NCBI GenBank assembly: GCA_964291415.2
Contig: OZ219920.1
Location: 1,248,001 to 1,312,000, forward strand
Source of the DNA: Alphaproteobacteria bacterium
Lineage (GTDB): Bacteria; Pseudomonadota; Alphaproteobacteria; SP197
DNA length: 64,000 bases
Direction of reading: 5' to 3'
The stretch's first letter is position 1, and every line of letters begins with the position of its first letter. Under the pieces are notes generated by a model. It was not told the DNA's origin and did no database searches. It was given only the letters and a program-made list of their open reading frames with translations. The position numbers and the translations under genes are program-made. This document shows positions 1 to 64,000 of this stretch, one piece after another.

Positions 1-206
1 TCGAACTCGATATCGTCGAGCCACACCGCCTCGTGCTGCAGCGGCCGCGCCGCCGCGTCGCCGCGCCAGACATTGCCGGTAGGAAGCATGCGGCGCATGT
101 TGCGAAACGCCCAGCGGTTGAATGGCCCCTTCTGCATGTTGGCAAGGATGACCTGTTCCCCCGGAGCGGCCGGAAAGGTCCTCATCAGTTTCAGGGATTC
201 ATTCAT
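1..206 (-). CDS. Serine hydrolase, beta-lactamase/6-aminohexanoate-dimer hydrolase (NylB-like) family, 5' part; runs off the window
   Basis: Not in the ORF track. Minus-strand translation from ATG at 206 gives MNESLKLMRTFPAAPGEQVILANMQKGPFNRWAFRNMRRMLPTGNVWRG, a typical NylB-like N-terminus (PFNRWAF). GGAG RBS upstream. Confidence 0.7.
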   Translation of the reverse strand, partial: MNESLKLMRTFPAAPGEQVILANMQKGPFNRWAFRNMRRMLPTGNVWRGDAAARPLQHEAVWLDDIEF

Positions 207-507
207 GGCGGGGAAAACTCCAGGTCAGCAGGCCGTTCAACCATGCAGTCGGCAAGACCTCCGCGCAACCGGACGAGGCGGTTCCTGGGCACAGGCTTCT
301 TGCAGCTCAACATTCTGCAGCGCCTGTTCTTCTGATCGGCATGGCATCAGACGCCCTTCGGGTTCAATCTGCCGGACGTCGACTCAGACTGATTCCCGGC
401 CTGAACCTGACACACTCTCATGACCGCAGCCCGGTGTTCCGGATGCGATCGCGTATCGTGACGTCACGTCCGTATCTTCCGGGTAGATCGACAGCCGCCG
501 CTTCGGG

Positions 508-1527
508 TCAAGTCGCGGGGTTGTCGCTCACCTGGACGAGCAGTTTGCCGAAATTGCTGCCGTCGAACAGGCGATTGAACGCCGCTGGCGCGTTTTCCAG
601 CTCCTGCACGATGTCTTCACGCCACACCAGAAGGCCGTCGGCAATCCAGCCGGCCAGTTTGCGGCGCGCCTCGTCGTGTTGCTTGGCAAAGTCCGTCACC
701 AGAAAACCCTCGATGCGGATACGGCGTACAATGAGCCACCAGAGATGGTCCTCCACCATGTCCTGGCCCATCGCATTGTAGTTCGAGATCGTTCCGCAGA
801 CCGCCATGCGGCCATGCTCGTTGAGGCTCATGATCGCGGCCCGCGCAATCGGACCGCCGACATTCTCGAAGTTGACATCGATTCCATCGGGACACATGGC
901 GGCAATGGCCTGCTGCGGATCGGCCGCGTCCCTGTGATTGAAGCAGGCATCAAATCCGCAAGCCTGGAGGCACCAGTCGACCTTGTCGTCGGAACCCGCA
1001 CATCCCGTCACGCGGCACGAGAGAATCTTCGCGATCTGTCCGACTGTGGCGCCGACTGCGCCGGACGCGGCCGACACGAAGACGGTCTCTCCAGCCCTCG
1101 GCCGGCAGACATCGACAAGGCCGTGATAGGCCGTGAGGCCCGGCATGCCCAGCACTCCAAGCGCGGTGCTGACAGGTGCCAGAGAGGGATCAACCTTCCG
1201 GAGAGTGTAGCCATGTGCCAGCACGTGGGACTGCCATCCACCCTGGGTTTCGACAATGTCACCGACGCTGAATGCCTTGTGACGCGAGTCCAGCACCACG
1301 CCAACCGTGCTGCCGATCATCACATCACCGATCTGCATCGGTCCCGCGTAGGACTCGGCATCATCCATCATCCCCCTCATGTAGGGATCGAGGGAGAGAT
1401 AGATGGTACGGGACAGCACCTCGCCCGGACCCGGCTCTCCGGCACTTTCTTCGACGATCCTGAAGTCATCCGGCTTCGGCAATCCATGGGGGCGCCGTGC
1501 CATCACCACCTTGCAGTTCTTCACCAT
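508..1527 (-). CDS. NADP-dependent oxidoreductase, MDR superfamily (CurA/prostaglandin reductase-like)
   Basis: Motifs YLSLDPYMRG, LGVLGMPGLTAY, VSAASGAVG, FENVGG, NFGKLLV. Confidence 0.92.
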   Translation of the reverse strand: MVKNCKVVMARRPHGLPKPDDFRIVEESAGEPGPGEVLSRTIYLSLDPYMRGMMDDAESYAGPMQIGDVMIGSTVGVVLDSRHKAFSVGDIVETQGGWQSHVLAHGYTLRKVDPSLAPVSTALGVLGMPGLTAYHGLVDVCRPRAGETVFVSAASGAVGATVGQIAKILSCRVTGCAGSDDKVDWCLQACGFDACFNHRDAADPQQAIAAMCPDGIDVNFENVGGPIARAAIMSLNEHGRMAVCGTISNYNAMGQDMVEDHLWWLIVRRIRIEGFLVTDFAKQHDEARRKLAGWIADGLLVWREDIVQELENAPAAFNRLFDGSNFGKLLVQVSDNPAT

Positions 1528-1647
1528 GGGTCGCTCCCTTCCCCGACGTCTCCATCATAGGCCATCCGGGCCCTTTCGAGTCCTGCTTCCTTGTCGTCCA
1601 CGATCGTCCGTGCCACAAGGAAGCGGCTACACTGGGGGTGAACGCGC

Positions 1648-2088
1648 ATGTCCGGAACCATAGTTGCCATAGCACGGCGTGCCGCATCAAGAGCGCCCAT
1701 GGAGGAGATCGACGCAACGACGATCAGCGTTGAGAGCGGGGTCGAAGGCGACCTGCGCGGCGAACCGGGCGACCGACAGGTCACCATCCTGACCCGGGAG
1801 AGTTGGGATGCGGCATGCAGCGAACTGGGAGAACGCCTGCCGTGGACAACGCGACGGTCGAATGTTTTCATTGCCGGTCTTCGTGTCGAGGGCCAGCTCG
1901 GCCGAACCGTTCGGATCGGTGATGTGGAACTCGCCATCACGGGCGAAACCGATCCATGCTCCCGCATGGAAGAACAGGCTGCAGGCCTGCGTCAGGCCCT
2001 CGCCTTGAACTGGCGTGGCGGCGTGACCTGCCGCGTTCTCAAGTCCGGTTCCATCAGGGTGGGTGACAGGGTAGAATTTGCATCGTGA
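1648..2088 (+). CDS. MOSC domain-containing protein
   Basis: GVEGD...RQVT...RRSN...TGETDPCSRM...RGG...V...G.IRVGD pattern with the conserved Cys. Confidence 0.88.
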   Translation: MSGTIVAIARRAASRAPMEEIDATTISVESGVEGDLRGEPGDRQVTILTRESWDAACSELGERLPWTTRRSNVFIAGLRVEGQLGRTVRIGDVELAITGETDPCSRMEEQAAGLRQALALNWRGGVTCRVLKSGSIRVGDRVEFAS

Positions 2089-2118
2089 TCTCAACCGTAA
2101 ACGCCGAGGGAGGATGAC

Positions 2119-2730
2119 ATGGCAGCTCTGACCGAAGGCAACCCTGCCCTCATCATTGTCGACATCATGGGAACAGGACGGCCCGAAGACGATGACGGCG
2201 GCATTCCCAGCATGGGTGGAGAGGAGGAGCGCGTTGATCGCGTGATTCCGCTCATCGAGGCTGCGCGTGCCAGCAACATACCTGTCATCTACATCATCGA
2301 GGTGCACCGGCCCGATCACGTGGATTTCGGACGCGAGCTTGACGGCGACGAGGGAGTACACTGCGTCGAGGGACATCCGGGCACGCGCATTCACGTTCGT
2401 CTGCCCTATCGCGAAGGTGTGGACTACCTGATCCCGAAACGTCGCTATTCCGCCTTCTTCGGAACCGACTTCGAGATTCTGCTGAAGGGACTGAAAGTCG
2501 ATACGCTCTTCCTGTGCGGTGGCCTGACCGATGTCTGTGTTCACTACACCTTCGTCGATGCACACCAGCACGACTATCATGCCCACGTTGTCGAGGACTG
2601 CGTCGGCGGGTCCAGTTTCGAGGCTCACAACGCCTCGCTCAGGGCCATGGAGTATCTCCAGCACGGTGCAAGGTGCAGCAGCCACGATGTCATTGCTGCC
2701 TTCCGGGAGCGTCAGCGCAAGGCCGCCTGA
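2119..2730 (+). CDS. Cysteine hydrolase, isochorismatase family
   Basis: Triad motifs IIVD, PKRRYSAF, GGLTDVCV; GGAGG RBS. Confidence 0.9.
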   Translation: MAALTEGNPALIIVDIMGTGRPEDDDGGIPSMGGEEERVDRVIPLIEAARASNIPVIYIIEVHRPDHVDFGRELDGDEGVHCVEGHPGTRIHVRLPYREGVDYLIPKRRYSAFFGTDFEILLKGLKVDTLFLCGGLTDVCVHYTFVDAHQHDYHAHVVEDCVGGSSFEAHNASLRAMEYLQHGARCSSHDVIAAFRERQRKAA

Positions 2731-2758
2731 ACACCAGTTGATCGGGTGAAACGGGACC

Positions 2759-4717
2759 ATGGCGGACCGTTTCCCTAACCTCTTTTCCCCTCTTGACGTC
2801 GGGCCGCGGAGGTTTCGCAACCGCATCTTCTCGACCGGTCACATGACCTGTCTGCTCGATGCGGACATGCTTCCTGACGAGCGTTTTGTCGCCTATCATG
2901 AAGCCCGCGCACGAGGTGGCGCAGGCCTCGTCATCACCGAATCGGCAAGGGTCCACGCCAGCGGCGGCTGGCGCAATCTCGATGCCTCCAGAGACGCCTG
3001 CATCGCGCCCTACCGGCATACCGCCAATGCCGTCCATCGCCACGGGTGCATGATCTTCGGCCAGCTCGGTCATCCCGGCGCCTATGGCGTGACAACGCCC
3101 GACGGCAGTCACGGCGTCGCGCTCGGCCCCTCCCAGGTGAAAGCACAGCGCTCCCACACCATCGCTCGCGCCCTGTCGCTCACCATGATCGGCGAACTCG
3201 TCACCGCATACGGAGCGGCTGCCGGCCGCATGAAGAAGGCCGGTCTGGACGGAGTCGAGATCCTCGCCAGCCATAACCTGCTCCCGGCGCAATTCCTCAA
3301 TCCGGCCATGAACAGACGCCAGGACGCCTATGGCGGATCGCTGGCGAACCGCATGCGATTCCTCGAAGAAATCATCGCCTGCGTACGCGACCATGCAGGC
3401 CCGTCGATGGTCGTCGGCATGCGGATCTCCGGCGACGAGATGGAAACCGAAGGAAACGACCCCGAAGAACTGCTCGAGGTGTGCCGGCGGCTCGGCAACG
3501 GGAGCGCTCTCGACTACATCAACGTCATCGCCGGTTCCATGACGGGTCTCAGGGGATCGATCCACGTGGTGCCGCCGATGAACGTCGAAAACGCCTACCT
3601 GGCACCGTTGGCCGCCACCGTGAAGCAGCTGGTGTCGATACCGGTGTTTGTCGCCGGCAGGATCAATCAGCCCCAGGATGCCGAAACCATCGTCGCCACC
3701 GGACAGGCCGACATGACGGGGATGACCCGGGCCCAGATTGCCGATCCCGACATGGCCAACAAGGCGAGGGCCGGGCGCATCGACGACATCCGTGCATGCA
3801 TTGCCTGCAATCAGGCCTGTATCGGACACATGCAGTCCGGCCATGGCATCTCCTGCATCCAGCACCCGGAAACCGGCCGGGAACTGCAATACGCTGACAA
3901 GTCTCCGGCCAGGATGCCGGGGACCGTGATCGTGGCAGGCGGCGGACCGGCGGGCATGAAGGCTGCAGCGGTTGCCGCGGAACGCGGCCACCGGGTCATT
4001 CTTGCCGAACAGACACGCCGCCTGGGAGGCCAGGTTCTGCTGGCCCAGGAACTGCCCGGACGCGCCGAATTCGGCGGCATCGTGACCAATCTTCAACGGG
4101 AGATGGCATGCCACGCAGTCGAGGTGAAACTGGGCACCAGGGTGACACGGCAGATGCTCGAGGACTGGGGCGCCGACTCCGTGATCGTGGCGACCGGCGC
4201 AAGGCCGCTCATTCCTGACATCGAGAACGATGGCCAGACCATGCTTGTAGACGCCTGGCAGGTCATTCGTGGCGAGGTTTCAGTCGGTTCCCGCGTCGTG
4301 ATCGCCGATTGGCGCTGCGACTGGACGGGCCTGGGCCTGGCCGAGAAACTCGCACGGGAGGGATGCCGCGTGACACTGGCGGTCAATGGCACGATGCCTG
4401 GTCAGATGATCCAGATGTACGTGCGCGACCGCTGGGCAGGTGAACTCAACCGTCTTGGCGTCGATATCGTCCCCTACGTTCGTCTCGTTGGCGCAGACTC
4501 CTCGGGCACCTGGCTGCAGCATGTTACCTCGGGCGAGGTCATTCTCATTGAATCCGTCGACACCGTGATCGCGGCAGTCGGTCACATGCCCGATACCACG
4601 CTTGCCGAAGAGCTTGCCGACTGGTCCGGAACATGCCTCGAGATTGGTGACTGCCTCAGCCCCAGAACCTGCGAGGAAGCAGTCCTCGAAGGCATGAAGG
4701 CGGGGTGTTCCGTATAG
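2759..4717 (+). CDS. NADH:flavin oxidoreductase, Old Yellow Enzyme-like with 4Fe-4S and FAD domains (DCR/TMADH family)
   Basis: FRNRI, ARARGGAGL, QFLNP..NRRQDAYGGSLANRMRF, CIACNQAC cluster motif, GGGPAGM. Confidence 0.9.
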   Translation: MADRFPNLFSPLDVGPRRFRNRIFSTGHMTCLLDADMLPDERFVAYHEARARGGAGLVITESARVHASGGWRNLDASRDACIAPYRHTANAVHRHGCMIFGQLGHPGAYGVTTPDGSHGVALGPSQVKAQRSHTIARALSLTMIGELVTAYGAAAGRMKKAGLDGVEILASHNLLPAQFLNPAMNRRQDAYGGSLANRMRFLEEIIACVRDHAGPSMVVGMRISGDEMETEGNDPEELLEVCRRLGNGSALDYINVIAGSMTGLRGSIHVVPPMNVENAYLAPLAATVKQLVSIPVFVAGRINQPQDAETIVATGQADMTGMTRAQIADPDMANKARAGRIDDIRACIACNQACIGHMQSGHGISCIQHPETGRELQYADKSPARMPGTVIVAGGGPAGMKAAAVAAERGHRVILAEQTRRLGGQVLLAQELPGRAEFGGIVTNLQREMACHAVEVKLGTRVTRQMLEDWGADSVIVATGARPLIPDIENDGQTMLVDAWQVIRGEVSVGSRVVIADWRCDWTGLGLAEKLAREGCRVTLAVNGTMPGQMIQMYVRDRWAGELNRLGVDIVPYVRLVGADSSGTWLQHVTSGEVILIESVDTVIAAVGHMPDTTLAEELADWSGTCLEIGDCLSPRTCEEAVLEGMKAGCSV

Positions 4718-4720
4718 GAG

Positions 4721-5491
4721 TCACGTCACCCTGCGCCAGGGCGCAAACCAGCCAAGGCCCTCCTGCGTGGTTCCGGCAGGTGTGTACTCCGCCCCCACCC
4801 AACCCCTGTATCCGCTGCGATCGATCAGATCGAAAATCCAGTCGTGATTGATTTCACCGGTGCCCGGTTCATGACGGCCCGGGTTGTCCGAGATCTGGAC
4901 ATGCCCGATCAGGGGCAGCTGTTCCGTGAAGTGCCGGGAGAGATCTCCCTCGGTGACCTGACAGTGGTAGAAATCGAACTGGATTCTGACGTTCTCCCGG
5001 TTCACGGCCTTGACCACGCGTCGCGCCTGGTCCTGACGCGTCAGGATGTATCCCGGAACGTCGCGCCCATTGATCGGTTCGATGAGCAGCGTGACGCCCA
5101 GAGAGGAGGCTTCGGCGGATGCCCGGCGAAGGTTGTTGACGAGCACCTCTTCACAGGCCTCAAGGGCAGTCGCCGGCGGAAGGACTCCGGAGAGTACGTG
5201 GACACGACCGGTGCCGGTCACGGCGGCATAATCGAGCGCCACCTTCAGGTTTGCGCCGAATTCGCTCTCGGAACCCGGAAGACCTGCCAGTCCCGCCTCG
5301 CCACCAGGCGCGTTGACGAGCACCAGATCGAGACCATGTTCCTTCAGCGTCCTGGCAACCGTTGCGGCCGGAAGGTCATAGGGTTCCTGGATCTCGACGG
5401 CCTCGAATCCCGCGTCGGCGGCCAGCGCGAACCGCTCCCGAAGAGGCACTTCCGTGAACATGGTGGAAAGGTTGGCGGCAAAGCGCGGCAT
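4721..5491 (-). CDS. Hydroxypyruvate isomerase family protein (Hyi/OtnI-like)
   Basis: MPRFAANLS start, [38 protein letters not shown]. Confidence 0.88.
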
Positions 5492-5662
5492 GGAGACGAA
5501 CCCGGGAGGCGGCATCATTCAGAACTTATGGTGCCGGGGTCTCGTTGGGAAGCAGGACGAATTCTCCCGGCTCGCCGTTTCGTTGGACAGGCCAGGAGCC
5601 ATCCTGTAACGCTTGCCCCGGCACCCGGCGGATGCCAGTCACGACATTGGGGAGGCAGGGTC

Positions 5663-6430
5663 TTGGACAGGCCGGATATCGCCTTCGTTGCATCAACCGA
5701 TACCAAGGCACAACGGGCACGTGACGAGCTTGTCACTCTTTACGGTTGCTCGGATGTTGACGATGCCAAGGTCATCGTTGCCCTGGGTGGCGACGGATTC
5801 ATGCTCGAGACCCTGCACCGTTATCTCGACAGGGATGTGGGGGTCTATGGAATGAACACGGGTTCCATCGGCTTCCTGATGAACACTCTTGCGAGCGGAG
5901 ATCTGATCGAACGGCTCGAAGCCGCCAGGACGACGATTCTGAAGCCTCTCTCCATGACCGCCATCGATGTCGGGGGAGTTCGCCACGAGGCTGTGGCCAT
6001 CAACGAGGTCTCGCTGTTTCGCGAGACAAGCCAGACTGCGAAGATCCGAATTCGCATCGATGACGTCGTGCGCATGGACGAACTGATGTGCGATGGCGTC
6101 ATGGTCGCCACCGCCGCCGGCAGCACCGCCTACAATCTCTCCGCCCACGGACCGATCCTGCCCATCGGATCTCACACGCTGGCCCTGACGCCGATCAGCG
6201 CCTTCCGCCCACGTCGCTGGAGGGGCGCCATCCTGCCGGACGACTCCGGTGTCGGCTTCGAGGTTCTCGATCATATCAAGCGGCCGGTCAGTGCGGTTGC
6301 GGATTCCGCGGAGGTTCGCGATGTCGTGAAGGTTGACGTGATACCGGACAGGAAACGTTCCGTGCGGCTACTGTTCGATCCCGAACACAATCTCGAGGAA
6401 CGTATTCTCAAGGAGCAGTTCATCACATGA
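5663..6430 (+). CDS. nadK: NAD kinase
   Basis: [42 protein letters not shown]. Real start is probably the TTG at 5663 after GGAGG; the 4844 start in the track is an extension. Confidence 0.93.
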
Positions 6431-7386
6431 ACGACGGCACCGACGCCAACCTTGGAGTCCATCTTCTACCCTGTGACATTTCGGCCTATCGCAAGGGCAA
6501 CACCGGCATCGACTACGTCACCACCTTCGACAGCGGTCTTCCCGGCCCTCACGTCATGGTGAATGCGCTGACCCACGGCAACGAGCTGTGTGGCGCCCAC
6601 GCACTGGCATACCTGTTCGAGAACGACGTGCGACCGGTCCGGGGCCGGCTCACCCTGAGCTTTGCCAATGTCGCGGCCTACGAGTCATTCGATGCCGCCA
6701 ATCCCTATGCATCCCGTTTCATCGACGAGGACTTCAACCGGCTGTGGGATCAGAGCACCCTGGATGGTCCACGAACGAGTTGTGAACTCATCCGTGCCCG
6801 TGCCATGCGCGAAGTGTTCGCAGCCGCCGATCATCTTCTCGATATCCACTCGGTCGATCTCCCGCAACCCGCCATGTTGCTGGCCGGCGGGAAAGCGAAG
6901 GGCCGCGCCCTGGCGGCGGCCATCGGCAAACCGCGCCATGTCGTCATGGACCGCGGTCATGATGCCGGAAAGAGAGTGCGGGACTTTGCCGCATTCGACG
7001 ACGCGGAGAGCCCGAAGAGCGCCTGTCTTGTGGAGTGCGGCTATCACTTCCACACCCAGGCGACGGAGATCGCCATTCAGACGTCACTGCGTTTTCTCCG
7101 ACACTTTGGCATTGTCTCGGATGGCTTTGCCAACTCCCGCCTGCCTCAGGAGGAGGATGAACCGCAGCTCTTTGTCGAGGTGACCGATCCTGTCACCATC
7201 GAAACCGACGACTTCCGGTTCGTGCGCACCTTCCAGGGATTCGAGGTCATCCCTGAAGAGGCAACGCTGATCGCCCATGACGGCAGCCGCCCCATTCACA
7301 CTCCCTACCCTGACTGCGTTCTGGTCATGCCGGCCCGCGAACCCCTGCCCGGCAAGACCGCCGTGCGTCTCGGCCGGTTCGTGTAG
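6427..7386 (+). CDS. M14-type succinylglutamate desuccinylase/aspartoacylase family metallohydrolase
   Basis: [30 protein letters not shown]; ATGA overlap with nadK. Confidence 0.85.
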
Positions 7387-7391
7387 GCGTC

Positions 7392-7670
7392 CTATCCTCC
7401 ACCCTTGTGGTAGACGCGGTCAAAGTGCGCCAGGAATGCGGCGACCTCGGATCCATCCATGCCACTGAACGCCAGTTCCACCCGGCATCGCTCAAGAACG
7501 AGTCCGGCAATGCGGCGCGGTTCGAGAATCCGGGTTGTGATGACAATTCCCTTGTCAGCCTCTCCAATGCGCACGCGTCCTTCTTCCGTGACGCAGGCCA
7601 TGTCCCGGGTCAGCCGTGGAAGCAGGCGATGAAACTCAACAGGAGTGATCGCCATGTCCTTTGCGACCAC
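7392..7670 (-). CDS. Small conserved protein with C-terminal GGG (AorE-like, AOR-cluster associated)
   Basis: MAITPVEFHRLLPRL...FLAHFDRVYHKGGG, directly downstream of a MoaD-like gene. Start uncertain (GTG 7670 or ATG 7655). Confidence 0.7.
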   Translation of the reverse strand: MVAKDMAITPVEFHRLLPRLTRDMACVTEEGRVRIGEADKGIVITTRILEPRRIAGLVLERCRVELAFSGMDGSEVAAFLAHFDRVYHKGGG

Positions 7671-7683
7671 TCCTTGTGTCCCA

Positions 7684-7935
7684 TTACCCACCGGCGACTG
7701 GAGGCCAGGCGGCCAGGGTATCACCGTCCATGAGGACCCGCGTGTCGCGTGCCGACGGTGGCACAAAGAAGCCGTTGACCAGAACGAGGTGACACATCTG
7801 ACGTGGAACGGCGCACCGGTCGAGGACCGCACCGATAGTGGTGCCCTCGTCGAGTTCGAGTGGAACCGCATTTTTGTACGCGTCGTCCGGTAGATAGGGT
7901 GCCAAAGACGCAAAGAGCTTGAAGGTGATCTGCAT
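7684..7935 (-). CDS. MoaD/ThiS family sulfur carrier (AorD-like)
   Basis: MQITFKLFASL...LVLVNG...DGDTLAAWPPVAGG; beta-grasp pattern with C-terminal GG. Confidence 0.9.
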   Translation of the reverse strand: MQITFKLFASLAPYLPDDAYKNAVPLELDEGTTIGAVLDRCAVPRQMCHLVLVNGFFVPPSARDTRVLMDGDTLAAWPPVAGG

Positions 7936-8065
7936 GCTTCTCCAGGCAGGCCAGCCGCGGCGACAGAGTGTGCCGCTTCTCGGGTGTTTCGACAAGCAGT
8001 GACGGCTCTGCATTGCCCGTCGAACGGCCATCCACTAGCATCGGGCCAACCGGATGGAGGATGAG

Positions 8066-8917
8066 ATGGGGATCGTCACTGACGTCATTCTTCCGATTGC
8101 TCTGGCGTTCATCATGTTTTCGCTGGGCCTGGGTCTCACCGTCAATGATTTCGCACGAGTGGTGAAGCGACCGAAGGATTTCTTCGTTGGCGCCGTCTCG
8201 CAGATCGTTCTCCTGCCGCTGGTCGCCCTGATCCTGGTCAGCCTGTGGCCGCTGTCGCCGGAACTTGCGCTTGGCGTCATGATCATCGCCGCCGCTCCAG
8301 GCGGGGTCACATCCAATCTTCTGACATCCTTCGCTCGCGGTGACGTGGCCCTGTCGATTTCACTCACTGCCATCATCAGCCTTGTCAGTGTGATCACCAT
8401 TCCGCTGGTCGTGGTCATGTCCTACCAGTATCTCATTGGTTCCGATGATCCTGGCGACATCTCGGTCGCCGAAACGGCTTTCAGCGTGTTTGTCATCGTG
8501 ACCGTTCCCGTGTTGCTCGGTGTAGCCTTGCGTCACTTTGCCTCGGGTCTGGCGCTGGCTGCGGAACCGTGGTCGCGACGTATCTCGACGGTCCTCTTCG
8601 TTCTGGTCCTGGCCGGAGCCATCTTCCAGGAACGTGACAACATCGCTCCCTATTTCGCGGATGCCGGCCTTGTCACTCTGGTGCTCAACGTGGTCATGAT
8701 GGCGCTCGCCTACGGCCTTGCCACGGCCCTGGCATCGGGGAAGGCGCAAAGGGTCGCCATTTCGATCGAGTGCGGCCTGCAGAACGGCACGCTTGCCATC
8801 ACGGTTGCCGTGCTGCTGTTTGGCGCCGGGCCCGTCGTCATTCCGGCGGCGACCTACAGTCTCATCATGTTCGCCACCTCACTGCTGTTCATCGCTTTCC
8901 TGCGGCGGTCACCTTGA
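8066..8917 (+). CDS. Bile acid:sodium symporter (BASS) family transporter
   Basis: IMFSLGLGL, PGGVTSN, GDVALS, IECGLQNG; multiple hydrophobic helices. Confidence 0.9.
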   Translation: MGIVTDVILPIALAFIMFSLGLGLTVNDFARVVKRPKDFFVGAVSQIVLLPLVALILVSLWPLSPELALGVMIIAAAPGGVTSNLLTSFARGDVALSISLTAIISLVSVITIPLVVVMSYQYLIGSDDPGDISVAETAFSVFVIVTVPVLLGVALRHFASGLALAAEPWSRRISTVLFVLVLAGAIFQERDNIAPYFADAGLVTLVLNVVMMALAYGLATALASGKAQRVAISIECGLQNGTLAITVAVLLFGAGPVVIPAATYSLIMFATSLLFIAFLRRSP

Positions 8918-8953
8918 CCGCGGCACCGCACGCCCCTTAAGGAACAGTTCTCC

Positions 8954-9040
8954 GGATGGGTGGCCGAGTGGTTGAAGGCACCGGTCTTGAAAACCGGCAG
9001 GCGTCAAAGCGTCTCGTGGGTTCGAATCCCACCCCATCCG
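8954..9040 (+). tRNA. tRNA-Ser(TGA)
   Basis: Acceptor stem GGATGGG/CCCATCC, D-arm TGGCCGAGTGGTTGAAGGC, anticodon arm CCGGT-CTTGAAA-ACCGG, long variable arm, GGTTCGAATCC, discriminator G. Followed by CCG rather than CCA. Confidence 0.96.
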
Positions 9041-9343
9041 CCGCTTCCCGGTTGCGTGGCGACGGTCCAGGAACATCGTCTGCCTCTTGTCATTGAGGGC
9101 ATGAGACTGTTCCGCCAGGGATCGGCGTGTGGCATCGAGAAAGGCAACCGCTCATCGAGACCGCCACAGGCGATGAATCCGACCACCGCGAACTGCGACC
9201 TCAACCAAACGCCGACTGCCGGTGGAATGGGCTGAAGGTTCAGTTCTGGAAGTTTGACCGGTTCCCAAGGCTTGTTGACGGCCGCCTTGCGAACTCGAGG
9301 AATTCGGAGAACCATATGGGAGAGCTTGCGAAGGGAGGCGGCC

Positions 9344-9853
9344 TTGGTCGAGGTGGTGCACCGGATCATCGAGGACAGCGGAGACATCCCCAACAATCCC
9401 AGACTTCCCCTGATCCTCTACAGGAACGCGCTGACGTTCACGACGGACAATCCCGACGATGATGTCCAGCGCGCTTTCCATGCGAACGGCTGGGGCAACG
9501 GATGGAAGGGCCAGGCGATCTTTTCCTATCACCACTACCACGCCGAAGCCCACGAGGTGGTGGGAATTGCCCGGGGCAGCGCGGTCGTGCAGTTCGGTGG
9601 GCCCGACGGTCCCGTCTTTTCAGTCAAGGCGGGCGATGTGGCGCTCATTCCCGCCGGCGTCGGCCACTGCCGACTCGATGACGAACCGGGCCTCTCGGTG
9701 GTCGGCGCCTATCCACCGGATCAGAACCCGGACCTCAGACGCGAGGGCGAATCTGCGGGGGAAGCCATGCGCGAGGCCGTGCGTAACGTTCCGCTGCCTG
9801 CAACCGATCCCGTGACCGGCGCCGACGGAGCATTGCTTGATCTCTGGCACTGA
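9344..9853 (+). CDS. Cupin-domain protein (YjlB-like)
   Basis: IPNNPRLPL, YHHYHAEAHEV, FGGPDG, GDVALIPAGVGH, VGAYP. TTG start after GGAGG. Confidence 0.88.
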   Translation: MVEVVHRIIEDSGDIPNNPRLPLILYRNALTFTTDNPDDDVQRAFHANGWGNGWKGQAIFSYHHYHAEAHEVVGIARGSAVVQFGGPDGPVFSVKAGDVALIPAGVGHCRLDDEPGLSVVGAYPPDQNPDLRREGESAGEAMREAVRNVPLPATDPVTGADGALLDLWH

Positions 9854-10108
9854 GAGTGCCGATCCGTTCATCCAGGGAAACCGCGGCTCGGTTGTCGACG
9901 ACGCCGACAACTGATACCGCCGGGTGAGGCAGGGGCTGCACGGTTGTCGGGATCGACTGTGAGCAAGTCATCCTTCGTCCAACGCTTTCCACGGGTTTCT
10001 TCAGGTGGCCCCTTGACCCCTTCCACGCCTTTCGGGCCCTGCCCCGATGACAATTTGTCCGCTGCGCAGCCTGCGTCATACTGACGGGAAGCAACAACGA
10101 GACCACGA

Positions 10109-10981
10109 ATGACTGTCGCCGCCGAATTGCCGGTCATCAAGCATCCGGTCGCACTCCCGGGGTTTGAGGTCACGGAATCGACGGTTTCCGAGGAAGCCAT
10201 CCAGGCCTATGAGCGGGATGGCGTCGTCTGGCTCCGGAGTGTCTATTCCCGGGACTGGGTGGACCTCCTGGCCGAAGGCATGGAAGTCTCGGTCGCGAAT
10301 GCGGGCGACAACACAGATGCGTTCAACATCGCTGCGCCGGGCGAACCCGGCTTCTTCTACTACGACACATTCATGTGGCGGCGCATCGAGCAGTTCCGGA
10401 GATTCTGCCTGGAGTCGCACGCACCTGACATCGCCATGCAGGTCATGCGTTCGAAGACACTGATCTTCTACTTCGACTTCATGCTGTTGAAGGAGCCGGG
10501 CACCAGCCGCAAGACACCCTGGCACTATGACGAGGCCTACTGGCCGGTCGCCGGCGAACAGATATGCAATCAGTGGATCGCGATCGACCGGATTCCGGTC
10601 GAGACGGCGTTGCGGTTCGTTCGCGGCTCTCACTTGATGCGCGACCAACGCTATCGCTCGGTTCACTTCGATCCTGACGACGCCTATGCCCGACCCGAAG
10701 ACCTGCCCGCGCCGCCCGACTGGGACTGCATCGAAGGTGATCACGAGATTGTTTACGCCCCCATGGATCCCGGAGACTGCCTCGTCTTTCACAGCAGGAC
10801 CCATCACAGCGCGCCCGGCAACCTCGCCACGGCGAACCGTCGCCGTGCGCTGGCAACCCACTGGATCGGCGACGACATCACCTACAACGACAAGCCCATC
10901 GAAACCGACCCGCCTCAGCGAGGAGAGGGCCTTGTTCATGGCGGCTCAATGGAGTGTGCGCTCTTTCCGCGGGTGCGGTGA
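10109..10981 (+). CDS. Phytanoyl-CoA dioxygenase (PhyH) family Fe(II)/2-oxoglutarate dioxygenase
   Basis: KEPG...TPWHYD (HxD), WIAID, LRFVRGSH, PGDCLVFH...HSAPGN...RRA. Confidence 0.9.
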   Translation: MTVAAELPVIKHPVALPGFEVTESTVSEEAIQAYERDGVVWLRSVYSRDWVDLLAEGMEVSVANAGDNTDAFNIAAPGEPGFFYYDTFMWRRIEQFRRFCLESHAPDIAMQVMRSKTLIFYFDFMLLKEPGTSRKTPWHYDEAYWPVAGEQICNQWIAIDRIPVETALRFVRGSHLMRDQRYRSVHFDPDDAYARPEDLPAPPDWDCIEGDHEIVYAPMDPGDCLVFHSRTHHSAPGNLATANRRRALATHWIGDDITYNDKPIETDPPQRGEGLVHGGSMECALFPRVR

Positions 10982-11183
10982 CATCTCCACTTGACGAGAA
11001 CAGAGAGACGCCAGCCCGCGACGGAGTAGACCGAGAGAGACGACATACTGCACACCGCGCACGGCAATGGCGCGGTCTTCAGGGACGTGTTTCCCGGATA
11101 CAGGATGGGTCAGGTAACGCACGTGATTCGGGTCGAGACCTGTCGGAATTCGCCGGGAGCCGGAAGTCCGGATCCCGGAATCG

Positions 11184-11217
11184 GGCGGCCCCTTCCCGAG
11201 ATCAGGAAGGGGCCGCC
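11184..11217. terminator. Perfect 13-bp hairpin between convergent phyH and aorB (probable terminator)
   Basis: GGCGGCCCCTTCC-cgagatca-GGAAGGGGCCGCC; no clear U-tract. Confidence 0.6.
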
Positions 11218-11240
11218 TGGTTCAGCCGATTGTCGGCAGT

Positions 11241-13088
11241 CTACAACCCGAGGCGCGCAATGGTCTCGTTGCTCGGGACACCGTCCGGCGTCCAGCCGCG
11301 AACCTCATAGTACTCGGGCAGCATGGTCTCAAGGCCATTGACCTTCCCTTCGGCGGGACCGGTCTTCGCCGCATCCTTGAGGAGGCGTGGCGGCAGATTG
11401 TCATCGGCACCAGTGAAGCCGGCGGCAATGTTGAACTGCCGCTCGAGGTTCCAGATCCTCTCACCTGTCTCGAGAAGACGTTCTGCAGTCCACTCTCCCT
11501 CACAGGCCGCATCCACCTGTGGCGCGAAGTCCTCGAGGGTCCATGCGAATGTCGTAAAGACACACATGCCGGTCGAGTCGACCGCCGCCGTGGCGTCCTG
11601 GAAGGCCCGCACCAGACCGGCCTTGCCATCCGGCACCAGCGGATCGGTCTTCTCGGGGATGCCGAGAATCTCCGATGCCACCGTGTAGCTCCTGAGATGA
11701 CAGGCGCCGCGGTTGGAGGTGGCATAGGTCAGTCCCATGCCCTGGATGCCGCGGCTGTCATAGGCCGGGAACTCCTGGCCCTTGACCGACATCGAGAGTT
11801 CGGGCCGGCCGTGCTTCTCGCACAGCAGCTTCGAACCCAGGCCGATCTCGGCACCGAAGCCCTCGCCCTTGCCGGTCAGTTCCGCAACCTTGCACAGCGC
11901 CTCGGCATTGCCGAAGTTGAGTTCGATACCGCCGGTGTCATCGGTGCTGATCACACCTTCCTCGAACAGTTCCATGGCCGAACCGACGGTGGCGCCGAAC
12001 GAAATCGGATCGAGCCCCTGCTCGTTGCAGATGAAGTTGGCGAACGTGAGCGCCTCCAGATCGTCTACGCCGGTGGCCGCGCCCAACGCCCAGGCCGCCT
12101 CGTACTCGAGACCACCCGAGATGATCTGGTATTCGGGCCGCTCGGCAACCGAGAAGTGAGTCCGGTCGATCTCGGAGACCCGGCCACAGGCAATGGTGCA
12201 GCCGAAGCAGGCCGCATTGGTGACAAGGTTCTTCTTGCCGTCCGTCTCCCGTACCTCGGCCATGGCCTCCGCGGAGATGTTGTTGGCGCCCTCGAACTGG
12301 ACATCACGGTGATTACGCGTCGGCAGTGCGCCAGTCTCGTTGATGACGTTCATGAGAACCTGCGTTCCCATGGCGGGCAGCCCCTGGCCGGTGACCGGAT
12401 TGTCGGCAAGGACCTTCTTGGCCGCCGCGGTCGCGTCCATGAAGCGGCGGGGATCCTTGACGCTGACGCCCAGCGTGCCGCGGATGGCCACCGCCTTGAG
12501 GTTCTTGGACCCCATCACCGTGCCCACGCCCGAACGACCTGCCGCCCGGTGCATGTCATTCACGACGCAGGCGTACTTGACGCCGTTTTCGCCCGAGACA
12601 CCGATCGATGCGACCCGGATCAGCGGATCGCCATGGTCGTGCTTGATGGCTTCTTCGGTATCCCAGACCGATGTCCCCCAGTGCTTCGACGCGTCGATGA
12701 GACGGACATTCCCGTCAAGCACCAGGAGGTAGACCGGTGACGGCGACCTGCCTTCGAAAATGATCATGTCCCAGCCGGCATTCTTCATCTCGTTGCCGAA
12801 GAATCCGCCTGAATTGGAACAGGCGATGGCGCCCGTCAGGGCTCCCTTGGTCACCACGGAATAGCGTCCCGCCGTCGATGCGCAGGTCCCCGTCAGGGGG
12901 CCTGTCGTCATGATGAGCTTGTTTTCCGGTGACAGGGGGTCGACCTTGGGATCGATTTCCTCGGAGAGATACTTGGTCGCGAGACCGCGCTGGCCGAGAT
13001 AGGCCTGCGCCCACTCCATGTTGAGAGGCTCACTCTCGCAGGTGCCTTCAGAAAGGTTGACCCGCAGTAATTTTCCAGCCCATGCCAT
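11241..13088 (-). CDS. aorB: Tungsten aldehyde oxidoreductase catalytic subunit (AOR family), copy 1
   Basis: GPLTG, RAAGRSGVGTVMGSKNLKA, CFGCTIACG, GLEYE, NRGACHLR, TGMCVF, DDNLPPR. Confidence 0.93.
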   Translation of the reverse strand: MAWAGKLLRVNLSEGTCESEPLNMEWAQAYLGQRGLATKYLSEEIDPKVDPLSPENKLIMTTGPLTGTCASTAGRYSVVTKGALTGAIACSNSGGFFGNEMKNAGWDMIIFEGRSPSPVYLLVLDGNVRLIDASKHWGTSVWDTEEAIKHDHGDPLIRVASIGVSGENGVKYACVVNDMHRAAGRSGVGTVMGSKNLKAVAIRGTLGVSVKDPRRFMDATAAAKKVLADNPVTGQGLPAMGTQVLMNVINETGALPTRNHRDVQFEGANNISAEAMAEVRETDGKKNLVTNAACFGCTIACGRVSEIDRTHFSVAERPEYQIISGGLEYEAAWALGAATGVDDLEALTFANFICNEQGLDPISFGATVGSAMELFEEGVISTDDTGGIELNFGNAEALCKVAELTGKGEGFGAEIGLGSKLLCEKHGRPELSMSVKGQEFPAYDSRGIQGMGLTYATSNRGACHLRSYTVASEILGIPEKTDPLVPDGKAGLVRAFQDATAAVDSTGMCVFTTFAWTLEDFAPQVDAACEGEWTAERLLETGERIWNLERQFNIAAGFTGADDNLPPRLLKDAAKTGPAEGKVNGLETMLPEYYEVRGWTPDGVPSNETIARLGL

Positions 13089-13103
13089 TGTGCGTTCCCT
13101 CCC

Positions 13104-13577
13104 CTAGGCCTGCGCTGCAGCGTCGGCCACGGCGGCCGAGGCGCGCATTCTGTCAAGACCGGTCCAGTTGGCATCGACATAGGTGATGGCTTCGGTGGGA
13201 CACGCCTTGGCGCACTCCGGATCGCCACCACACAGATCGCACTTGATCACCTTGCCGGTCGACTGGTTGTAGTTGATGGTGCCGAACGGGCACGCGATGG
13301 TGCATACCTTGCAACCGACACACAGCGCATCGCTGACCACCTTGGCGCCGGTATCCCGGTCAACCGAAATGGCGTTCGTCGGGCAGGCCTCGGCGCACCA
13401 GGCCTCGTCACACTGGGTACAGGTGTAGGGAACGAAACGTCCCTTCCCTTCGAAGTTGAAGACCTTGATCCTCGACTTGGAAGGGTTGAACACCCCTTCA
13501 TTGTCAAGCGAACAGGCCAGTTCGCACTGAAGGCAGCCTGTGCACTTGTTCGGGTCGATGGACAGAGATTTCTGCAT
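13104..13577 (-). CDS. aorA: 4x[4Fe-4S] polyferredoxin subunit of AOR
   Basis: CTGCLQCELAC, CTQC...C...CPT, CVGCKVCTIACPFG, KCDLC...C...CPT; C-terminal WTGLDRMR; GGAGG RBS. Confidence 0.9.
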   Translation of the reverse strand: MQKSLSIDPNKCTGCLQCELACSLDNEGVFNPSKSRIKVFNFEGKGRFVPYTCTQCDEAWCAEACPTNAISVDRDTGAKVVSDALCVGCKVCTIACPFGTINYNQSTGKVIKCDLCGGDPECAKACPTEAITYVDANWTGLDRMRASAAVADAAAQA

Positions 13578-13707
13578 CAATAGAGCCTCCCTAGAGCCGA
13601 CACCACAACATCGAAGAACGGTAGCGCTCCGGCCAGGAAACTGCAAACACAATCATCGACTTGCAACTCGGAACCATTCCCAACTTCAGTCATGGATTCA
13701 AACGGTG

Positions 13708-14097
13708 TCAGCTTCGACGGCGTGTTCCTCCCGGAACCAGGGGACGTGTCTCGACAGCACTGCCTGTAACAACACCATCGGGCGACTGGCCATAGGCATG
13801 GAGTACGTCGAGAAGCGCCCTCGCGGTGTCGTGATCGGGTGACATCCTGGTCGCCAGCAGCGGCGGTTTGCCACGTTGCATCGCCACCGCATTGCAGGCG
13901 TCGGGACAATGAGTCAGGCACACGATCGGGTGAATGCGCTCCCTTTCTGCCGGCGAGGCGATGGCGCAGGCAATGTCGTGGAGCCGCTTTCCCGGCAGGT
14001 CGTCACCATCCGGCATGACGTCAAGCGCCCTCCAGCGACAGGTCACGCAGATGCGCAGACTCGCCGGCCGGACACCTCTGGATCCACGTTTGCGCAT
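13708..14097 (-). CDS. DUF1636-like predicted metal-binding protein
   Basis: ICVTCR...PG..L...VCLTHCPDAC...GK...Y..SPDG Cys pattern; GGAG RBS. Confidence 0.6.
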   Translation of the reverse strand: MRKRGSRGVRPASLRICVTCRWRALDVMPDGDDLPGKRLHDIACAIASPAERERIHPIVCLTHCPDACNAVAMQRGKPPLLATRMSPDHDTARALLDVLHAYGQSPDGVVTGSAVETRPLVPGGTRRRS

Positions 14098-14134
14098 GGT
14101 GCCACTCTCCGGGTGACCCTCACCGGATGCGGTT

Positions 14135-14162
14135 TTGACACAATCCGCGGCGCTGCGATAGT
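14135..14162 (+). promoter_or_regulatory. Putative sigma-70 promoter of the M81 peptidase gene
   Basis: TTGACA-16 nt-GATAGT, 26 nt upstream of the ATG at 14189. Confidence 0.45.
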
Positions 14163-14188
14163 TGAGGCATCAAAACGGGAGATCCGCC

Positions 14189-15685
14189 ATGAACAGGCGT
14201 GCGGTCGTCGCCATGATGGAACACGAAACCAACACCTTCTCGCCGGTGCCGACACCGCTTTCCCGTTTCGGCTCGCCTGACGTTCCGACGGGCTCGGAGG
14301 TTTATCGACGCTTCAAGGGAACCGGAACAGGAATTGGCGCCTTCCTCGATGTCGCCGATGAAGCTGGCATGGAGATCGTCACGCCGATCGCCGGCAACGC
14401 CGCTCCTTCAGGTGCGGTCGAGAGTCACGCCTATCAGGTGATGTGCGATGCCATCATGGAGGCCGTCAAGGCTGGCTGCGACGTCTGTTTCCTCGACCTC
14501 CACGGTGCCATGGTCACCGAAACGACCGACGACGGTGAAGGTGGTCTTCTGAAACGAATCCGTGATGTCGCGCCGGACCTTCCCATCGCCATCAGCCTCG
14601 ACCTTCACGCCAATATCACGCCTGACATCGTTGAAAACACGGACGTGATTGTCGGCTACAAGACCTACCCGCATCTCGACATGTACGAGGCCGGCTATCA
14701 TGCCGGACGCATCATGGTGGATGCCCTCGACAGGAAGGTGACACCGGTGATGGCATGGGGACAGCGCCCCATTCTCGCGCAGACCCTGCGCATGGGCCAT
14801 GACGACGAACCCATGGGGTCGATGATCGCCATGGCCCGCCAGGCGGAAGAGACCGGACTGCTGGCAGTGAGCGTCTTCGGCGGCTTTCCCCTGGCAGACT
14901 TCCACAATGCGGGCCTCTCCGTCGTGACGGTGGCCGATGGCGACCGCGGCGAAGCCCAGGAGGTTGCGGAACGCCTGCTCGGTGAAGCGTGGCGCCGCCG
15001 CGACGAATGGCTCTTCGAGGGCGAGACGCTGGAGCACGCGATAGCCCGTGCCGGACAGATGGAGGAAGGTCCGGTCATTCTCCTCGATCATGCCGACAAC
15101 GCCGCTTCCGGGGGAACACAGGATACGGTCGCCGTCTTGCGGGAGGTCATGCGCCAGGGACTTGAGAATGTCGCCATGTTCGGCATCTGCGACGAAGCGG
15201 CAATCGATGCGATGACAGCGGCCGGCGTCGGCAACGAGGTCACGATCGAGCTCGGCGGCAAGGTCGACATGCCCGAGATTGGCAGAAAGGGGGAGCCGCT
15301 CACCGTGACCGGGAAGGTCCGCTCCCTCACCGACGGCGATTTCACCGTCACGGTACCGATGGGCCGGGGAACGACGATGTCCATGGGACGATCCGGCGTC
15401 CTCCAGACCGGCAACGTCGAGATCGTCGTCGTATCGCGCCAGACCGAGCCCTATGACCCGGGATGCCTGCGCAGCGTCGGGATCGAACCCCTCCACAAGC
15501 GCTACATCATCCTCAAGTCGCGCATTCACTTCCGGGCGGGGTTCAGCGACATCGCCGCTGCTGAAGTTCCCTGCAATGGCGTCGGCGTGACGAGCAGCGA
15601 CAACAGCCTCTTCACCTTCCGCAAGGTGCGCCGTCCCATCTTTCCCCTCGACCCCGACTGCCCGGAACGGCCCAACTACGCCTGA
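14189..15685 (+). CDS. M81 family metallopeptidase (MlrC-like)
   Basis: HETNTFSP, LDLHGAM, SLDLHAN, YKTYPHLD, DHADNAASGG, LKSRIHFRAGF. Confidence 0.92.
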   Translation: MNRRAVVAMMEHETNTFSPVPTPLSRFGSPDVPTGSEVYRRFKGTGTGIGAFLDVADEAGMEIVTPIAGNAAPSGAVESHAYQVMCDAIMEAVKAGCDVCFLDLHGAMVTETTDDGEGGLLKRIRDVAPDLPIAISLDLHANITPDIVENTDVIVGYKTYPHLDMYEAGYHAGRIMVDALDRKVTPVMAWGQRPILAQTLRMGHDDEPMGSMIAMARQAEETGLLAVSVFGGFPLADFHNAGLSVVTVADGDRGEAQEVAERLLGEAWRRRDEWLFEGETLEHAIARAGQMEEGPVILLDHADNAASGGTQDTVAVLREVMRQGLENVAMFGICDEAAIDAMTAAGVGNEVTIELGGKVDMPEIGRKGEPLTVTGKVRSLTDGDFTVTVPMGRGTTMSMGRSGVLQTGNVEIVVVSRQTEPYDPGCLRSVGIEPLHKRYIILKSRIHFRAGFSDIAAAEVPCNGVGVTSSDNSLFTFRKVRRPIFPLDPDCPERPNYA

Positions 15686-15748
15686 CCGGCAGCGCCGGGA
15701 AAGCGACTCCCTTGGGGAAGGCGTTGACACGAGTGGACAAGATGCGCT

Positions 15749-16072
15749 TCAGGGCCGTTCGAACATCCTACCGGGAACATCCCGTGCGCCGTGAAGGACG
15801 CGCCAAACATCTACTTCCGCCTCCCTCTCGATATAGAAGATCAGATACGGAAACCTCCCGACGGTCCGGAAGCGCAGGCCGGGAATGTCCAGCTCGTGAG
15901 CGTAACGCGGCGAGCCACTCTTCGGCCGCAAGCCGATCTCGCGGAGGACATCCTCGAGCGCATCAACGAAAGTGAGTGTGACTGCCGAACCCGCTTCGGT
16001 CAGATAGTGTTCGATTGCATCATTGATGTCATTCTGCGCCCGTTCGCGAAGAACAACGGGCTTTGCACTCAC
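15749..16072 (-). CDS. parE: Type II toxin, ParE/RelE family
   Basis: A..DI..AIEHY...P.SGSPRY...FPYLIFY...VWRVLHGARD. Confidence 0.9.
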   Translation of the reverse strand: MSAKPVVLRERAQNDINDAIEHYLTEAGSAVTLTFVDALEDVLREIGLRPKSGSPRYAHELDIPGLRFRTVGRFPYLIFYIEREAEVDVWRVLHGARDVPGRMFERP

Positions 16073-16308
16073 CGTCGGCCGGATTCATGGACCCGGCCGC
16101 GAAGACTCTCAAAATAGTCTTCGTCAGCATGGACCGATGGCGGCGATACCGCTCCTTCGAGAAGCAGATCGCGCATTCGCTGGCGATCCTGGTCCGAGCG
16201 AATCAGTTCGCGAACGTACTCACTCGACGTGCTGTAGCCACGTTTAGCGACCTGATCTGCCACGAAGTCCCTGAGTGCTTGGGGCAACGATATGTTCATT
16301 GTGCTCAT
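16069..16308 (-). CDS. parD: Type II antitoxin, ParD family (ribbon-helix-helix)
   Basis: MSTMNISLP..LRDFV..QV...GYSTSSEYVRELIR; 4-nt overlap with the toxin gene. Confidence 0.92.
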   Translation of the reverse strand: MSTMNISLPQALRDFVADQVAKRGYSTSSEYVRELIRSDQDRQRMRDLLLEGAVSPPSVHADEDYFESLRGRVHESGRR

Positions 16309-16314
16309 GTCTCG

Positions 16315-16345
16315 ACACTAACGACATTGGCAAACTTTGGCAAAA
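16315..16345 (-). promoter_or_regulatory. parDE promoter (probably leaderless) with TTTGCCAA direct-repeat operator
   Basis: Minus strand reads TTGCCA-17 nt-TAGTGT-6 nt-ATG. TTTGCCAA occurs twice over the -35 and spacer. No SD. Confidence 0.6.
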
Positions 16346-16491
16346 GTCTAAACGACCAGTGTGGTCATACCTACTCAACGCGGCCCCATGATCAGGAGGA
16401 ACGGCGTGTCCGAAAGGGCTTCCCCTGCCCTCTGTTCCGGCAGCCGCTCGTGCATGGGTCGTGCCACGCCCTGGTTTCTGCCGATTGGAAG

Positions 16492-16560
16492 CGTACAACA
16501 TGACAATCAGAAGTCATTGCACTGACAGTTAGAAGTCAGTGGAGTGACAATTGGGAATCG
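16492..16560 (+). repeat. Three 22-bp-period imperfect repeats; solo degenerate transposon-end-like array
   Basis: CGTACAACA followed by TGACAATCAGAAGTCATTGCAC / TGACAGTTAGAAGTCAGTGGAG / TGACAATTGGGAATCG. Confidence 0.65.
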
Positions 16561-16860
16561 AGGCGCCTGTCACACCTCAATCTGCGGTCTCTCAACGTCC
16601 ACGCGCAACCATCCCTTCTGGATGTGGCCTCCTTCCGGTAAGGCAGGCGGGTCCGGTTTCGGGTCCCGACTCCGTGAACCGTGCTCTTTCACGGATATTC
16701 AATGCATCAGGTGCGAGTTCAAGGGTGTCGGCACTCGGGGAATGCGGAAGAGGGCTCGCCGTATCGCTCGGCGCCGTGGAAATCCGGTCTCCGGATCCGA
16801 CGCGGAACCCGCCCGGAATCGCTCCGGCGGTTGCAGGTGGTGGTCGACGCCGCATCGGCG

Positions 16861-16892
16861 CCTCAGTCCACGGAATCGCCGCGTGGCTGAGG
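16861..16892 (-). terminator. Hairpin downstream of the molybdoenzyme operon
   Basis: CCTCAG-t-CCACG...CGTGG-CTGAGG, 30 nt after the stop codon. Confidence 0.4.
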
Positions 16893-16922
16893 GGGGTCGC
16901 TTCGACTTGCGGGAACCGTGCC

Positions 16923-19288
16923 TCAGTGCAGGGCGTCGAGTGCGGTGACGACGTTTTCGGGTGTCATGGGCATGTCGACCCAGGTGCCGATGGCATTGTA
17001 GACGGCCTGGGCGATGGCCGGTCCGGATGCTGCCGCCGGTGCCTCCCCGGCGCTGCGAGCGCCGAAGGGGCCCACCGGGTCGTAGGACTCGCCGTATATC
17101 ACCTCGCCGCGCAGCGGGAAGTCAGCTGCCCGCAGGAGCTTGTAGTCGAGAAGGTTGGCATTGAGGATGCGGCCATCGTCGTCAAAGGACAGCGCCTCAT
17201 AGATGGCAAATCCGGCGCCGCAGATGGCGCCGCCGATCATCTGGTTCTTCATCACCTGGGGATTCATGATCGTGCCGCTGTCCTGGGTCGCCAGAAAGTC
17301 CAGCAACCTGATCTCGCCGGTCTCGATATCAACCTCGACATCCGCAAAGTGCGCCGCGAAGTGTCTGGCGAATGTGCTGGCCGGTGGCATGGGGCCCTGT
17401 GGCCTGCCGGTAATCGACGATGCCTGACCCAGCGCGTCGGTGCCACGGAAGTGATTGAGTGCCTCCTCAACCGTAATGCGGATGTTCCGCTTGTTTGGGT
17501 CCTTGGAGTAGATGACACCGTCGGCCACATCGAGCTCCTGGCGGGGTGAGTCGAAGAACTCCCTGCCGGCAATGTCCAGCAACTGGCGTTTGGCGTCATT
17601 GGCTGCGGCGCGTGTCGCCCAACCGACGCGGTACATGGTGTTGCTGGCCAGAGACCCGTGACTCCAGGGGCAGGAATCGGTATCGCCTGTCTCGATCTCC
17701 ACCTTGTCAAATGGAATGCCGAGTTCCTCCGCCGCCACCTGGGCCTGGGTTGTCTCGCTTCCCTGACCCTGCCGGCCGACAGCGCAGTGGACCTTGGCGC
17801 TTCCGTCCGGATTGATACGCACGACGGCCGAGACATTGCCCTCGAATTCGACACCGCAGACATGGGCCCCCGTGCCGACACCAACGGCCCTGCGTCGGGG
17901 CCCGTCCACGGCATAGGGCACTCCCCAGCCCTTCCACTTCGACGACCAGTCGAAGGCCTCGGCGCCCTTGCGCAGGATTTCGTCGGTGGAACCGCTCGAC
18001 AGATGAAAGAGCTTTGGCCATTCCTGACGTTGCTCCTCGGGAATGCCCTCGAGATACTGCTCGAGCGATCCCTTCATGTACTGCCGGCTGTGCTGCATGC
18101 GCAGGCGTTCGCCAGGCTTGATCTGATTCTTCAGACGGAACTCCACCGGGTCCATGCCGAGACGAATGGCACACATATCGGCCACCCTTTCCACGACCGA
18201 GCCCAGGGTGACATCGCCGACCGCACGCATGCAGCCTGCGGTCAGCAGATTCGTGTTGACGCCGTGAATGGCATAGTGCCCGTGTTCCGCGCGACCCCAG
18301 TTGTCGACACAAAAGAAGCCGACGTCATCCTTGAAGCCATAACCGCCGTTGTCGATGATGTGGTCGAACTCCGCCAGGGTCAGGGTGCCATCGTTGCGGC
18401 ATCCCATGCGGCCCCTGGAAACCTCTATGTGCCGGCGCTTCACCGTCGCCATGCACTCCTCGTTGGACAGCTCGATCTTGACAGGCTTGCGTACCTTGCG
18501 GGCAAGCAGAGCCGTGATGAGCATGAAGTTGGCGCTCCACCAGTTGCCAAAGGAACTACCTGACGGCAATGCGATGACACGGACCCGGCTGAGCGGAATT
18601 CCGAAGGCCTCGTGGATGCCGTCACGCAATTCCGAAGGTGTCTGGGACGAGGTCCACAGGGTCACGCGATCACCGTTCCATTCGGCGATACAGGCATTGC
18701 GGCCCAGCGGAGCCATTTGCTGACTGGCAAAGCGGATCTCGGTCTCGACGATGAAGTCCGCCTCGTCGGCTCCCTTCGCGACGTCGCCCCACTCGACGAC
18801 ATAAGGGTCACGAAGGTTGCCCTCCTCGCGTATCTGCGGGCCTCGGGCTGCATCGCCTCTTCCGGATCGAAGACCGCATCAAGAATCTCGTACTCGACAT
18901 CAATGAGCTCAAGCGCCGCTTCGGCAACGTCCTCGCTAACGGCAGCCACCGCCGCCATGTCGTCACCGTGAAAGCGGGCAATGCCGTCAAGAATCTTGCC
19001 GCGATAGTTGAACCAGGCGTTCTCCCAGACATTCTGGGGCGTGTCGTGATGGGTGACGACGCCGAGCACGCCGGGGAGTGCCTCGGCCCTTGTGGTGTCG
19101 ATGGAGACGATGCGCGCATGCGCATGGGGACTGCGCAGGATCTTGCCGTGCACCATGCCCTGGACTTCAAGATCGACAGCGTACTTCAGTGCGCCCGTGA
19201 CCTTTTCCCGGGCGTCCTTCACGGGAATGCCCTTGCCGGCGATCCTCCAGGCAGACCGGTGTCCCATTGATTCTGTCGTTGCTGCCAT
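16923..19288 (-). pseudogene. Xanthine dehydrogenase/CoxL-family molybdopterin large subunit, split by a 1-nt frameshift at ~18838 (pseudogene or assembly error)
   Basis: N-terminal part KVTG..KYAVD, LRSPHAHARI. Adding one base to the GGG at 18838-18840 gives EAPQIREEGNLRDPYVVEWGDV...QQMAPLGR, continuous with the 597-aa ORF (GQGSETT, MDPVEFRLKN, GARSAGE). Confidence 0.88.
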
Positions 19289-19304
19289 CGTCCCTCTCCC
19301 CTCG

Positions 19305-19793
19305 TCAACCGGTGTCCGAACCCGGGTCCCCTTCCCTCAGTCGTGCCGCCGCATTCATGACGGACTTCACGATGTAGGGATAAGCCCCGCAGCGGCATAT
19401 GTTTCCGCTCATGGCCATGGCGGCCTCTTCCTCTGTTGGATCGGGATTCTCATCAAGGAAGGCCTTGGCGGCCACGATGAAGCCCGGTGTACAGAATGCA
19501 CACTGGAACCCCTGTTCCTCGATGAAGGCCTCCTGAATCGGATGGAGGTTGTCCTCGTTGCCAAGCCCCTCGATGGTCACAATCTCGCGTCCCTCGGCCT
19601 GCATGGCGAGGACAAGGCAGGATGTGACAGGTTCGCCATCCATGATCACCGTGCAGGATCCGCATTCCCCCTCGCTACACGACACACGCACTCCGTGAAG
19701 TCCAAGAGCGCGTCTCAGAAGATCGCAAAGGCGCTCGTGCGGTTTCGCATCAAGGTCGAATGTCCGGCCATTGACGGTCATGCGAATCATCAT
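19305..19793 (-). CDS. Xanthine dehydrogenase-family 2x[2Fe-2S] subunit (CoxS-like)
   Basis: CSEGECGSCTV, SCL, TIEGL, FQCAFCTPG, GNICRC. Confidence 0.93.
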   Translation of the reverse strand: MMIRMTVNGRTFDLDAKPHERLCDLLRRALGLHGVRVSCSEGECGSCTVIMDGEPVTSCLVLAMQAEGREIVTIEGLGNEDNLHPIQEAFIEEQGFQCAFCTPGFIVAAKAFLDENPDPTEEEAAMAMSGNICRCGAYPYIVKSVMNAAARLREGDPGSDTG

Positions 19794-20668
19794 TCGTCCC
19801 TTCCGAGTCGCTCCAGCGCATCGGCGAGCGCACGACGGACGAGGACCGGACACATCCGCGCGCGATAGCCGGCGCCGGCACGGACATCCGAAATCGGCCG
19901 TGCGACCGCCGCGGCATGACCGGCGGCTTCCTCGAGGTGTGTCGCGTCAATGTCATCCAGGGACCTGCCGGCAACAGCCTTCTCGCCTTCCTTTACGCGA
20001 ACCGGAACCGGCGCCACGGAACCCAGCGCAATGCGCGCGTCCGTGACGGTGCCGTCATCAGCGGTCAACGACACCGCCGCACTCACCAGGGCGATGTCGA
20101 CGACCGTGCGGGCAACCCTGCGATAGCTTGCTTCGCGCCGCGCCTGCGGCACCGGCACGACAATGGCGCACAACAGTTCTTCCGCCTTCAGGGCCGTCGT
20201 GTTCACGCCTGTGAGGAAATCCTCCATCGACACTTCCCGCCGACCGTTCGGGCCCTGGATCAGACAGCGGGACTCGAGCGCCACAAAGAGTGGCGAAAGA
20301 TCCGCTCCCGGCGAGGCGTTGCACATGTTGCCGCCGACCGTGGCCAGAGTGCGGGTCTGCTTCGTGCACATGAGCCGTGCGGTATCGCCAAGCGCTTTCA
20401 TGACCGGATGCATCGAGGCGGCATGGTCTAGGTCATCGAGGGTCGCCATCGCCCCGATCCTGATTTCACCTGGCACCGCTTCGATACTGTCGAGCCCGTT
20501 GAGGTGTGTCAGATCGATGCAATGGTCGATCGCCACCTCGCCTTGACGCCACTGCAGCATCAGGTCTGTACCGCCTGCCCAGTAGCGGGCGCGCTCGCCA
20601 TGACGGGATTTCATGGCAATCGCCGCATCGATGCTGTCGGGGCGCAGGTAGTCGAATTGTCGAATCAC
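19790..20668 (-). CDS. Xanthine dehydrogenase-family FAD-binding subunit (CoxM-like)
   Basis: FDYLRP, AGGTDL, ATVGGNMCNASPGADL, PISDVRA...YR; GTG start inferred. Confidence 0.92.
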   Translation of the reverse strand: MIRQFDYLRPDSIDAAIAMKSRHGERARYWAGGTDLMLQWRQGEVAIDHCIDLTHLNGLDSIEAVPGEIRIGAMATLDDLDHAASMHPVMKALGDTARLMCTKQTRTLATVGGNMCNASPGADLSPLFVALESRCLIQGPNGRREVSMEDFLTGVNTTALKAEELLCAIVVPVPQARREASYRRVARTVVDIALVSAAVSLTADDGTVTDARIALGSVAPVPVRVKEGEKAVAGRSLDDIDATHLEEAAGHAAAVARPISDVRAGAGYRARMCPVLVRRALADALERLGRDE

Positions 20669-20760
20669 CGGGCGTTTTCCGGAATTGGCTGCAGCAGGGC
20701 TATTTCCGCATATCGGTTCGTTCAGTTCAAGGCGTCGGCATGGCTTCTTGATCGGCACGT

Positions 20761-20780
20761 GTGACTGTTGATATCGTCAC
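20761..20780. promoter_or_regulatory. Palindrome in the divergent promoter region (candidate operator)
   Basis: GTGAC-tgttgatatc-GTCAC, midway between the coxM-like and permease starts. Confidence 0.35.
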
Positions 20781-20893
20781 CGTTGCGGGGAGGATGCTTC
20801 CATGTGTTGTGCGCGCCCGGACGATCGGTTTCCGGCATGATCAGGCTGCGAAGGCGCAATCGCGAGGATGTTGATCAGATCGCCCGACGCAGT

Positions 20894-21688
20894 GTGTCGC
20901 TCTTCGAACTGCGTACCGTACTCTCCGGCAGAACCACGCTCCTTCTGGGTCTCGCCGGAGCAACCGGATTCTTCGTCATCTGGGAAATTGGCCACTACCT
21001 CACCCCTGAAGAAAGTCAGAGATTCCTTCCGGCGCCCCAGGAAGTCCTGGGCGCCCTCATCACCCTTATCGTGGAAAAGGACTATATCGCTGACATTCTC
21101 AAGAGTTGCTTTCGCATCTTCGCCAGCTTCTTTGCGGCCTGTCTGATCGCTGTGCCGCTCGGCATCGCCATGGGTTGTTTCATGAGGCTGAGAGCGCTTC
21201 TCAATCCGACGATCTCCGCCTTCCGCTACCTGCCCGCTGCCTCCTTCATTCCCCTGCTCCTGGTGTGGTTCGGCCCGACGGACACACAGAAACTGGCCCT
21301 GCTGGTGCTGGGTGTCATCTTCTTCCTTGTGGCGCTCATCCTGGACAATACCAAGGCGGTGCAACCGGAACTGATCGAGGCGGCGCTGACCATGGGAGCC
21401 GGACGGCGCCAGGTGGTGACCGAGGTCGTGGTTCCGGCCGTGGCGCCCGCCGTGGTGGACTCCATGCGCAACATGATCGCCGTGGGCTGGACCTACCTCG
21501 TCATCGCCGAGATCGTCGCGGCGTCGGACGGCATCGGCGCCGTCATGATGCGCGCCGGGAGGTTTCTCAAGGTCGATATCATCATGGCGGGGATTCTCAC
21601 CATCGGTTTCCTCGGCGTGGCTACAGACCTCCTGTTCCGCCTTGCTGCGCGTTACGCCTTCCCATGGAACCGCGAACGCGGTGATTGA
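20894..21688 (+). CDS. NitT/TauT-family ABC transporter permease
   Basis: FLPAP, RYLPAASFIPLL, EAALTMGA (EAA loop), GWTYLVIAE. Start uncertain. Confidence 0.9.
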   Translation: MSLFELRTVLSGRTTLLLGLAGATGFFVIWEIGHYLTPEESQRFLPAPQEVLGALITLIVEKDYIADILKSCFRIFASFFAACLIAVPLGIAMGCFMRLRALLNPTISAFRYLPAASFIPLLLVWFGPTDTQKLALLVLGVIFFLVALILDNTKAVQPELIEAALTMGAGRRQVVTEVVVPAVAPAVVDSMRNMIAVGWTYLVIAEIVAASDGIGAVMMRAGRFLKVDIIMAGILTIGFLGVATDLLFRLAARYAFPWNRERGD

Positions 21689-21690
21689 TC

Positions 21691-22488
21691 ATGCCGATTG
21701 ATCAGGCGCCGGCACGTACGGCGATCACGGCCAGCAACGTTACGCGCCAGTATGTTGGCGGCACCTTCACCGCTGTCGACAACATCTCGATGGAACTGCG
21801 GGAAAACGAGATCGTCTGCTTCATCGGACCGTCGGGGTGCGGCAAGACGACCATGCTGCGCATGATCGCCGGGCTCGAGTACCCCTCGATGGGCGACCTC
21901 ACGATCTTCGGCAAACCCATCACTGGCCCCGGTCCCGACCGAGGCATGATCTTCCAGGCCTATACGTCGTTCCCGTGGCTGACAGCGCGCAAGAACATCG
22001 AATACGGCATGAAGATCATGGGATTGTCGCGGGATGAACGCAGCAGGCGGTCTGATGAGTTTCTCAAGCTGGTCCATCTCGACGGCTTCGGCGGTTCCTA
22101 CCCGGCGAGCCTCTCGGGAGGCATGAAGCAGCGTGTGGCGATTGCCCGCACCCTGGCGCAGAACCCGGGGGTGCTGTTGATGGACGAACCCTTCGGTGCC
22201 CTCGATGCCCAGGTACGCTGGGAAATGCAGGAAATGATGATCGAGATCATCGAACGCGAGAACACCACGGTCGTCACTGTCACCCACGACATTCAGGAAG
22301 CCATATATCTATCGGATCGCATTATCTTCTTCACCCGTTCACCCGGGCGCATCAAGGCCGACATTCCGGTGTCGTTCAAGGAGGGACGGCGTATCCCGCG
22401 CAAGGAGGAAATGCTGGCACTTCCAGGCTACGTCGACCTCGAACGACAGCTTTTTGCCATGATGCGCGAGGAGATTCAGCAGAGGTAA
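21691..22488 (+). CDS. NitT/TauT-family ABC transporter ATP-binding protein
   Basis: GPSGCGKT, GPGPDRGMIFQ, LSGGMKQR, LLMDEPFGALD, VTHD. Confidence 0.95.
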   Translation: MPIDQAPARTAITASNVTRQYVGGTFTAVDNISMELRENEIVCFIGPSGCGKTTMLRMIAGLEYPSMGDLTIFGKPITGPGPDRGMIFQAYTSFPWLTARKNIEYGMKIMGLSRDERSRRSDEFLKLVHLDGFGGSYPASLSGGMKQRVAIARTLAQNPGVLLMDEPFGALDAQVRWEMQEMMIEIIERENTTVVTVTHDIQEAIYLSDRIIFFTRSPGRIKADIPVSFKEGRRIPRKEEMLALPGYVDLERQLFAMMREEIQQR

Positions 22489-22517
22489 GAGAGATCAACC
22501 AAGGGAGGATATGTGTC

Positions 22518-23663
22518 ATGCAAGGATTACTGAAGCGTGCAACCGGTCTTGTCGCCGGTCTGCTGCTGGCGGTCACCCTGACCGCCGGGAGCGCCCCGCG
22601 CGCAGCGGAGGATGTGACCGTCACCCTCATTCCTGTCTCCGTCTACGGACCCTGGTTCATCGTCCAGGAAAAGGACATGGCTGAAGGCATCAATCTCGAG
22701 GTGCAGATCATCGAGGACATCACGGCACGCAATGCCGGCCTCTCCACCGGTCACCTGCAGTGCATGATGACGACCATGGACTCCACCGTCGTTGCCCATG
22801 CCGCAGGCATCCCGGTAAGGCATGTGGCAGTACCGCTGATGTCCTACGGGCTTGACGAGATGGTGGTGGCGTCCGACATCCAGTCGGTCGAGGACTTCGC
22901 GGGGCGTTCCTACGCCGCCGACTACGGCTTTCTCAACCACATGTGGATGTTGCTGACCCTCAAGCGCGCGGGCATGGACTTCGATGCCGCAGAGCACAAG
23001 ATCATGCTGCCGCAGGATGCAACCGCTTCCTTCGTCAGCGGGGCCCTCGATATCGATGTCAACTTCATCCCGTTTTCCACGCAGTCCCAGGAACGCGAGG
23101 ACTCATACCTCTTCAAGAGCAGCCGCACGGACCGCACCTGGGAACGCGGCCTGATTTCCGACTCCATCGCCTGCAACACGACATGGATGGCCGAAAAGCC
23201 GGAGGTGGCCAGGGAACTGCTGCGCTCATGGTTCGAGGCCGTGAACTGGTGGAAGGAGAATCCGGCGGAAGGCAACGAGATCGTCGCCAGGGGTCTGGAC
23301 TGGCCGGTCGGGGACGTCGAGATCACCCAGCAGGGAACCGTGATGCTCAACATCAACCAGAATCTCGGCGCAATCGGCGTCGAGGGTGGTGTGCCGATGT
23401 GTGCCAGCATTCCCGAAGGGGCGCCGCTTCCTCCTGACGAGCCGAGCAACTGGGGTCAGATGTTCGGCGGAGAGGACTGCGAGGCCGGATACCTGAATTC
23501 GACCTGGGACATCTTCGCCTCTGTCTACCACGAGGCTGGCGTGACGGATAACGAGCCGACAGCCGAAGACGGCATCGACAACAGCCTTCTCTTGTCGCTG
23601 GCTGCCGACGGTTTCGGCGAGACGTACAATTCCAACAAGTGGATTGGCCGTTCCGGCATGTAG
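22518..23663 (+). CDS. SsuA/THI5-like ABC transporter substrate-binding protein
   Basis: Signal peptide; YGPW...SYGLD...IQSVEDFAGR...H..L...L.RAG pattern; operon with permease and ATPase. Confidence 0.85.
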   Translation: MQGLLKRATGLVAGLLLAVTLTAGSAPRAAEDVTVTLIPVSVYGPWFIVQEKDMAEGINLEVQIIEDITARNAGLSTGHLQCMMTTMDSTVVAHAAGIPVRHVAVPLMSYGLDEMVVASDIQSVEDFAGRSYAADYGFLNHMWMLLTLKRAGMDFDAAEHKIMLPQDATASFVSGALDIDVNFIPFSTQSQEREDSYLFKSSRTDRTWERGLISDSIACNTTWMAEKPEVARELLRSWFEAVNWWKENPAEGNEIVARGLDWPVGDVEITQQGTVMLNINQNLGAIGVEGGVPMCASIPEGAPLPPDEPSNWGQMFGGEDCEAGYLNSTWDIFASVYHEAGVTDNEPTAEDGIDNSLLLSLAADGFGETYNSNKWIGRSGM

Positions 23664-23736
23664 GACTCGATGGCTGCCCTGCCCTTTTCAGCAAGGGCGG
23701 GGCAGCACATCCGCGGCATGATAGGGAGGTTGAGAC

Positions 23737-24684
23737 GTGGCTGATGTTCTCAAGATCGATTCCCATGTCCACATCTATGAGACCCACGAGATCGGCAGAG
23801 CCGAAAAGACGGGTTACGAGGTCTGGGAGTACGGAGAGCTTGCCGGAGTGAGGGCCAGCGCTCTCGACGGCACGGTCGACGAGTTGCTGGAGTCCATGAC
23901 CTCAGCCGGGATTTCGCGTGCCGTCATCGTCAATCTCTATACCACTGACGAGATACGTTCGCAGGCCGTCGCCCGCCTCGAACCCGGGCTCACCGCGAGC
24001 ATGCGCGAGAAGGCAATCGCGGACATCGAAGCGCGCATGACGGACGAGATGCGGCAGTTCAACCTGTGGGCCTGTGGCGTCGGGCACCAACACCCGCAAC
24101 TCGCGATCTTCATTGCCGCCGACCCCCTGCTGGCGCCCGATGAGGCGGGTGCCGCCCTGGTCAGCGAACTCCACGAGTCCCATGGCGCCCATGGCGTTAA
24201 ACTCCATGGTCCGGCCCAGGGGTGCATGATGTCGGACCGGCGCCTGTGGGCCACCTACCGGGCCTGCGAGGAACGCGCCATGCCGATCATTGCCCATGCC
24301 GGCCCCGACCGGCAGGGAATCGGGTATTCAGATCCACCTGCCTTCGTCGACATGTTGCGGGACTTTCCCCGCCTCAAGGTCGTGGTTGCCCACCTTGGCG
24401 GCGCCTCGTGGCGTCAGACTCTGGAGGTGGCGGAGGCCTTTCCCAACGCCTACTTCGACTGTTGCGAGATCATTGACTGGACGGGAAGCCCCAATGGTCC
24501 AAGCGAGATGGAACTCGCCCGCCTCATCAGGGAAATCGGCACGCACCGTGTCATGATGGGTTCCGACTACCCCTGGTACGATCTCGACAACACCGTCGAT
24601 CGCGTCATGGAGCTGCCCCTGCTTTCAAAGGAAGAAAAAGAGAGCATCCTGGGAGCCAACGCACAATCCATCCTCGGTCTGTAG
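23737..24684 (+). CDS. Amidohydrolase (Amidohydro_2 family)
   Basis: IDSHVH, GVKLH, IAHAG, VAHLGG, MGSDYP. Confidence 0.9.
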   Translation: MADVLKIDSHVHIYETHEIGRAEKTGYEVWEYGELAGVRASALDGTVDELLESMTSAGISRAVIVNLYTTDEIRSQAVARLEPGLTASMREKAIADIEARMTDEMRQFNLWACGVGHQHPQLAIFIAADPLLAPDEAGAALVSELHESHGAHGVKLHGPAQGCMMSDRRLWATYRACEERAMPIIAHAGPDRQGIGYSDPPAFVDMLRDFPRLKVVVAHLGGASWRQTLEVAEAFPNAYFDCCEIIDWTGSPNGPSEMELARLIREIGTHRVMMGSDYPWYDLDNTVDRVMELPLLSKEEKESILGANAQSILGL

Positions 24685-24906
24685 CCGCGCCCGGACCCGC
24701 TGCGCTTCATCTTTGCTCCGGTTGGCATTCCCATCAGGAGAAATCGACATGTCGTCGAACCTGTCCTGCTGGTCAGCGCCAACGGTCTCCGGGTGTGCGC
24801 AAGCCGCTCCGGAACACAGGACCCGGACTCACCGACCTCCGGGTGAATACGGAGGAATCGCCGATTCTTCGGCCAAGGGGCACCAAACTTGGTGGCAGCG
24901 CTTCGG

Positions 24907-26091
24907 TCAATCCGTCATGACGCTGTCGCGGTGGCCGAGCTTGCCTTCCACCACCATGGTGCCGATGGTATCGAGGATGACCCGGCACGCCAGCTGGGAG
25001 GTATTGTCGTTGACATCGTAGGGCGGGGAGACCTCGACGACCTCCATGCCGCACAGGCCTTCACGGGCGATCAGGCGCACCATCTCCAGGGCCTCGCGGG
25101 GCGTGAACCCCCCGGGTTCCGGGGTGCCGGTGCCGGGTGCGAAGCCAGGGTCGATGGAATCGATGTCGAACGAGAGATAGACAGCCTTCGCTCCCTTCCA
25201 GGCAAGTTCGAGGGCGACTTCCGCCGTCTTCCTGGTGCCGAGTTCCTCGACGTCGGTCATGGTGAGCACACTGGTGCCGCGCTCGCGGGCAATCTCGGAA
25301 CCACGCCTTGAGCCGTACCAGCCACCGATGCCGATCTGCACGAGGTTCTTCGGCGGACAGTTGGCGAGACCGACGTCGTGCATGTGGGTATGGGCATGGT
25401 GGGACTCCGCCCGGTCGACGCTCTCGTGATCGTTCGACGTCCAGTACCACGGAGTCGTGTGCATCCGCTCGTCCATGTCCATGTCGGCCATGTCGATATG
25501 CCGGTCGAAATGAATGATTCCGACGTTTCCATCGATGTGGGGCGCTATGCCGCGAACGTTGGGATAGCCGAGGCTGTGATCACCTCCCACGAGGATGGGA
25601 AAGGCGCCCGAGGTGTAGACGTGGGAAACCGCCTTCGAGACCTGGTCGAAGGTCTTCTCGATATTACCCGGAATGACGAAGACATCGCCGGCATCGGCAA
25701 GATCGAGTTCTTCGGGAAGATCGATGCCTCCATCAACGCTGTAGCCGTCATAGACAGCGGAAATGCGCCTCACCGCCTGGGGACCGAACCGGGTTCCCGG
25801 CCGGTACGTTGTCCCGGTGTCGAAGGGGATGCCCACGAAGGCGGCCTCGTAGTCGCCGATCCGCCTGATGTCCTCGCAGTAGGGCGCCTTCATGAAGGTG
25901 TTGATGCCGGCAAAGGCTGGCAGATGGCCGCGGCTGAACAGCGAGATGGTCCTGTCATTGATGGAATCAGCGGCCTCAAGACCGAGTTCCAGCCCGCGCT
26001 GGATCTCCTCTTCCTGCTTGGTCTGCGAAATGCGCGCCAGGCGATGGAGATTGCGTGTGCCCCTGAAGGCCTGGTCGTCCCTGTCGGCCAC
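24907..26091 (-). CDS. Ureohydrolase of the guanidine hydrolase (GdmH) subfamily, variant
   Basis: GLEAADSINDR..FSRG.LP.FAGINTFMKAPY, GTTYRPGTRFGP, GGDHS, HFDRHID, DERMHT, SFDIDS, PGTGTPEPGG, VEVSPPYD. GTG start with GGAGG. Confidence 0.88.
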   Translation of the reverse strand: MADRDDQAFRGTRNLHRLARISQTKQEEEIQRGLELGLEAADSINDRTISLFSRGHLPAFAGINTFMKAPYCEDIRRIGDYEAAFVGIPFDTGTTYRPGTRFGPQAVRRISAVYDGYSVDGGIDLPEELDLADAGDVFVIPGNIEKTFDQVSKAVSHVYTSGAFPILVGGDHSLGYPNVRGIAPHIDGNVGIIHFDRHIDMADMDMDERMHTTPWYWTSNDHESVDRAESHHAHTHMHDVGLANCPPKNLVQIGIGGWYGSRRGSEIARERGTSVLTMTDVEELGTRKTAEVALELAWKGAKAVYLSFDIDSIDPGFAPGTGTPEPGGFTPREALEMVRLIAREGLCGMEVVEVSPPYDVNDNTSQLACRVILDTIGTMVVEGKLGHRDSVMTD

Positions 26092-26155
26092 GTGGCGATC
26101 CTCCCGGTCTTGCCGGGCGATAGTGCCGGAGCGCGGATCATCAATCAACGAGGGA

Positions 26156-26230
26156 TGGTGGGCGCGGCTGGGATTGAACCAGCGACCCCTACGATGTCAA
26201 CGTAGTGCTCTCCCGCTGAGCTACGCGCCC
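26156..26230 (-). tRNA. tRNA-Val(GAC)
   Basis: Reverse complement GGGCGCGTAGCTCAGCGGGAGAGCACTACGTTGACATCGTAGGGGTCGCTGGTTCAATCCCAGCCGCGCCCACCA. Confidence 0.97.
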
Positions 26231-26425
26231 CATCGGCGACTAGATATCCGACAGCCCCCCACCATGCAACCGGGGACTGTGACACCGTGCTCCTGCCAGC
26301 ATGGCGTCATCCGACAAACCCGGCTTCGACAATTCTTCGGTGTCTCCGGGTTTTTCCGGTTTGGCGACGAGATCGGCCGGTTCCGCCCCGTTCAAGGATC
26401 CATCAGCCCTGGCGATGGCGCCTCG

Positions 26426-27181
26426 TCAGTTCAGGCCGCGTTCCTTCTTGATACGGTCCCAGGCGGCGTTGATTTCGGCCATCTTGCGGTTGGCGACCTC
26501 GATGAACTCCTCCGGCAGCCCCTGGGCAGTGACCCGATCGGGATGATTCTCCCGAAGCAGCTTGCGGTAGGCCGCCTTCACGTCGCGATCACTGGCCTCC
26601 GCCGACACACCGAGAACCTCATATGGGTCGCCGGAGGTCTCGCCGGCTACCGTGAACATGCCTTCGAGACGCCTCATGTCAGCGGACGAGAATCCGAAGA
26701 TGCGCCCGACATCGTTGATGATGGCGCGCTCGGCGGCGTGATAGTGGCCATCCACGTGAGCAACCATCAGCAGGGCGCCGAGGAGATCTTCCCTCACCGC
26801 CCGCGAGTGTCCGAGCAGGGACGCGATCTGACGGGCATAGGACTCGTAGCCCTCAGCGCTTTCCTTTGCGGCATTGAAAATGCGACCGACATCTCCCGAA
26901 GCCGATTGTGGTACGGGGAGAACGCGCTTGAGCGCCTGCACCTCGTCCCGCGTGACGCGGCCATCTGCCTTGGCAAGCTTGGCGACCAGGGCGATCACGG
27001 CCAGGGTGAAGGCAACCTGAAGCTCGTCCGTCGACGAACCCTGGTGCGTGACCGCGGGTCTCTTGCCCTTCAGGGTCTGATCAACAAGGTGCCCCGCGGC
27101 AAGCCCCATGAGAGCGCCAAGCGGGCCTCCCAGTGCGAAGAAGCCGACCGTGCCACCGATAATCTTGCCCCAGACGCTCAT
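26426..27181 (-). CDS. djlA: DjlA co-chaperone (N-terminal TM, TerB-like domain, J domain)
   Basis: MSVWGKIIGG..GGPLGA, AKLAKADG, DPYEVLG, AYRKL..ENHPD, AEINAAW. Confidence 0.9.
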   Translation of the reverse strand: MSVWGKIIGGTVGFFALGGPLGALMGLAAGHLVDQTLKGKRPAVTHQGSSTDELQVAFTLAVIALVAKLAKADGRVTRDEVQALKRVLPVPQSASGDVGRIFNAAKESAEGYESYARQIASLLGHSRAVREDLLGALLMVAHVDGHYHAAERAIINDVGRIFGFSSADMRRLEGMFTVAGETSGDPYEVLGVSAEASDRDVKAAYRKLLRENHPDRVTAQGLPEEFIEVANRKMAEINAAWDRIKKERGLN

Positions 27182-28077
27182 GCAACGGTCTCTTGTTGTC
27201 TGAGAGATCCACGGGCGTGAAGGGATCCACCGCGGATCCAGTCCGCCAGTGGATTGCACCTCGACCAGTGGCCGGCGTACCCGGCCAGAGTGTCGAACAC
27301 GACCCCGTCGTGTTCGCAAAAGAAATCGATCAGGCGCTCCAGCATCATCAACCGGTGGCCACGTCCGATCACCTGGGGATGCATGGTGAGATTGTAGATT
27401 CCACCTGGCACATGAGTGTGCGCCCATGTGAATTCCTGGCGCCAGATTTCCTCGACATGGGAGGCGGGCTTGAGACCGCCGCCCGTGTCGTCGAGTTCAA
27501 AATAGGGAAAGTCATCGAGTCCCCAGGTGACCGGCAGTTCGACGATGTCGAGATGTGTGCCGAACTCGTAGGGCTCGGTGGCCGGGGCCTTGTCCCCGGT
27601 CCGCATGTAGTAGGGCGTGAAGTCGTCTCCCATGAGGCTCGAATCGTAGAGGAAGCCGAATTCCTCGAGGAGATCCGCCGTGCGTTCGCTGAAGTCCCAG
27701 GCCGGCGACCGGTAGCCCACGGGCCGCACCCCGCAGGCCTGGTCGAGAGCCTCGAAACCGCGTTCCAGATTGCGCCGTTCCCCTGTCTCGTCAAAGTCCG
27801 CAGGATTTTCATGAACCCAGCCGTGGTGGGCGATTTCGTGCCCGGCATCATGGATGGCCCTGACCAGGTCAGGCCAGGCAAGGGCCGTGTGCCCAGGTAT
27901 GCAGAAGGTGGCCTGGATCGATCGGCGCTGGAGCAGGTCGAGAATGCGGGGGATGGCGACGGCGCCGAATTCGCCCCGGGAGATCTCGCTGGGATTGCTT
28001 GACCGATAGGAGCCGATCCACACCGACATGGCATCGAAATCAAAGGTCAGACAACACGTCAGGCGTGGTTGGTCCAT
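27178..28077 (-). CDS. Polysaccharide deacetylase family (CE4, PgdA/PuuE-like) hydrolase
   Basis: LTFDFD, ATFCIPG, GHEIAHHGWVHE, GYRSP, YDSS, TMHPQVIGR. Confidence 0.88.
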   Translation of the reverse strand: MDQPRLTCCLTFDFDAMSVWIGSYRSSNPSEISRGEFGAVAIPRILDLLQRRSIQATFCIPGHTALAWPDLVRAIHDAGHEIAHHGWVHENPADFDETGERRNLERGFEALDQACGVRPVGYRSPAWDFSERTADLLEEFGFLYDSSLMGDDFTPYYMRTGDKAPATEPYEFGTHLDIVELPVTWGLDDFPYFELDDTGGGLKPASHVEEIWRQEFTWAHTHVPGGIYNLTMHPQVIGRGHRLMMLERLIDFFCEHDGVVFDTLAGYAGHWSRCNPLADWIRGGSLHARGSLRQQETVA

Positions 28078-28083
28078 GGCCTT

Positions 28084-28335
28084 CTACCCTCCATCGATCG
28101 GAGGCATGACGACCAGGCGATCACCATCAGCGAGCCTGTAGTCCGACCGTAATGCCTCCCTGACAACATGATCGTTGACCAGTGTGAGCGCTGGTCGCTC
28201 CTTCAGCGCTCCGAGCCGGACAAGGGCGCCAGCGAGTGTCGTGTCCTCCGCAAGATCCCATTCGCCCCTGCCGTCAGCACCGATGTCGGGAACGGTCTCG
28301 CCTGCGTAGGCGGCGAGTTTCACCGACACCTTCAT
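28084..28335 (-). CDS. MoaD/ThiS family sulfur carrier, copy 2
   Basis: MKVSVKL...LVND...LADGDRLVVMPPIDGG; ATGA overlap with aorB2. Confidence 0.88.
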   Translation of the reverse strand: MKVSVKLAAYAGETVPDIGADGRGEWDLAEDTTLAGALVRLGALKERPALTLVNDHVVREALRSDYRLADGDRLVVMPPIDGG

Positions 28336-30158
28336 GACAACCCGAGGCGATGAAGGGTCTGGCCGCGCGGTACACCTTCCTCGTCCCAGCCGCGCATCTC
28401 GTAGTAGTCGCCCAGCATATCACCGAGCCGGGCCACCATGCCTTTCGCCGTTCCGCCCGGCGCAGGGACGTTCAGCATGCGATGCGGCAACGTGTCGTCG
28501 CGCCGACCGAGACCGGCGGCGATGTTGAAGAGTCTCTCCAGGTTCCAGATTCTCTCACCCGTCTCGCGCAGGCGTTCGGGCGTCCACGAGGATGCAAGGG
28601 CGCCATCCAGCATGGCCGCGACCTTCTCGATGGAGACGGCTGCCGCCGTGAAGGCACACAAGCCCGATGAATCGAACATTGCAGCCCGTTCGTCCTGGCT
28701 CGATCGCACGATGTCGGCCTTGCCCTCGAGTTCGGTCGTGGCGAAGTCCGAGGCGAAGGGGCTGGCGCGCAGGTGACAGGCGCCCCGGTTGGAGGTGGCA
28801 TAGGCAAGCGCCATCCCCTGCATGGCGCGTGGATCATAGCCGGGGAACTCCTGGCCCTTGACCGTCATCGAGAACTCGGGTCTCGCGTACTTTTCGCACA
28901 ACCTTGCTGCTCCCAGCCCGATCGAGGCCCCGAACCCCTCGCCCCTGGCGCAGGCCTCGACCATGGCGACGAGTCCCTTGGCGGAACCGAATGAGAGATC
29001 GACACCTGTCTCGTCCACTGTCACGACACCCGTCTCGAAGAGTTCCATGGCCGCCGCGAGAGCGCCGCCGAAGGAAATGGTATCCATCCCGTGTTCGTTG
29101 CACACGAAATTCGCAAAGGTGACGGCATCGATGTCGTCCACTCCCACCATGGCGCCCAGCGCGAAGACGTTTTCGTACTCCAGCCCGCCTGATGCCGTGT
29201 GATACTGCGGGCGCCCCTTCACCGAGAAGTGATCCGGGTCGATCGTGGCAATACGGCCGCAGGCAATAGTGCATGCGAAACAGGCCTTGTTGGTGACCAG
29301 ATTGACGGTGCCATTGGGACCGTGGGGGCCTTGTGAGGCGGCCACGTTCAGCCGCTCGGTTCCCTCAAACGTCACGTCGCGTTCGTTGCGGGTCGGCAGA
29401 CTGCCGTAGCTGTGCGTCATGTCGAGCATGGCATGGGTGCCGTACCGCGCCAGGCGCTCGCGGGAAGGATGCGCGGCAAGGCCCGCTTTCGCGTCGGCAA
29501 CCGCCGACATGAAGGCCGCCGGATCATTGACCTGGACGCCTCGGCTCCCCCGAGCGGCAATCGCCTTGAGATTCTTCGCTCCCATGACGGCGCCCACACC
29601 GGACCGGCCTGCAGCACGGTGCAGGTCGTTGACGATACAGGCAAAGCGGACGCGCCTCTCCCCTGCCAGACCGATGGAGGCAATCTTCACCGCGGGGTCC
29701 TGGAGTTCCGCTCTGATGGCCGGCTCGGTCTCCCAGACCGAGCGTCCCCACAGGTGGCGCGCATCCCGCAATTCCACCCGGTCGTCATCGATCCATAACC
29801 ACACCGGATGCGGTGAGGCTCCCTCGATGACGACCATGTCCCAGCCGGCAAGCTTGATCTCGGCGCCGACCTTGCCGCCGGAGTTGGAACAGGCGATGGC
29901 GTTGGTGAGAGCACCCTTGGTGACGACCGAATACCGTCCCGCCGTTGGCGCCATGGTGCTGGTGAGAGGGCCCGTGGCAAGGATCAGCACATTGCCGGGA
30001 GCCAGGGAATCCACCGCCGGATCCATCGCTTCCATCAGGTACTTCGATGCCAGGCCCCGTTGCCCGAGGAACTGCTCGGCCCAGTCCTGATTCAGCGGCT
30101 CGCCTTCACAGCGTCCACTGCCCAGATCGACCCGCAACACCCGACCGGTCCAACCCAT
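28332..30158 (-). CDS. aorB: Tungsten aldehyde oxidoreductase catalytic subunit (AOR family), copy 2
   Basis: RAAGRSGVGAVMGAKNLKA, CFACTIACG, GLEYE, NRGACHLR, SGLCAF, DDTLP; collinear with copy 1. Confidence 0.92.
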   Translation of the reverse strand: MGWTGRVLRVDLGSGRCEGEPLNQDWAEQFLGQRGLASKYLMEAMDPAVDSLAPGNVLILATGPLTSTMAPTAGRYSVVTKGALTNAIACSNSGGKVGAEIKLAGWDMVVIEGASPHPVWLWIDDDRVELRDARHLWGRSVWETEPAIRAELQDPAVKIASIGLAGERRVRFACIVNDLHRAAGRSGVGAVMGAKNLKAIAARGSRGVQVNDPAAFMSAVADAKAGLAAHPSRERLARYGTHAMLDMTHSYGSLPTRNERDVTFEGTERLNVAASQGPHGPNGTVNLVTNKACFACTIACGRIATIDPDHFSVKGRPQYHTASGGLEYENVFALGAMVGVDDIDAVTFANFVCNEHGMDTISFGGALAAAMELFETGVVTVDETGVDLSFGSAKGLVAMVEACARGEGFGASIGLGAARLCEKYARPEFSMTVKGQEFPGYDPRAMQGMALAYATSNRGACHLRASPFASDFATTELEGKADIVRSSQDERAAMFDSSGLCAFTAAAVSIEKVAAMLDGALASSWTPERLRETGERIWNLERLFNIAAGLGRRDDTLPHRMLNVPAPGGTAKGMVARLGDMLGDYYEMRGWDEEGVPRGQTLHRLGLS

Positions 30159-30273
30159 GTTCCATCCTTCCCGTCAATACGTCCTGCGAAGGCGCGGAGG
30201 ATAGACCCATTGGACCGCTGCGCCAAACATCCTGCAGACAAGAGAGAGTCCCGAAACAGCAGTGACTCCCCAG

Positions 30274-31614
30274 TCACCGCACCAGTGCAGCGTATCCTGC
30301 AAACACCGAACCTGCAGCGAGGACCATGACAGTGCAGTACAGTGCATTCCAGCGAGGAAACGACCAGTTTGAAACCCCGCTCCGGGCCGCGAGAACCAGA
30401 TTGATACCGGAGTACGGACTCCCGGCCGAGCCGATACCCCACCCCATCACGCAGACCGCGGCAAGAAGTGTTGGATCCGGCGACGCGGGTGACGTGACAG
30501 CGATGAGCGTGGTGACCGACACCAGCGGATGCACACCGGCCAATGCCACGACGACTATGCAGGCGAGCGCAAGAGTTGCGGTCACCGGATTGAGCGTGAA
30601 ATCCGGCACCATCAACGGGTACGCGGACACCAGACTGGTCAGCCCCCCTCCAAGCACCCCGGCAGCGAGAAAGAGCGTGAATTCACCGCTCCGGCCGGAC
30701 AACTCGGTCAGCACGAACCGCTTCAGGGTCCGGTTCGCGCTGGCGATTCCTTCTCGTGCCAAGAGGACTGCTGCTGCGAGTGAAGGCGCAATCAAGGCTA
30801 CCAGCAACAGAATTGACAGCGACGGCCACATCCAGTGCGCGGCCGCTGTCGAAAGCACGAGCGCAGTCGGCAGCCAGAGACTTTCCAGACGAAACGGATA
30901 TCCTTCGAATCTGGAAAGCGCCTGGCCTTCTTCGAAGCGACCAATGATGGCGATCGCAAGGAAGCCAATGCAGGCCAGCGCCACACCAGCCATCACGAGT
31001 CCCGGGAAGTGCACTCCCGGCACCAGGCCTACAGCGAGGGCCACTCCCCCGATAAATGGCGAATAAAATGCAACCATCGAATATGAACGCCCGAGCATCG
31101 CCACCTCGCGGCGCGCAAGCGGCGCTGATCGGGCCAGCCGTTCGGAGAACACCACTACTGCAGAAATGTTGATGACGGCGCCGAACAGGTGAACGCCTGC
31201 CATCGTACGCAGATAGGCGCTGAAACCACGGGATGCCGGTGTGCCTGTCCTTGCTGCCGCGTTGGCGGGATAGACCAGGCGCAGGAACGCCACTCCGGCA
31301 AGCACAGTGAGGATGGGCAGCGAGCCTCCCGTCGCGATTCCCCATGCCACGTTGCCGCCGCGAGCCGCCGCAACCGCGATACATGCAAGCCCGATTCCGA
31401 GCATGACCCCGACCTGCACCTGTACGCGCAATGGCAGCCGGCTCCACGCAGCAAGCCCCGCAGTCCAGGCCGCCAGCACGCCAATCTCCAGCGGGAACGC
31501 GGGTGCCAATCCATGCACGACCGAGGCCACGAGCATCGCGCTGATCATCAGTCCGGAAAATGCTTCGCGACGGGCTGACGGCTGGACGAGCCTCGAAGAA
31601 TCCGGCTTCGCCAA
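30274..31614 (-). CDS. Multi-pass membrane protein, probable secondary transporter of unknown family
   Basis: About 12 hydrophobic segments; HLFGAVIN, FYSPF, GSPYSG motifs; TTG start after GGAGG inferred. Confidence 0.7.
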   Translation of the reverse strand: MAKPDSSRLVQPSARREAFSGLMISAMLVASVVHGLAPAFPLEIGVLAAWTAGLAAWSRLPLRVQVQVGVMLGIGLACIAVAAARGGNVAWGIATGGSLPILTVLAGVAFLRLVYPANAAARTGTPASRGFSAYLRTMAGVHLFGAVINISAVVVFSERLARSAPLARREVAMLGRSYSMVAFYSPFIGGVALAVGLVPGVHFPGLVMAGVALACIGFLAIAIIGRFEEGQALSRFEGYPFRLESLWLPTALVLSTAAAHWMWPSLSILLLVALIAPSLAAAVLLAREGIASANRTLKRFVLTELSGRSGEFTLFLAAGVLGGGLTSLVSAYPLMVPDFTLNPVTATLALACIVVVALAGVHPLVSVTTLIAVTSPASPDPTLLAAVCVMGWGIGSAGSPYSGINLVLAARSGVSNWSFPRWNALYCTVMVLAAGSVFAGYAALVR

Positions 31615-32204
31615 CCAACAAACCTCCCTCTGGACGAATGACAGGCTAGCAGAATGGAGGTCAACTCCGAACAACGATCCCTGATCCATGGGCGACGGAG
31701 ACACTGATCGATATCGCACGGAACACCAGTCAAACTCGTCGCGCCGTTGCCAGACGCATCACGCCAGGAATGAATTTCGACTAAAAGTCGGAACCGGATG
31801 CGAACCGCAAGGTACCGGGCGCAACCGGGCATCGGCAGTCTCCAACTCGATCAGTCAGATTGTCATGGAGCGAGAACGGCCACGACATTTGTAACCAATG
31901 GCAAACGACAACCCGATACTTCGGGCGTAAGCTCTTTCCTCAGAGGCTGGCGCTGGAACTGTCCGCGCGACACCACAGGCATGGTGGCTTTCGTCACCAT
32001 GTCCCGACGATCGACAGTTTGTTCTACTCTGGTTGCGGAGTGACAGATTTTATCGAGTATTTCACAACCATGTGTCGGAACGGGCCGTCCTGTCCGCAAG
32101 AACGGAGTAATCTTGCACCGTGCCATTCCAGCCAGTGAAGCGTTGGGCGTCAGGTGGCAGTTGTCGGGGCACGTCACGCTTGTTCGCAACGGGGAGAAGA
32201 ATAC

Positions 32205-32804
32205 GTGAACCGTCTTGTTCCAATTCCGCCGGGTGAAGCGCGCGGGATCATCGCGGAAGCTGGTGACATTGTGCGAATCGTCAACACGGAAGGCCACCAG
32301 GTCGTCGATACCTGGGCGTTCTGCACCCCGGACCCTCTCGAGTTCCTTTCAATGGAACACAGCAGGTCCGCGACATACCGGATCCTGTTCAAACCAGGCG
32401 ATACACTGGTCAGCAACCGGTTCCGGCCCATGCTGACAATCATGGCCGACACCTCTCCAGGAATACACGACACGCTGCATGCTGCCTGCAGCGCCGAGAG
32501 CAACCGCTTCTTCGGCACGACGTCGATCCATCCCAACTGCGAGAACAACCTGAAGGGTGTCATGGCGGATCGCGGAATCTACCTTGGAACAGTTCCCTGT
32601 CCCTGGAACCTGTTCGAACACGCCATTGTGAAGTTCGATGGTTCGCTGAAAGATGAACCCGCCTCCGCAGCGGCGGGCGATTATATCGAGCTACGCGTCG
32701 AGACATCTGTTGTGCTCGTCTGTTCCGCCTGCCCATCTAGCGTGGGCAACATCAGCCTGGGCACACCTCGGGGCGCCGCCATCGAGCTGATCGACCTGGC
32801 TTGA
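32205..32804 (+). CDS. DUF1989 / urea carboxylase-associated family protein
   Basis: RIVNTEGHQVVD, LSMEHSR, DTSPGIHDTLHAAC, HPNCENNL, PWNLF, GDYIELR, CSACP. Confidence 0.87.
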   Translation: MNRLVPIPPGEARGIIAEAGDIVRIVNTEGHQVVDTWAFCTPDPLEFLSMEHSRSATYRILFKPGDTLVSNRFRPMLTIMADTSPGIHDTLHAACSAESNRFFGTTSIHPNCENNLKGVMADRGIYLGTVPCPWNLFEHAIVKFDGSLKDEPASAAAGDYIELRVETSVVLVCSACPSSVGNISLGTPRGAAIELIDLA

Positions 32805-33083
32805 TCCCTTTGCTGCCCTGACGGGGTGGCTTGACGACTGGCTTTCCGGGGTCGAGGCCGCAGAGACGCAAAACGGAAACGCAACCCCCGAAGTTGCCAA
32901 TCCTGAAATTGGAAACGTCCCTGACTTGCGGCTGTGACAAGGCCAGGAATCACCTCTGAAGGAACCGGCACCGCCTTCGACCTCAATCGTCACGTGACGA
33001 GACAGGATGGCCCGGCGGCCTCCCTTGTGATCCGGTAGTGAAAGCGCGATATCCTGATCGATATCAGACAGGCGGAGATCGAC

Positions 33084-33839
33084 ATGGGTGGCAGACTGGA
33101 AGGCAAGCGCGCCATCGTCACCGGCGCATCGAGAGGGATCGGCAAGGCGATTGCAGAGAGCTTTGTCCGTGAGGGCGCGAAGGTCGTCGCCACGGCGCGT
33201 AGGTCGCCGACGGGCCGGGACAGTGATTCCGTGATCTGGGTTCCGGGCGACGTCTCTTCCGCAACCCACGTCTCCACCGTCGTTGAGACCGCAAGGGAGC
33301 GTCTCGGCGGAATCGATATCCTGGTCAACAATGCGGCCATGCAGGTCGAAAAAACGATCATCGAGACCAGTGAGGACGAGTGGAACGCCATCTTCCGCGT
33401 CAATGTGGGCAGCGTCTTCCTGTTCTGCCGGGACTCGATTCCCGTCATGATGCGCCAGGGCGGTGGCGCCATCATCAACGTCGGCAGTTACGACGGATTC
33501 GTGGCGGACCCCGGTCTCGCCGCCTACTGCGCCACCAAGGGCGCGGTTCACGCGCTGTCACGCGCCATTGCCGTCGACCATGGCACTGATGGCATCCGCT
33601 GCAACGTCATCTGCCCGGGTTGGATCCAGACCGACATGATGGATGCATACCTGGCAAGCGTGCCCGATCCAGCCGAGGCCGCCCGCACTCTTGATGCCAA
33701 TCAGCCCGTTGGACGTATCGGTCAACCGGCGGATATCGCCGCCCTTGCCCTGTTCCTTGCCAGTGACGAGGCCGCATTCACCTCAGGACAACTCTTCGTG
33801 TGCGATGGTGGACTCACCGCCAAGGCGTCCCAGCCCTGA
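33084..33839 (+). CDS. Short-chain dehydrogenase/reductase (SDR)
   Basis: TGASRGIG, LVNNAA, YCATK, IRCNVICPG. Confidence 0.95.
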   Translation: MGGRLEGKRAIVTGASRGIGKAIAESFVREGAKVVATARRSPTGRDSDSVIWVPGDVSSATHVSTVVETARERLGGIDILVNNAAMQVEKTIIETSEDEWNAIFRVNVGSVFLFCRDSIPVMMRQGGGAIINVGSYDGFVADPGLAAYCATKGAVHALSRAIAVDHGTDGIRCNVICPGWIQTDMMDAYLASVPDPAEAARTLDANQPVGRIGQPADIAALALFLASDEAAFTSGQLFVCDGGLTAKASQP

Positions 33840-33859
33840 ACGATGAACCGGCAAATGCC

Positions 33860-34504
33860 GTGAAGGACACCGTCGACATGTGGTCGGATCCGACCTGTCC
33901 GTGGTGCTATATCGGTCATCAGCGGTTGAAGACCGTTCTCGCCGGTCTTTCCGGCCGCCATCGCCCCCGGATCGTGTGGCGGGCCTTCCTGCTGAATCCG
34001 GCGATGCCGGCCGACGGCATGGAACGCAATGCATGGCTGGCACGTGCCTTCGGCAACGCCCGGTTGGCCGAGACCACGCTTGACCGCATCACGCGACATG
34101 GGCTTGCGGAGGGTATTCCCTTCGCGTTCAGCGCCATTTCAAGAACGCCTTCGGCCCTGCGGGCGCATGCACTCATCCTGGGAGTTCATGACCGCGGTCG
34201 GCAGAGGGACGTGATCGACGGCATATTCAGGAGCCACTTTGTCGCCGGCCGGGACATCGGCGATCCAGGGGTTCTGGCGGACATTGCCGAAAGCGCCGGG
34301 TTCGACCGTGCCGAGGCCCTGGCCTCAATCGACAGCATTCCCCTGGCAAGGCGTCTTCTCCACGATGCCAGAAAGGCGCGAGAGGGGGGTATCCGGAGCG
34401 TTCCCTTCTTTGTCTTCAACCGTCGCCTCGCCGTTGGCGGCGCCCAGTCAACCGACGTATTGCGCCGACTCGTGACCACCGCACGCGACTGCGGAGAGCT
34501 CTGA
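33860..34504 (+). CDS. DsbA family oxidoreductase (FrnE-like)
   Basis: WSDPTCPWCYIG, AFLLNP, GRDIGD, GIRSVPFF. Start uncertain. Confidence 0.87.
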   Translation: MKDTVDMWSDPTCPWCYIGHQRLKTVLAGLSGRHRPRIVWRAFLLNPAMPADGMERNAWLARAFGNARLAETTLDRITRHGLAEGIPFAFSAISRTPSALRAHALILGVHDRGRQRDVIDGIFRSHFVAGRDIGDPGVLADIAESAGFDRAEALASIDSIPLARRLLHDARKAREGGIRSVPFFVFNRRLAVGGAQSTDVLRRLVTTARDCGEL

Positions 34505-37500
34505 AGCAAGACGCTCGGCACCGTCAAGGCGATCCTTCACCCTGTCCCAGGAGCCGGTCACGACCAGCGTATGGTCAGGTCGCATCCTTGCCTTTCCATT
34601 CTGCCCGGTGATCCAGGAAATCAGTCGTTCCGGTTCAGCGAACGTCTCCTGGTGAAAGGCGACCACGGCGCCGAGCGGCCCGGCATCGAGCCGCGCAATT
34701 CCGGCACGTCGGCAGTCGCCCTTGATGGCAATGATTCGCAGCAGATTGTCGGCCTCCTCGGGAAGATCACCAAAGCGATCGACCAGTTCCTCTCTCAAAT
34801 CATCGATTCCGGCGCGATCCTCGAGGGCGGCAATGCGCCTGTAGAGAACGAGTCTCACATCAAGGTCGCGGACCCAGGTATCCGGAATCAGGACAGCAGA
34901 ACCGACACCCACTTCAGGAGACCAGGAATGCCGCGATTCCCGCAGCCGCCCTTCCTGTTCCGCACGAACCTTCTCGACCGCTTCCTCGACCATCTGCTGA
35001 TAGAGTTCCACTCCGACCTCGCGGATGTGACCGGACTGTTCCCGGCCGAGAAGATTGCCGGCGCCACGAATCTCGAGGTCGCGGCTTGCCAGCGAAAACC
35101 CGGCACCCAGTGAATCCATCTGGGACAGGGCCTTGAGGCGGCGCATCGCATCCTTGCCGGGTTTCATGCCGGGCGGCAACGTGATGTAGGCGTAGGCGCG
35201 CGCGCGCGAGCGTCCGATGCGCCCTCGCAACTGGTAGAGCTGCCCCAGCCCGAAGCGATCGCAACGGTGGATGATCATCGTGTTGGCATTGGGAATGTCG
35301 AGGCCCGACTGGATGATCGTGGTCGTGACCAGGACGTCGATCCGGCCATCGTAGAAGGCCGTCATGATGCTCTCGAGATTGTCTGGATCGAGCTTGCCGT
35401 GCGCCGAGGCAATTCGTGCTTCCGGAACCAGCTTCTGCAGATCCTTGCGCATGCGTCCGAGGTCCGCTGCCCTGGGGCACACGACATAGGTTTGGCCGCC
35501 CCGCACGCGTTCGCGCCTGATCGCCTCGCGAACGGTGACTGAATCGTACGTGCCTACAAATGTCCTGATGGCGAGTCGATCGACCGGCGGCGTGACGATG
35601 AGGCTAAGGTCACGCACTCCACTCAGGGCCATCTGCAGGGTCCGGGGTATCGGTGTCGCAGTCAGGGTGAGGACATGGACGTTGGTCTTGATCTGTTTGA
35701 GCTTTTCCTTGTGGGCCACGCCGAACTGCTGTTCTTCGTCGATCACCAGAAGGCCGAGGTTGGCGAAGGACATGGTGCGGGACAGCAGGGCGTGGGTGCC
35801 AATCACGATGTCGACGGTCCCGGCTGCCGCTCCCCTCTTTGCGCTGGCTGCCTCACCCGACGCCACGAGGCGGGACAGCAGGGCTATGTTGACGGGCAAG
35901 TGCCTGAACCGCTCGACAAAGGTCTCGTGGTGCTGCCGGGCAAGCAGTGTCGTGGGGGCCACCACTGCCACCTGGTATCCTTCAAGGACCGTGGCGAGTG
36001 CGGCGCGCAGAGCCACTTCGGTCTTGCCGAATCCGACGTCACCGCACACCAGCCGGTCCATGGCGTGGCCGGAAGCGAGGTCGTCGAACACCTCGCCAAT
36101 GGCTTTCGCCTGATCCTCGGTCTCCTCGTAGGGAAAGCGCGAGCAGAATTCCGCATACGTCTCCTCATCGACACGAATCACGGGGCCCGATTGCATGAGT
36201 CTCTCGGAGGCCGTCTTGAGAAGATCCCCCGCCATTTCCTCGATGCGACTGGCAAGACGCGCCTGGCGCGCCTGCCAGGCAGCGCTTCCAAGCCGGTCCA
36301 GCTGGACACGGGCATCGTGCGAACCGTAGCGGGACAGGGTGTCGATGTTCTCGACGGGCACCAGCAGCGCGTCACCGCCTGCATAGTGAACACGCAGACA
36401 GTCGTGCGGTGCGCCGCCAAGCGTGACGGTGTGAAGGCCCTCGAACACGCCGATACCGTGGTCGATGTGGACGACGTGGTCGCCCTCGGCGAGTTGCGAC
36501 ACCTCGAGAAGAAACCGTTCGGCATCGCGCTTCGTGCGACGCCGGCGTGGGGTCGTGATTCGGTCGCCGAGAATGTCCTGCTCGGCGACAACACTGAGGT
36601 CCATCGTCACAAACCCGTGTTCGAGCGGCAGAACGACGACGGGGACGGCTGAGTGCGGCATCCGGAGCCAGTCTTCCTCCCCTGCCTTGAGCACGTCAGC
36701 GACGCCGTGACTCTCCAGCATGGTCGCCAGATTGCCCTGGCTCGCCTCTCCCAGAGCCGCAACGATGACCCGACGGCCCTTCGACTTCTCGTCAGCGATG
36801 TGCCGGGCAACGGAATCGAAGAGCTGCATGCGGACATTCATGCGTTCAAGGCTGAAGTCCCGGGATCTCAGGCCACCGGCTTCGATCACTCTCCCGGATG
36901 TCGTGTCAGGGGTGTGAGCCAGCAGCCTGATCGCCGTGTGCGTCCGCGACATCGCCGTCCAGTCATCGATCGAAAGATAGAGACCATCGGGAGGCGGAGC
37001 GTGATAGGCGACGCCGTCATCCCCGTTTCCGGACGACCGGTGCTCGTAGTGGTCCTCAACGGTGTCCAGGTGGGCGCGCAACGCGTCCTCGACATCTCCG
37101 GTGAAGACCAGGATCCACTCCTCGCCAAGATAGTCGGGGAAGGTGTCGAGGGTCTGGTAAAACAGACCAAGCCAATGCTCCATACCCGGTGTCCGCATAC
37201 CCTCGATGGCCGATTCATAGACGGGATCGTTCAATGCATTCATGCCGAAGAGTTCGCGCCAGTGATCACGGAACTGCCTGATTGAGGCAGGATCGAGCGC
37301 GACCTCGCTCGCCGGGTCGATTGAGAGACTCTCCAGGAGTCCCGTCGAACGCTGGTTCAACGGATCGAAGGTGCGGATGCCGGTGATCTCGTCACCGAAG
37401 AAGTCGAGACGTGCGGGTTCGGCCATGGCGGGTGGAAAGACATCGAGAATATCACCCCGCGCCGCACAGTCTCCCTGCTCCATGACCACGCTTGTCCCGG

Positions 37501-37978
37501 AGTATCCCATGGTGAGGAGATCGCGAAAGAGCGCAGCCGGATCCATCTTGCCGCCCTTGTGAAGATGCCGGCGCCGGCCATGCCACGTCGAGCGCGGCGG
37601 AACCCGCTGCAGCATCGCCCGTGCCGTGGTGAGCACGACAAGACCTCCAGCGTCCCGGGGCCTCTCGCACAGATCTCCCATGAGCGCGAGACGCACCCCG
37701 GCCACAGCGGGGTGTGGCGACACCCTGTCATAGGGAAGACAGTCCCAGGCCGGAAAGAGCCTTGTACAATCGCCCGCCCCAAGGAACGAGAGAGCGCCCG
37801 CCAGCCGTCGTGCCCGCTCCTCGTCGTGAAGCACGACCAGGATATCGCGTTCGGGATGGCTCTGACGCAGTCCTGCGAGCAAGACGGCGTCCACTCCTTC
37901 CGGAACACCGGATACGGTATTCAGGACGTCTGGCCCCAGTGAATCAATGACATGGCCCTGTAATCTATCAATGTGCAT
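34448..37978 (-). CDS. mfd: Transcription-repair coupling factor
   Basis: FPAWDCLPYDRVSP, VVHIDHGIG, CGDVGFGKTE, IDEEQ, LTATPIPRT, QLRGRIGR, RDLEIRGAGN. Confidence 0.97.
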   Translation of the reverse strand: MHIDRLQGHVIDSLGPDVLNTVSGVPEGVDAVLLAGLRQSHPERDILVVLHDEERARRLAGALSFLGAGDCTRLFPAWDCLPYDRVSPHPAVAGVRLALMGDLCERPRDAGGLVVLTTARAMLQRVPPRSTWHGRRRHLHKGGKMDPAALFRDLLTMGYSGTSVVMEQGDCAARGDILDVFPPAMAEPARLDFFGDEITGIRTFDPLNQRSTGLLESLSIDPASEVALDPASIRQFRDHWRELFGMNALNDPVYESAIEGMRTPGMEHWLGLFYQTLDTFPDYLGEEWILVFTGDVEDALRAHLDTVEDHYEHRSSGNGDDGVAYHAPPPDGLYLSIDDWTAMSRTHTAIRLLAHTPDTTSGRVIEAGGLRSRDFSLERMNVRMQLFDSVARHIADEKSKGRRVIVAALGEASQGNLATMLESHGVADVLKAGEEDWLRMPHSAVPVVVLPLEHGFVTMDLSVVAEQDILGDRITTPRRRRTKRDAERFLLEVSQLAEGDHVVHIDHGIGVFEGLHTVTLGGAPHDCLRVHYAGGDALLVPVENIDTLSRYGSHDARVQLDRLGSAAWQARQARLASRIEEMAGDLLKTASERLMQSGPVIRVDEETYAEFCSRFPYEETEDQAKAIGEVFDDLASGHAMDRLVCGDVGFGKTEVALRAALATVLEGYQVAVVAPTTLLARQHHETFVERFRHLPVNIALLSRLVASGEAASAKRGAAAGTVDIVIGTHALLSRTMSFANLGLLVIDEEQQFGVAHKEKLKQIKTNVHVLTLTATPIPRTLQMALSGVRDLSLIVTPPVDRLAIRTFVGTYDSVTVREAIRRERVRGGQTYVVCPRAADLGRMRKDLQKLVPEARIASAHGKLDPDNLESIMTAFYDGRIDVLVTTTIIQSGLDIPNANTMIIHRCDRFGLGQLYQLRGRIGRSRARAYAYITLPPGMKPGKDAMRRLKALSQMDSLGAGFSLASRDLEIRGAGNLLGREQSGHIREVGVELYQQMVEEAVEKVRAEQEGRLRESRHSWSPEVGVGSAVLIPDTWVRDLDVRLVLYRRIAALEDRAGIDDLREELVDRFGDLPEEADNLLRIIAIKGDCRRAGIARLDAGPLGAVVAFHQETFAEPERLISWITGQNGKARMRPDHTLVVTGSWDRVKDRLDGAERLASELSAVACGGHESAQYVG

Positions 37979-37999
37979 GAAACACTAGAATCCGCTTTA

Positions 38000-38227
38000 T
38001 CAAACCCTTGAACTTCCCGGGGCAGCATCGTCGCCGTTCATGATCCATGCCTGGATGAGGGGATCCGGGCACCCGAGAAACGCGGCAAACTCATCAAGCT
38101 CACTCTCGCTCATCGCCTCGAGAGCGTGTTCGGCATATCGACCGAGCAACAGATCGAGCTCACGGGAACCGCGGCGTGAGGCCCGATAACGAAGCCGTTG
38201 CAGGCGTGTGTCGTTGTCATCTGTCAT
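38000..38227 (-). CDS. sdhE: Succinate dehydrogenase assembly factor SdhE; C-terminus probably frameshifted
   Basis: RLRYRASRRGSRELDLLLG (RGxxE motif); usual position between recG and mfd. Confidence 0.88.
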   Translation of the reverse strand: MTDDNDTRLQRLRYRASRRGSRELDLLLGRYAEHALEAMSESELDEFAAFLGCPDPLIQAWIMNGDDAAPGSSRV

Positions 38228-38314
38228 GCGCTCGCCGGTCCCGGGACGGTTCCGTCTACAGCGTGACGAAGGCGATGTCACGGACACGCACACGCCGGTG
38301 TATGCTCCTTCCTC

Positions 38315-40399
38315 ATGAGGCCGGAGATTCTCTTTCCGCTGTTCGAGCCAGTGACCGCTCTTCCACGTGTCGGCCGCAGGACAGCTTCCCTGATTTCAAG
38401 CCTGGCCGGTCCCAGAGTTGTGGACCTCCTCTGGCACCTTCCAACATCGATCATCAATCGCCAGCAACTCTCTGATCTCGGGGAGGCAACCCCGGGAAGC
38501 CTGGTCAGTGTCCAGGTGACGGTGGAGCGCTACAGGCGCCCCGGAACACCGCGTCATCCCTGGCGCATCGTGACAACAGACGATACCGGCCGGAAGCTCG
38601 ATCTCGTCTACTTCCGTGCCCGCGAGTCGTGGCTTGCGAAGGTTCTCCCTGCCGGTTCGAGGAAGCTGGTGAGTGGCCGGATCGAGCAATATGCTGACCG
38701 CCTGGAAATGGTTCATCCCGATCACGTCGCGACGCCAGGTGACACCGACGGCCTGGCGCGCCTGGAGCCGGTCTACTCCCTTGTGGACGGTCTCGGTGCG
38801 CCGACCATGCGACGGATCATTTCACTCGTGCTGGAGCGCAGCCCGGAACTGCCCGAGTGGCAGGACCGGGCATGGCTGGAGCAGAACGGCTGGCCTTCAT
38901 GGTCCGACGCGCTCAGACGCGTTCACCAGCCCCGGGACCTGGAAGAACTTTCCGGGGATCCGGGGGCACGCGATCGCCTTGCCTTTGACGAACTCCTCGG
39001 CAACCAGCTCGCCCTGGCCCTGGTGAAAGCCGGACGGCGGTTGACGCCTGGCCGTTCACTCAGGGGCGATGGCGGCCTGCGCGCGAGAGTCACACACGCG
39101 CTTCCATTCCGCATGACCCAGGCGCAGGTCGACGCAATCCGCGACATAACTCTCGACATGGAGGCGCCCTTTCCCATGTTGCGCCTCCTGCAAGGCGATG
39201 TGGGGAGCGGCAAGACGCTGGTGGCCGTGCAGGCCATGCTAGCCGCCGTGGAGGCTGGTCATCAGGCCGCGTTGCTGGCGCCCACGGAACTCCTGGCCCG
39301 GCAGCATCATCGCACCATCACCGATCTGACGCGCAACACCGGCATCGACGTTGTTCTCGTCACCGGTCGCGACCGGGGAGCAAAGCGTGATGCGATTCTC
39401 CGGGGAATCGCCGACGGAAGGTCCCATCTGGTTGTCGGCACCCATGCCTTGCTTTCCGAAGGCACCGAATTCCATGATCTGGCGTTCATCGTCGTCGATG
39501 AACAGCATCGTTTCGGCGTTCACCAGCGTATTGCCCTGGCAGCCAAGGGACATGCCGTCGACACCCTTGTCATGACCGCCACGCCGATACCGCGAACCCT
39601 GCAGATGACGGGCTACGGCGGGCTCGATGTCACGCGCCTTGACGAGCGCCTGCCAGGACGCCAGGAGGTCGCCACGCGGGCCATGCCAATCGCACGCCTC
39701 GACGACGTGGTGGCCGCCCTTGGTCGCGCCATCGGGCGCGGCGGACGGGCCTACTGGATCTGCCCGGTCATCGAACGAAGCGAATCGGGCGACACGATCG
39801 CTGCCGAGGACCGCTATCGCCATCTCAGACGTGTCTTCGGAGAACGCGTCGGACTTGTGCACGGACGCATGAAGGCCGCGGCCAAGGACGACGTCATGGA
39901 GAGATTCGCAAGCGGCGCCGTTGCTGTCCTCGTGGCAACCACGGCGGTCGAGGTCGGTCTCGACGTGGGTGAGGCCACCATCATGGTGATCGAACATGCC
40001 GAACGCTTCGGTCTCGCCCAGCTGCACCAACTCCGCGGCCGGGTGGGACGCGGCAGCATCCCGTCATCGTGCCTGCTGCTCTATGCTCCTCCCCTCAACG
40101 AATCAGCGCGCAGACGTCTCGACATCCTCAGACACAGCAATGACGGTTTCGAGATTGCCGAGGAGGACCTGCGACTGCGAGGAGGAGGAGAACTGCTCGG
40201 TGCCAGACAAAGCGGCCTGCCGAGGTTTCGCCTGGCCGATCAGCACACGGCATCCCGGTTTCTCCAGGCCGCCCACGACGACGCCCGGCTCATCCTTGCC
40301 CGCGACCCGGATCTCAGGAGCGACCGCGGTTGCGCCCTCACGATCCTGCTCCATCTCTTCGAGCGGCAGGACGCCGTCAGGCTCCTCGCATCGGGGTGA
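38315..40399 (+). CDS. recG: ATP-dependent DNA helicase RecG
   Basis: MRPEILFPLF, LQGDVGSGKT, VDEQHRFG, MTATPIPRT, QLHQLRGRVGR, DLRLRGGGE. Confidence 0.97.
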   Translation: MRPEILFPLFEPVTALPRVGRRTASLISSLAGPRVVDLLWHLPTSIINRQQLSDLGEATPGSLVSVQVTVERYRRPGTPRHPWRIVTTDDTGRKLDLVYFRARESWLAKVLPAGSRKLVSGRIEQYADRLEMVHPDHVATPGDTDGLARLEPVYSLVDGLGAPTMRRIISLVLERSPELPEWQDRAWLEQNGWPSWSDALRRVHQPRDLEELSGDPGARDRLAFDELLGNQLALALVKAGRRLTPGRSLRGDGGLRARVTHALPFRMTQAQVDAIRDITLDMEAPFPMLRLLQGDVGSGKTLVAVQAMLAAVEAGHQAALLAPTELLARQHHRTITDLTRNTGIDVVLVTGRDRGAKRDAILRGIADGRSHLVVGTHALLSEGTEFHDLAFIVVDEQHRFGVHQRIALAAKGHAVDTLVMTATPIPRTLQMTGYGGLDVTRLDERLPGRQEVATRAMPIARLDDVVAALGRAIGRGGRAYWICPVIERSESGDTIAAEDRYRHLRRVFGERVGLVHGRMKAAAKDDVMERFASGAVAVLVATTAVEVGLDVGEATIMVIEHAERFGLAQLHQLRGRVGRGSIPSSCLLLYAPPLNESARRRLDILRHSNDGFEIAEEDLRLRGGGELLGARQSGLPRFRLADQHTASRFLQAAHDDARLILARDPDLRSDRGCALTILLHLFERQDAVRLLASG

Positions 40400-40654
40400 G
40401 GTCCACCTTGCCTTCGGACCCCCGCACGGCAGGTCGTCATGATGGGACGGTCAGTCGCGTCGCAGCACAGAGTCGGCATTGGTTGTCTGACAACGCGCAT
40501 GATGCGCATCCGAACACTCCGCCGAACGGGTGTGGGCGCGGCAACGTGTTGCTGGCCTTTGTGGCGACGATTGACGACACTATGCTGCCGGGGCGGCGAG
40601 CCGGAGGCGGCCTCGATCCGCTGGATTGTTGATGAGGCGATAACGGGGGCCGGT

Positions 40655-41656
40655 ATGGGAAGCAGGTTCTTTGCGATTGTGGCGATGCTGTGGATCCTTG
40701 CGACAGGAATGGCGTTCGCCGAAGAGTTCAAGCCCGCTGTCGTCTATGACATTGGCAGCAAGTTCGACAAGAGCTTCAACGAGGGCGTCTGGAACGGTGT
40801 CCAGAAGTTCTCGGAAGAAACCGGCGTCAAGGTCGCCGAGTTCCAGATCGTCAACGAGACCCAGCGGGAGCAGGCGATGCGGCGCCTCGTGGAGCGCGGC
40901 GCCACCATGGTGATCGCGGTTGGCTTCTCCCAGGCCGATGCGCTGGACGCGGTTGCGGCGGACTATCCCGATCGCCAGTTCGCGATCATCGATGTTTCCT
41001 GGCTGGACCGGCCAAATCTGCGCCAGTATGTCTTCAAGGAGCATGAAGGGAGCTATCTGGTCGGCATCGCCGCGGCCCTTGCCAGCAAGACAGGCAAGGT
41101 CGGCTTCGTGGGCGGCATGGACATCCCCCTCATCCGCAAGTTCCATTGCGGCTATCTACAGGGAGCGAAGTCGGCGAATGCCGACATCGAAGTGTTCCAG
41201 GCGATGACCGGAACGACCCCCGCTGCCTGGAACGACCCGACCAAGGCGTCGGAGCTTGCCAGAAGCCAGATGGATCGAGGGGCTGACGTCGTCTATCACG
41301 CTGCGGGCAGAAGTGGCATCGGCGTGATCCAGGCAGCAGCCGACGCCGGCATGCTCGCGATCGGCGTCGATTCGAACCAGAACGGGCTTGCGCCCGGTTT
41401 CGTGCTGACCTCAATGCTGAAACGGGTCGATGTCGCCACCTACCAGACGCTGAAGGACGGGTTGGCCGGAACGTTCTCCTCCGGCATCCACAGCCTCGGC
41501 CTTGCAGAAGACGGTGTAGGCTGGGCGCAGGATGAACACAATGCCGGGCTGCTGACGGACGAACTGACGGACGCAGTCGAAGAGGCCAAGGACGCCATCA
41601 TCGCAGGCAACATCGTCGTCCACGACTACATGAGCGACTCGAACTGCCCGGACTGA
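40655..41656 (+). CDS. BMP family ABC substrate-binding protein (nucleoside/purine type)
   Basis: KFDKSFNE, FKEHEGSYL, GFVGGMDIP, IGVDSNQN, TSMLKRVD. Confidence 0.92.
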   Translation: MGSRFFAIVAMLWILATGMAFAEEFKPAVVYDIGSKFDKSFNEGVWNGVQKFSEETGVKVAEFQIVNETQREQAMRRLVERGATMVIAVGFSQADALDAVAADYPDRQFAIIDVSWLDRPNLRQYVFKEHEGSYLVGIAAALASKTGKVGFVGGMDIPLIRKFHCGYLQGAKSANADIEVFQAMTGTTPAAWNDPTKASELARSQMDRGADVVYHAAGRSGIGVIQAAADAGMLAIGVDSNQNGLAPGFVLTSMLKRVDVATYQTLKDGLAGTFSSGIHSLGLAEDGVGWAQDEHNAGLLTDELTDAVEEAKDAIIAGNIVVHDYMSDSNCPD

Positions 41657-41664
41657 GACCGTCC

Positions 41665-43218
41665 TTGTCCGACGACGACGGCGCTGGAGAAACCAGCCCC
41701 GCGGCAGTCCGGCTGCGCGGGATCACGAAGCGTTTCGGCGCCGTGCTCGCCAATGACGATGTGGACCTGGACATACCGGCCGGCACCGTCCACGGCATTG
41801 TCGGCGAGAACGGAGCGGGGAAGTCCACGCTCGCATCAATCGTCTACGGACTCCATACGCCCGATCGTGGCAGGGTGGAAATCGACGGGCGCCCCGCCCT
41901 GCTGCGCAGCCCGGGGGACGCCATCGCGCTTGGCGTCGGAATGGTCCACCAGCACTTCATGCTGATCCCGACCTTCACCGTGCTGGAAAACGTCGTGCTC
42001 GGCATCGAGGGCAGCTTCCGGCTCCGTAGAGGAGAGGCCGACAACCGCGCGAGGCTGGAAGACCTGAGCCTTGCGCATGGGCTGGAGATTGATCCGGACG
42101 CCCTCGTCGACGACCTGCCGGTCGGCCTGCGCCAACGGGTCGAAGTCCTCAAGGCGCTATTCCGGGGCACCCGTATCTTGATCCTCGACGAGCCGACCGG
42201 TGTGCTGACCCCGGAGGAAACCGATCGGCTCTTTGCCAACCTGCGCGCAATCTGTGATGCCGGGGGCACCGTTGTTCTGATCACCCACAAACTCCGGGAA
42301 GTGATGGCGGTCTGCGACTCGGTTTCGATCATGCGTCACGGACGCCTCGTCGGCAGCCGCAAGACGAGTGAAACGACGCCAGGCGAACTCGCCGAACTCA
42401 TGGTCGGGCGGAAGATCGGCCGGACTGAGCGGATGCCGGAGAGCAACGTGCGAAGTCCGGTCCTGCGGGTGACGGGGCTTACCTGGAAGAGTCCAAGCGG
42501 CGCACCCGGCCTGCAGGACGTCTCGCTGGAGTTGCGGTCTGGTGAAATCCTTGGCGTGGCAGGTGTCTCCGGCAACGGCCAGTCGGAGTTGCTCGATGTG
42601 CTGTCCGGTCTGTCTGTCGTTCAGGAGGGACATATCGAGTTCGCCGGACGACGCATTGACAGGGCCAGTCCGGCGACACCCGCCGGAATGCGTGCGCTCG
42701 GCCTCACCCATGTGCCGGAAGACCGCCATCGGCGGGGGTTGGTCCTGCCGTTCGAAGCCAGGGAGAATGCGGTATTGGGTCGTCCGGAGCGCGCAGGTCC
42801 CGGCCTCTGGACGAGTGGCACGGCGATGCAGGCACAAGCCGAACGACTGATTGAGCGCTTCGACATCCGCCCACCGGAGCCGAGGTTGCCGGCCATGGCC
42901 TTCTCGGGCGGCAACCAGCAGAAGATCGTGCTCGCGAGGGAGTTCGAGTCCGAGCCTGTCGTGCTCCTGCTTGGCCAGCCTACGCGCGGTGTCGATATCG
43001 GCACCGTTGAGATCGTCCATGCCTGGGTCATGGCGTTGAAGGAGCGGGGCACGGGCATCCTGCTCGTCTCGACGGAACTCGACGAAATCCTGGCGCTCGC
43101 CGACCGCATCATGGTGATGAGCGGCGGGCGGGTGGTCGGCACGATATCGGCGGCAGACGCAACGGTTCGTCAGCTTGGGCTGATGATGACCGGTGCGGGC
43201 GAAGGAGCCGGCGCGTGA
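41665..43218 (+). CDS. ABC transporter ATP-binding protein, two NBDs (nucleoside/sugar type)
   Basis: GENGAGKST, MVHQHF, LDEPT, VPEDRH, FSGGNQQK, QPTRGVD. Confidence 0.94.
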   Translation: MSDDDGAGETSPAAVRLRGITKRFGAVLANDDVDLDIPAGTVHGIVGENGAGKSTLASIVYGLHTPDRGRVEIDGRPALLRSPGDAIALGVGMVHQHFMLIPTFTVLENVVLGIEGSFRLRRGEADNRARLEDLSLAHGLEIDPDALVDDLPVGLRQRVEVLKALFRGTRILILDEPTGVLTPEETDRLFANLRAICDAGGTVVLITHKLREVMAVCDSVSIMRHGRLVGSRKTSETTPGELAELMVGRKIGRTERMPESNVRSPVLRVTGLTWKSPSGAPGLQDVSLELRSGEILGVAGVSGNGQSELLDVLSGLSVVQEGHIEFAGRRIDRASPATPAGMRALGLTHVPEDRHRRGLVLPFEARENAVLGRPERAGPGLWTSGTAMQAQAERLIERFDIRPPEPRLPAMAFSGGNQQKIVLAREFESEPVVLLLGQPTRGVDIGTVEIVHAWVMALKERGTGILLVSTELDEILALADRIMVMSGGRVVGTISAADATVRQLGLMMTGAGEGAGA

Positions 43219-44309
43219 CGAACCTGCCACGCTGGTTCGATATCGGCGTCTTGCCTCTCGTCAATCTCGCGCTCGCACTTGTGTCGACAGGTGTCGTGGT
43301 GGCGTTGGTGGGCGAAGACCCGCTGGAAGTGCTTGCCGTGCTGTTGCAGGGAGCCTTTGCGCCGAGTTCGCTGGGCTACACGCTCTACTATGCAACCAAC
43401 TTTGTCTTCACGGGTCTCGCCGCTGCCATTGCCTTCCAGGCTCGGCTGTTCAACATCGGGGCGGAGGGCCAGGCTCTCCTGGGCGGTCTCGGCGTCGCAC
43501 TCGCCTGTCTCTCACTCGAGACCGCATTGCCGGGCTGGCTCGTCGCGATGGTTGCAATTGCGGGCGCCGGGTCGTTCGGTGCGGCATGGGCTGCGGTGCC
43601 GGGATGGTTGCAGGCCTATCGCGGCAGCCATGTCGTCATCACCACGATCATGTTCAACTTTCTCGCATCAGGGCTGATGGTGTGGCTTCTTTCAGGGCCG
43701 ATCATGCGGGCTGGCCAGGGCTCGCCGCAGACTCGCCTGTTCGGTGAGGCCGTACGGCTGCCGGCCCTCCACGACATCGCCCACGCCCTTGGTTTCGAGG
43801 TCGTGCGCTCGCCGCTCAACCTGTCGTTCCTGTTCGCTCTCCTGGCGAGCGCAGCGGTTTGGGTGCTGATCTGGCGCACCAAGTTCGGCTATGCGCTCCG
43901 GGCCATTGGCCAAGGTGAGGAAGCGGCTCGCTACGCCGGTGTTCCCGTCCGCCGCATGGTGGTCGCCGTCATGGCCATTTCCGGCGCGCTTGCCGGTTGC
44001 ATGGCACTCAACGAAGTGCTCGGCGCTCAGCACAAGCTGGTGCTCAACTTCTCCGCCGGTTACGGATTCACCGGCATTGCGGTGGCGCTCATGGGCCGCA
44101 ATCATCCCCTTGGAATCCTCGCGGCGAGCCTCCTGTTCGGCGCACTCTTCCAGGGCGGCGCGGAACTCAACTTCGAGTTCGAGACCATCACTCACGAGCT
44201 GACCCTGGTCATGCAGGGGCTCGTGATCCTGTTCTCGGGCGCCCTCGCCTACATGTTCACACCCTGGCTGGCACGCCTGCTTCTCACCCGGAGGCCCGTT
44301 CATGGTTGA
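43215..44309 (+). CDS. ABC transporter permease (nucleoside type)
   Basis: LFNIGAEGQ, VITTIMFNF, GFTGIAVALMGRNHP. Confidence 0.92.
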   Translation: MTNLPRWFDIGVLPLVNLALALVSTGVVVALVGEDPLEVLAVLLQGAFAPSSLGYTLYYATNFVFTGLAAAIAFQARLFNIGAEGQALLGGLGVALACLSLETALPGWLVAMVAIAGAGSFGAAWAAVPGWLQAYRGSHVVITTIMFNFLASGLMVWLLSGPIMRAGQGSPQTRLFGEAVRLPALHDIAHALGFEVVRSPLNLSFLFALLASAAVWVLIWRTKFGYALRAIGQGEEAARYAGVPVRRMVVAVMAISGALAGCMALNEVLGAQHKLVLNFSAGYGFTGIAVALMGRNHPLGILAASLLFGALFQGGAELNFEFETITHELTLVMQGLVILFSGALAYMFTPWLARLLLTRRPVHG

Positions 44310-45285
44310 GGTCTGGATTGATATCCTGGCGATCCTCGACGGAACGGCTCGACTTGCCACGCCGCTCATGTTCTGCGCGATGGCGGGTCTCGTTTCCGAA
44401 CGGTCCGGAATCGTCGACATCGGCCTTGAGGGCAAGCTTCTGGCCGGCGCTTTCGCTGCCGCCGCCGTGGCTACGCTCTCCGGCTCCCCCTGGGCCGGCC
44501 TCGCGGCCGCGCTTGCATCCTCCACCGCCCTGGCGTTGGTTCACGGCTTCGCCTGCATCACCCATCGCGGCGAACAGATCATCTCCGGCGTCGCGATCAA
44601 CATTCTCGCCCTGGGCATGACGGTGGTGGTGGCGAATGCACTCTTTCACCATGGCGGCCACACGCCCGCGCTCGGCGCGGGAGAGCGTTTCGCGCCTGTC
44701 ACGCTCCCGCTTGTCGAGACTCTGCGCGCCGTCCCCCTTGTGGGTTCGCTCTATGCGGAGCTGATTTCCGGCCACAACCTGCTGGTCTATGCGGCCTTCA
44801 TGTCGGTCCCGCTGGTCTGGTGGCTCCTCTGGCGCACGCGTTTCGGACTTCGGCTTCGCGCTGCAGGCGAACTGCCCGAGGCCGTGGACAGCGTCGGCGT
44901 GTCGGTACCGGCACTGCGCTATCGCGGCATCCTCATAGCCGGCCTGCTTTGCGGCCTCGCGGGCGCATACCTCTCGACCGCCCACGGCGCGGGCTTCGTG
45001 AGGGACATGAGTGCGGGCAAGGGTTTCCTTGCGCTCGCGGCGCTGATCTTCGGGCGCTGGAAGCCCCTTCCCGTCCTGCTTGCCTGCCTGCTGTTCGGCC
45101 TTCTGGATACGGTCGCGCCCAGATTTCAGGGAGTGGATCTGCCGCTCATCGGCCCTGTGCCCGTGGCGCTCGTCTCGATCCTGCCATACGTGATGACTGT
45201 CGTGCTGCTCGCAGGCTTCTTCGGCCGCTCCATTCCGCCCCGCGCCCTCGGCCGCCCCTTCTTCAAGGAGCATCAGGGCCCATAG
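44302..45285 (+). CDS. ABC transporter permease (nucleoside type)
   Basis: SERSGIVDIGLEG, GLRLRAAGE, GKGFLALAALIFGRW, LPYV. Confidence 0.92.
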   Translation: MVEVWIDILAILDGTARLATPLMFCAMAGLVSERSGIVDIGLEGKLLAGAFAAAAVATLSGSPWAGLAAALASSTALALVHGFACITHRGEQIISGVAINILALGMTVVVANALFHHGGHTPALGAGERFAPVTLPLVETLRAVPLVGSLYAELISGHNLLVYAAFMSVPLVWWLLWRTRFGLRLRAAGELPEAVDSVGVSVPALRYRGILIAGLLCGLAGAYLSTAHGAGFVRDMSAGKGFLALAALIFGRWKPLPVLLACLLFGLLDTVAPRFQGVDLPLIGPVPVALVSILPYVMTVVLLAGFFGRSIPPRALGRPFFKEHQGP

Positions 45286-45636
45286 CGGCGCCCGGTGGAA
45301 GAAACTCAATCAAGGAACGCGTGGTCGGCTCGCCTCCTCCCCCGCTTGCGCGAGAGCGGACACGTGACTGCAGCGTCACGCAGCGAATCGCGGTCCATAT
45401 CGGCGGCTCGCCTTGCGGCGTGGCAGTCGGCAAACCGCAGCGTCGAACACTGTGTCCAGAATGATCTGCAGTCTGCGCATGGCTTCCGTCGTGGTGTGAT
45501 GGTATGGCCAAAGGTGGGAAAATTGGTGCACGACCGCGAAACACGAGGTTCACGGACCAGGAGTTGCAGAAGTGGCGCGCGTTGCCAACATCCTGATTTC
45601 CTTCCCGTATCGAGAGGCCTTGTGGAGAACAGGAAA

Positions 45637-46008
45637 ATGACCTGCGACGACGTTCTGATCGACCGGATGCGCCGGGTTCTCTCCGGGCGGGAGGGGTGCT
45701 CCGAGCGCAGGATGTTCGGCGCCACCTGCTTCATGATCCACGACAACCTGTGCGCCGCGGCCTGGAAGGGTTCGCTGATCGTGCGGCTCGACAAGAAGCA
45801 TCACGATGCAACGTTGGCCGAACCGTACACCCGTCCCGCCGACATGAACGGTCGCACGATGAAGGGCTGGGCGCTGGTCGAACCGGCGGGCATCGCATCC
45901 GACGAACAGCTTTCAGTCTGGCTCGAGCGGGCTGCGAGGTTCGCCGATTCCCTTCCAGCCAGGGAGCGCGGCCCAAAGCGCTCCCGGGCGGCACTCGGGC
46001 AGGCATGA
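45637..46008 (+). CDS. TfoX N-terminal domain protein
   Basis: ERRMFG..CFM...LIVRL...MNGRTMKGW..V...W...A..FA.SLP; the 45295 start in the track is an extension. Confidence 0.82.
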   Translation: MTCDDVLIDRMRRVLSGREGCSERRMFGATCFMIHDNLCAAAWKGSLIVRLDKKHHDATLAEPYTRPADMNGRTMKGWALVEPAGIASDEQLSVWLERAARFADSLPARERGPKRSRAALGQA

Positions 46009-46250
46009 ATGGATCGCAATGAACTGTCGTCCCAACCGACTGCCGGACGGCCCATGACCGATGAATTCACGGCGACCGGCAGCAGAACTTCATTTCCCGA
46101 ATCGCGCACGCAGAAGGCAGGCCCGCGACGTATCGGCATTCGGCCGCATAGTGCCGGGGGGACAAGCCACCGGGCGGTCCGGCCCGACGATACCATCTTG
46201 AGTCACCCGCCAGGCACGACACCCGCGAACGCCAATACGACACCGCCATG

Positions 46251-46318
46251 TTTCCCGATTGTCTTCCTGTCCCCGGTCGCGCGACCGGAGATGCAAGGGA
46301 AGGAGCACAATCGGGAGA
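46251..46318. other. Long imperfect hairpin between convergent genes
   Basis: TCCCGATTGT/ACAATCGGGA, CTTCC/GGAAG and CCGGTCG/CGACCGG nested stems. Confidence 0.5.
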
Positions 46319-46377
46319 GACGAGTTCCGGGACAGATGTACGGCGTCACGTTCATGCGCTCGGTCGGATGCCGGCAC

Positions 46378-47352
46378 CTAGATCGGCACCGTGAGGCCAT
46401 TCCATTCCTGGAACTGGTACACGATGTAAATGCAGTACAAAGCCAACAACAGCAGCGCCTCCCCGCGCCCCAGACGCCAGCCGGTCAACAGCAGCGGGAG
46501 CAGAAGAAGCGTCATTGCGCCGAGCACCCAGAGGTCGAAGTCAACGATTTTGTCGGAAAAAGGCACGGGCACCGCGAGTGCGGTGACACCGAGGATACCG
46601 AAGAGGTTGAAGATGTTGCTGCCGATGACATTGCCGATACAGATGTCAGCGTGCCTGCGATAGGCGGCGACAATCGCGGTGGCGACTTCCGGCAGCGACG
46701 TGCCGACAGCGACAAGGGTGAGCCCAATCACCTCGTCCGGCACCCCGGCATTGCGTGCCAGTGCGGTCGCTCCGTCGACCAGTTGGTCCGCTCCGACTGC
46801 GACTGACAGCAACCCCCCAACAACCAACAGGATCATCAGCCAGAGACGCGTGGGCAGTCCGGTCATCGACTCCGCTTCCTCGCGGTGAAGCTGTGACGCT
46901 CCGCTGCTGACCCTGGCGTCCTGCCACAGTGACAGCGCGACATAGCCCACCAGCGCCGCCAGCATCAGCGCGCCTTCGTAACGATCCGCCAAGCCACCAA
47001 GGGCAATCATGACGAAGACTGCGGTGAATGCCGCCATGACCAGGCCGTCACGGCGAACGGCACCCGGATTGACCGCCAGGGGAGCGACCAGCGCCGCCAC
47101 CCCGAGGATCAGCATCATGTTCGCCAGGTTGCTGCCGATCACGTTGCCAACCGCGATGCCGGGCGCGCCGGTCACTGCAGCGTTGAGGCTGACCAGCAGT
47201 TCAGGAAGGGACGTGCCAAAGCCGACGATGGTGAGGCCGATCACCAGCGGCGAGACCGCGAAGCGCCGGGCGAGCGCGACAGCGCCCCGGACCACCATCT
47301 CGCCGCCAGCAATGAGGAGCAGGAAACCGGCGACGAGGGAGAGAAGTGTCAT
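46378..47352 (-). CDS. Calcium/sodium antiporter (YrbG/CaCA family)
   Basis: Two alpha repeats: GTSLPE...GNVIGSNLAN and GTSLPE...GNVIGSNIFN. Confidence 0.93.
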   Translation of the reverse strand: MTLLSLVAGFLLLIAGGEMVVRGAVALARRFAVSPLVIGLTIVGFGTSLPELLVSLNAAVTGAPGIAVGNVIGSNLANMMLILGVAALVAPLAVNPGAVRRDGLVMAAFTAVFVMIALGGLADRYEGALMLAALVGYVALSLWQDARVSSGASQLHREEAESMTGLPTRLWLMILLVVGGLLSVAVGADQLVDGATALARNAGVPDEVIGLTLVAVGTSLPEVATAIVAAYRRHADICIGNVIGSNIFNLFGILGVTALAVPVPFSDKIVDFDLWVLGAMTLLLLPLLLTGWRLGRGEALLLLALYCIYIVYQFQEWNGLTVPI

Positions 47353-47769
47353 GGGTCGGACATCGCCAGGCAGAGATCGGAAAAGCAGTCCAGCACGACT
47401 CGGGCGCGGCGATGCCGCTCGTTCGGGCCGTGCCGGCAACGACTGATATAGGTCACAGGAGCAAAGGGTTCCAGAACGCCTCCGGTCCCTGCCCGCGCGC
47501 GTTCCGCGTCTCGACTTGCAGGGCCTCGAGCCGAAAGAAATGTCTCTCAAGACTGCCGCCAAGCCACCCTCTTGCTCCATCGAAGAGGCCATGGCACGGG
47601 AGCGTTTCCTGGCGGTCTGCGACATGAGCCCTGACTCCGCGGTCATGCGAACGAAGGCGCCGCAGACGGGGGTGTTGCCGCCGCGAACGGAACCGCCGAC
47701 ACACGAGAGTGGACGGAGGTGGCGAAGCCGGTGACAACGAGAACGGAGTGAACTGGCGGTAGCCCACTT

Positions 47770-48235
47770 GCTGCAGCAGGCACCTTGAAACAACTCCGGA
47801 TCCGCTCTGCCACGATCGGAGACGGAGTATGGGCGAAGCGCGTGTCGTGACGTGGATCATGGCCGACCGACCGCGCCGGGATTGCATTTCGAGCTGCGGT
47901 CGTCCGCGATTGGACACCCTCATCTCACGCTGCCGGGCTGTTTTTTGGACAAGCAGATCGGCGGAACCTGGCGGCAGTTCGCTGGGCATCGCGGAAAGGC
48001 CGGGAGGAGCGACCTGGTCACAGATCCATGGGACTGCGCCGATATGCGAAATCGGCTTCATGATGAGCCTGGCCTTCGAGAATCCTGCCGACAACCAGAG
48101 TTCCGCAGCCCCGATACGTCTGGCGAGCTTGCCTGGTCGATCCTTTTCGGCGTGTTTGGTTGCCTGCTTGTCCGGTTCGGCACCTTCCGCCGGCCTGAAG
48201 AGTCGTCTCGCGAACGTCAACCTCGCCAGGCCTGA
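47770..48235 (+). pseudogene. nhaA: Eroded remnant of the C-terminal part of an NhaA Na+/H+ antiporter gene
   Basis: Motifs in shifting frames but correct order: RHLETTPDP, GCFLDKQIG, LGIAERPGGATWSQIHG...CEIGFMMSLAFE, LAWSILFGVFGCLLVRF. Confidence 0.6.
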
Positions 48236-48484
48236 AACCGATGCGGCGCTACAACGCCCACTATGGAGACACTCTGCACTCTTTCCGAAGATACCCCACT
48301 CAACTTCGCAGGCAGCAGTATGACGATCCGTACCGGAACGAACCTGAAGACTGACGAGACGATCAACAGTGCGGCGCTCCGATCACGTGCAGTCGGGAAG
48401 GCGCCAGGTGCGAGATGCGCACGGTTGAGCAGTGGCAGTGCGTGTGCACGATGCATCCTCGAGGAGAAGGGATTCCGGGGCCGG

Positions 48485-49153
48485 TCAGCGGCTGTTGGCG
48501 GCCACCATCTCGGGCGTCACCACACCACCGGAAATCACCAGCTTGATGCCCTGTTCGACGGTCATGTCGAGGAAGACCACGTCTTTCTTGGGCAGAAACA
48601 GGAGGTAACCGGACGTCGGATTGGGCGTTGTCGGCAGGAAGACATTGACCACGTCGTCGCCGATGGCGTCCCCCACTTCGCCTTTCGCCGATCCGGTGGC
48701 AAACCCGACCGCCCAGCATCCCGGTCGCGGCCACGAGATCAACACGACATCGCGAAACGCTCTGGAATCGTGTGAAAAGACGGTTTCGAAGATCTGCTTG
48801 AACACCGAATAGACCGAACGGACCACCGGCATGCGTTCGAGCAGCCGCTCTCCCATGCTGACCACGGTGCGGCCGATCAGTCCGGTCGCCATCCAGCCGA
48901 TGAGGGTAATGGCCACCACGAAGATGAGCACCCCGATGCCAGGCACGGCAAAGGGCAGGTAGTTTTCCGGATTCCAGGTCTCGCCGAGCAGCGGCAGCAC
49001 GTTCTCGTCGATGAATCCGACGATGAACGTGACGAGGTAGACCGTCAGGGCCAAGGGCGCCACGACGATGATGCCGGTAATGAAGTAGGCCCGCAGGCGC
49101 GTCCATATCCTGCGTCTGGGCTGCTCCGGTGGATGTGGTTGCGCGTTGGTCAT
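48485..49153 (-). CDS. DUF502 domain membrane protein
   Basis: YFITG...P...T, MPVVRSVY...KQI, VFLPTTPNPTSG, KLVISGG. Confidence 0.9.
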   Translation of the reverse strand: MTNAQPHPPEQPRRRIWTRLRAYFITGIIVVAPLALTVYLVTFIVGFIDENVLPLLGETWNPENYLPFAVPGIGVLIFVVAITLIGWMATGLIGRTVVSMGERLLERMPVVRSVYSVFKQIFETVFSHDSRAFRDVVLISWPRPGCWAVGFATGSAKGEVGDAIGDDVVNVFLPTTPNPTSGYLLFLPKKDVVFLDMTVEQGIKLVISGGVVTPEMVAANSR

Positions 49154-49173
49154 GTTCCGCATCTCCTCACCGG

Positions 49174-49854
49174 TCACGATTCAATCCATGCGGGCCGGAC
49201 CAGACGGTTCCCTGGAATGCGCCGCATCCCCTTGCCCCCGACAAGCCAGACGTCGAAACCCGCCGGGAACAGTCCGGAAAAAGCCCTTTCGTGAACATCA
49301 AGTCCGCCCGCATAGGCGCCAAAGGCCGGCAAAATGACCCGCCTCCCGTCGCTAGCAAAGCAGCGGCGTCGAATTCTCGTCCCCTTCGGGGCAATGACGG
49401 CCGAAGGATGGAGGTGACCCGAGACCTCACCTGTCACCATAGTGCAAGACGGTTCGTGGCGGAATGTCAGCCTGCCCTTCGTGAAGGTCTCCATGGCGTG
49501 CCCGGAGAGCGTGACAGGCGGCGCCGGGTCATGATTGCCGGCAATCCAGATCCAGTCGCGCCCGCGAGCCAGATCCTCCAGTGCCGTACGCGAGGCCTCC
49601 TCCATTCCGCAAACTGCCTCGCGGTCGTGAAAGCTGTCACCGAGACAGACGACGCATTCGGGCTCTAGACGGGTGACGGCCTCAGCCAGATGCCGGATGG
49701 TGGCCCTCGTGTCATGGGGAGGCAGCAGCGATCCGTAACGGGCAAAGGCCTCTCCCTTCCCGAGATGGAGGTCGGCGACTGCCAGCAGGCGCATTTCGGC
49801 CCAGTAGAGGACTCCGGTAGGGTCCGGCTGCAGCGCCACGCCATTGACGATCAC
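49174..49854 (-). CDS. pdeM: Ligase-associated DNA damage response metallophosphoesterase/endonuclease
   Basis: VADLHLGK, LPPHDT, LGDSFHD, AGNHD, RHEP, SGHLHP, LPAFG. Confidence 0.9.
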   Translation of the reverse strand: MIVNGVALQPDPTGVLYWAEMRLLAVADLHLGKGEAFARYGSLLPPHDTRATIRHLAEAVTRLEPECVVCLGDSFHDREAVCGMEEASRTALEDLARGRDWIWIAGNHDPAPPVTLSGHAMETFTKGRLTFRHEPSCTMVTGEVSGHLHPSAVIAPKGTRIRRRCFASDGRRVILPAFGAYAGGLDVHERAFSGLFPAGFDVWLVGGKGMRRIPGNRLVRPAWIES

Positions 49855-52289
49855 GGATCACCGCCAAATGCTTCGATGAGATCATCGAGGGCCGAGGAAG
49901 CCACCATCTGACGTCCGACCTCGAACATCACCGGAAGGGCCAGGGGCGAGACCGTGTCAAGGTCACGCTGGATAATGCGTCCCCTCACCCTTACCAGCAT
50001 GTTCTCGAGGCGCCGGGTTTCCAGAAGTGTGTCCATGGCTTCCTTTCGCGCAGCTTCGAGAAGGACATGGTCGGGCTCGTGGCGACGCAGCACATCATAG
50101 ATGAGGTCGGTAGAGAACGTGACCTGGCGCCCGGTCTTGCGATAGCCGGGATGCTGGCGCTCGATGAGTCCGGCCACCGTCGCTACCTTGCGGAAGGACC
50201 GTTTCAAGAGGCTGGATCCGGCGAGCCAATCGTCGAGATCCTCCAGCAGGAGCGACTCATCGATGAGAGCCGCGGTATCCCTGACGTGCCGGAGACTCCA
50301 GATGGCAAGGGCATAGTCATTGGCGACAAACCCCAGCGGCCCGGCTCCCATGTGCTCCATGCGCCTTGTCATCAGCATGCCCAGAGTCTGGTGTGCAGGC
50401 CTCCCCTCGAAGGGGTAGGCGACGAGAAACTCCTTGCCGGCGCGAGGAAAGGTCTCGACCAGGAGATCATCGACGCCAGGCAGGACCGAGAACTCCGCCT
50501 GGAGATCGAGCCATTCCCTCACGTCTTCAGGCAGGACGGCGCGCCGATCCGGTTCTGCCACGATCTTTCTCAAGAACCCCGCAACGTTGGTGGTGGGAGG
50601 AAAGGAGCCGCCACCATAAATCGGCACACGCGGCTCTCCGCCTCGCGCCCTCGTGACAATCGCATCGGTCTGCCTGATGCCGACGAGCGCCCACACCTCA
50701 CCGGCAAAGGCAAAGGTTTCGCCGGGAGAAAGGCCAAGCATGAAGTGTTCCTCGACCTCGCCGATGACCTTGCCGTTCTTCATCCGCACCTTCAGCTTGG
50801 CATCCTCGACAATGGTGCCCGCGTTCATGCGTAAACGCCGAGCCGTCGCTTCGTCGACAATGCGCAACGTCCCATCGTCACCTGCCGTGAGGCGCCGGAA
50901 GCGCTCGTAGGCCACGAGCGCATATCCACCCGTGGCAGCATAGTCGACAATCCGGTCGAACAGACTGCGTTCGAGGTTCGCATAGGGAGCAGCCTTGACC
51001 ACGTCGCGGTAGAGAGTGTCCGGATCAAAGGGCCCGCTGGCAGCGGTTGCGAGGACGTGCTGGGCAAGAACATCAATGCCGCCGCGCTCCCGCGGAGCTC
51101 CGTCAAGGACGCCCTCTCCTATGGCATCGAGAACCGCCTGGCACTCCAGGAGTTCGAAGCGGTTAGCCGGCACCAGCAAGGCTCGCGAGGGTTCGTCCAT
51201 GCGGTGACGAGCCCGGCCAATGCGCTGCAGCATGCGGGCCACGCCCTTCGGGGCACCGATCTGGACGACCAGATCGACCGCTCCCCAGTCGACACCGAGA
51301 TCGAGAGTCGAGGTCGCCACCACGGCCCGCAAGGATCCGTCGGCCATCGCCGACTCGACTTTCAGTCTCTGCTCCCGGGCAAGGGAGCCGTGATGAAGGG
51401 CGATGCCGAGGTTGTCGTCATTGATCTCCCAGAGATCCTGAAACACCCGCTCGGCCTGACTGCGCGTGTTCACGAAGACGAGAGCGGTGCTGACGTCGCG
51501 AATCGCGCGATAGATGTCGGGTACCGCGTGCCGTGCAGTATGGCCGGCAAGTGGAATACGGTTGGCGGTCTTCATGATGGCGATGTCGGGAGAAGCCCCG
51601 CCATCGGCCCTGATGATCATGACGCCGGCGCCATCATCGAGATAGCCCCCGAGCTTCACCGGTTCGGCCACGGTGGCGGAGAGACCGATACGGCGTTGGT
51701 CCGGAGCCATTGCCGAGAGACGCGTCAGGGCGAGCGCCAGCTGATCGCCCCGCTTTGTTCCTGCCAGTTCGTGGATTTCATCAATGATGACAACCCGGAG
51801 GTCGCCGAAAATGCTGCCCGCTTCCGGCCAGGAGGCCAGAAGGGCGACGGACTCCGGCGTGGTGAGCAGGATGTCGGGCGGATCGCTGCGCTGCCGGCGC
51901 CGGCGAGCCTGAGGTGTATCGCCGGTACGGGTCTCGATCCTCGCGGCAATGCCGGTCTCCTCAACGAAGGCGCCGAGATTGCGCGCCATGTCGACACAGA
52001 GAGCCTTCAGCGGCGCCACGTAGAGGGTATGCAATCCGTTGTTGCCGGAGGCGGCAAGATCGGCCAGGGAAAAGAGAAACCCTGCCATGGTCTTGCCACC
52101 GCCGGTAGGCGCGATGACGAGACAGGAGCGGCCCTGTGTCATCGCGGCAAGGGTGTCAAGCTGATGCCGGCGGGGTTGCCAGCCACGCTCCATGAACCAG
52201 CGGTCGACAGCTTCCGGCAAGGTTGGCGAAGGCCGTCCGTATGGTTCCGGCCCGGGTGACATCACCTGAAGATCATTGGGCAGAACCAT
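49851..52289 (-). CDS. Ligase-associated DEXH-box helicase (Lhr-core)
   Basis: PTGGGKT, PLKAL, TTPES, IDEIH, GLSAT, HHGSL, QRIGR, FEGR.AHQ. The 52733 start in the track overlaps dsbA and is spurious. Confidence 0.92.
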   Translation of the reverse strand: MVLPNDLQVMSPGPEPYGRPSPTLPEAVDRWFMERGWQPRRHQLDTLAAMTQGRSCLVIAPTGGGKTMAGFLFSLADLAASGNNGLHTLYVAPLKALCVDMARNLGAFVEETGIAARIETRTGDTPQARRRRQRSDPPDILLTTPESVALLASWPEAGSIFGDLRVVIIDEIHELAGTKRGDQLALALTRLSAMAPDQRRIGLSATVAEPVKLGGYLDDGAGVMIIRADGGASPDIAIMKTANRIPLAGHTARHAVPDIYRAIRDVSTALVFVNTRSQAERVFQDLWEINDDNLGIALHHGSLAREQRLKVESAMADGSLRAVVATSTLDLGVDWGAVDLVVQIGAPKGVARMLQRIGRARHRMDEPSRALLVPANRFELLECQAVLDAIGEGVLDGAPRERGGIDVLAQHVLATAASGPFDPDTLYRDVVKAAPYANLERSLFDRIVDYAATGGYALVAYERFRRLTAGDDGTLRIVDEATARRLRMNAGTIVEDAKLKVRMKNGKVIGEVEEHFMLGLSPGETFAFAGEVWALVGIRQTDAIVTRARGGEPRVPIYGGGSFPPTTNVAGFLRKIVAEPDRRAVLPEDVREWLDLQAEFSVLPGVDDLLVETFPRAGKEFLVAYPFEGRPAHQTLGMLMTRRMEHMGAGPLGFVANDYALAIWSLRHVRDTAALIDESLLLEDLDDWLAGSSLLKRSFRKVATVAGLIERQHPGYRKTGRQVTFSTDLIYDVLRRHEPDHVLLEAARKEAMDTLLETRRLENMLVRVRGRIIQRDLDTVSPLALPVMFEVGRQMVASSALDDLIEAFGGDP

Positions 52290-52315
52290 CGTCAGGCGAA
52301 GACCGGGGGCGGACC

Positions 52316-53029
52316 CTAATCGATGCCGAGAATGGTCTCGAAGTCCCCCGGTCTGATGGCGCCGGGATAGAGATCGCCGTTGATGATGAATGCCGGCGTG
52401 CCGTTGATTCCGATGGCGCTGGCCAGCTGGTGGGTCCGCTCGAGATAGGCCTCGATGGCAGGATCGTTCATGTCGGTGCTCAGGCGTCCGGTGTCGAGAC
52501 CCACCGATTGCGCCAGTGCCATGAGACCGGCCTCGCTGTAGTCGTCTCCCTCGAGCATGAGGGCCCGATGGTAGGCCTCGTAGAGTCCCTGCTCGCGGGC
52601 TGCCAGGGCCGCCTTCGCGGCACGCAGGGAATCCTCTCCCAGAATCGGGAACTCCTTGTAGATCACCTTGGCGCCGGGAACCGTGTCCCTTACGGCGAAG
52701 AGACCGGGCGCGCTCATGCGGCAATAGCCACACCGGTAGTCGAAGAATTCGACGATCACGACATCGCCGTCGGGATCGCCTCCCCAGGGTGTTTCGGGAT
52801 CATGATGAATATCGTCGTCCAATCGGGCAATGGCCTGTCTTGCCGCATCAGCTTCACGTTCTTCGCGCAGGCGTTCCCACGCCTCCAGCGCCCGGATGAC
52901 GATCTCCGGATTGCGGGTGAGGTAGTCCTCGATGATTGCCTCGACATCGGTCCTGGTCATCGGCGGATCGTCCGCCACCGCGGGCGTCAGCATGAGCAGC
53001 AGAACAGCTGCAACAATGGCTCTCGTCAT
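52316..53029 (-). CDS. DsbA family protein (Com1/ScsC-like)
   Basis: Signal peptide, YL..NPE, EFFDYRCGYC, KEFPIL, GINGTP. Confidence 0.92.
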   Translation of the reverse strand: MTRAIVAAVLLLMLTPAVADDPPMTRTDVEAIIEDYLTRNPEIVIRALEAWERLREEREADAARQAIARLDDDIHHDPETPWGGDPDGDVVIVEFFDYRCGYCRMSAPGLFAVRDTVPGAKVIYKEFPILGEDSLRAAKAALAAREQGLYEAYHRALMLEGDDYSEAGLMALAQSVGLDTGRLSTDMNDPAIEAYLERTHQLASAIGINGTPAFIINGDLYPGAIRPGDFETILGID

Positions 53030-53070
53030 GGTGTTTCCGTGTCCTTTCCCGCGGGTTGCTGGTGAGACCT

Positions 53071-53775
53071 TCATCGGTGCGCGAATTTGGCGACAAGGTC
53101 CTTGAGACTGGACGAATCGACAAACCCTACAATCATCTGGTCCCCGATGACGGTGGTCGGCACGTTCTCGATGCCCAGTTGTGATGCGAGTGCGCGGTTG
53201 GCGGCAAGGGCGTTGGCAACAGTTGGTGATCCGGCGTCGGCGGACAGTCGACCGGGATCGAGTCCGAGAGCTCCGCCGAGCCCTACGAAATCGGCGTCAT
53301 CCACCGGAACGGCGCCATACATCATGGCCCGGTGGTAGGGAGGCCACGCTCCCTGAAGCCCCGCGGCAAGGGCGTGGCGTGCCGCACTCAGCGATTGCCC
53401 TGCCTCGCCGGGAAGATCGATGACAGCCACCCGGACATCGGGGTTCGCCTCCAGGAATTCGTCGATGGCAAGGGCGAGGCGACGACAGTGACTGCAAAGA
53501 TAGTCGGAAAAGACAAAGAGTACGGTTTCGCCGTCGGGAGTGCCAAGACGGTTGACCTGCGGCAGGTCCGCCACCAGGGCGGCCGTGTCGCCGGTCACCG
53601 TGCTGTTGACGTCATGCGTTTCACCGATGAGTCCTGTCTCGCGCAGGGCGAAGGCGATGACAAGCACGCCGACGATGAGGAGGACGTTCCTCTTCGAGGA
53701 CCGGCCGCGCCGCTCCTGCGAGAAGGCCCTGTTGACGGCTTCGCCAATCCTCTTCTTTCTCTCGTCGCTCTCCAA
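53071..53775 (-). CDS. DsbA family protein, membrane-anchored, divergent
   Basis: N-terminal TM, FSDYLCSHC, LGIENVPT; TTG start after GGAG. Confidence 0.8.
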   Translation of the reverse strand: MESDERKKRIGEAVNRAFSQERRGRSSKRNVLLIVGVLVIAFALRETGLIGETHDVNSTVTGDTAALVADLPQVNRLGTPDGETVLFVFSDYLCSHCRRLALAIDEFLEANPDVRVAVIDLPGEAGQSLSAARHALAAGLQGAWPPYHRAMMYGAVPVDDADFVGLGGALGLDPGRLSADAGSPTVANALAANRALASQLGIENVPTTVIGDQMIVGFVDSSSLKDLVAKFAHR

Positions 53776-53788
53776 TGGACTCCGCCCT

Positions 53789-54580
53789 TCAGAATTCGAG
53801 CAGCCGGGCCAGTCGCTCGACAACCGTCGGCGCACCAAGCAGTACGTCGTGTCCCCGGCCACGGCCCGTGTGGCGCACGAGGACGATGCCGCCAGCCTCC
53901 TCGATGAGGATGCGGGATGCGGCAAAGTCCCACAAGGAGAGATCGGGATCGACGACGGCGTCGACCGCGCCGCGCGCCGCCGCCACATGGGCGAACACGT
54001 CGCCGAAGATGCGCAAGTCTTCGACCGCCTCGGCAAGCGTTCCGACAAGATGTTCGATGCCGCTGATGCGGAACTGCCGGAGGAGGCCTGCGGCCACCGT
54101 CGCCCGGGAGAGCTCCGTGGTATCGGCCACATGGATGCGCTCGCCGTTGCGCCAGGCGCCGCCTCCCCGCCAGGCCCAGAAGGTTTCATCCGTGCCCGGG
54201 AGTCTGATGGCGCCCGCCACCACATGTCCTGTCTCGACACACTGCAGGGCCACCAGGGTACCCCAGACAGGAATATCGCGAGCGAAGGCCGTGGTGCCGT
54301 CGATGGGGTCGACGACCCAACGCCACGGTGAGCCCTCTCCCGTCTCGCCCTCTTCCTCTCCGAGAACGGCTGCTCCGGACGGATAGGCGCTCTCCTGGAG
54401 CGTCCGGCGCACCAGGCGCTCCGCCATGGTGTCGGCCGTCGTTTGCGGACTGCCATCGTCCTTGAGCGATGTCCGGAACGATCCTGTTCGCGCAATCTCG
54501 AGGAGACGCGAAGACGGCGCCTCGGCCGCCAGTCGCGCAACCGACGCGGCCTCTGCCAGATCGATCGAATGCGCCGTCAC
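53789..54580 (-). CDS. Inositol monophosphatase family protein (HisN-like)
   Basis: K.D.SP.T.AD, LGEE, WVVDPIDGT, WDFAA...IEEAGG. Confidence 0.88.
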   Translation of the reverse strand: MTAHSIDLAEAASVARLAAEAPSSRLLEIARTGSFRTSLKDDGSPQTTADTMAERLVRRTLQESAYPSGAAVLGEEEGETGEGSPWRWVVDPIDGTTAFARDIPVWGTLVALQCVETGHVVAGAIRLPGTDETFWAWRGGGAWRNGERIHVADTTELSRATVAAGLLRQFRISGIEHLVGTLAEAVEDLRIFGDVFAHVAAARGAVDAVVDPDLSLWDFAASRILIEEAGGIVLVRHTGRGRGHDVLLGAPTVVERLARLLEF

Positions 54581-56556
54581 GGTTCCAGCACCAGGGCCGG
54601 CCCCGACAGTCGTCCCGATACGGTATCGCCCGTGACGAGATCACACACCACTCCCTGGACCTCCGGCACAGGCACATCGCGCATGCCGGGCGACGGAAGC
54701 AGCAGGGCCCGGGCGGCGCCCTCGAGGCCCAGAAGCGTGATTGACGGTGTCTGCGTGCGCGAAGTCAGCCGGCACCCGGCTCCCAGCATGCGGTGGAGGT
54801 TGCGCACGATGGCCGCACCCGCTTGCGGGTTGTAGAGGCGATCGACCAGCCCACCGCAAAAGTGGTATCCGCGATCGATACCGGTGAAGTTGTCGAGCAC
54901 CACCGCAACATCATCGAAGCACATGGCCGCCGTGACGGATTCGGCCACCCGGTTTTCATCGAACTCCGCGTCCTCGTCCCGCTCCGCAGGGGTGTGCCGG
55001 GTGAATCGGACATGAACGACGGCCTTGACGTCCAGCCCCGCGACGCTGGTTCGCGCGGCCTCGATTGCTTGCGCCGGAGAGTCCTTTCTGTCGACGCCGA
55101 ACACCACACCGTCGAGAACGCGGGGAGCGTCCTCGAGAGCGAGGAGACTATCCACGACACCCCGCTCGTCGACGCCGAGGCCGTGACTGCAACTGAACAT
55201 GCCGCTTTCCGGACGAAAGGCATTGAAGAGCACGGGAACATCGCCCCGAAGTCCGGCGATCCCGCCAAGCAGTTCGGGCAGGGCAAGGACAGGGGCAACG
55301 ACTTCCCAGAAGGCAAGATGGTGGCCGTGTTCCATGAGGGCACGGCGCGCCTCTGTCCCGGGCAGACCATACGAGAAGGCGGTAAAGCGGTGGCCGAGAG
55401 AAGCGAGTTCGGCCATGCGCTGGCCGGTGTCCGGATCGGCCAGGTCGTCGAGAGGCACCCGCAACTGGCCCACGCCCATCTCCCACAGGGCCAGCAGGGG
55501 GTAGTCGTTGCGGATGGGCTTGCGCCTGAAACTGTCGAGGCCCCAGGGCGTGGGGATGTTGGCGCTCTCGCACCATGGCTGGCGCAGGTCTAGGCCGATG
55601 CCGCGCTGACCCGGCCCGAGGCCATGAACGGGAGGCGTTGCAATGGCCCTTTCCGCTTGGCGCGTACGGCCGAAGGTACGGACGACATGCAGGAGATGCC
55701 CGGTTTCGTGCACGTCGACGACGCCATAGCCAAGTTTCGCGGTATCGTGGCGGCCCTGTTTGAAACCGGGCGCCGCGCGAAAGAGCTCGTGGTAATCGTG
55801 ACGCAGGAAACTCGTCGACGGAAGAACGTACATGCTTGTCGCGTGATGTCGATTGAAGAAGAAGTTGTGTACGTGGCCGGCGAACTGCGCCTCCACCCCA
55901 TGACGCGCAAACAGCCCGAGCAGCCATGACCGTCCCGGTTCGTCGGTGGCGTCATAGTGGCCGGTCTCACCGGCATGAGACAGGTAGGGGGGGTAGTGGG
56001 AAAAAACGAAGATGCGCCGGCCGCCGTTGTCGGCCAGCAGCGTTTCGAGCCACCGCCTCTGGCGATCCTCTGCCACAAGACCCGAATTCACGATCATCCC
56101 GTTCATCACCACGAACAGGCAGTCCGCGTGTTCAAACGCGTAGTACTGGGACTGAAAGTAACGTTCGTACTCGGCAATCATGTCGTCGTTGACCGTCAGT
56201 CGCGCATCCTGGTCTGCCAGGGGATCGCCGGGAAAGGCCTTCTCGCCAATGTCATGGTTGCCGGGGACGAGATGGAGTGGACATTCGAGTTCCTCGAAGA
56301 CCTGATGAAATCTCTGCGCTGACTCCTCGTAGGCCGGCGTGCCGGGTCCGGGATGCGTGATGTCTCCCAGATGAACCACGAAGTCAGGGGCCCGGCGATT
56401 GATCTCCTCAACCACGTAAAGGCATCGCTCGACATTGAGGAGGATCGTGTCGACGTCATATCCGCCGATGGCCATGGCCTCCTCCTCGGTAACGTGGGAA
56501 TCGGCGACGACAGCAAAGGTGAAGAGACGCCTGCCACGCGTGCAAGATTCATGCAT
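54577..56556 (-). CDS. Calcineurin-like metallophosphoesterase with a large uncharacterised C-terminal region
   Basis: ADSH, HLGD, PGNHD, SHYP and GHVH in the first ~290 aa; ~370 additional residues. Confidence 0.82.
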   Translation of the reverse strand: MHESCTRGRRLFTFAVVADSHVTEEEAMAIGGYDVDTILLNVERCLYVVEEINRRAPDFVVHLGDITHPGPGTPAYEESAQRFHQVFEELECPLHLVPGNHDIGEKAFPGDPLADQDARLTVNDDMIAEYERYFQSQYYAFEHADCLFVVMNGMIVNSGLVAEDRQRRWLETLLADNGGRRIFVFSHYPPYLSHAGETGHYDATDEPGRSWLLGLFARHGVEAQFAGHVHNFFFNRHHATSMYVLPSTSFLRHDYHELFRAAPGFKQGRHDTAKLGYGVVDVHETGHLLHVVRTFGRTRQAERAIATPPVHGLGPGQRGIGLDLRQPWCESANIPTPWGLDSFRRKPIRNDYPLLALWEMGVGQLRVPLDDLADPDTGQRMAELASLGHRFTAFSYGLPGTEARRALMEHGHHLAFWEVVAPVLALPELLGGIAGLRGDVPVLFNAFRPESGMFSCSHGLGVDERGVVDSLLALEDAPRVLDGVVFGVDRKDSPAQAIEAARTSVAGLDVKAVVHVRFTRHTPAERDEDAEFDENRVAESVTAAMCFDDVAVVLDNFTGIDRGYHFCGGLVDRLYNPQAGAAIVRNLHRMLGAGCRLTSRTQTPSITLLGLEGAARALLLPSPGMRDVPVPEVQGVVCDLVTGDTVSGRLSGPALVLEP

Positions 56557-56649
56557 GACTCAACACTCCCGGGTGAATATCGAACCGGAACCTCGCTCGA
56601 CCGTGATCCTGACGGACCTGGAGACCGGATGAGGCGGCGGTCCCGGCTG

Positions 56650-57831
56650 TCATCTGCCGGCGCCCGGGGAATGCCCGAGTTCCCGCCTCTCACGCATCAT
56701 GTGGCGAGCAATCAGAAGCTTCTGGATTTCGGACGTTCCCTCGTAGAGCCTGTAGAGACGCACATCCCGGTAGAGACGGGCCACCGCTGTCTCGTTGACA
56801 TAGCCGGCGCCGCCATGAATCTGCACCGCCCGGTCCGCCACCCGTCCCACCATCTCGCTGGCGAGATACTTCGCCTGGGAGGCGAGCCTGGTGATGGACT
56901 CACCGGCCACTGCCCGCCGTGCCACATCGCGTACGAATGCCCAGGCGGAATCGTGCTCGGTGCGGCTGTCCGCCAGCATCGCCTGAACCAGCTGGAAATC
57001 GCCGATGGGCCTGCCGAACTGCCGGCGCTCCAGTGCGTGATCAAGGGCTTCGTCAATGATCCTGTCGGCCAGTCCGCAACATGTAGCAGCAAGGTGGAGG
57101 CGGCCGCGGTCAAGAACCTGCATGGCGATCCTGAAGCCCTCGCCCTCGACACCTCCGATCAGCGCTTCGGCGGGAACGTGGCAATCCTCGAAGATGACAT
57201 CGCATACCTGCGCTCCCTTCTGGCCGATCTTGTCGTAGGGGGATCCGAGGCGGATGCCGTCGCTGGCGGCATCGACAATGAAGGCGGAAATGCCATCAGC
57301 CCCCGACTTGTGCGGGTCGGTGCGGGCCATCACCGTGAAGACATCGGCCACCGGCGCGTTCGTGATGAACCGCTTGACACCGTTGAGTACATAGCCATCG
57401 CCCTGTCGCGCGGCCAGGGTCTTCAGGGAGGCAGCATCGGATCCGGCTTCGGGTTCGGTGAGTGCGAAGGACGCGATGACCTCGCCTCGCGCCATGCGCG
57501 GCAACCAGGTCATCTTCTGCTGTTCGGTGCCGCCGATGACAAGGCCCTGGGAACCGATTGTCACGTTCGTGCCAAAGACGGAACGGAAGGCCGGCGCCGC
57601 GTGGGTGATGGTCCATGCCACCTCAACCTCTTCCGCTGTTGTCAGGCCCATGCCTGAGTACCTTTCGGGGATTGTCAGGCCGAAGAGACCGAGATCCCTC
57701 ATGCCGGTCACGATATCGTCCGGAATGCGGTCTTCGGCATCCACCGCGGCTTCCGCCGGAATCAGGCGCTCGCGAACAAATCGCGACAGGGTGTCGAGAA
57801 GCTGATCGAGGGTCTGCTGGTCGAGCGCCAT
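56650..57831 (-). CDS. Acyl-CoA dehydrogenase
   Basis: FALTEPEAGSD, LNGVKRFITN, RRQFG, AVQIHGGAGY, RLYEGTSEIQ. Confidence 0.95.
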   Translation of the reverse strand: MALDQQTLDQLLDTLSRFVRERLIPAEAAVDAEDRIPDDIVTGMRDLGLFGLTIPERYSGMGLTTAEEVEVAWTITHAAPAFRSVFGTNVTIGSQGLVIGGTEQQKMTWLPRMARGEVIASFALTEPEAGSDAASLKTLAARQGDGYVLNGVKRFITNAPVADVFTVMARTDPHKSGADGISAFIVDAASDGIRLGSPYDKIGQKGAQVCDVIFEDCHVPAEALIGGVEGEGFRIAMQVLDRGRLHLAATCCGLADRIIDEALDHALERRQFGRPIGDFQLVQAMLADSRTEHDSAWAFVRDVARRAVAGESITRLASQAKYLASEMVGRVADRAVQIHGGAGYVNETAVARLYRDVRLYRLYEGTSEIQKLLIARHMMRERRELGHSPGAGR

Positions 57832-57963
57832 GGCGGCATCCTGCGGAGGGCGCCACGACCCTACCCCCGTCGCCGAACCTTCGCCAATCCCGAACGCGGC
57901 GAATTCTTGACCGCGAACGCGTGTTTCCGGCAAAGAGTGCGCACGGCGGCACGTGAGCAGGCG

Positions 57964-58380
57964 ATGGGTACACCAACGGGCATTCCTGATGGCTTTGTCG
58001 CGGTCGAACCGGATGATCCCTTCGAAGGCGTCATCGGCGTGTGCTGGTACAACGACATGGGCAACGGCCGCATCGAAGTCGGCGTCCTTGCCGACGAGCG
58101 CCATGCCAACGAGTACGGGTGGGTTCACGGGGGCGTCATGATGACCATGGCTGATGCAGCGCTCTGCATGAATTCGCGCTGGCACGATGCGGCAGAAGGC
58201 GCCATCACGGTGAGCGCCACCAGCAACTTCGTGGCGGGCGCGAAGATTGGCGATTTCCTGGAGACCCGGACCAGGGTGGTGCGACGCACCCGGCAGTTCA
58301 GCTTCGTGGCCTGCGAGGTCGTGGCCGGCGACAGGGTCTGTCTCACATCAAGCGGCGTCATCAAGCGCCTTCTTCCATGA
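57964..58380 (+). CDS. PaaI family (hotdog fold) thioesterase
   Basis: HAN..GWVHGG..MTMAD motif. Confidence 0.88.
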   Translation: MGTPTGIPDGFVAVEPDDPFEGVIGVCWYNDMGNGRIEVGVLADERHANEYGWVHGGVMMTMADAALCMNSRWHDAAEGAITVSATSNFVAGAKIGDFLETRTRVVRRTRQFSFVACEVVAGDRVCLTSSGVIKRLLP

Positions 58381-58467
58381 CACCGCAGGGCAACAGGCGC
58401 TTGTGCCCGTGATTTCGCGGGACAACTCTGCCCCGGACCCGGTCCCTTTCGGAACCGGACCGGTCAT

Positions 58468-60642
58468 TCAGGCAAAGCGGACACCGTTCTGCGCCATGGG
58501 CAGCATGGTGATGCGCGGGCCGTCGACAGCAATGGCATTGGCAAGCGCCGGACCGGCCGGCGGCACACCCGGTTCCCCAACTCCGGTCGGTGGTGCAGAC
58601 GATGGCATGATGTGGACGTCGATGCGGCCGATGTCGGACGTCCGCAACGGTTGGTAATCGGGAAAGTTCCACTCGACGACCTCACCCTGATCGAACGTGA
58701 TCTCGTTGCGCATCACGTGGCCGATACCGTAGCCGATTCCGCCCTCCATCTGCGCCCTGACGATATCGGGATTGACCGCCACGCCGCAGTCCACGGCGCA
58801 GGTGACCCTTTCGATCGCAGTCGTTCCCGCAGCGTCACGCGAGATCTCGATCACTTGAGCGACATACGTGCCGAAGGATTTGTGGGCGGCGACGCCACGT
58901 GTCCGTCCAGGCTTCGTTGGCCGGTCCCAGCCCGACTCCCTTGCGGCCATTTGCAGGACACCGGCAAGGCGCCGTTGGTCCATCGAGCCATCCCGCAGAT
59001 GGTCAAGCCGCCAGGTCACGGGGTCACGTCCAGCGGCCCTGGCCGCCATGTCCATCATGGATTCCATGACGAAGGCGGTATGGCTGTGACCGACCGAACG
59101 CCACCAGCTCACGGTGATGGGCGACTCGAGATCAGTCAGGCCGACGAACATTCCGGGTATGCGGTAGAGCGTGTCGGGCACGCCTTCGACGGAGGAATGA
59201 TCGACACCGTTCCTGACAATCCACTGCTCGAACGATGATCCCTTGAAAATGGACTTGCCAGCGATGCGATGGTCCCAGGCGACGACGTTCCCGTTTCCAT
59301 CGAGACCAACGCGCACCCTGTGTGCCATAGCCGGCCGATAGGCGCCGCCGGCAAGGTCGTCCTCGCGTGACCAGACGAGCTTGACCGGCCGGGTGCGGTC
59401 GGTCATGGCAAAGGCCTGTGCGGCCTCGACGATGTAGTCCGCCGTCATGGTGGCACGGCGCCCGAACGAGCCACCGGCGTAGAGTGTGTTGATCCGGATG
59501 CTCTTCATCGGCAACCCGAGAACCGCCGCAAGCGCCTGGTGTGCACTGGACGGGGACTGGCATCCGTCATGGAGCGTGATCCCGTCGGCCGTCGGCTCGA
59601 TTGTGCATGTCAGGGGTTCCATAGGCGCATGACAGAGCCAGGGAAGAAAGAACTCGCCCTCGACGGTTCGCGCGGCGCGATCGAGACGTGCCCCCGCCCC
59701 GTCCATGCCCGGGCCTTCCCTGGCAACGAACCGGGGCGGCACCCTGACCGCATCGAGAAGTGTCGATGTGATCTCGGCGGAGCTTCGGTTCTCCGCATTC
59801 GCGAAGTTCCACTCGACAGTGACCGCATCGCGAGCCTGAAACGCCGCCCAGGTGTCACGGGCGTAGACAACAACCCCGGCATTGGACGGCAGGATGGCGG
59901 CATTGACGAATCCCGGCACGTCGGTAGCCGCCGAAGCATCCATGGACACCACCGTTCCCCCGAAGCGGGGACTGTGCCTGACGACAGCGACAATCTGGCC
60001 CTCCAGCTGCACATCCATGGCAAAGCGGGCCGATCCGTCGATCTTGGGTCCGTTGTCGCGCCGCGATGTCTGCGGGTTGCCGATCAACGTGAACGTACCG
60101 GGATCCTTCAGCGCCGGTCGCTCCGGCACCCTCATGGCCGCGGCCGCGCCAACGAACCGGGCAATGGGCGCGCTGCGTCCGGCGCCGGCGATCATGCCCT
60201 CCGACAGCACAAGGGTTGACGGATCGGCCTTCCATTCGTCGGCGGCTGCGGCAAGCAGCATCTCCTTCGCAGCTGCTCCTGCCTGTCGGTACTGCAGGTA
60301 GGAGTTGGCCATCGAGGTCGATCCTCCCGTCGCCTGTGAGCCAAAAAGGAGATTGGCGTAGCGCCCGGCATCAGAGGGTGCGAATTCGACTGCCACATCG
60401 TCGAGGTCGACACCGAGTTCTTCCGCGATCAGGGTAGGAAGGCCGGTACTCGTTCCCTGGCCCATCTCGAAATGCTTGACGATCACGGTCACACGGCCGT
60501 CCGCATCAATCTTCACGAAGGGGTTGAAGTGACTGCCGTCCGTTGGCGCGACCGCCAGCACGCCACTTGGCGAGAAGCCCACCACGAGCGCCGCGGTGGA
60601 GGCCGTCTGGAGAAAACTCCGGCGAGACAGGATCGCGGCCAT
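58468..60642 (-). CDS. iorB: Isoquinoline 1-oxidoreductase beta-type molybdopterin subunit with Tat signal
   Basis: SRRSFL, EMGQG, TGGSTS, HAPMEP, GGSFGRR, WWRSV, GVGEPG. Confidence 0.88.
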   Translation of the reverse strand: MAAILSRRSFLQTASTAALVVGFSPSGVLAVAPTDGSHFNPFVKIDADGRVTVIVKHFEMGQGTSTGLPTLIAEELGVDLDDVAVEFAPSDAGRYANLLFGSQATGGSTSMANSYLQYRQAGAAAKEMLLAAAADEWKADPSTLVLSEGMIAGAGRSAPIARFVGAAAAMRVPERPALKDPGTFTLIGNPQTSRRDNGPKIDGSARFAMDVQLEGQIVAVVRHSPRFGGTVVSMDASAATDVPGFVNAAILPSNAGVVVYARDTWAAFQARDAVTVEWNFANAENRSSAEITSTLLDAVRVPPRFVAREGPGMDGAGARLDRAARTVEGEFFLPWLCHAPMEPLTCTIEPTADGITLHDGCQSPSSAHQALAAVLGLPMKSIRINTLYAGGSFGRRATMTADYIVEAAQAFAMTDRTRPVKLVWSREDDLAGGAYRPAMAHRVRVGLDGNGNVVAWDHRIAGKSIFKGSSFEQWIVRNGVDHSSVEGVPDTLYRIPGMFVGLTDLESPITVSWWRSVGHSHTAFVMESMMDMAARAAGRDPVTWRLDHLRDGSMDQRRLAGVLQMAARESGWDRPTKPGRTRGVAAHKSFGTYVAQVIEISRDAAGTTAIERVTCAVDCGVAVNPDIVRAQMEGGIGYGIGHVMRNEITFDQGEVVEWNFPDYQPLRTSDIGRIDVHIMPSSAPPTGVGEPGVPPAGPALANAIAVDGPRITMLPMAQNGVRFA

Positions 60643-61109
60643 CAGCCGTCGTCCTTCAGGAGTTCCGCGGCACGCGCCACAGCCGCCCTGATTCTCTGAT
60701 ATGTGGCGCACCGGCACACGTTGCCGGCCATGAATTCGTCGATCCCGGCGGCATCTGGTTGGCTGTTCTCCGCAAGGAGACCCGCAGCCGACATGATCTG
60801 TCCCGACTGGCAATAGCCGCATTGCACAACATTGAGCTCTGCCCAGGCCTGCTGCACAGCGCGTCCTTCTGGCGTGGCGAGTCCCTCGATGGTCGTGACC
60901 TCGGTGCCTTCGACATCCTCCGGCAACGTCACGCAGGACCGGACAGGAACACCATCCACGTGCACCGTGCACGCTCCACAGGACGCCACGCCGCAGCCGT
61001 ACCTGGTACCGGTCAACTTCAGTTCGTCGCGCAGAACCCACAGCAGTGGCATGCCGTCCGGCACATCGACATCGACAACGTGGCCGTTGATTTTCAACAT
61101 CGTTGGCAT
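60642..61109 (-). CDS. iorA: Isoquinoline 1-oxidoreductase alpha-type [2Fe-2S] subunit
   Basis: PLLWVLRD, GCGVASCGACTVH, QCGYCQSGQ, NVCRC. Confidence 0.9.
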   Translation of the reverse strand: MPTMLKINGHVVDVDVPDGMPLLWVLRDELKLTGTRYGCGVASCGACTVHVDGVPVRSCVTLPEDVEGTEVTTIEGLATPEGRAVQQAWAELNVVQCGYCQSGQIMSAAGLLAENSQPDAAGIDEFMAGNVCRCATYQRIRAAVARAAELLKDDG

Positions 61110-61490
61110 GCCAGACTCCCTGACTGTTCGAGCGGACTGCATCGCGAGAACCGCGCCCGGTTCCCGACAACCGCATGTTACCCGGTCTTCCAGGTGCTTT
61201 CGCGCTGCGGCTGCAAACTCCTCAAGAGATCCTGGTTCGCCAGCCGGTGCAAGGCTGTAGCCCGGGAACAACTGAACGCAATCCGTTCTGGCTCAAGCGC
61301 GGTCCTGGAACCCGGTCACGCCCGGAAGCGCCGCATACGCGGAGCAACCGCCACGATGAACACCCGCCATTCCCAAGCTTGACGCGCGATCTGGCCTGCG
61401 GCAAACACACAGTCCCGGGAGAGGCCAATCACGTTTCCCACCCTCCGTCGCCGAAGACTGGACTGCACGGGGCATCGCGAGGAGACCGCC

Positions 61491-62789
61491 ATGGGCCGAT
61501 ACGACACCTCGATTGCGCGTTTCCGGGAAGCATGCACGGTGCTGGCCGGAGGTGTATCGAGCAACTTCCGCTATCACCCCATTCCCGTTCCACTCGCCAT
61601 CGAGCGTGGCGAAGGTCCCTACCTGTGGGATGCCGACGGCAACCGCTACATCGACTATGTCAGCGGCAACGGTCCGGCATTTCTCGGACACAGTCCCGGA
61701 CCGGTGCTTGATGCGGTCCGCGCCTCCCTGGACACCGGGCAGGCCTTCACCACCGTCCATGCCGGAGAAATTGCCCTGGCGCATCGCATCAGGGACATCG
61801 TTCCCTGTGCTGAACTTGTGCGGTTCGACACGTCCGGAACACAGGTCGACCAGATCGCCATGCGCCTCGCCCGCCATCACACCGGCCGGACCAGGGTGGT
61901 GAAGTTCGAGGGCCACTACCACGGATGGGCGGACAACATCTTCGCCAGCGTGGCTCCCGAGCTCAACCGTGCCGGTCCCCGGGACCACCCGGAAGTGCTT
62001 GCCCAGAGCAGCGGCCAGCCCGACAACATCCGCGACAATCTCATCGTTCAGCCCTTCAACGACATTGCGGTGCTCGAGGAGACCCTTTCGCGCCACGGCA
62101 CGGAGACTGCCGCCATCGTCGTGGAGCCTGTGGCGTGCAATTGCGGGGTTATCGAACCCGCACCCGGCTATCTCGAGGCATTGCGGCGCCTGTGCGACCA
62201 GCATGGGATCGTGCTCATCTTCGACGAAGTCATCACAGGCTTCCGGGTAGCCCTGGGGGGAGCCCAGCAGCGATACGGCGTGACCCCCGATGTCGCAGTC
62301 TTTGCCAAGGCCATGGCCAGCGGCTTCCCTCTGGCCGCGGTCGCCGGACGGCGCACCATCATGGAAGGGGTCACCAAGGGCGCCGTTCACGGCGGCACCT
62401 ACAACGGCATCACCTCGAGCATTGCCGCCGGCATCGCCACCCTTGACTTGCTTGCCGCCGACGGCGCCGCGATCTACGACAAGGTGGAACGGGACGGAAG
62501 CCGGCTCATGTCCGGACTTGCAGAATGCGGCCGAAGACGTGGTGTTCCGCTGCACGTCCAGGGGCTTGGCACCATCTTCTCGACCGTCTTTACGGACACT
62601 CCACCTCTTGTCGATTATCGCGACTACAAGGCGACCGACACGCCCATGCGCGAAGCTTTCATCCGGGCACTGCAGGACCGCGGAGTGCGCACGACGCTTC
62701 GCGGAACCTGGTTCGTTCCGGCTGTGTTGAGCGATGACGACATCGCCATGACTCTCGATGCTGCCGATGCAGCCCTTGCCGCCCTGTAG
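61491..62789 (+). CDS. Class III PLP-dependent aminotransferase (GSA aminomutase-like)
   Basis: WDADGNRYIDY, KFEGHYHGW, LIFDEVITGFR, FAKAMASG, HGGTYNG. Confidence 0.9.
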   Translation: MGRYDTSIARFREACTVLAGGVSSNFRYHPIPVPLAIERGEGPYLWDADGNRYIDYVSGNGPAFLGHSPGPVLDAVRASLDTGQAFTTVHAGEIALAHRIRDIVPCAELVRFDTSGTQVDQIAMRLARHHTGRTRVVKFEGHYHGWADNIFASVAPELNRAGPRDHPEVLAQSSGQPDNIRDNLIVQPFNDIAVLEETLSRHGTETAAIVVEPVACNCGVIEPAPGYLEALRRLCDQHGIVLIFDEVITGFRVALGGAQQRYGVTPDVAVFAKAMASGFPLAAVAGRRTIMEGVTKGAVHGGTYNGITSSIAAGIATLDLLAADGAAIYDKVERDGSRLMSGLAECGRRRGVPLHVQGLGTIFSTVFTDTPPLVDYRDYKATDTPMREAFIRALQDRGVRTTLRGTWFVPAVLSDDDIAMTLDAADAALAAL

Positions 62790-62873
62790 CAGCAGTCACT
62801 GGCTCCGGGCGTTTACAAATCCGGTGAATCCGGTCAGGCTTGACCAAGGGACGTCAGCCGGGGAAGGATCCTG

Positions 62874-63929
62874 ATGAGTGGCCTGTTACTAAACAACATT
62901 TCCAAGAAGTTCGGATCCGTCACAGCCGTCACTGACATCAACCTCGAAATTCCGGAAGGCCGGTTCGTCTCATTCCTGGGCCCCTCCGGCTGCGGCAAGA
63001 CCACCCTGCTGCGCCTGATCGCCGGTCTTGAGCACGCGACGACGGGCCGCATCATGCTCGACAACGAGGATCTGACCGACACGCCGACCCACCAAAGGAA
63101 CATCGGCATGGTGTTCCAGTCCCTGGCGCTGTTTCCTCATCTCTCCGTGGGCGAGAACATCACGTATTCGCAGCGAATCAGGGGCGTCGACAAGGCGGCG
63201 CGACGGCGGCGCGCCGAGGAACTCCTCGAGATGGTGCGTCTGCCTGGAGTTGCCGATCGCAATATCGCGCAGCTCTCCGGTGGCCAGAGGCAACGCGTGG
63301 CCATCGCCCGGGCCCTCAACCTGGAACCGAAACTGTTCCTGCTCGATGAACCGTTGTCGGCACTTGATGCCAAGTTGCGCGAGGATATGCAGGTCGAACT
63401 GCGCATGCTGCAGGAACGCCTCGCCATCACGACCATCGTTGTCACCCACGACCAGCGCGAGGCGATGACGATGTCGGATGAGGTAGTGGTCATGTCGACG
63501 GCACGCATCCAGCAGATGGGAGAGCCTCTGGAGATCTATCGCAACCCGGCTTCCGCTTTCGTCGCCGAATTCATCGGCACCAGCAATCTCATCAAGGCGC
63601 GCCTGGACACCGGTTCGACCGTTGTCATCGCCGGGTGCCCCTGCCAGACCAGCGGGGTCCCGGACCAGCTTGGCGCGGGATCCAGCGTCATTGTCTCGAT
63701 CCGCCCGGAAGACGTTCACGTGTTTCCGGAAAGCCGTGACGGCGGCAATCAGCTCGACGGTGTCGTCACGTTCGTGCGTGATGTCGGTGCCAGCGTCGAA
63801 ACCTTCGTCGATTGCGATGGCCTGCAGATCATCGCCATGGCAACACCGAAGGAACGGCCTGACGTTCACAAGGGCGAAAAGGTCAAGGTCGAGCTGCCGG
63901 CCGAAAGTTGCGTGGTCCTCAAGGCATGA
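62874..63929 (+). CDS. PotA-like ABC transporter ATP-binding protein
   Basis: GPSGCGKT, LSGGQRQR, LLDEPLSALD, VTHDQ, C-terminal TOBE-like region. Confidence 0.94.
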   Translation: MSGLLLNNISKKFGSVTAVTDINLEIPEGRFVSFLGPSGCGKTTLLRLIAGLEHATTGRIMLDNEDLTDTPTHQRNIGMVFQSLALFPHLSVGENITYSQRIRGVDKAARRRRAEELLEMVRLPGVADRNIAQLSGGQRQRVAIARALNLEPKLFLLDEPLSALDAKLREDMQVELRMLQERLAITTIVVTHDQREAMTMSDEVVVMSTARIQQMGEPLEIYRNPASAFVAEFIGTSNLIKARLDTGSTVVIAGCPCQTSGVPDQLGAGSSVIVSIRPEDVHVFPESRDGGNQLDGVVTFVRDVGASVETFVDCDGLQIIAMATPKERPDVHKGEKVKVELPAESCVVLKA

Positions 63930-64000
63930 GTGATGCCGCCGTCAATCGGCTCGAGGAAGACACCGTCGGACCGATGTGGCGGGAGCAGTTCCTGCTGCCG
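63926..64000 (+). CDS. Probable ABC permease, 5' end; runs off the window
   Basis: ATGA overlap with the ATPase; MSDAAVNRLEEDTVGPMWREQFLLP. Product inferred from context only. Confidence 0.55.
   Translation, partial: MSDAAVNRLEEDTVGPMWREQFLLP

Follow-up and report, generated by a model that had tools for sequence, protein, structure and literature searches.

Within the window, the whole 64,000-nucleotide stretch of alphaproteobacterial DNA that was analysed, three coxM/S/L-like genes for a molybdenum hydroxylase read leftward, divergently from genes for an ABC importer and a metal-dependent hydrolase, and a ureohydrolase gene converges on the latter. The sequence-only reading had claimed seven genes in this layout and, judged by Pfam domains, all are found and are arranged as it described. 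The features are:

16501..16544, no strand: two 22-nt direct repeats (copies at 16501 and 16523) with a TGACAnTnAGAAGTCA core; 2 matches versus 0.21 expected by shuffling
16923..18716, minus: coxL-like C-terminal frame, 597 aa; MoCoBD_1/2 (PF20256, E 1.3e-64; PF02738, E 2e-40)
18662..19288, minus: coxL-like N-terminal frame, a/b hammerhead (PF01315, E 9.5e-28)
19305..19793, minus: coxS-like [2Fe-2S] small subunit (PF01799, E 9.9e-31, and PF00111)
19790..20668, minus: coxM-like FAD subunit (PF00941, FAD_binding_5, E 8e-41; PF03450, CO_deh_flav_C, E 5.6e-22)
20669..20836, no strand: intergenic (promoter) region from which coxM and the permease gene diverge, read from the sequence between putative starts
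20837..21688, plus: NitT/TauT-type ABC permease (PF00528, BPD_transp_1, E 3e-20); ORF open from 20768
21685..22488, plus: ABC ATPase (PF00005, E 1.6e-30)
22518..23663, plus: NMT1/SsuA-type periplasmic binding protein (PF09084, NMT1, E 2.5e-10)
23737..24684, plus: Amidohydro_2 metal-dependent hydrolase/decarboxylase (PF04909, E 1.1e-31)
24907..26091, minus: convergent GdmH-like ureohydrolase, 394 aa (PF00491, E 4e-78)
26156..26230, minus: tRNA-Val(gac), on the same strand as the gdmH-like gene and 65 nt upstream of its start
27178..28077, minus: polysaccharide-deacetylase-family (PuuE-like) protein (PF01522, E 8.5e-19)

The coxS ORF is open to 19853 and its translation makes the Met at 19793 the likely start, while that of coxM is open to 20758 with GTG at 20668 as the likely start (orthologs are 293-294 aa long). 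The gdmH-like ORF, open to 26148, starts at GTG 26091 with a GGGAGGA Shine-Dalgarno sequence ahead. With NCBIfam models the permease is TauC/SaoP-like, at scores below the cut-offs. The coxL-like gene is split over two frames, one base being missing at about 18838-18841 relative to all three close relatives (L001, L002 and L003). In L003 the ortholog is intact (788 aa, L003:16769-19135), and in comparison with that locus the deletion is the sole coding-region indel across 16834-24836. Should it be genuine, the window's genome probably has a non-working oxidative arm and retains only uptake and ureohydrolase cleavage.

The closest structures to the ureohydrolase are those of two guanidinases, Sll1077 (7esr/7oi1, E 6.3e-135) and the Nitrospira inopinata enzyme (9fek, E 4.9e-134), and the next is a guanidinobutyrase at 3.6e-47, in keeping with the earlier view that it is GdmH-like rather than a plain agmatinase. 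Equivalents of T105, H222 and E344 are conserved in 81/81 homologs. Trp313, among the three residues by which guanidinases have been defined in print, is replaced by Thr or Ser in the window's protein and in all 81 of the proteobacterial homologs, and because it is lacking guanidine is only a putative substrate. A guanidine riboswitch was found neither in the window nor at any of 7 simple-operon loci. Among the 80 gdmH-like loci kept, 13 have the three transporter genes only, 5 the binding protein only, and 56 neither transporter genes nor other extra genes, so that most of these loci are without the extra genes. The window's genome has two urease alpha genes.

Eight residues of the Amidohydro_2 protein (D8, H10, H12, K155, H157, H187, H219 and D277) are invariant in 23 sequences, and the best folds for its predicted model (pLDDT 94.3) are LigW, gamma-resorcylate decarboxylase, ACMSD and LigJ. 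By sequence and modelled fold it is an ACMSD-type member of PF04909, in an uncharacterised subfamily. The ACMSD/LigW-type group comprises decarboxylases, hydratases and C-C hydrolases, and with a protein of this type the ring opening by an amidohydrolase that had been proposed is not indicated. It accompanies CoxMSL in the proteobacterial block only; 22 more distant homologs (41-57%) have varied contexts, with a creatininase nearby in two (L096 and L098).

The 14 substrate-binding proteins from transporter operons divergent from CoxMSL form one clade in a tree, parted by a branch of 0.81 (SH-aLRT 100) from 20 that lie beside gdmH-like genes only, and there are clade-specific residues. On its sequence the window's binding protein is thus a ‘block-type’ paralog, of the sister clade to those adjoining gdmH-like genes. 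Both kinds occur together in L126 and in the window's genome, where the type that adjoins gdmH-like genes is present as an orphan, Gim-like copy.

Co-localisation had been named as a requirement of the idea of a pathway, and it extends beyond close relatives to four loci with other flanks and rearranged gene order, the window's flanks being missing from all of them. L125 has the complete block; L124 has CoxMSL, Amidohydro_2 and GdmH-like genes without the transporter; L132 has CoxMSL, transporters and a GdmH-like gene; and in L126 the GdmH-like gene, accompanied by a Gim-like binding protein of its own, is on the opposite side of coxL. Many of the loci compared are from MAGs, and related ones are not independent. 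Of 25 loci of the CoxL subfamily (61-92% identity), 19 include an arginase-family gene within the stretch fetched; of the six without, five are on 4-9 kb contigs and in L131 the gene is about 2 kb beyond the fetched stretch. An agmatinase/GpuA-like gene immediately precedes coxM in L137 and L139, and an arginase-family gene immediately follows coxL in L140, these genomes having only 3, 3 and 6 arginase-family genes. The window's genome has 11 and G007 has 12, and in genomes so rich in guanidino hydrolases the odds of chance adjacency are greater. In Actinomycetota the same CoxL subfamily shares an operon with other ureohydrolases. The window's genome also has a CoxL paralog (64% identity) flanked by LysR, creatininase, creatinase and SDR genes, while 5 more distant XDH-family paralogs there have no arginase-family gene within 20 kb.

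The GdmH-linked CoxLs are a single clade (SH-aLRT 97), whereas block-linked GdmH-like proteins are scattered among simple-operon ones, with 5 changes of which the starred branches of the tree force at least 4. Repeated recruitment predicts such disagreement between the trees, and the CoxL subfamily seems to have come together on several occasions with gdmH-like genes that were already in place. Because of this, of the proximity to arginase-family genes and of the paralog near creatininase and creatinase, comparative genomics supports a functional link of molybdenum hydroxylation to urea release from a guanidine-type substrate.

That the cluster recurs suggests a pathway, so far undescribed, by which a small guanidine-type compound would be degraded; one of its key genes is broken here. 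As an explanation of the whole, a catabolic cluster that belongs to the chromosome rather than to an island and serves a guanidine-type nitrogen compound is preferred, though tentatively. The ABC importer would take up the compound, the XDH-family molybdenum hydroxylase would oxidise it, the ACMSD-type metal hydrolase/decarboxylase would process the oxidised product and the Ni-type GdmH-like ureohydrolase would cleave what results to urea and ammonia or a small amine, with the genome's ureases completing urea breakdown; this order of steps is one that we infer. The substrate may be small and cyclic, a guanidine of the kind of creatinine, glycocyamidine or 2-aminoimidazole, its ring carbon hydroxylated before opening, and the choice of a cyclic guanidine is a guess. 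The orphan Gim-like binding protein encoded elsewhere in the genome could feed the end substrate to the same permease.

It is rather unlikely, if the most serious objection, that two independent units are neighbours by chance, a module of GimABC-like importer and GdmH-like enzyme that takes up and hydrolyses free guanidine next to an unrelated molybdenum hydroxylase, whose own substrate would be some heterocycle or aldehyde, with Amidohydro_2 as passenger. Operons with transporter and gdmH-like genes alone exist, as at the 13 loci above, and according to PMC12704784 gdmH-gimABC suffices for the assimilation of guanidine. Moreover, GdmH-like proteins are retained at 97-99% identity within the clade while the extra genes decay, coxL by frameshift in the window, Amidohydro_2 by loss in L120, and transporter plus Amidohydro_2 in L131, where an rve-integrase/AAA_25 element is in their place. 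Yet the co-localisation persists through rearrangement and change of host lineage, the same CoxL subfamily recurs with other ureohydrolases in actinobacterial operons and beside creatininase and creatinase here, and the block's binding protein is outside the clade adjoining gdmH-like genes, of which a separate orphan exists.

Alternatively, the molybdenum enzyme could belong to guanidino metabolism but oxidise the carbon skeleton, for example from guanidino- or amino-aldehyde to acid, acting either ahead of the ureohydrolase or after it. All NCBIfam equivalogs are below cut-off for the coxL-like C-terminal frame, but the XDH family includes aldehyde oxidoreductases and the PaoC and glyceraldehyde dehydrogenase models are among the sub-threshold matches; the actinobacterial operons, with an amino-acid permease, 1-2 SDRs and an agmatinase/GpuA-like enzyme, would fit a catabolic pathway for a linear guanidino compound, be it an amine or an acid. 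A hydrolase of free-guanidine type and a binding protein descended from guanidine binders suit a very small substrate and fit this poorly, and the creatininase next to the paralog suggests a ring, leaving the proposal decidedly unlikely.

The deacetylase two genes away matches the PuuE model (TIGR03212, E 5e-20) under its cut-off, has homologs of 31-37% identity in five CoxMSL loci (L132, L136, L137, L139 and L140) and four paralogs in its own genome; it is possibly a further partner of the cluster, by a weak link. Its presence would suit degradation of oxidised guanine, with the molybdenum hydroxylase yielding 8-oxoguanine-type products and hydrolases opening the rings to give guanidine for the GdmH-like enzyme, and there is a published hypothesis of guanidine formation from oxidised guanine via hydantoin-ring hydrolysis with XDH-type enzymes as candidates (PMC12623156). 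However, the block has no purine permease, deaminase, uricase or allantoin gene, its binding protein is of small-cation NitT/TauT type, and CoxL, at 304 bits, is far under the 780-bit xanthine dehydrogenase cut-off, all of which makes this very improbable.

The direct repeats are probably not part of the system. They are all that was found of a supposed transposon-end-like array, and the segment around them (16508-16833) is missing in L003 and single-copy in the 4.44-Mb genome. Of the adjacent ParDE cassette, ParE stands (PF05016, E 1.8e-12), while the 79-aa ORF upstream has no Pfam match at E <= 0.01. Nor does an ‘islet’ bounded by tRNA-Val and a transposon end survive, since synteny of both flanks (MlrC-like; DjlA, deacetylase and AFOR) extends to about 12 related genomes, among which the ParE cassette and IS elements are the variable parts. 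That the block is a mobile element which inserted at tRNA-Val and has a transposon end on its far side is extremely doubtful, for although the block lies right next to the tRNA gene, relatives have a hot spot for mobile DNA in the coxL-mlrC gap (ParE cassette, IS1595, DDE_Tnp_1) and gammaproteobacterial MAGs carry the block with CoxL identity of 90-92%, the synteny includes the block itself, the repeats are single-copy, there is no integrase among ORFs of at least 170 aa across 13.5-30.5 kb, and GC content is flat (0.59-0.65) over 10-32 kb.

The preferred catabolic cluster has several partial counterparts. In Synechocystis sp. PCC 6803, gdmH-ghaAB-gimABC is a guanidine assimilation locus (PMC12704784, citing Funck et al. 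2022), and the pairing of gdmH with a NitT/TauT importer, as the sequence-only reading stated, is known as gdmH-gimABC from the same source. Shared with it are a ureohydrolase close to Sll1077 and an adjoining NitT/TauT importer with an NMT1-type binding protein. The window differs in having no guanidine-I riboswitch, in a genome without a HypA-type chaperone, in Thr for Trp305 of Sll1077, in a His-rich insert, in a binding protein from the sister clade of the 20 gdmH-adjacent ones in the tree above, and in the added molybdenum hydroxylase and Amidohydro_2 genes. The N. inopinata enzyme shares the retained Thr105, His222 and Glu344 equivalents but has the Trp313 that its study requires for a guanidinase call (PDB 9FEK; PMC11410670). 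Comammox guanidinase loci, unlike the window, have an APC permease and a riboswitch.

With CO dehydrogenase, CoxMSL has the three-subunit architecture and gene set in common. Aerobic CO dehydrogenase identity is nonetheless rejected because the active-site loop is MRAVGD instead of YRCSFR with its Cu-binding Cys, and the bit scores with CODH models, 169-202, fall short of the cut-offs (950-991). Some clusters for N-heterocycle catabolism, such as that of picolinate with PicA/PicC, combine an Amidohydro_2 decarboxylase and an XDH-family hydroxylase. Here likewise a three-subunit molybdenum hydroxylase that has the catalytic Glu and Gln is beside a PF04909 enzyme closest in modelled fold to non-oxidative decarboxylases, but the block is without a monooxygenase or ring-cleavage dioxygenase, its end enzyme is a ureohydrolase, and the hydroxylase has low identity to all characterised members (its top PDB match being 4-hydroxybenzoyl-CoA reductase, 1.8e-78). 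Creatinine is degraded by the creatininase/creatinase route and, with an enzyme that PMC11764249 lists as uncharacterised so far, by an orphan route named ‘creatinine to methylguanidine’; no creatinine route described in the literature found, that source included, has a molybdenum enzyme. The likeness to creatinine catabolism is that a cyclic guanidine would be opened and then split to urea, and that the genome's own CoxMSL paralog adjoins genes for creatininase and creatinase, the enzymes of one of these routes.

The block is made up of coxL-coxS-coxM read leftward, a permease-ATPase-binding protein-Amidohydro_2 operon read rightward, and a gdmH-like gene that converges on the latter.

Features of the block and its flanks, in window coordinates (block genes from the ORF listing and Pfam)
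14162-15685, M81/MlrC-like peptidase, left flank
15749-16308, minus strand, ParE toxin (PF05016, E 1.8e-12) with an overlapping upstream 79-aa ORF
16923-18716, minus strand, coxL-like large subunit, MoCoBD_1/2 piece
18662-19288, minus strand, coxL-like large subunit, a/b hammerhead piece
19305-19853, minus strand, coxS, two [2Fe-2S] domains
19790-20758, minus strand, coxM, FAD_binding_5 and CO_deh_flav_C
20768-21688, plus strand, NitT/TauT-type permease
21685-22488, plus strand, ABC ATPase
22518-23663, plus strand, NMT1/SsuA-type binding protein
23737-24684, plus strand, Amidohydro_2 (PF04909)
24907-26148, minus strand, arginase-family gene (gdmH-like), convergent on the plus-strand operon
26156-26230, minus strand, tRNA-Val(gac)
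Right flank, DjlA, a polysaccharide-deacetylase-family protein and an aldehyde:ferredoxin oxidoreductase (Pfam)

No protein of the block reaches the cut-off of an NCBIfam equivalog (XdhA model, 304 against a 780-bit cut-off; agmatinase TIGR01230, 169.1 against 174.3 bits). By sequence reading, the likely start of the ureohydrolase gene is a GTG at 26091, preceded by GGGAGGA, and those of coxM and the permease are a GTG at 20668 and an ATG at 20837; given these inferred starts, the divergent control region between coxM and the permease is 168 bp. The gdmH-like start is 65 nt downstream of tRNA-Val(gac) on the same strand, so transcription from the tRNA promoter could conceivably continue into the hydrolase gene. 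The 79-aa ORF that overlaps the ParE gene has no Pfam match and is presumed to be the antitoxin; a tandem 10-nt repeat, ACATTGGCAA/ACTTTGGCAA at 16324-16343, just upstream of this cassette could be its operator. On either side of the region are two aldehyde:ferredoxin oxidoreductase paralogs, with 56-57% identity as judged via matches in relatives, and a 4Fe-4S ferredoxin (13104-13652 and 28332-30158, both on the minus strand, and beyond 11000); for an alphaproteobacterium that is apparently aerobic, such a set is unusual.

Three sets of loci from other genomes were compared, 80 kept of 551 GdmH relatives, 35 Amidohydro_2 loci and 25 CoxL loci; the sets overlap, with the same contigs fetched more than once. 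The ureohydrolase has the arginase fold (PF00491, E 4e-78), and its closest solved relatives are Sll1077 (7esr/7oi1, E 6.3e-135) and the N. inopinata guanidinase (9fek, 4.9e-134), followed by guanidinobutyrase (3.6e-47). For a guanidinase call, the available portion of Palatinszky et al. (PMC11410670) demands Thr105, His222 and Trp313. As in N. inopinata guanidinase, equivalents of Thr105 and His222 (DTGTTYR, ERMHTTPW) are present, and they are kept in 81/81 proteobacterial homologs (the window's protein and those of loci L001-L080, with the positions mapped by hand on the alignment to the solved guanidinases); the window's protein also retains the Glu344 equivalent. Unlike both solved guanidinases, which have GTGWPEPGG, it has PGTGTPEPGG, with Thr at the position of Trp313 (Trp305 in Sll1077), and of the 81 homologs 32 have Thr at that position, 49 have Ser and none has Trp. 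The Trp of the solved guanidinases is a gating residue. Directly after the His222 motif MHTTPW, all 81 homologs have a His-rich insert of the type S/T-H-x-x-H-x-H-M-H, which Sll1077 and the N. inopinata guanidinase lack and which may serve the enzyme as its own loop for nickel handling or gating. A gene for a HupE/UreJ nickel permease is just downstream of the gdmH-like gene in 12 of the 80 loci, and the most frequent neighbor is a LysR gene (38/80), both counts being approximate as genes were called for the neighbor clustering by a rough ‘longest ORF / GC3’ rule and antisense ORFs contaminate some of the clusters. The nickel-permease neighbors and the His-rich insert are hints of nickel dependence. 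Neither HypA nor HupE/UreJ was found in the window's own genome. On these features the window's ureohydrolase is filed as a member of a GdmH-like sister clade and a putative guanidine hydrolase, for which free guanidine and small substituted guanidines are the possible substrates. The same 4.44-Mb genome encodes urease alpha twice and has 11 genes of the arginase family; one of these 11 (own-genome contig C1:701402-702202, locus L159) follows a PuuE-like deacetylase paralog, and a DAO oxidoreductase gene and one for a protein with a DMFA2_C domain are near it. The organism looks like a specialist for nitrogen compounds of the guanidino and amide kinds.

The NitT/TauT-type permease, the ATPase and the binding protein of NMT1 type, whose genes adjoin the gdmH-like gene, make up the gene set of a GimABC guanidine ABC importer. 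In 13/80 gdmH-like loci the same three genes accompany the hydrolase without CoxMSL or Amidohydro_2, in co-directional operons whose transporter homologs have 55-76% identity to the window's, and in 5 further loci the binding protein is present alone. This simple operon, of which Hyphomicrobium facile and Defluviimonas aestuarii are cultivable candidate carriers, is the gdmH-gimABC theme described in the available part of PMC12704784, where the KD of GimA for guanidine is ~97 nM and its pocket residues are W59, W62, F205, D135 and D233. The window's binding protein lies outside the clade of those adjoining gdmH-like genes. A tree of 34 such proteins has two clades, 14 versus 20, with a separating branch of 0.81 (SH-aLRT 100); the 14, with the window's included, are from transporter operons diverging from CoxMSL, and the 20 are those beside gdmH-like genes only. 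Two genomes have both kinds. In one, that of L126, a second, Gim-like gene is directly upstream of the gdmH-like gene, and in the other, the window's own, an orphan Gim-like copy that falls in the gdmH-adjacent clade is at G000:C1:393287-394435 (L152 9279-10439). The orphan directly follows mnmE-mnmG-parA-parB with no permease or ATPase gene nearby, and its product has 62% identity to the window's binding protein and 74% to that of L025, a gdmH-like locus. The conserved aromatic and acidic columns are mostly common to both clades; the clade-specific changes cluster at the first strand-loop, where AIISFSPYAPWY is changed to TLIPVSVYGPWF, and at N85T, V102H, G133A and Y183F, a pattern that fits a related but different ligand for the block-type protein. 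Among solved structures SsuA is its sole match (E 1.7e-4) and so gives no basis for inferring the ligand. A guanidine riboswitch upstream of gdmH is common, though not universal. Rfam yields none in the window at gathering score, none at E <= 1 in 15600-26600 and none in 7 simple-operon loci, and riboswitch control of the gdmH-like gene was discarded.

The sequence-only reading had recognized a coxM/S/L-like set. All three subunits are indeed present with the architecture of the XDH/CoxL family (one subunit with the hammerhead and both MoCo-binding domains, one with 2x[2Fe-2S] and one with FAD), but the large subunit is frameshifted and in two pieces: the window's coxL lacks one base at ~18838-18841 (gene-strand GAGGC-CCGCAG) with respect to three close relatives. 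The ortholog of locus L003 is intact at 788 aa, and intact orthologs of 781-796 aa are present in L003, L120, L123-L127, L131 and L132. As the deletion is the sole coding-region indel in 16834-24836 with respect to L003, the assembly looks clean; as its site is a short C run, an assembly error there is possible.

Close relatives of CoxL are scarce, with 25 loci in ~186,000 species genomes (61-100% identity), and 19 of the 25 have an arginase-family gene; five of the other six are 4-9 kb contigs and in the sixth, L131, the gene is just outside the fetched stretch. Four loci outside the window's clade, L124, L125, L126 and L132, have GdmH-like proteins at 86-90% identity: L124 is without the transporter, L125 has the full block, L126 has its gdmH-like gene on the far side of coxL, and the Chloroflexi-labelled L132 has several transporters. 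L137 and L139 encode, co-directionally, a PuuE-like deacetylase, an APC permease, SDR(s), an agmatinase/GpuA-like ureohydrolase (best PDB match 3nip, 4.7e-81) and coxM-S-L. The same genes recur in L136, rearranged and joined by a PucR regulator; in L134 an arginase-family gene is accompanied by SDR, LysR and DDAH/ADI-like genes, and in L140 (Primorskyibacter flagellatus) a divergent arginase-family gene is directly after coxL. The window's own genome has an intact CoxMSL paralog (G000:C1:282726-285047, locus L158; CoxL 64% identity), and the genes on its flanks are those of a PotD-type ABC system, a LysR regulator, creatininase, creatinase (M24 and Creatinase_N) and an SDR. The CoxMSL subfamily accompanies four kinds of urea-releasing guanidino hydrolases, and does so in Proteobacteria, Actinomycetota and a Chloroflexi-labelled MAG.

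The Amidohydro_2 protein (E 1.1e-31) has the invariant residues D8, H10, H12, K155, H157, H187, H219 and D277, of which H10, H12, H187, H219 and D277 fit the HxH ... H ... D metal site of the ACMSD type. The nearest profile match is 3irs (1.2e-12), itself uncharacterised, followed by LigY and ACMSD; Foldseek searches with the TIM-barrel model (pLDDT 94.3) have LigW, gamma-resorcylate decarboxylase, ACMSD, LigJ and IDCase at the top, with TM 0.58-0.70 and 13-19% identity. The amidohydrolase ring opening proposed from sequence is not borne out, as the nearest proteins by profile and fold are ACMSD-type and not dihydroorotase, hydantoinase or allantoinase; cyclic amidohydrolases are absent from the profile and listed fold matches save for the uncharacterised 3cjp, titled ‘dihydroorotase family’. 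Sequence, profile and modelled fold permit assignment to the superfamily and the ACMSD-type group only, and decarboxylation, hydration or hydrolysis is possible as the reaction. Orthologs with >= 70% identity are restricted to the block (13/35 loci, 12 with CoxMSL and one that ends at a contig edge). The contexts of distant homologs are varied (DAO oxidoreductases, creatininase, Amdase-like, MFS; an arginase-family gene in 5/22) and, being too heterogeneous, were not used for function transfer. In two loci, L096 (518-4619) and L098 (4955-11276), the gene of a distant homolog (53-55% identity) comes first in a series whose other members are Amdase-like, creatininase, hydantoin-racemase-family, ureidoglycolate-lyase-like and aldo-keto-reductase genes; the series looks like another uncharacterised N-heterocycle cluster.

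That the block specifies one pathway is a reading, drawn from gene content and neighborhoods, to which somewhat less than an even chance is given. The block-type transporter would import a guanidine-type compound, CoxMSL would hydroxylate it in a Mo-dependent manner, a hydrolytic or decarboxylative step would follow, and the GdmH-like enzyme would cleave the product to give urea, with urease acting last; the orphan Gim-like receptor may bring in the end substrate directly. We infer that the imported compound is a ring of creatinine, glycocyamidine or 2-aminoimidazole type, because creatininase and creatinase adjoin the CoxMSL paralog, PuuE-like and creatininase-type ring hydrolases recur in CoxMSL loci, and the receptor has small-cation ancestry.

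The strongest competitor, though a decidedly less probable one, is that the genes are independent neighbors with no shared pathway. The numbers of arginase-family genes per genome (3 in those of L137 and L139, 4 in that of L136, 12 in that of L134 and 6 in that of L140) give a chance adjacency within 10 kb of roughly 1-9% per genome by our own arithmetic, with the proviso that related genomes are not independent. None of five remoter XDH-family paralogs in the window's genome is within 20 kb of any of its 11 arginase-family genes. In the CoxL tree, GdmH-linked sequences form one clade (SH-aLRT 97) in which gammaproteobacterial L124 and L125 are nested among alphaproteobacterial sequences. In the GdmH-like tree (85 proteins), the block-linked members are scattered, with 5 changes of which the starred branches force at least 4; there L124 and L125 group with gammaproteobacterial L023, and L126 with the simple-operon L009. 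The simplest reading of the two trees is that the CoxMSL module moved, landing beside resident gdmH-like genes several times. Such repeated joining argues for selection on adjacency, and also argues that the job of the GdmH-like enzyme is the same with or without the module.

The best solved relatives of CoxL are 4-hydroxybenzoyl-CoA reductase (1.8e-78) and then CO dehydrogenases, and SSQTPS and SAGEAP of the L003 ortholog align with the corresponding positions of both; we take the Gln of the former to be the active-site Gln and the Glu of the latter to be the catalytic Glu. Where CO dehydrogenase (1n5w/1zxi) has the loop YRCSFR, the L003 ortholog has MRAVGD. A VAYRCSFR loop with its Cu-binding Cys is the mark of form I aerobic CO dehydrogenase, and that identity was rejected on its absence. 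With this loop missing, and the Gln and catalytic Glu present, CoxL is on alignment grounds an uncharacterised hydroxylase-type family member and not a CO dehydrogenase. Among the other rival readings, it is unlikely that the Mo enzyme is a skeleton or aldehyde oxidase, and the proposal that the cluster serves oxidised-guanine catabolism has a slim chance; in the available portion of PMC12623156, the association of E. coli XdhD-type enzymes with oxidised guanine is speculation only.

Returning to the one-pathway reading, a bolder version, itself improbable, is that CoxMSL is the missing cyclic-guanidine ring-carbon hydroxylase, followed by hydrolases and then a lineage-specific amidinohydrolase (GdmH-like, GpuA-like or creatinase) that gives urea. 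If so, the substrates would be of creatinine, glycocyamidine or 2-aminoimidazole type and the products guanidine, methylguanidine or a guanidino acid, with the ring opened or trimmed by a hydrolase that differs between lineages (Amidohydro_2, PuuE-like deacetylase or creatininase), and the proteobacterial block would specify a route of the long-orphan ‘creatinine to (methyl)guanidine’ type. The GdmH-like clade, which is Trp-less and has the His loop, would then be a (methyl)guanidine hydrolase maturing without HypA/HypB-type chaperones, and the block-type binding protein a cyclic-guanidinium receptor derived from a guanidine receptor.

That the block is a mobile islet at tRNA-Val, bounded on its other side by a transposon-end-like array as first suggested, is highly improbable, for the block and both flanks are kept together in relatives (GdmH-relative loci L001-L006, Amidohydro_2 loci L081-L089 and L093, CoxL loci L116-L123 and L127-L129), no integrase domain is present among the ORFs scanned by Pfam around it, G+C is 59-65% with no compositional break over 10-32 kb of the window, and the array is just two adjacent 22-nt direct repeats in a segment that is single-copy in the genome. 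The repeat-bearing stretch, 16508-16833, does not align with L003, and the variable part in relatives is the coxL-mlrC gap. Apart from the window, a single relative has ParE and its partner ORF there, on the contig of L003/L081/L116; the gap of L120 has an IS1595 transposase and a DNA methylase (L120 12556-15379), and that of L131 two DDE_Tnp_1 genes of identical length. In L131 an rve-integrase/AAA_25 element replaces the transporter and Amidohydro_2, with mobile DNA at 1-8300 and 12610-16581, and the GdmH-like gene is retained (97% identity) ~10 kb from coxM; L120 is without Amidohydro_2. Together with the broken coxL of the window, L120 and L131 reveal decay of the block within the window's clade.

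Guanidine has been recognized as a nitrogen source only recently, with guanidinase in 2021-2022, comammox growth in 2024 and the GimABC importer in 2025. A search of the open literature found in the accessible texts no XDH-family enzyme tied to guanidine, creatinine or 2-aminoimidazole breakdown. In the parts available, PMC11764249 has a ‘creatinine to methylguanidine’ route on record with its enzyme uncharacterised, and PMC12623156 considers the origin of environmental guanidine still an open question. The CoxMSL subfamily is a concrete candidate for an oxidative route from cyclic guanidines (creatinine-like, 2-aminoimidazoles) to guanidine or guanidino acids. The cluster reading is one of comparative genomics, and in the window's genome the locus is mostly a known kind of guanidine-assimilation module plus extra genes, of which the hydroxylase gene is broken. 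The pairing of gdmH with gimABC is already published. A large clade of proteobacterial ‘GdmH’ proteins lacks one of the residues published as defining a guanidinase, such that surveys based on Trp313 would miss it and genome surveys without that criterion may over-call guanidinase.
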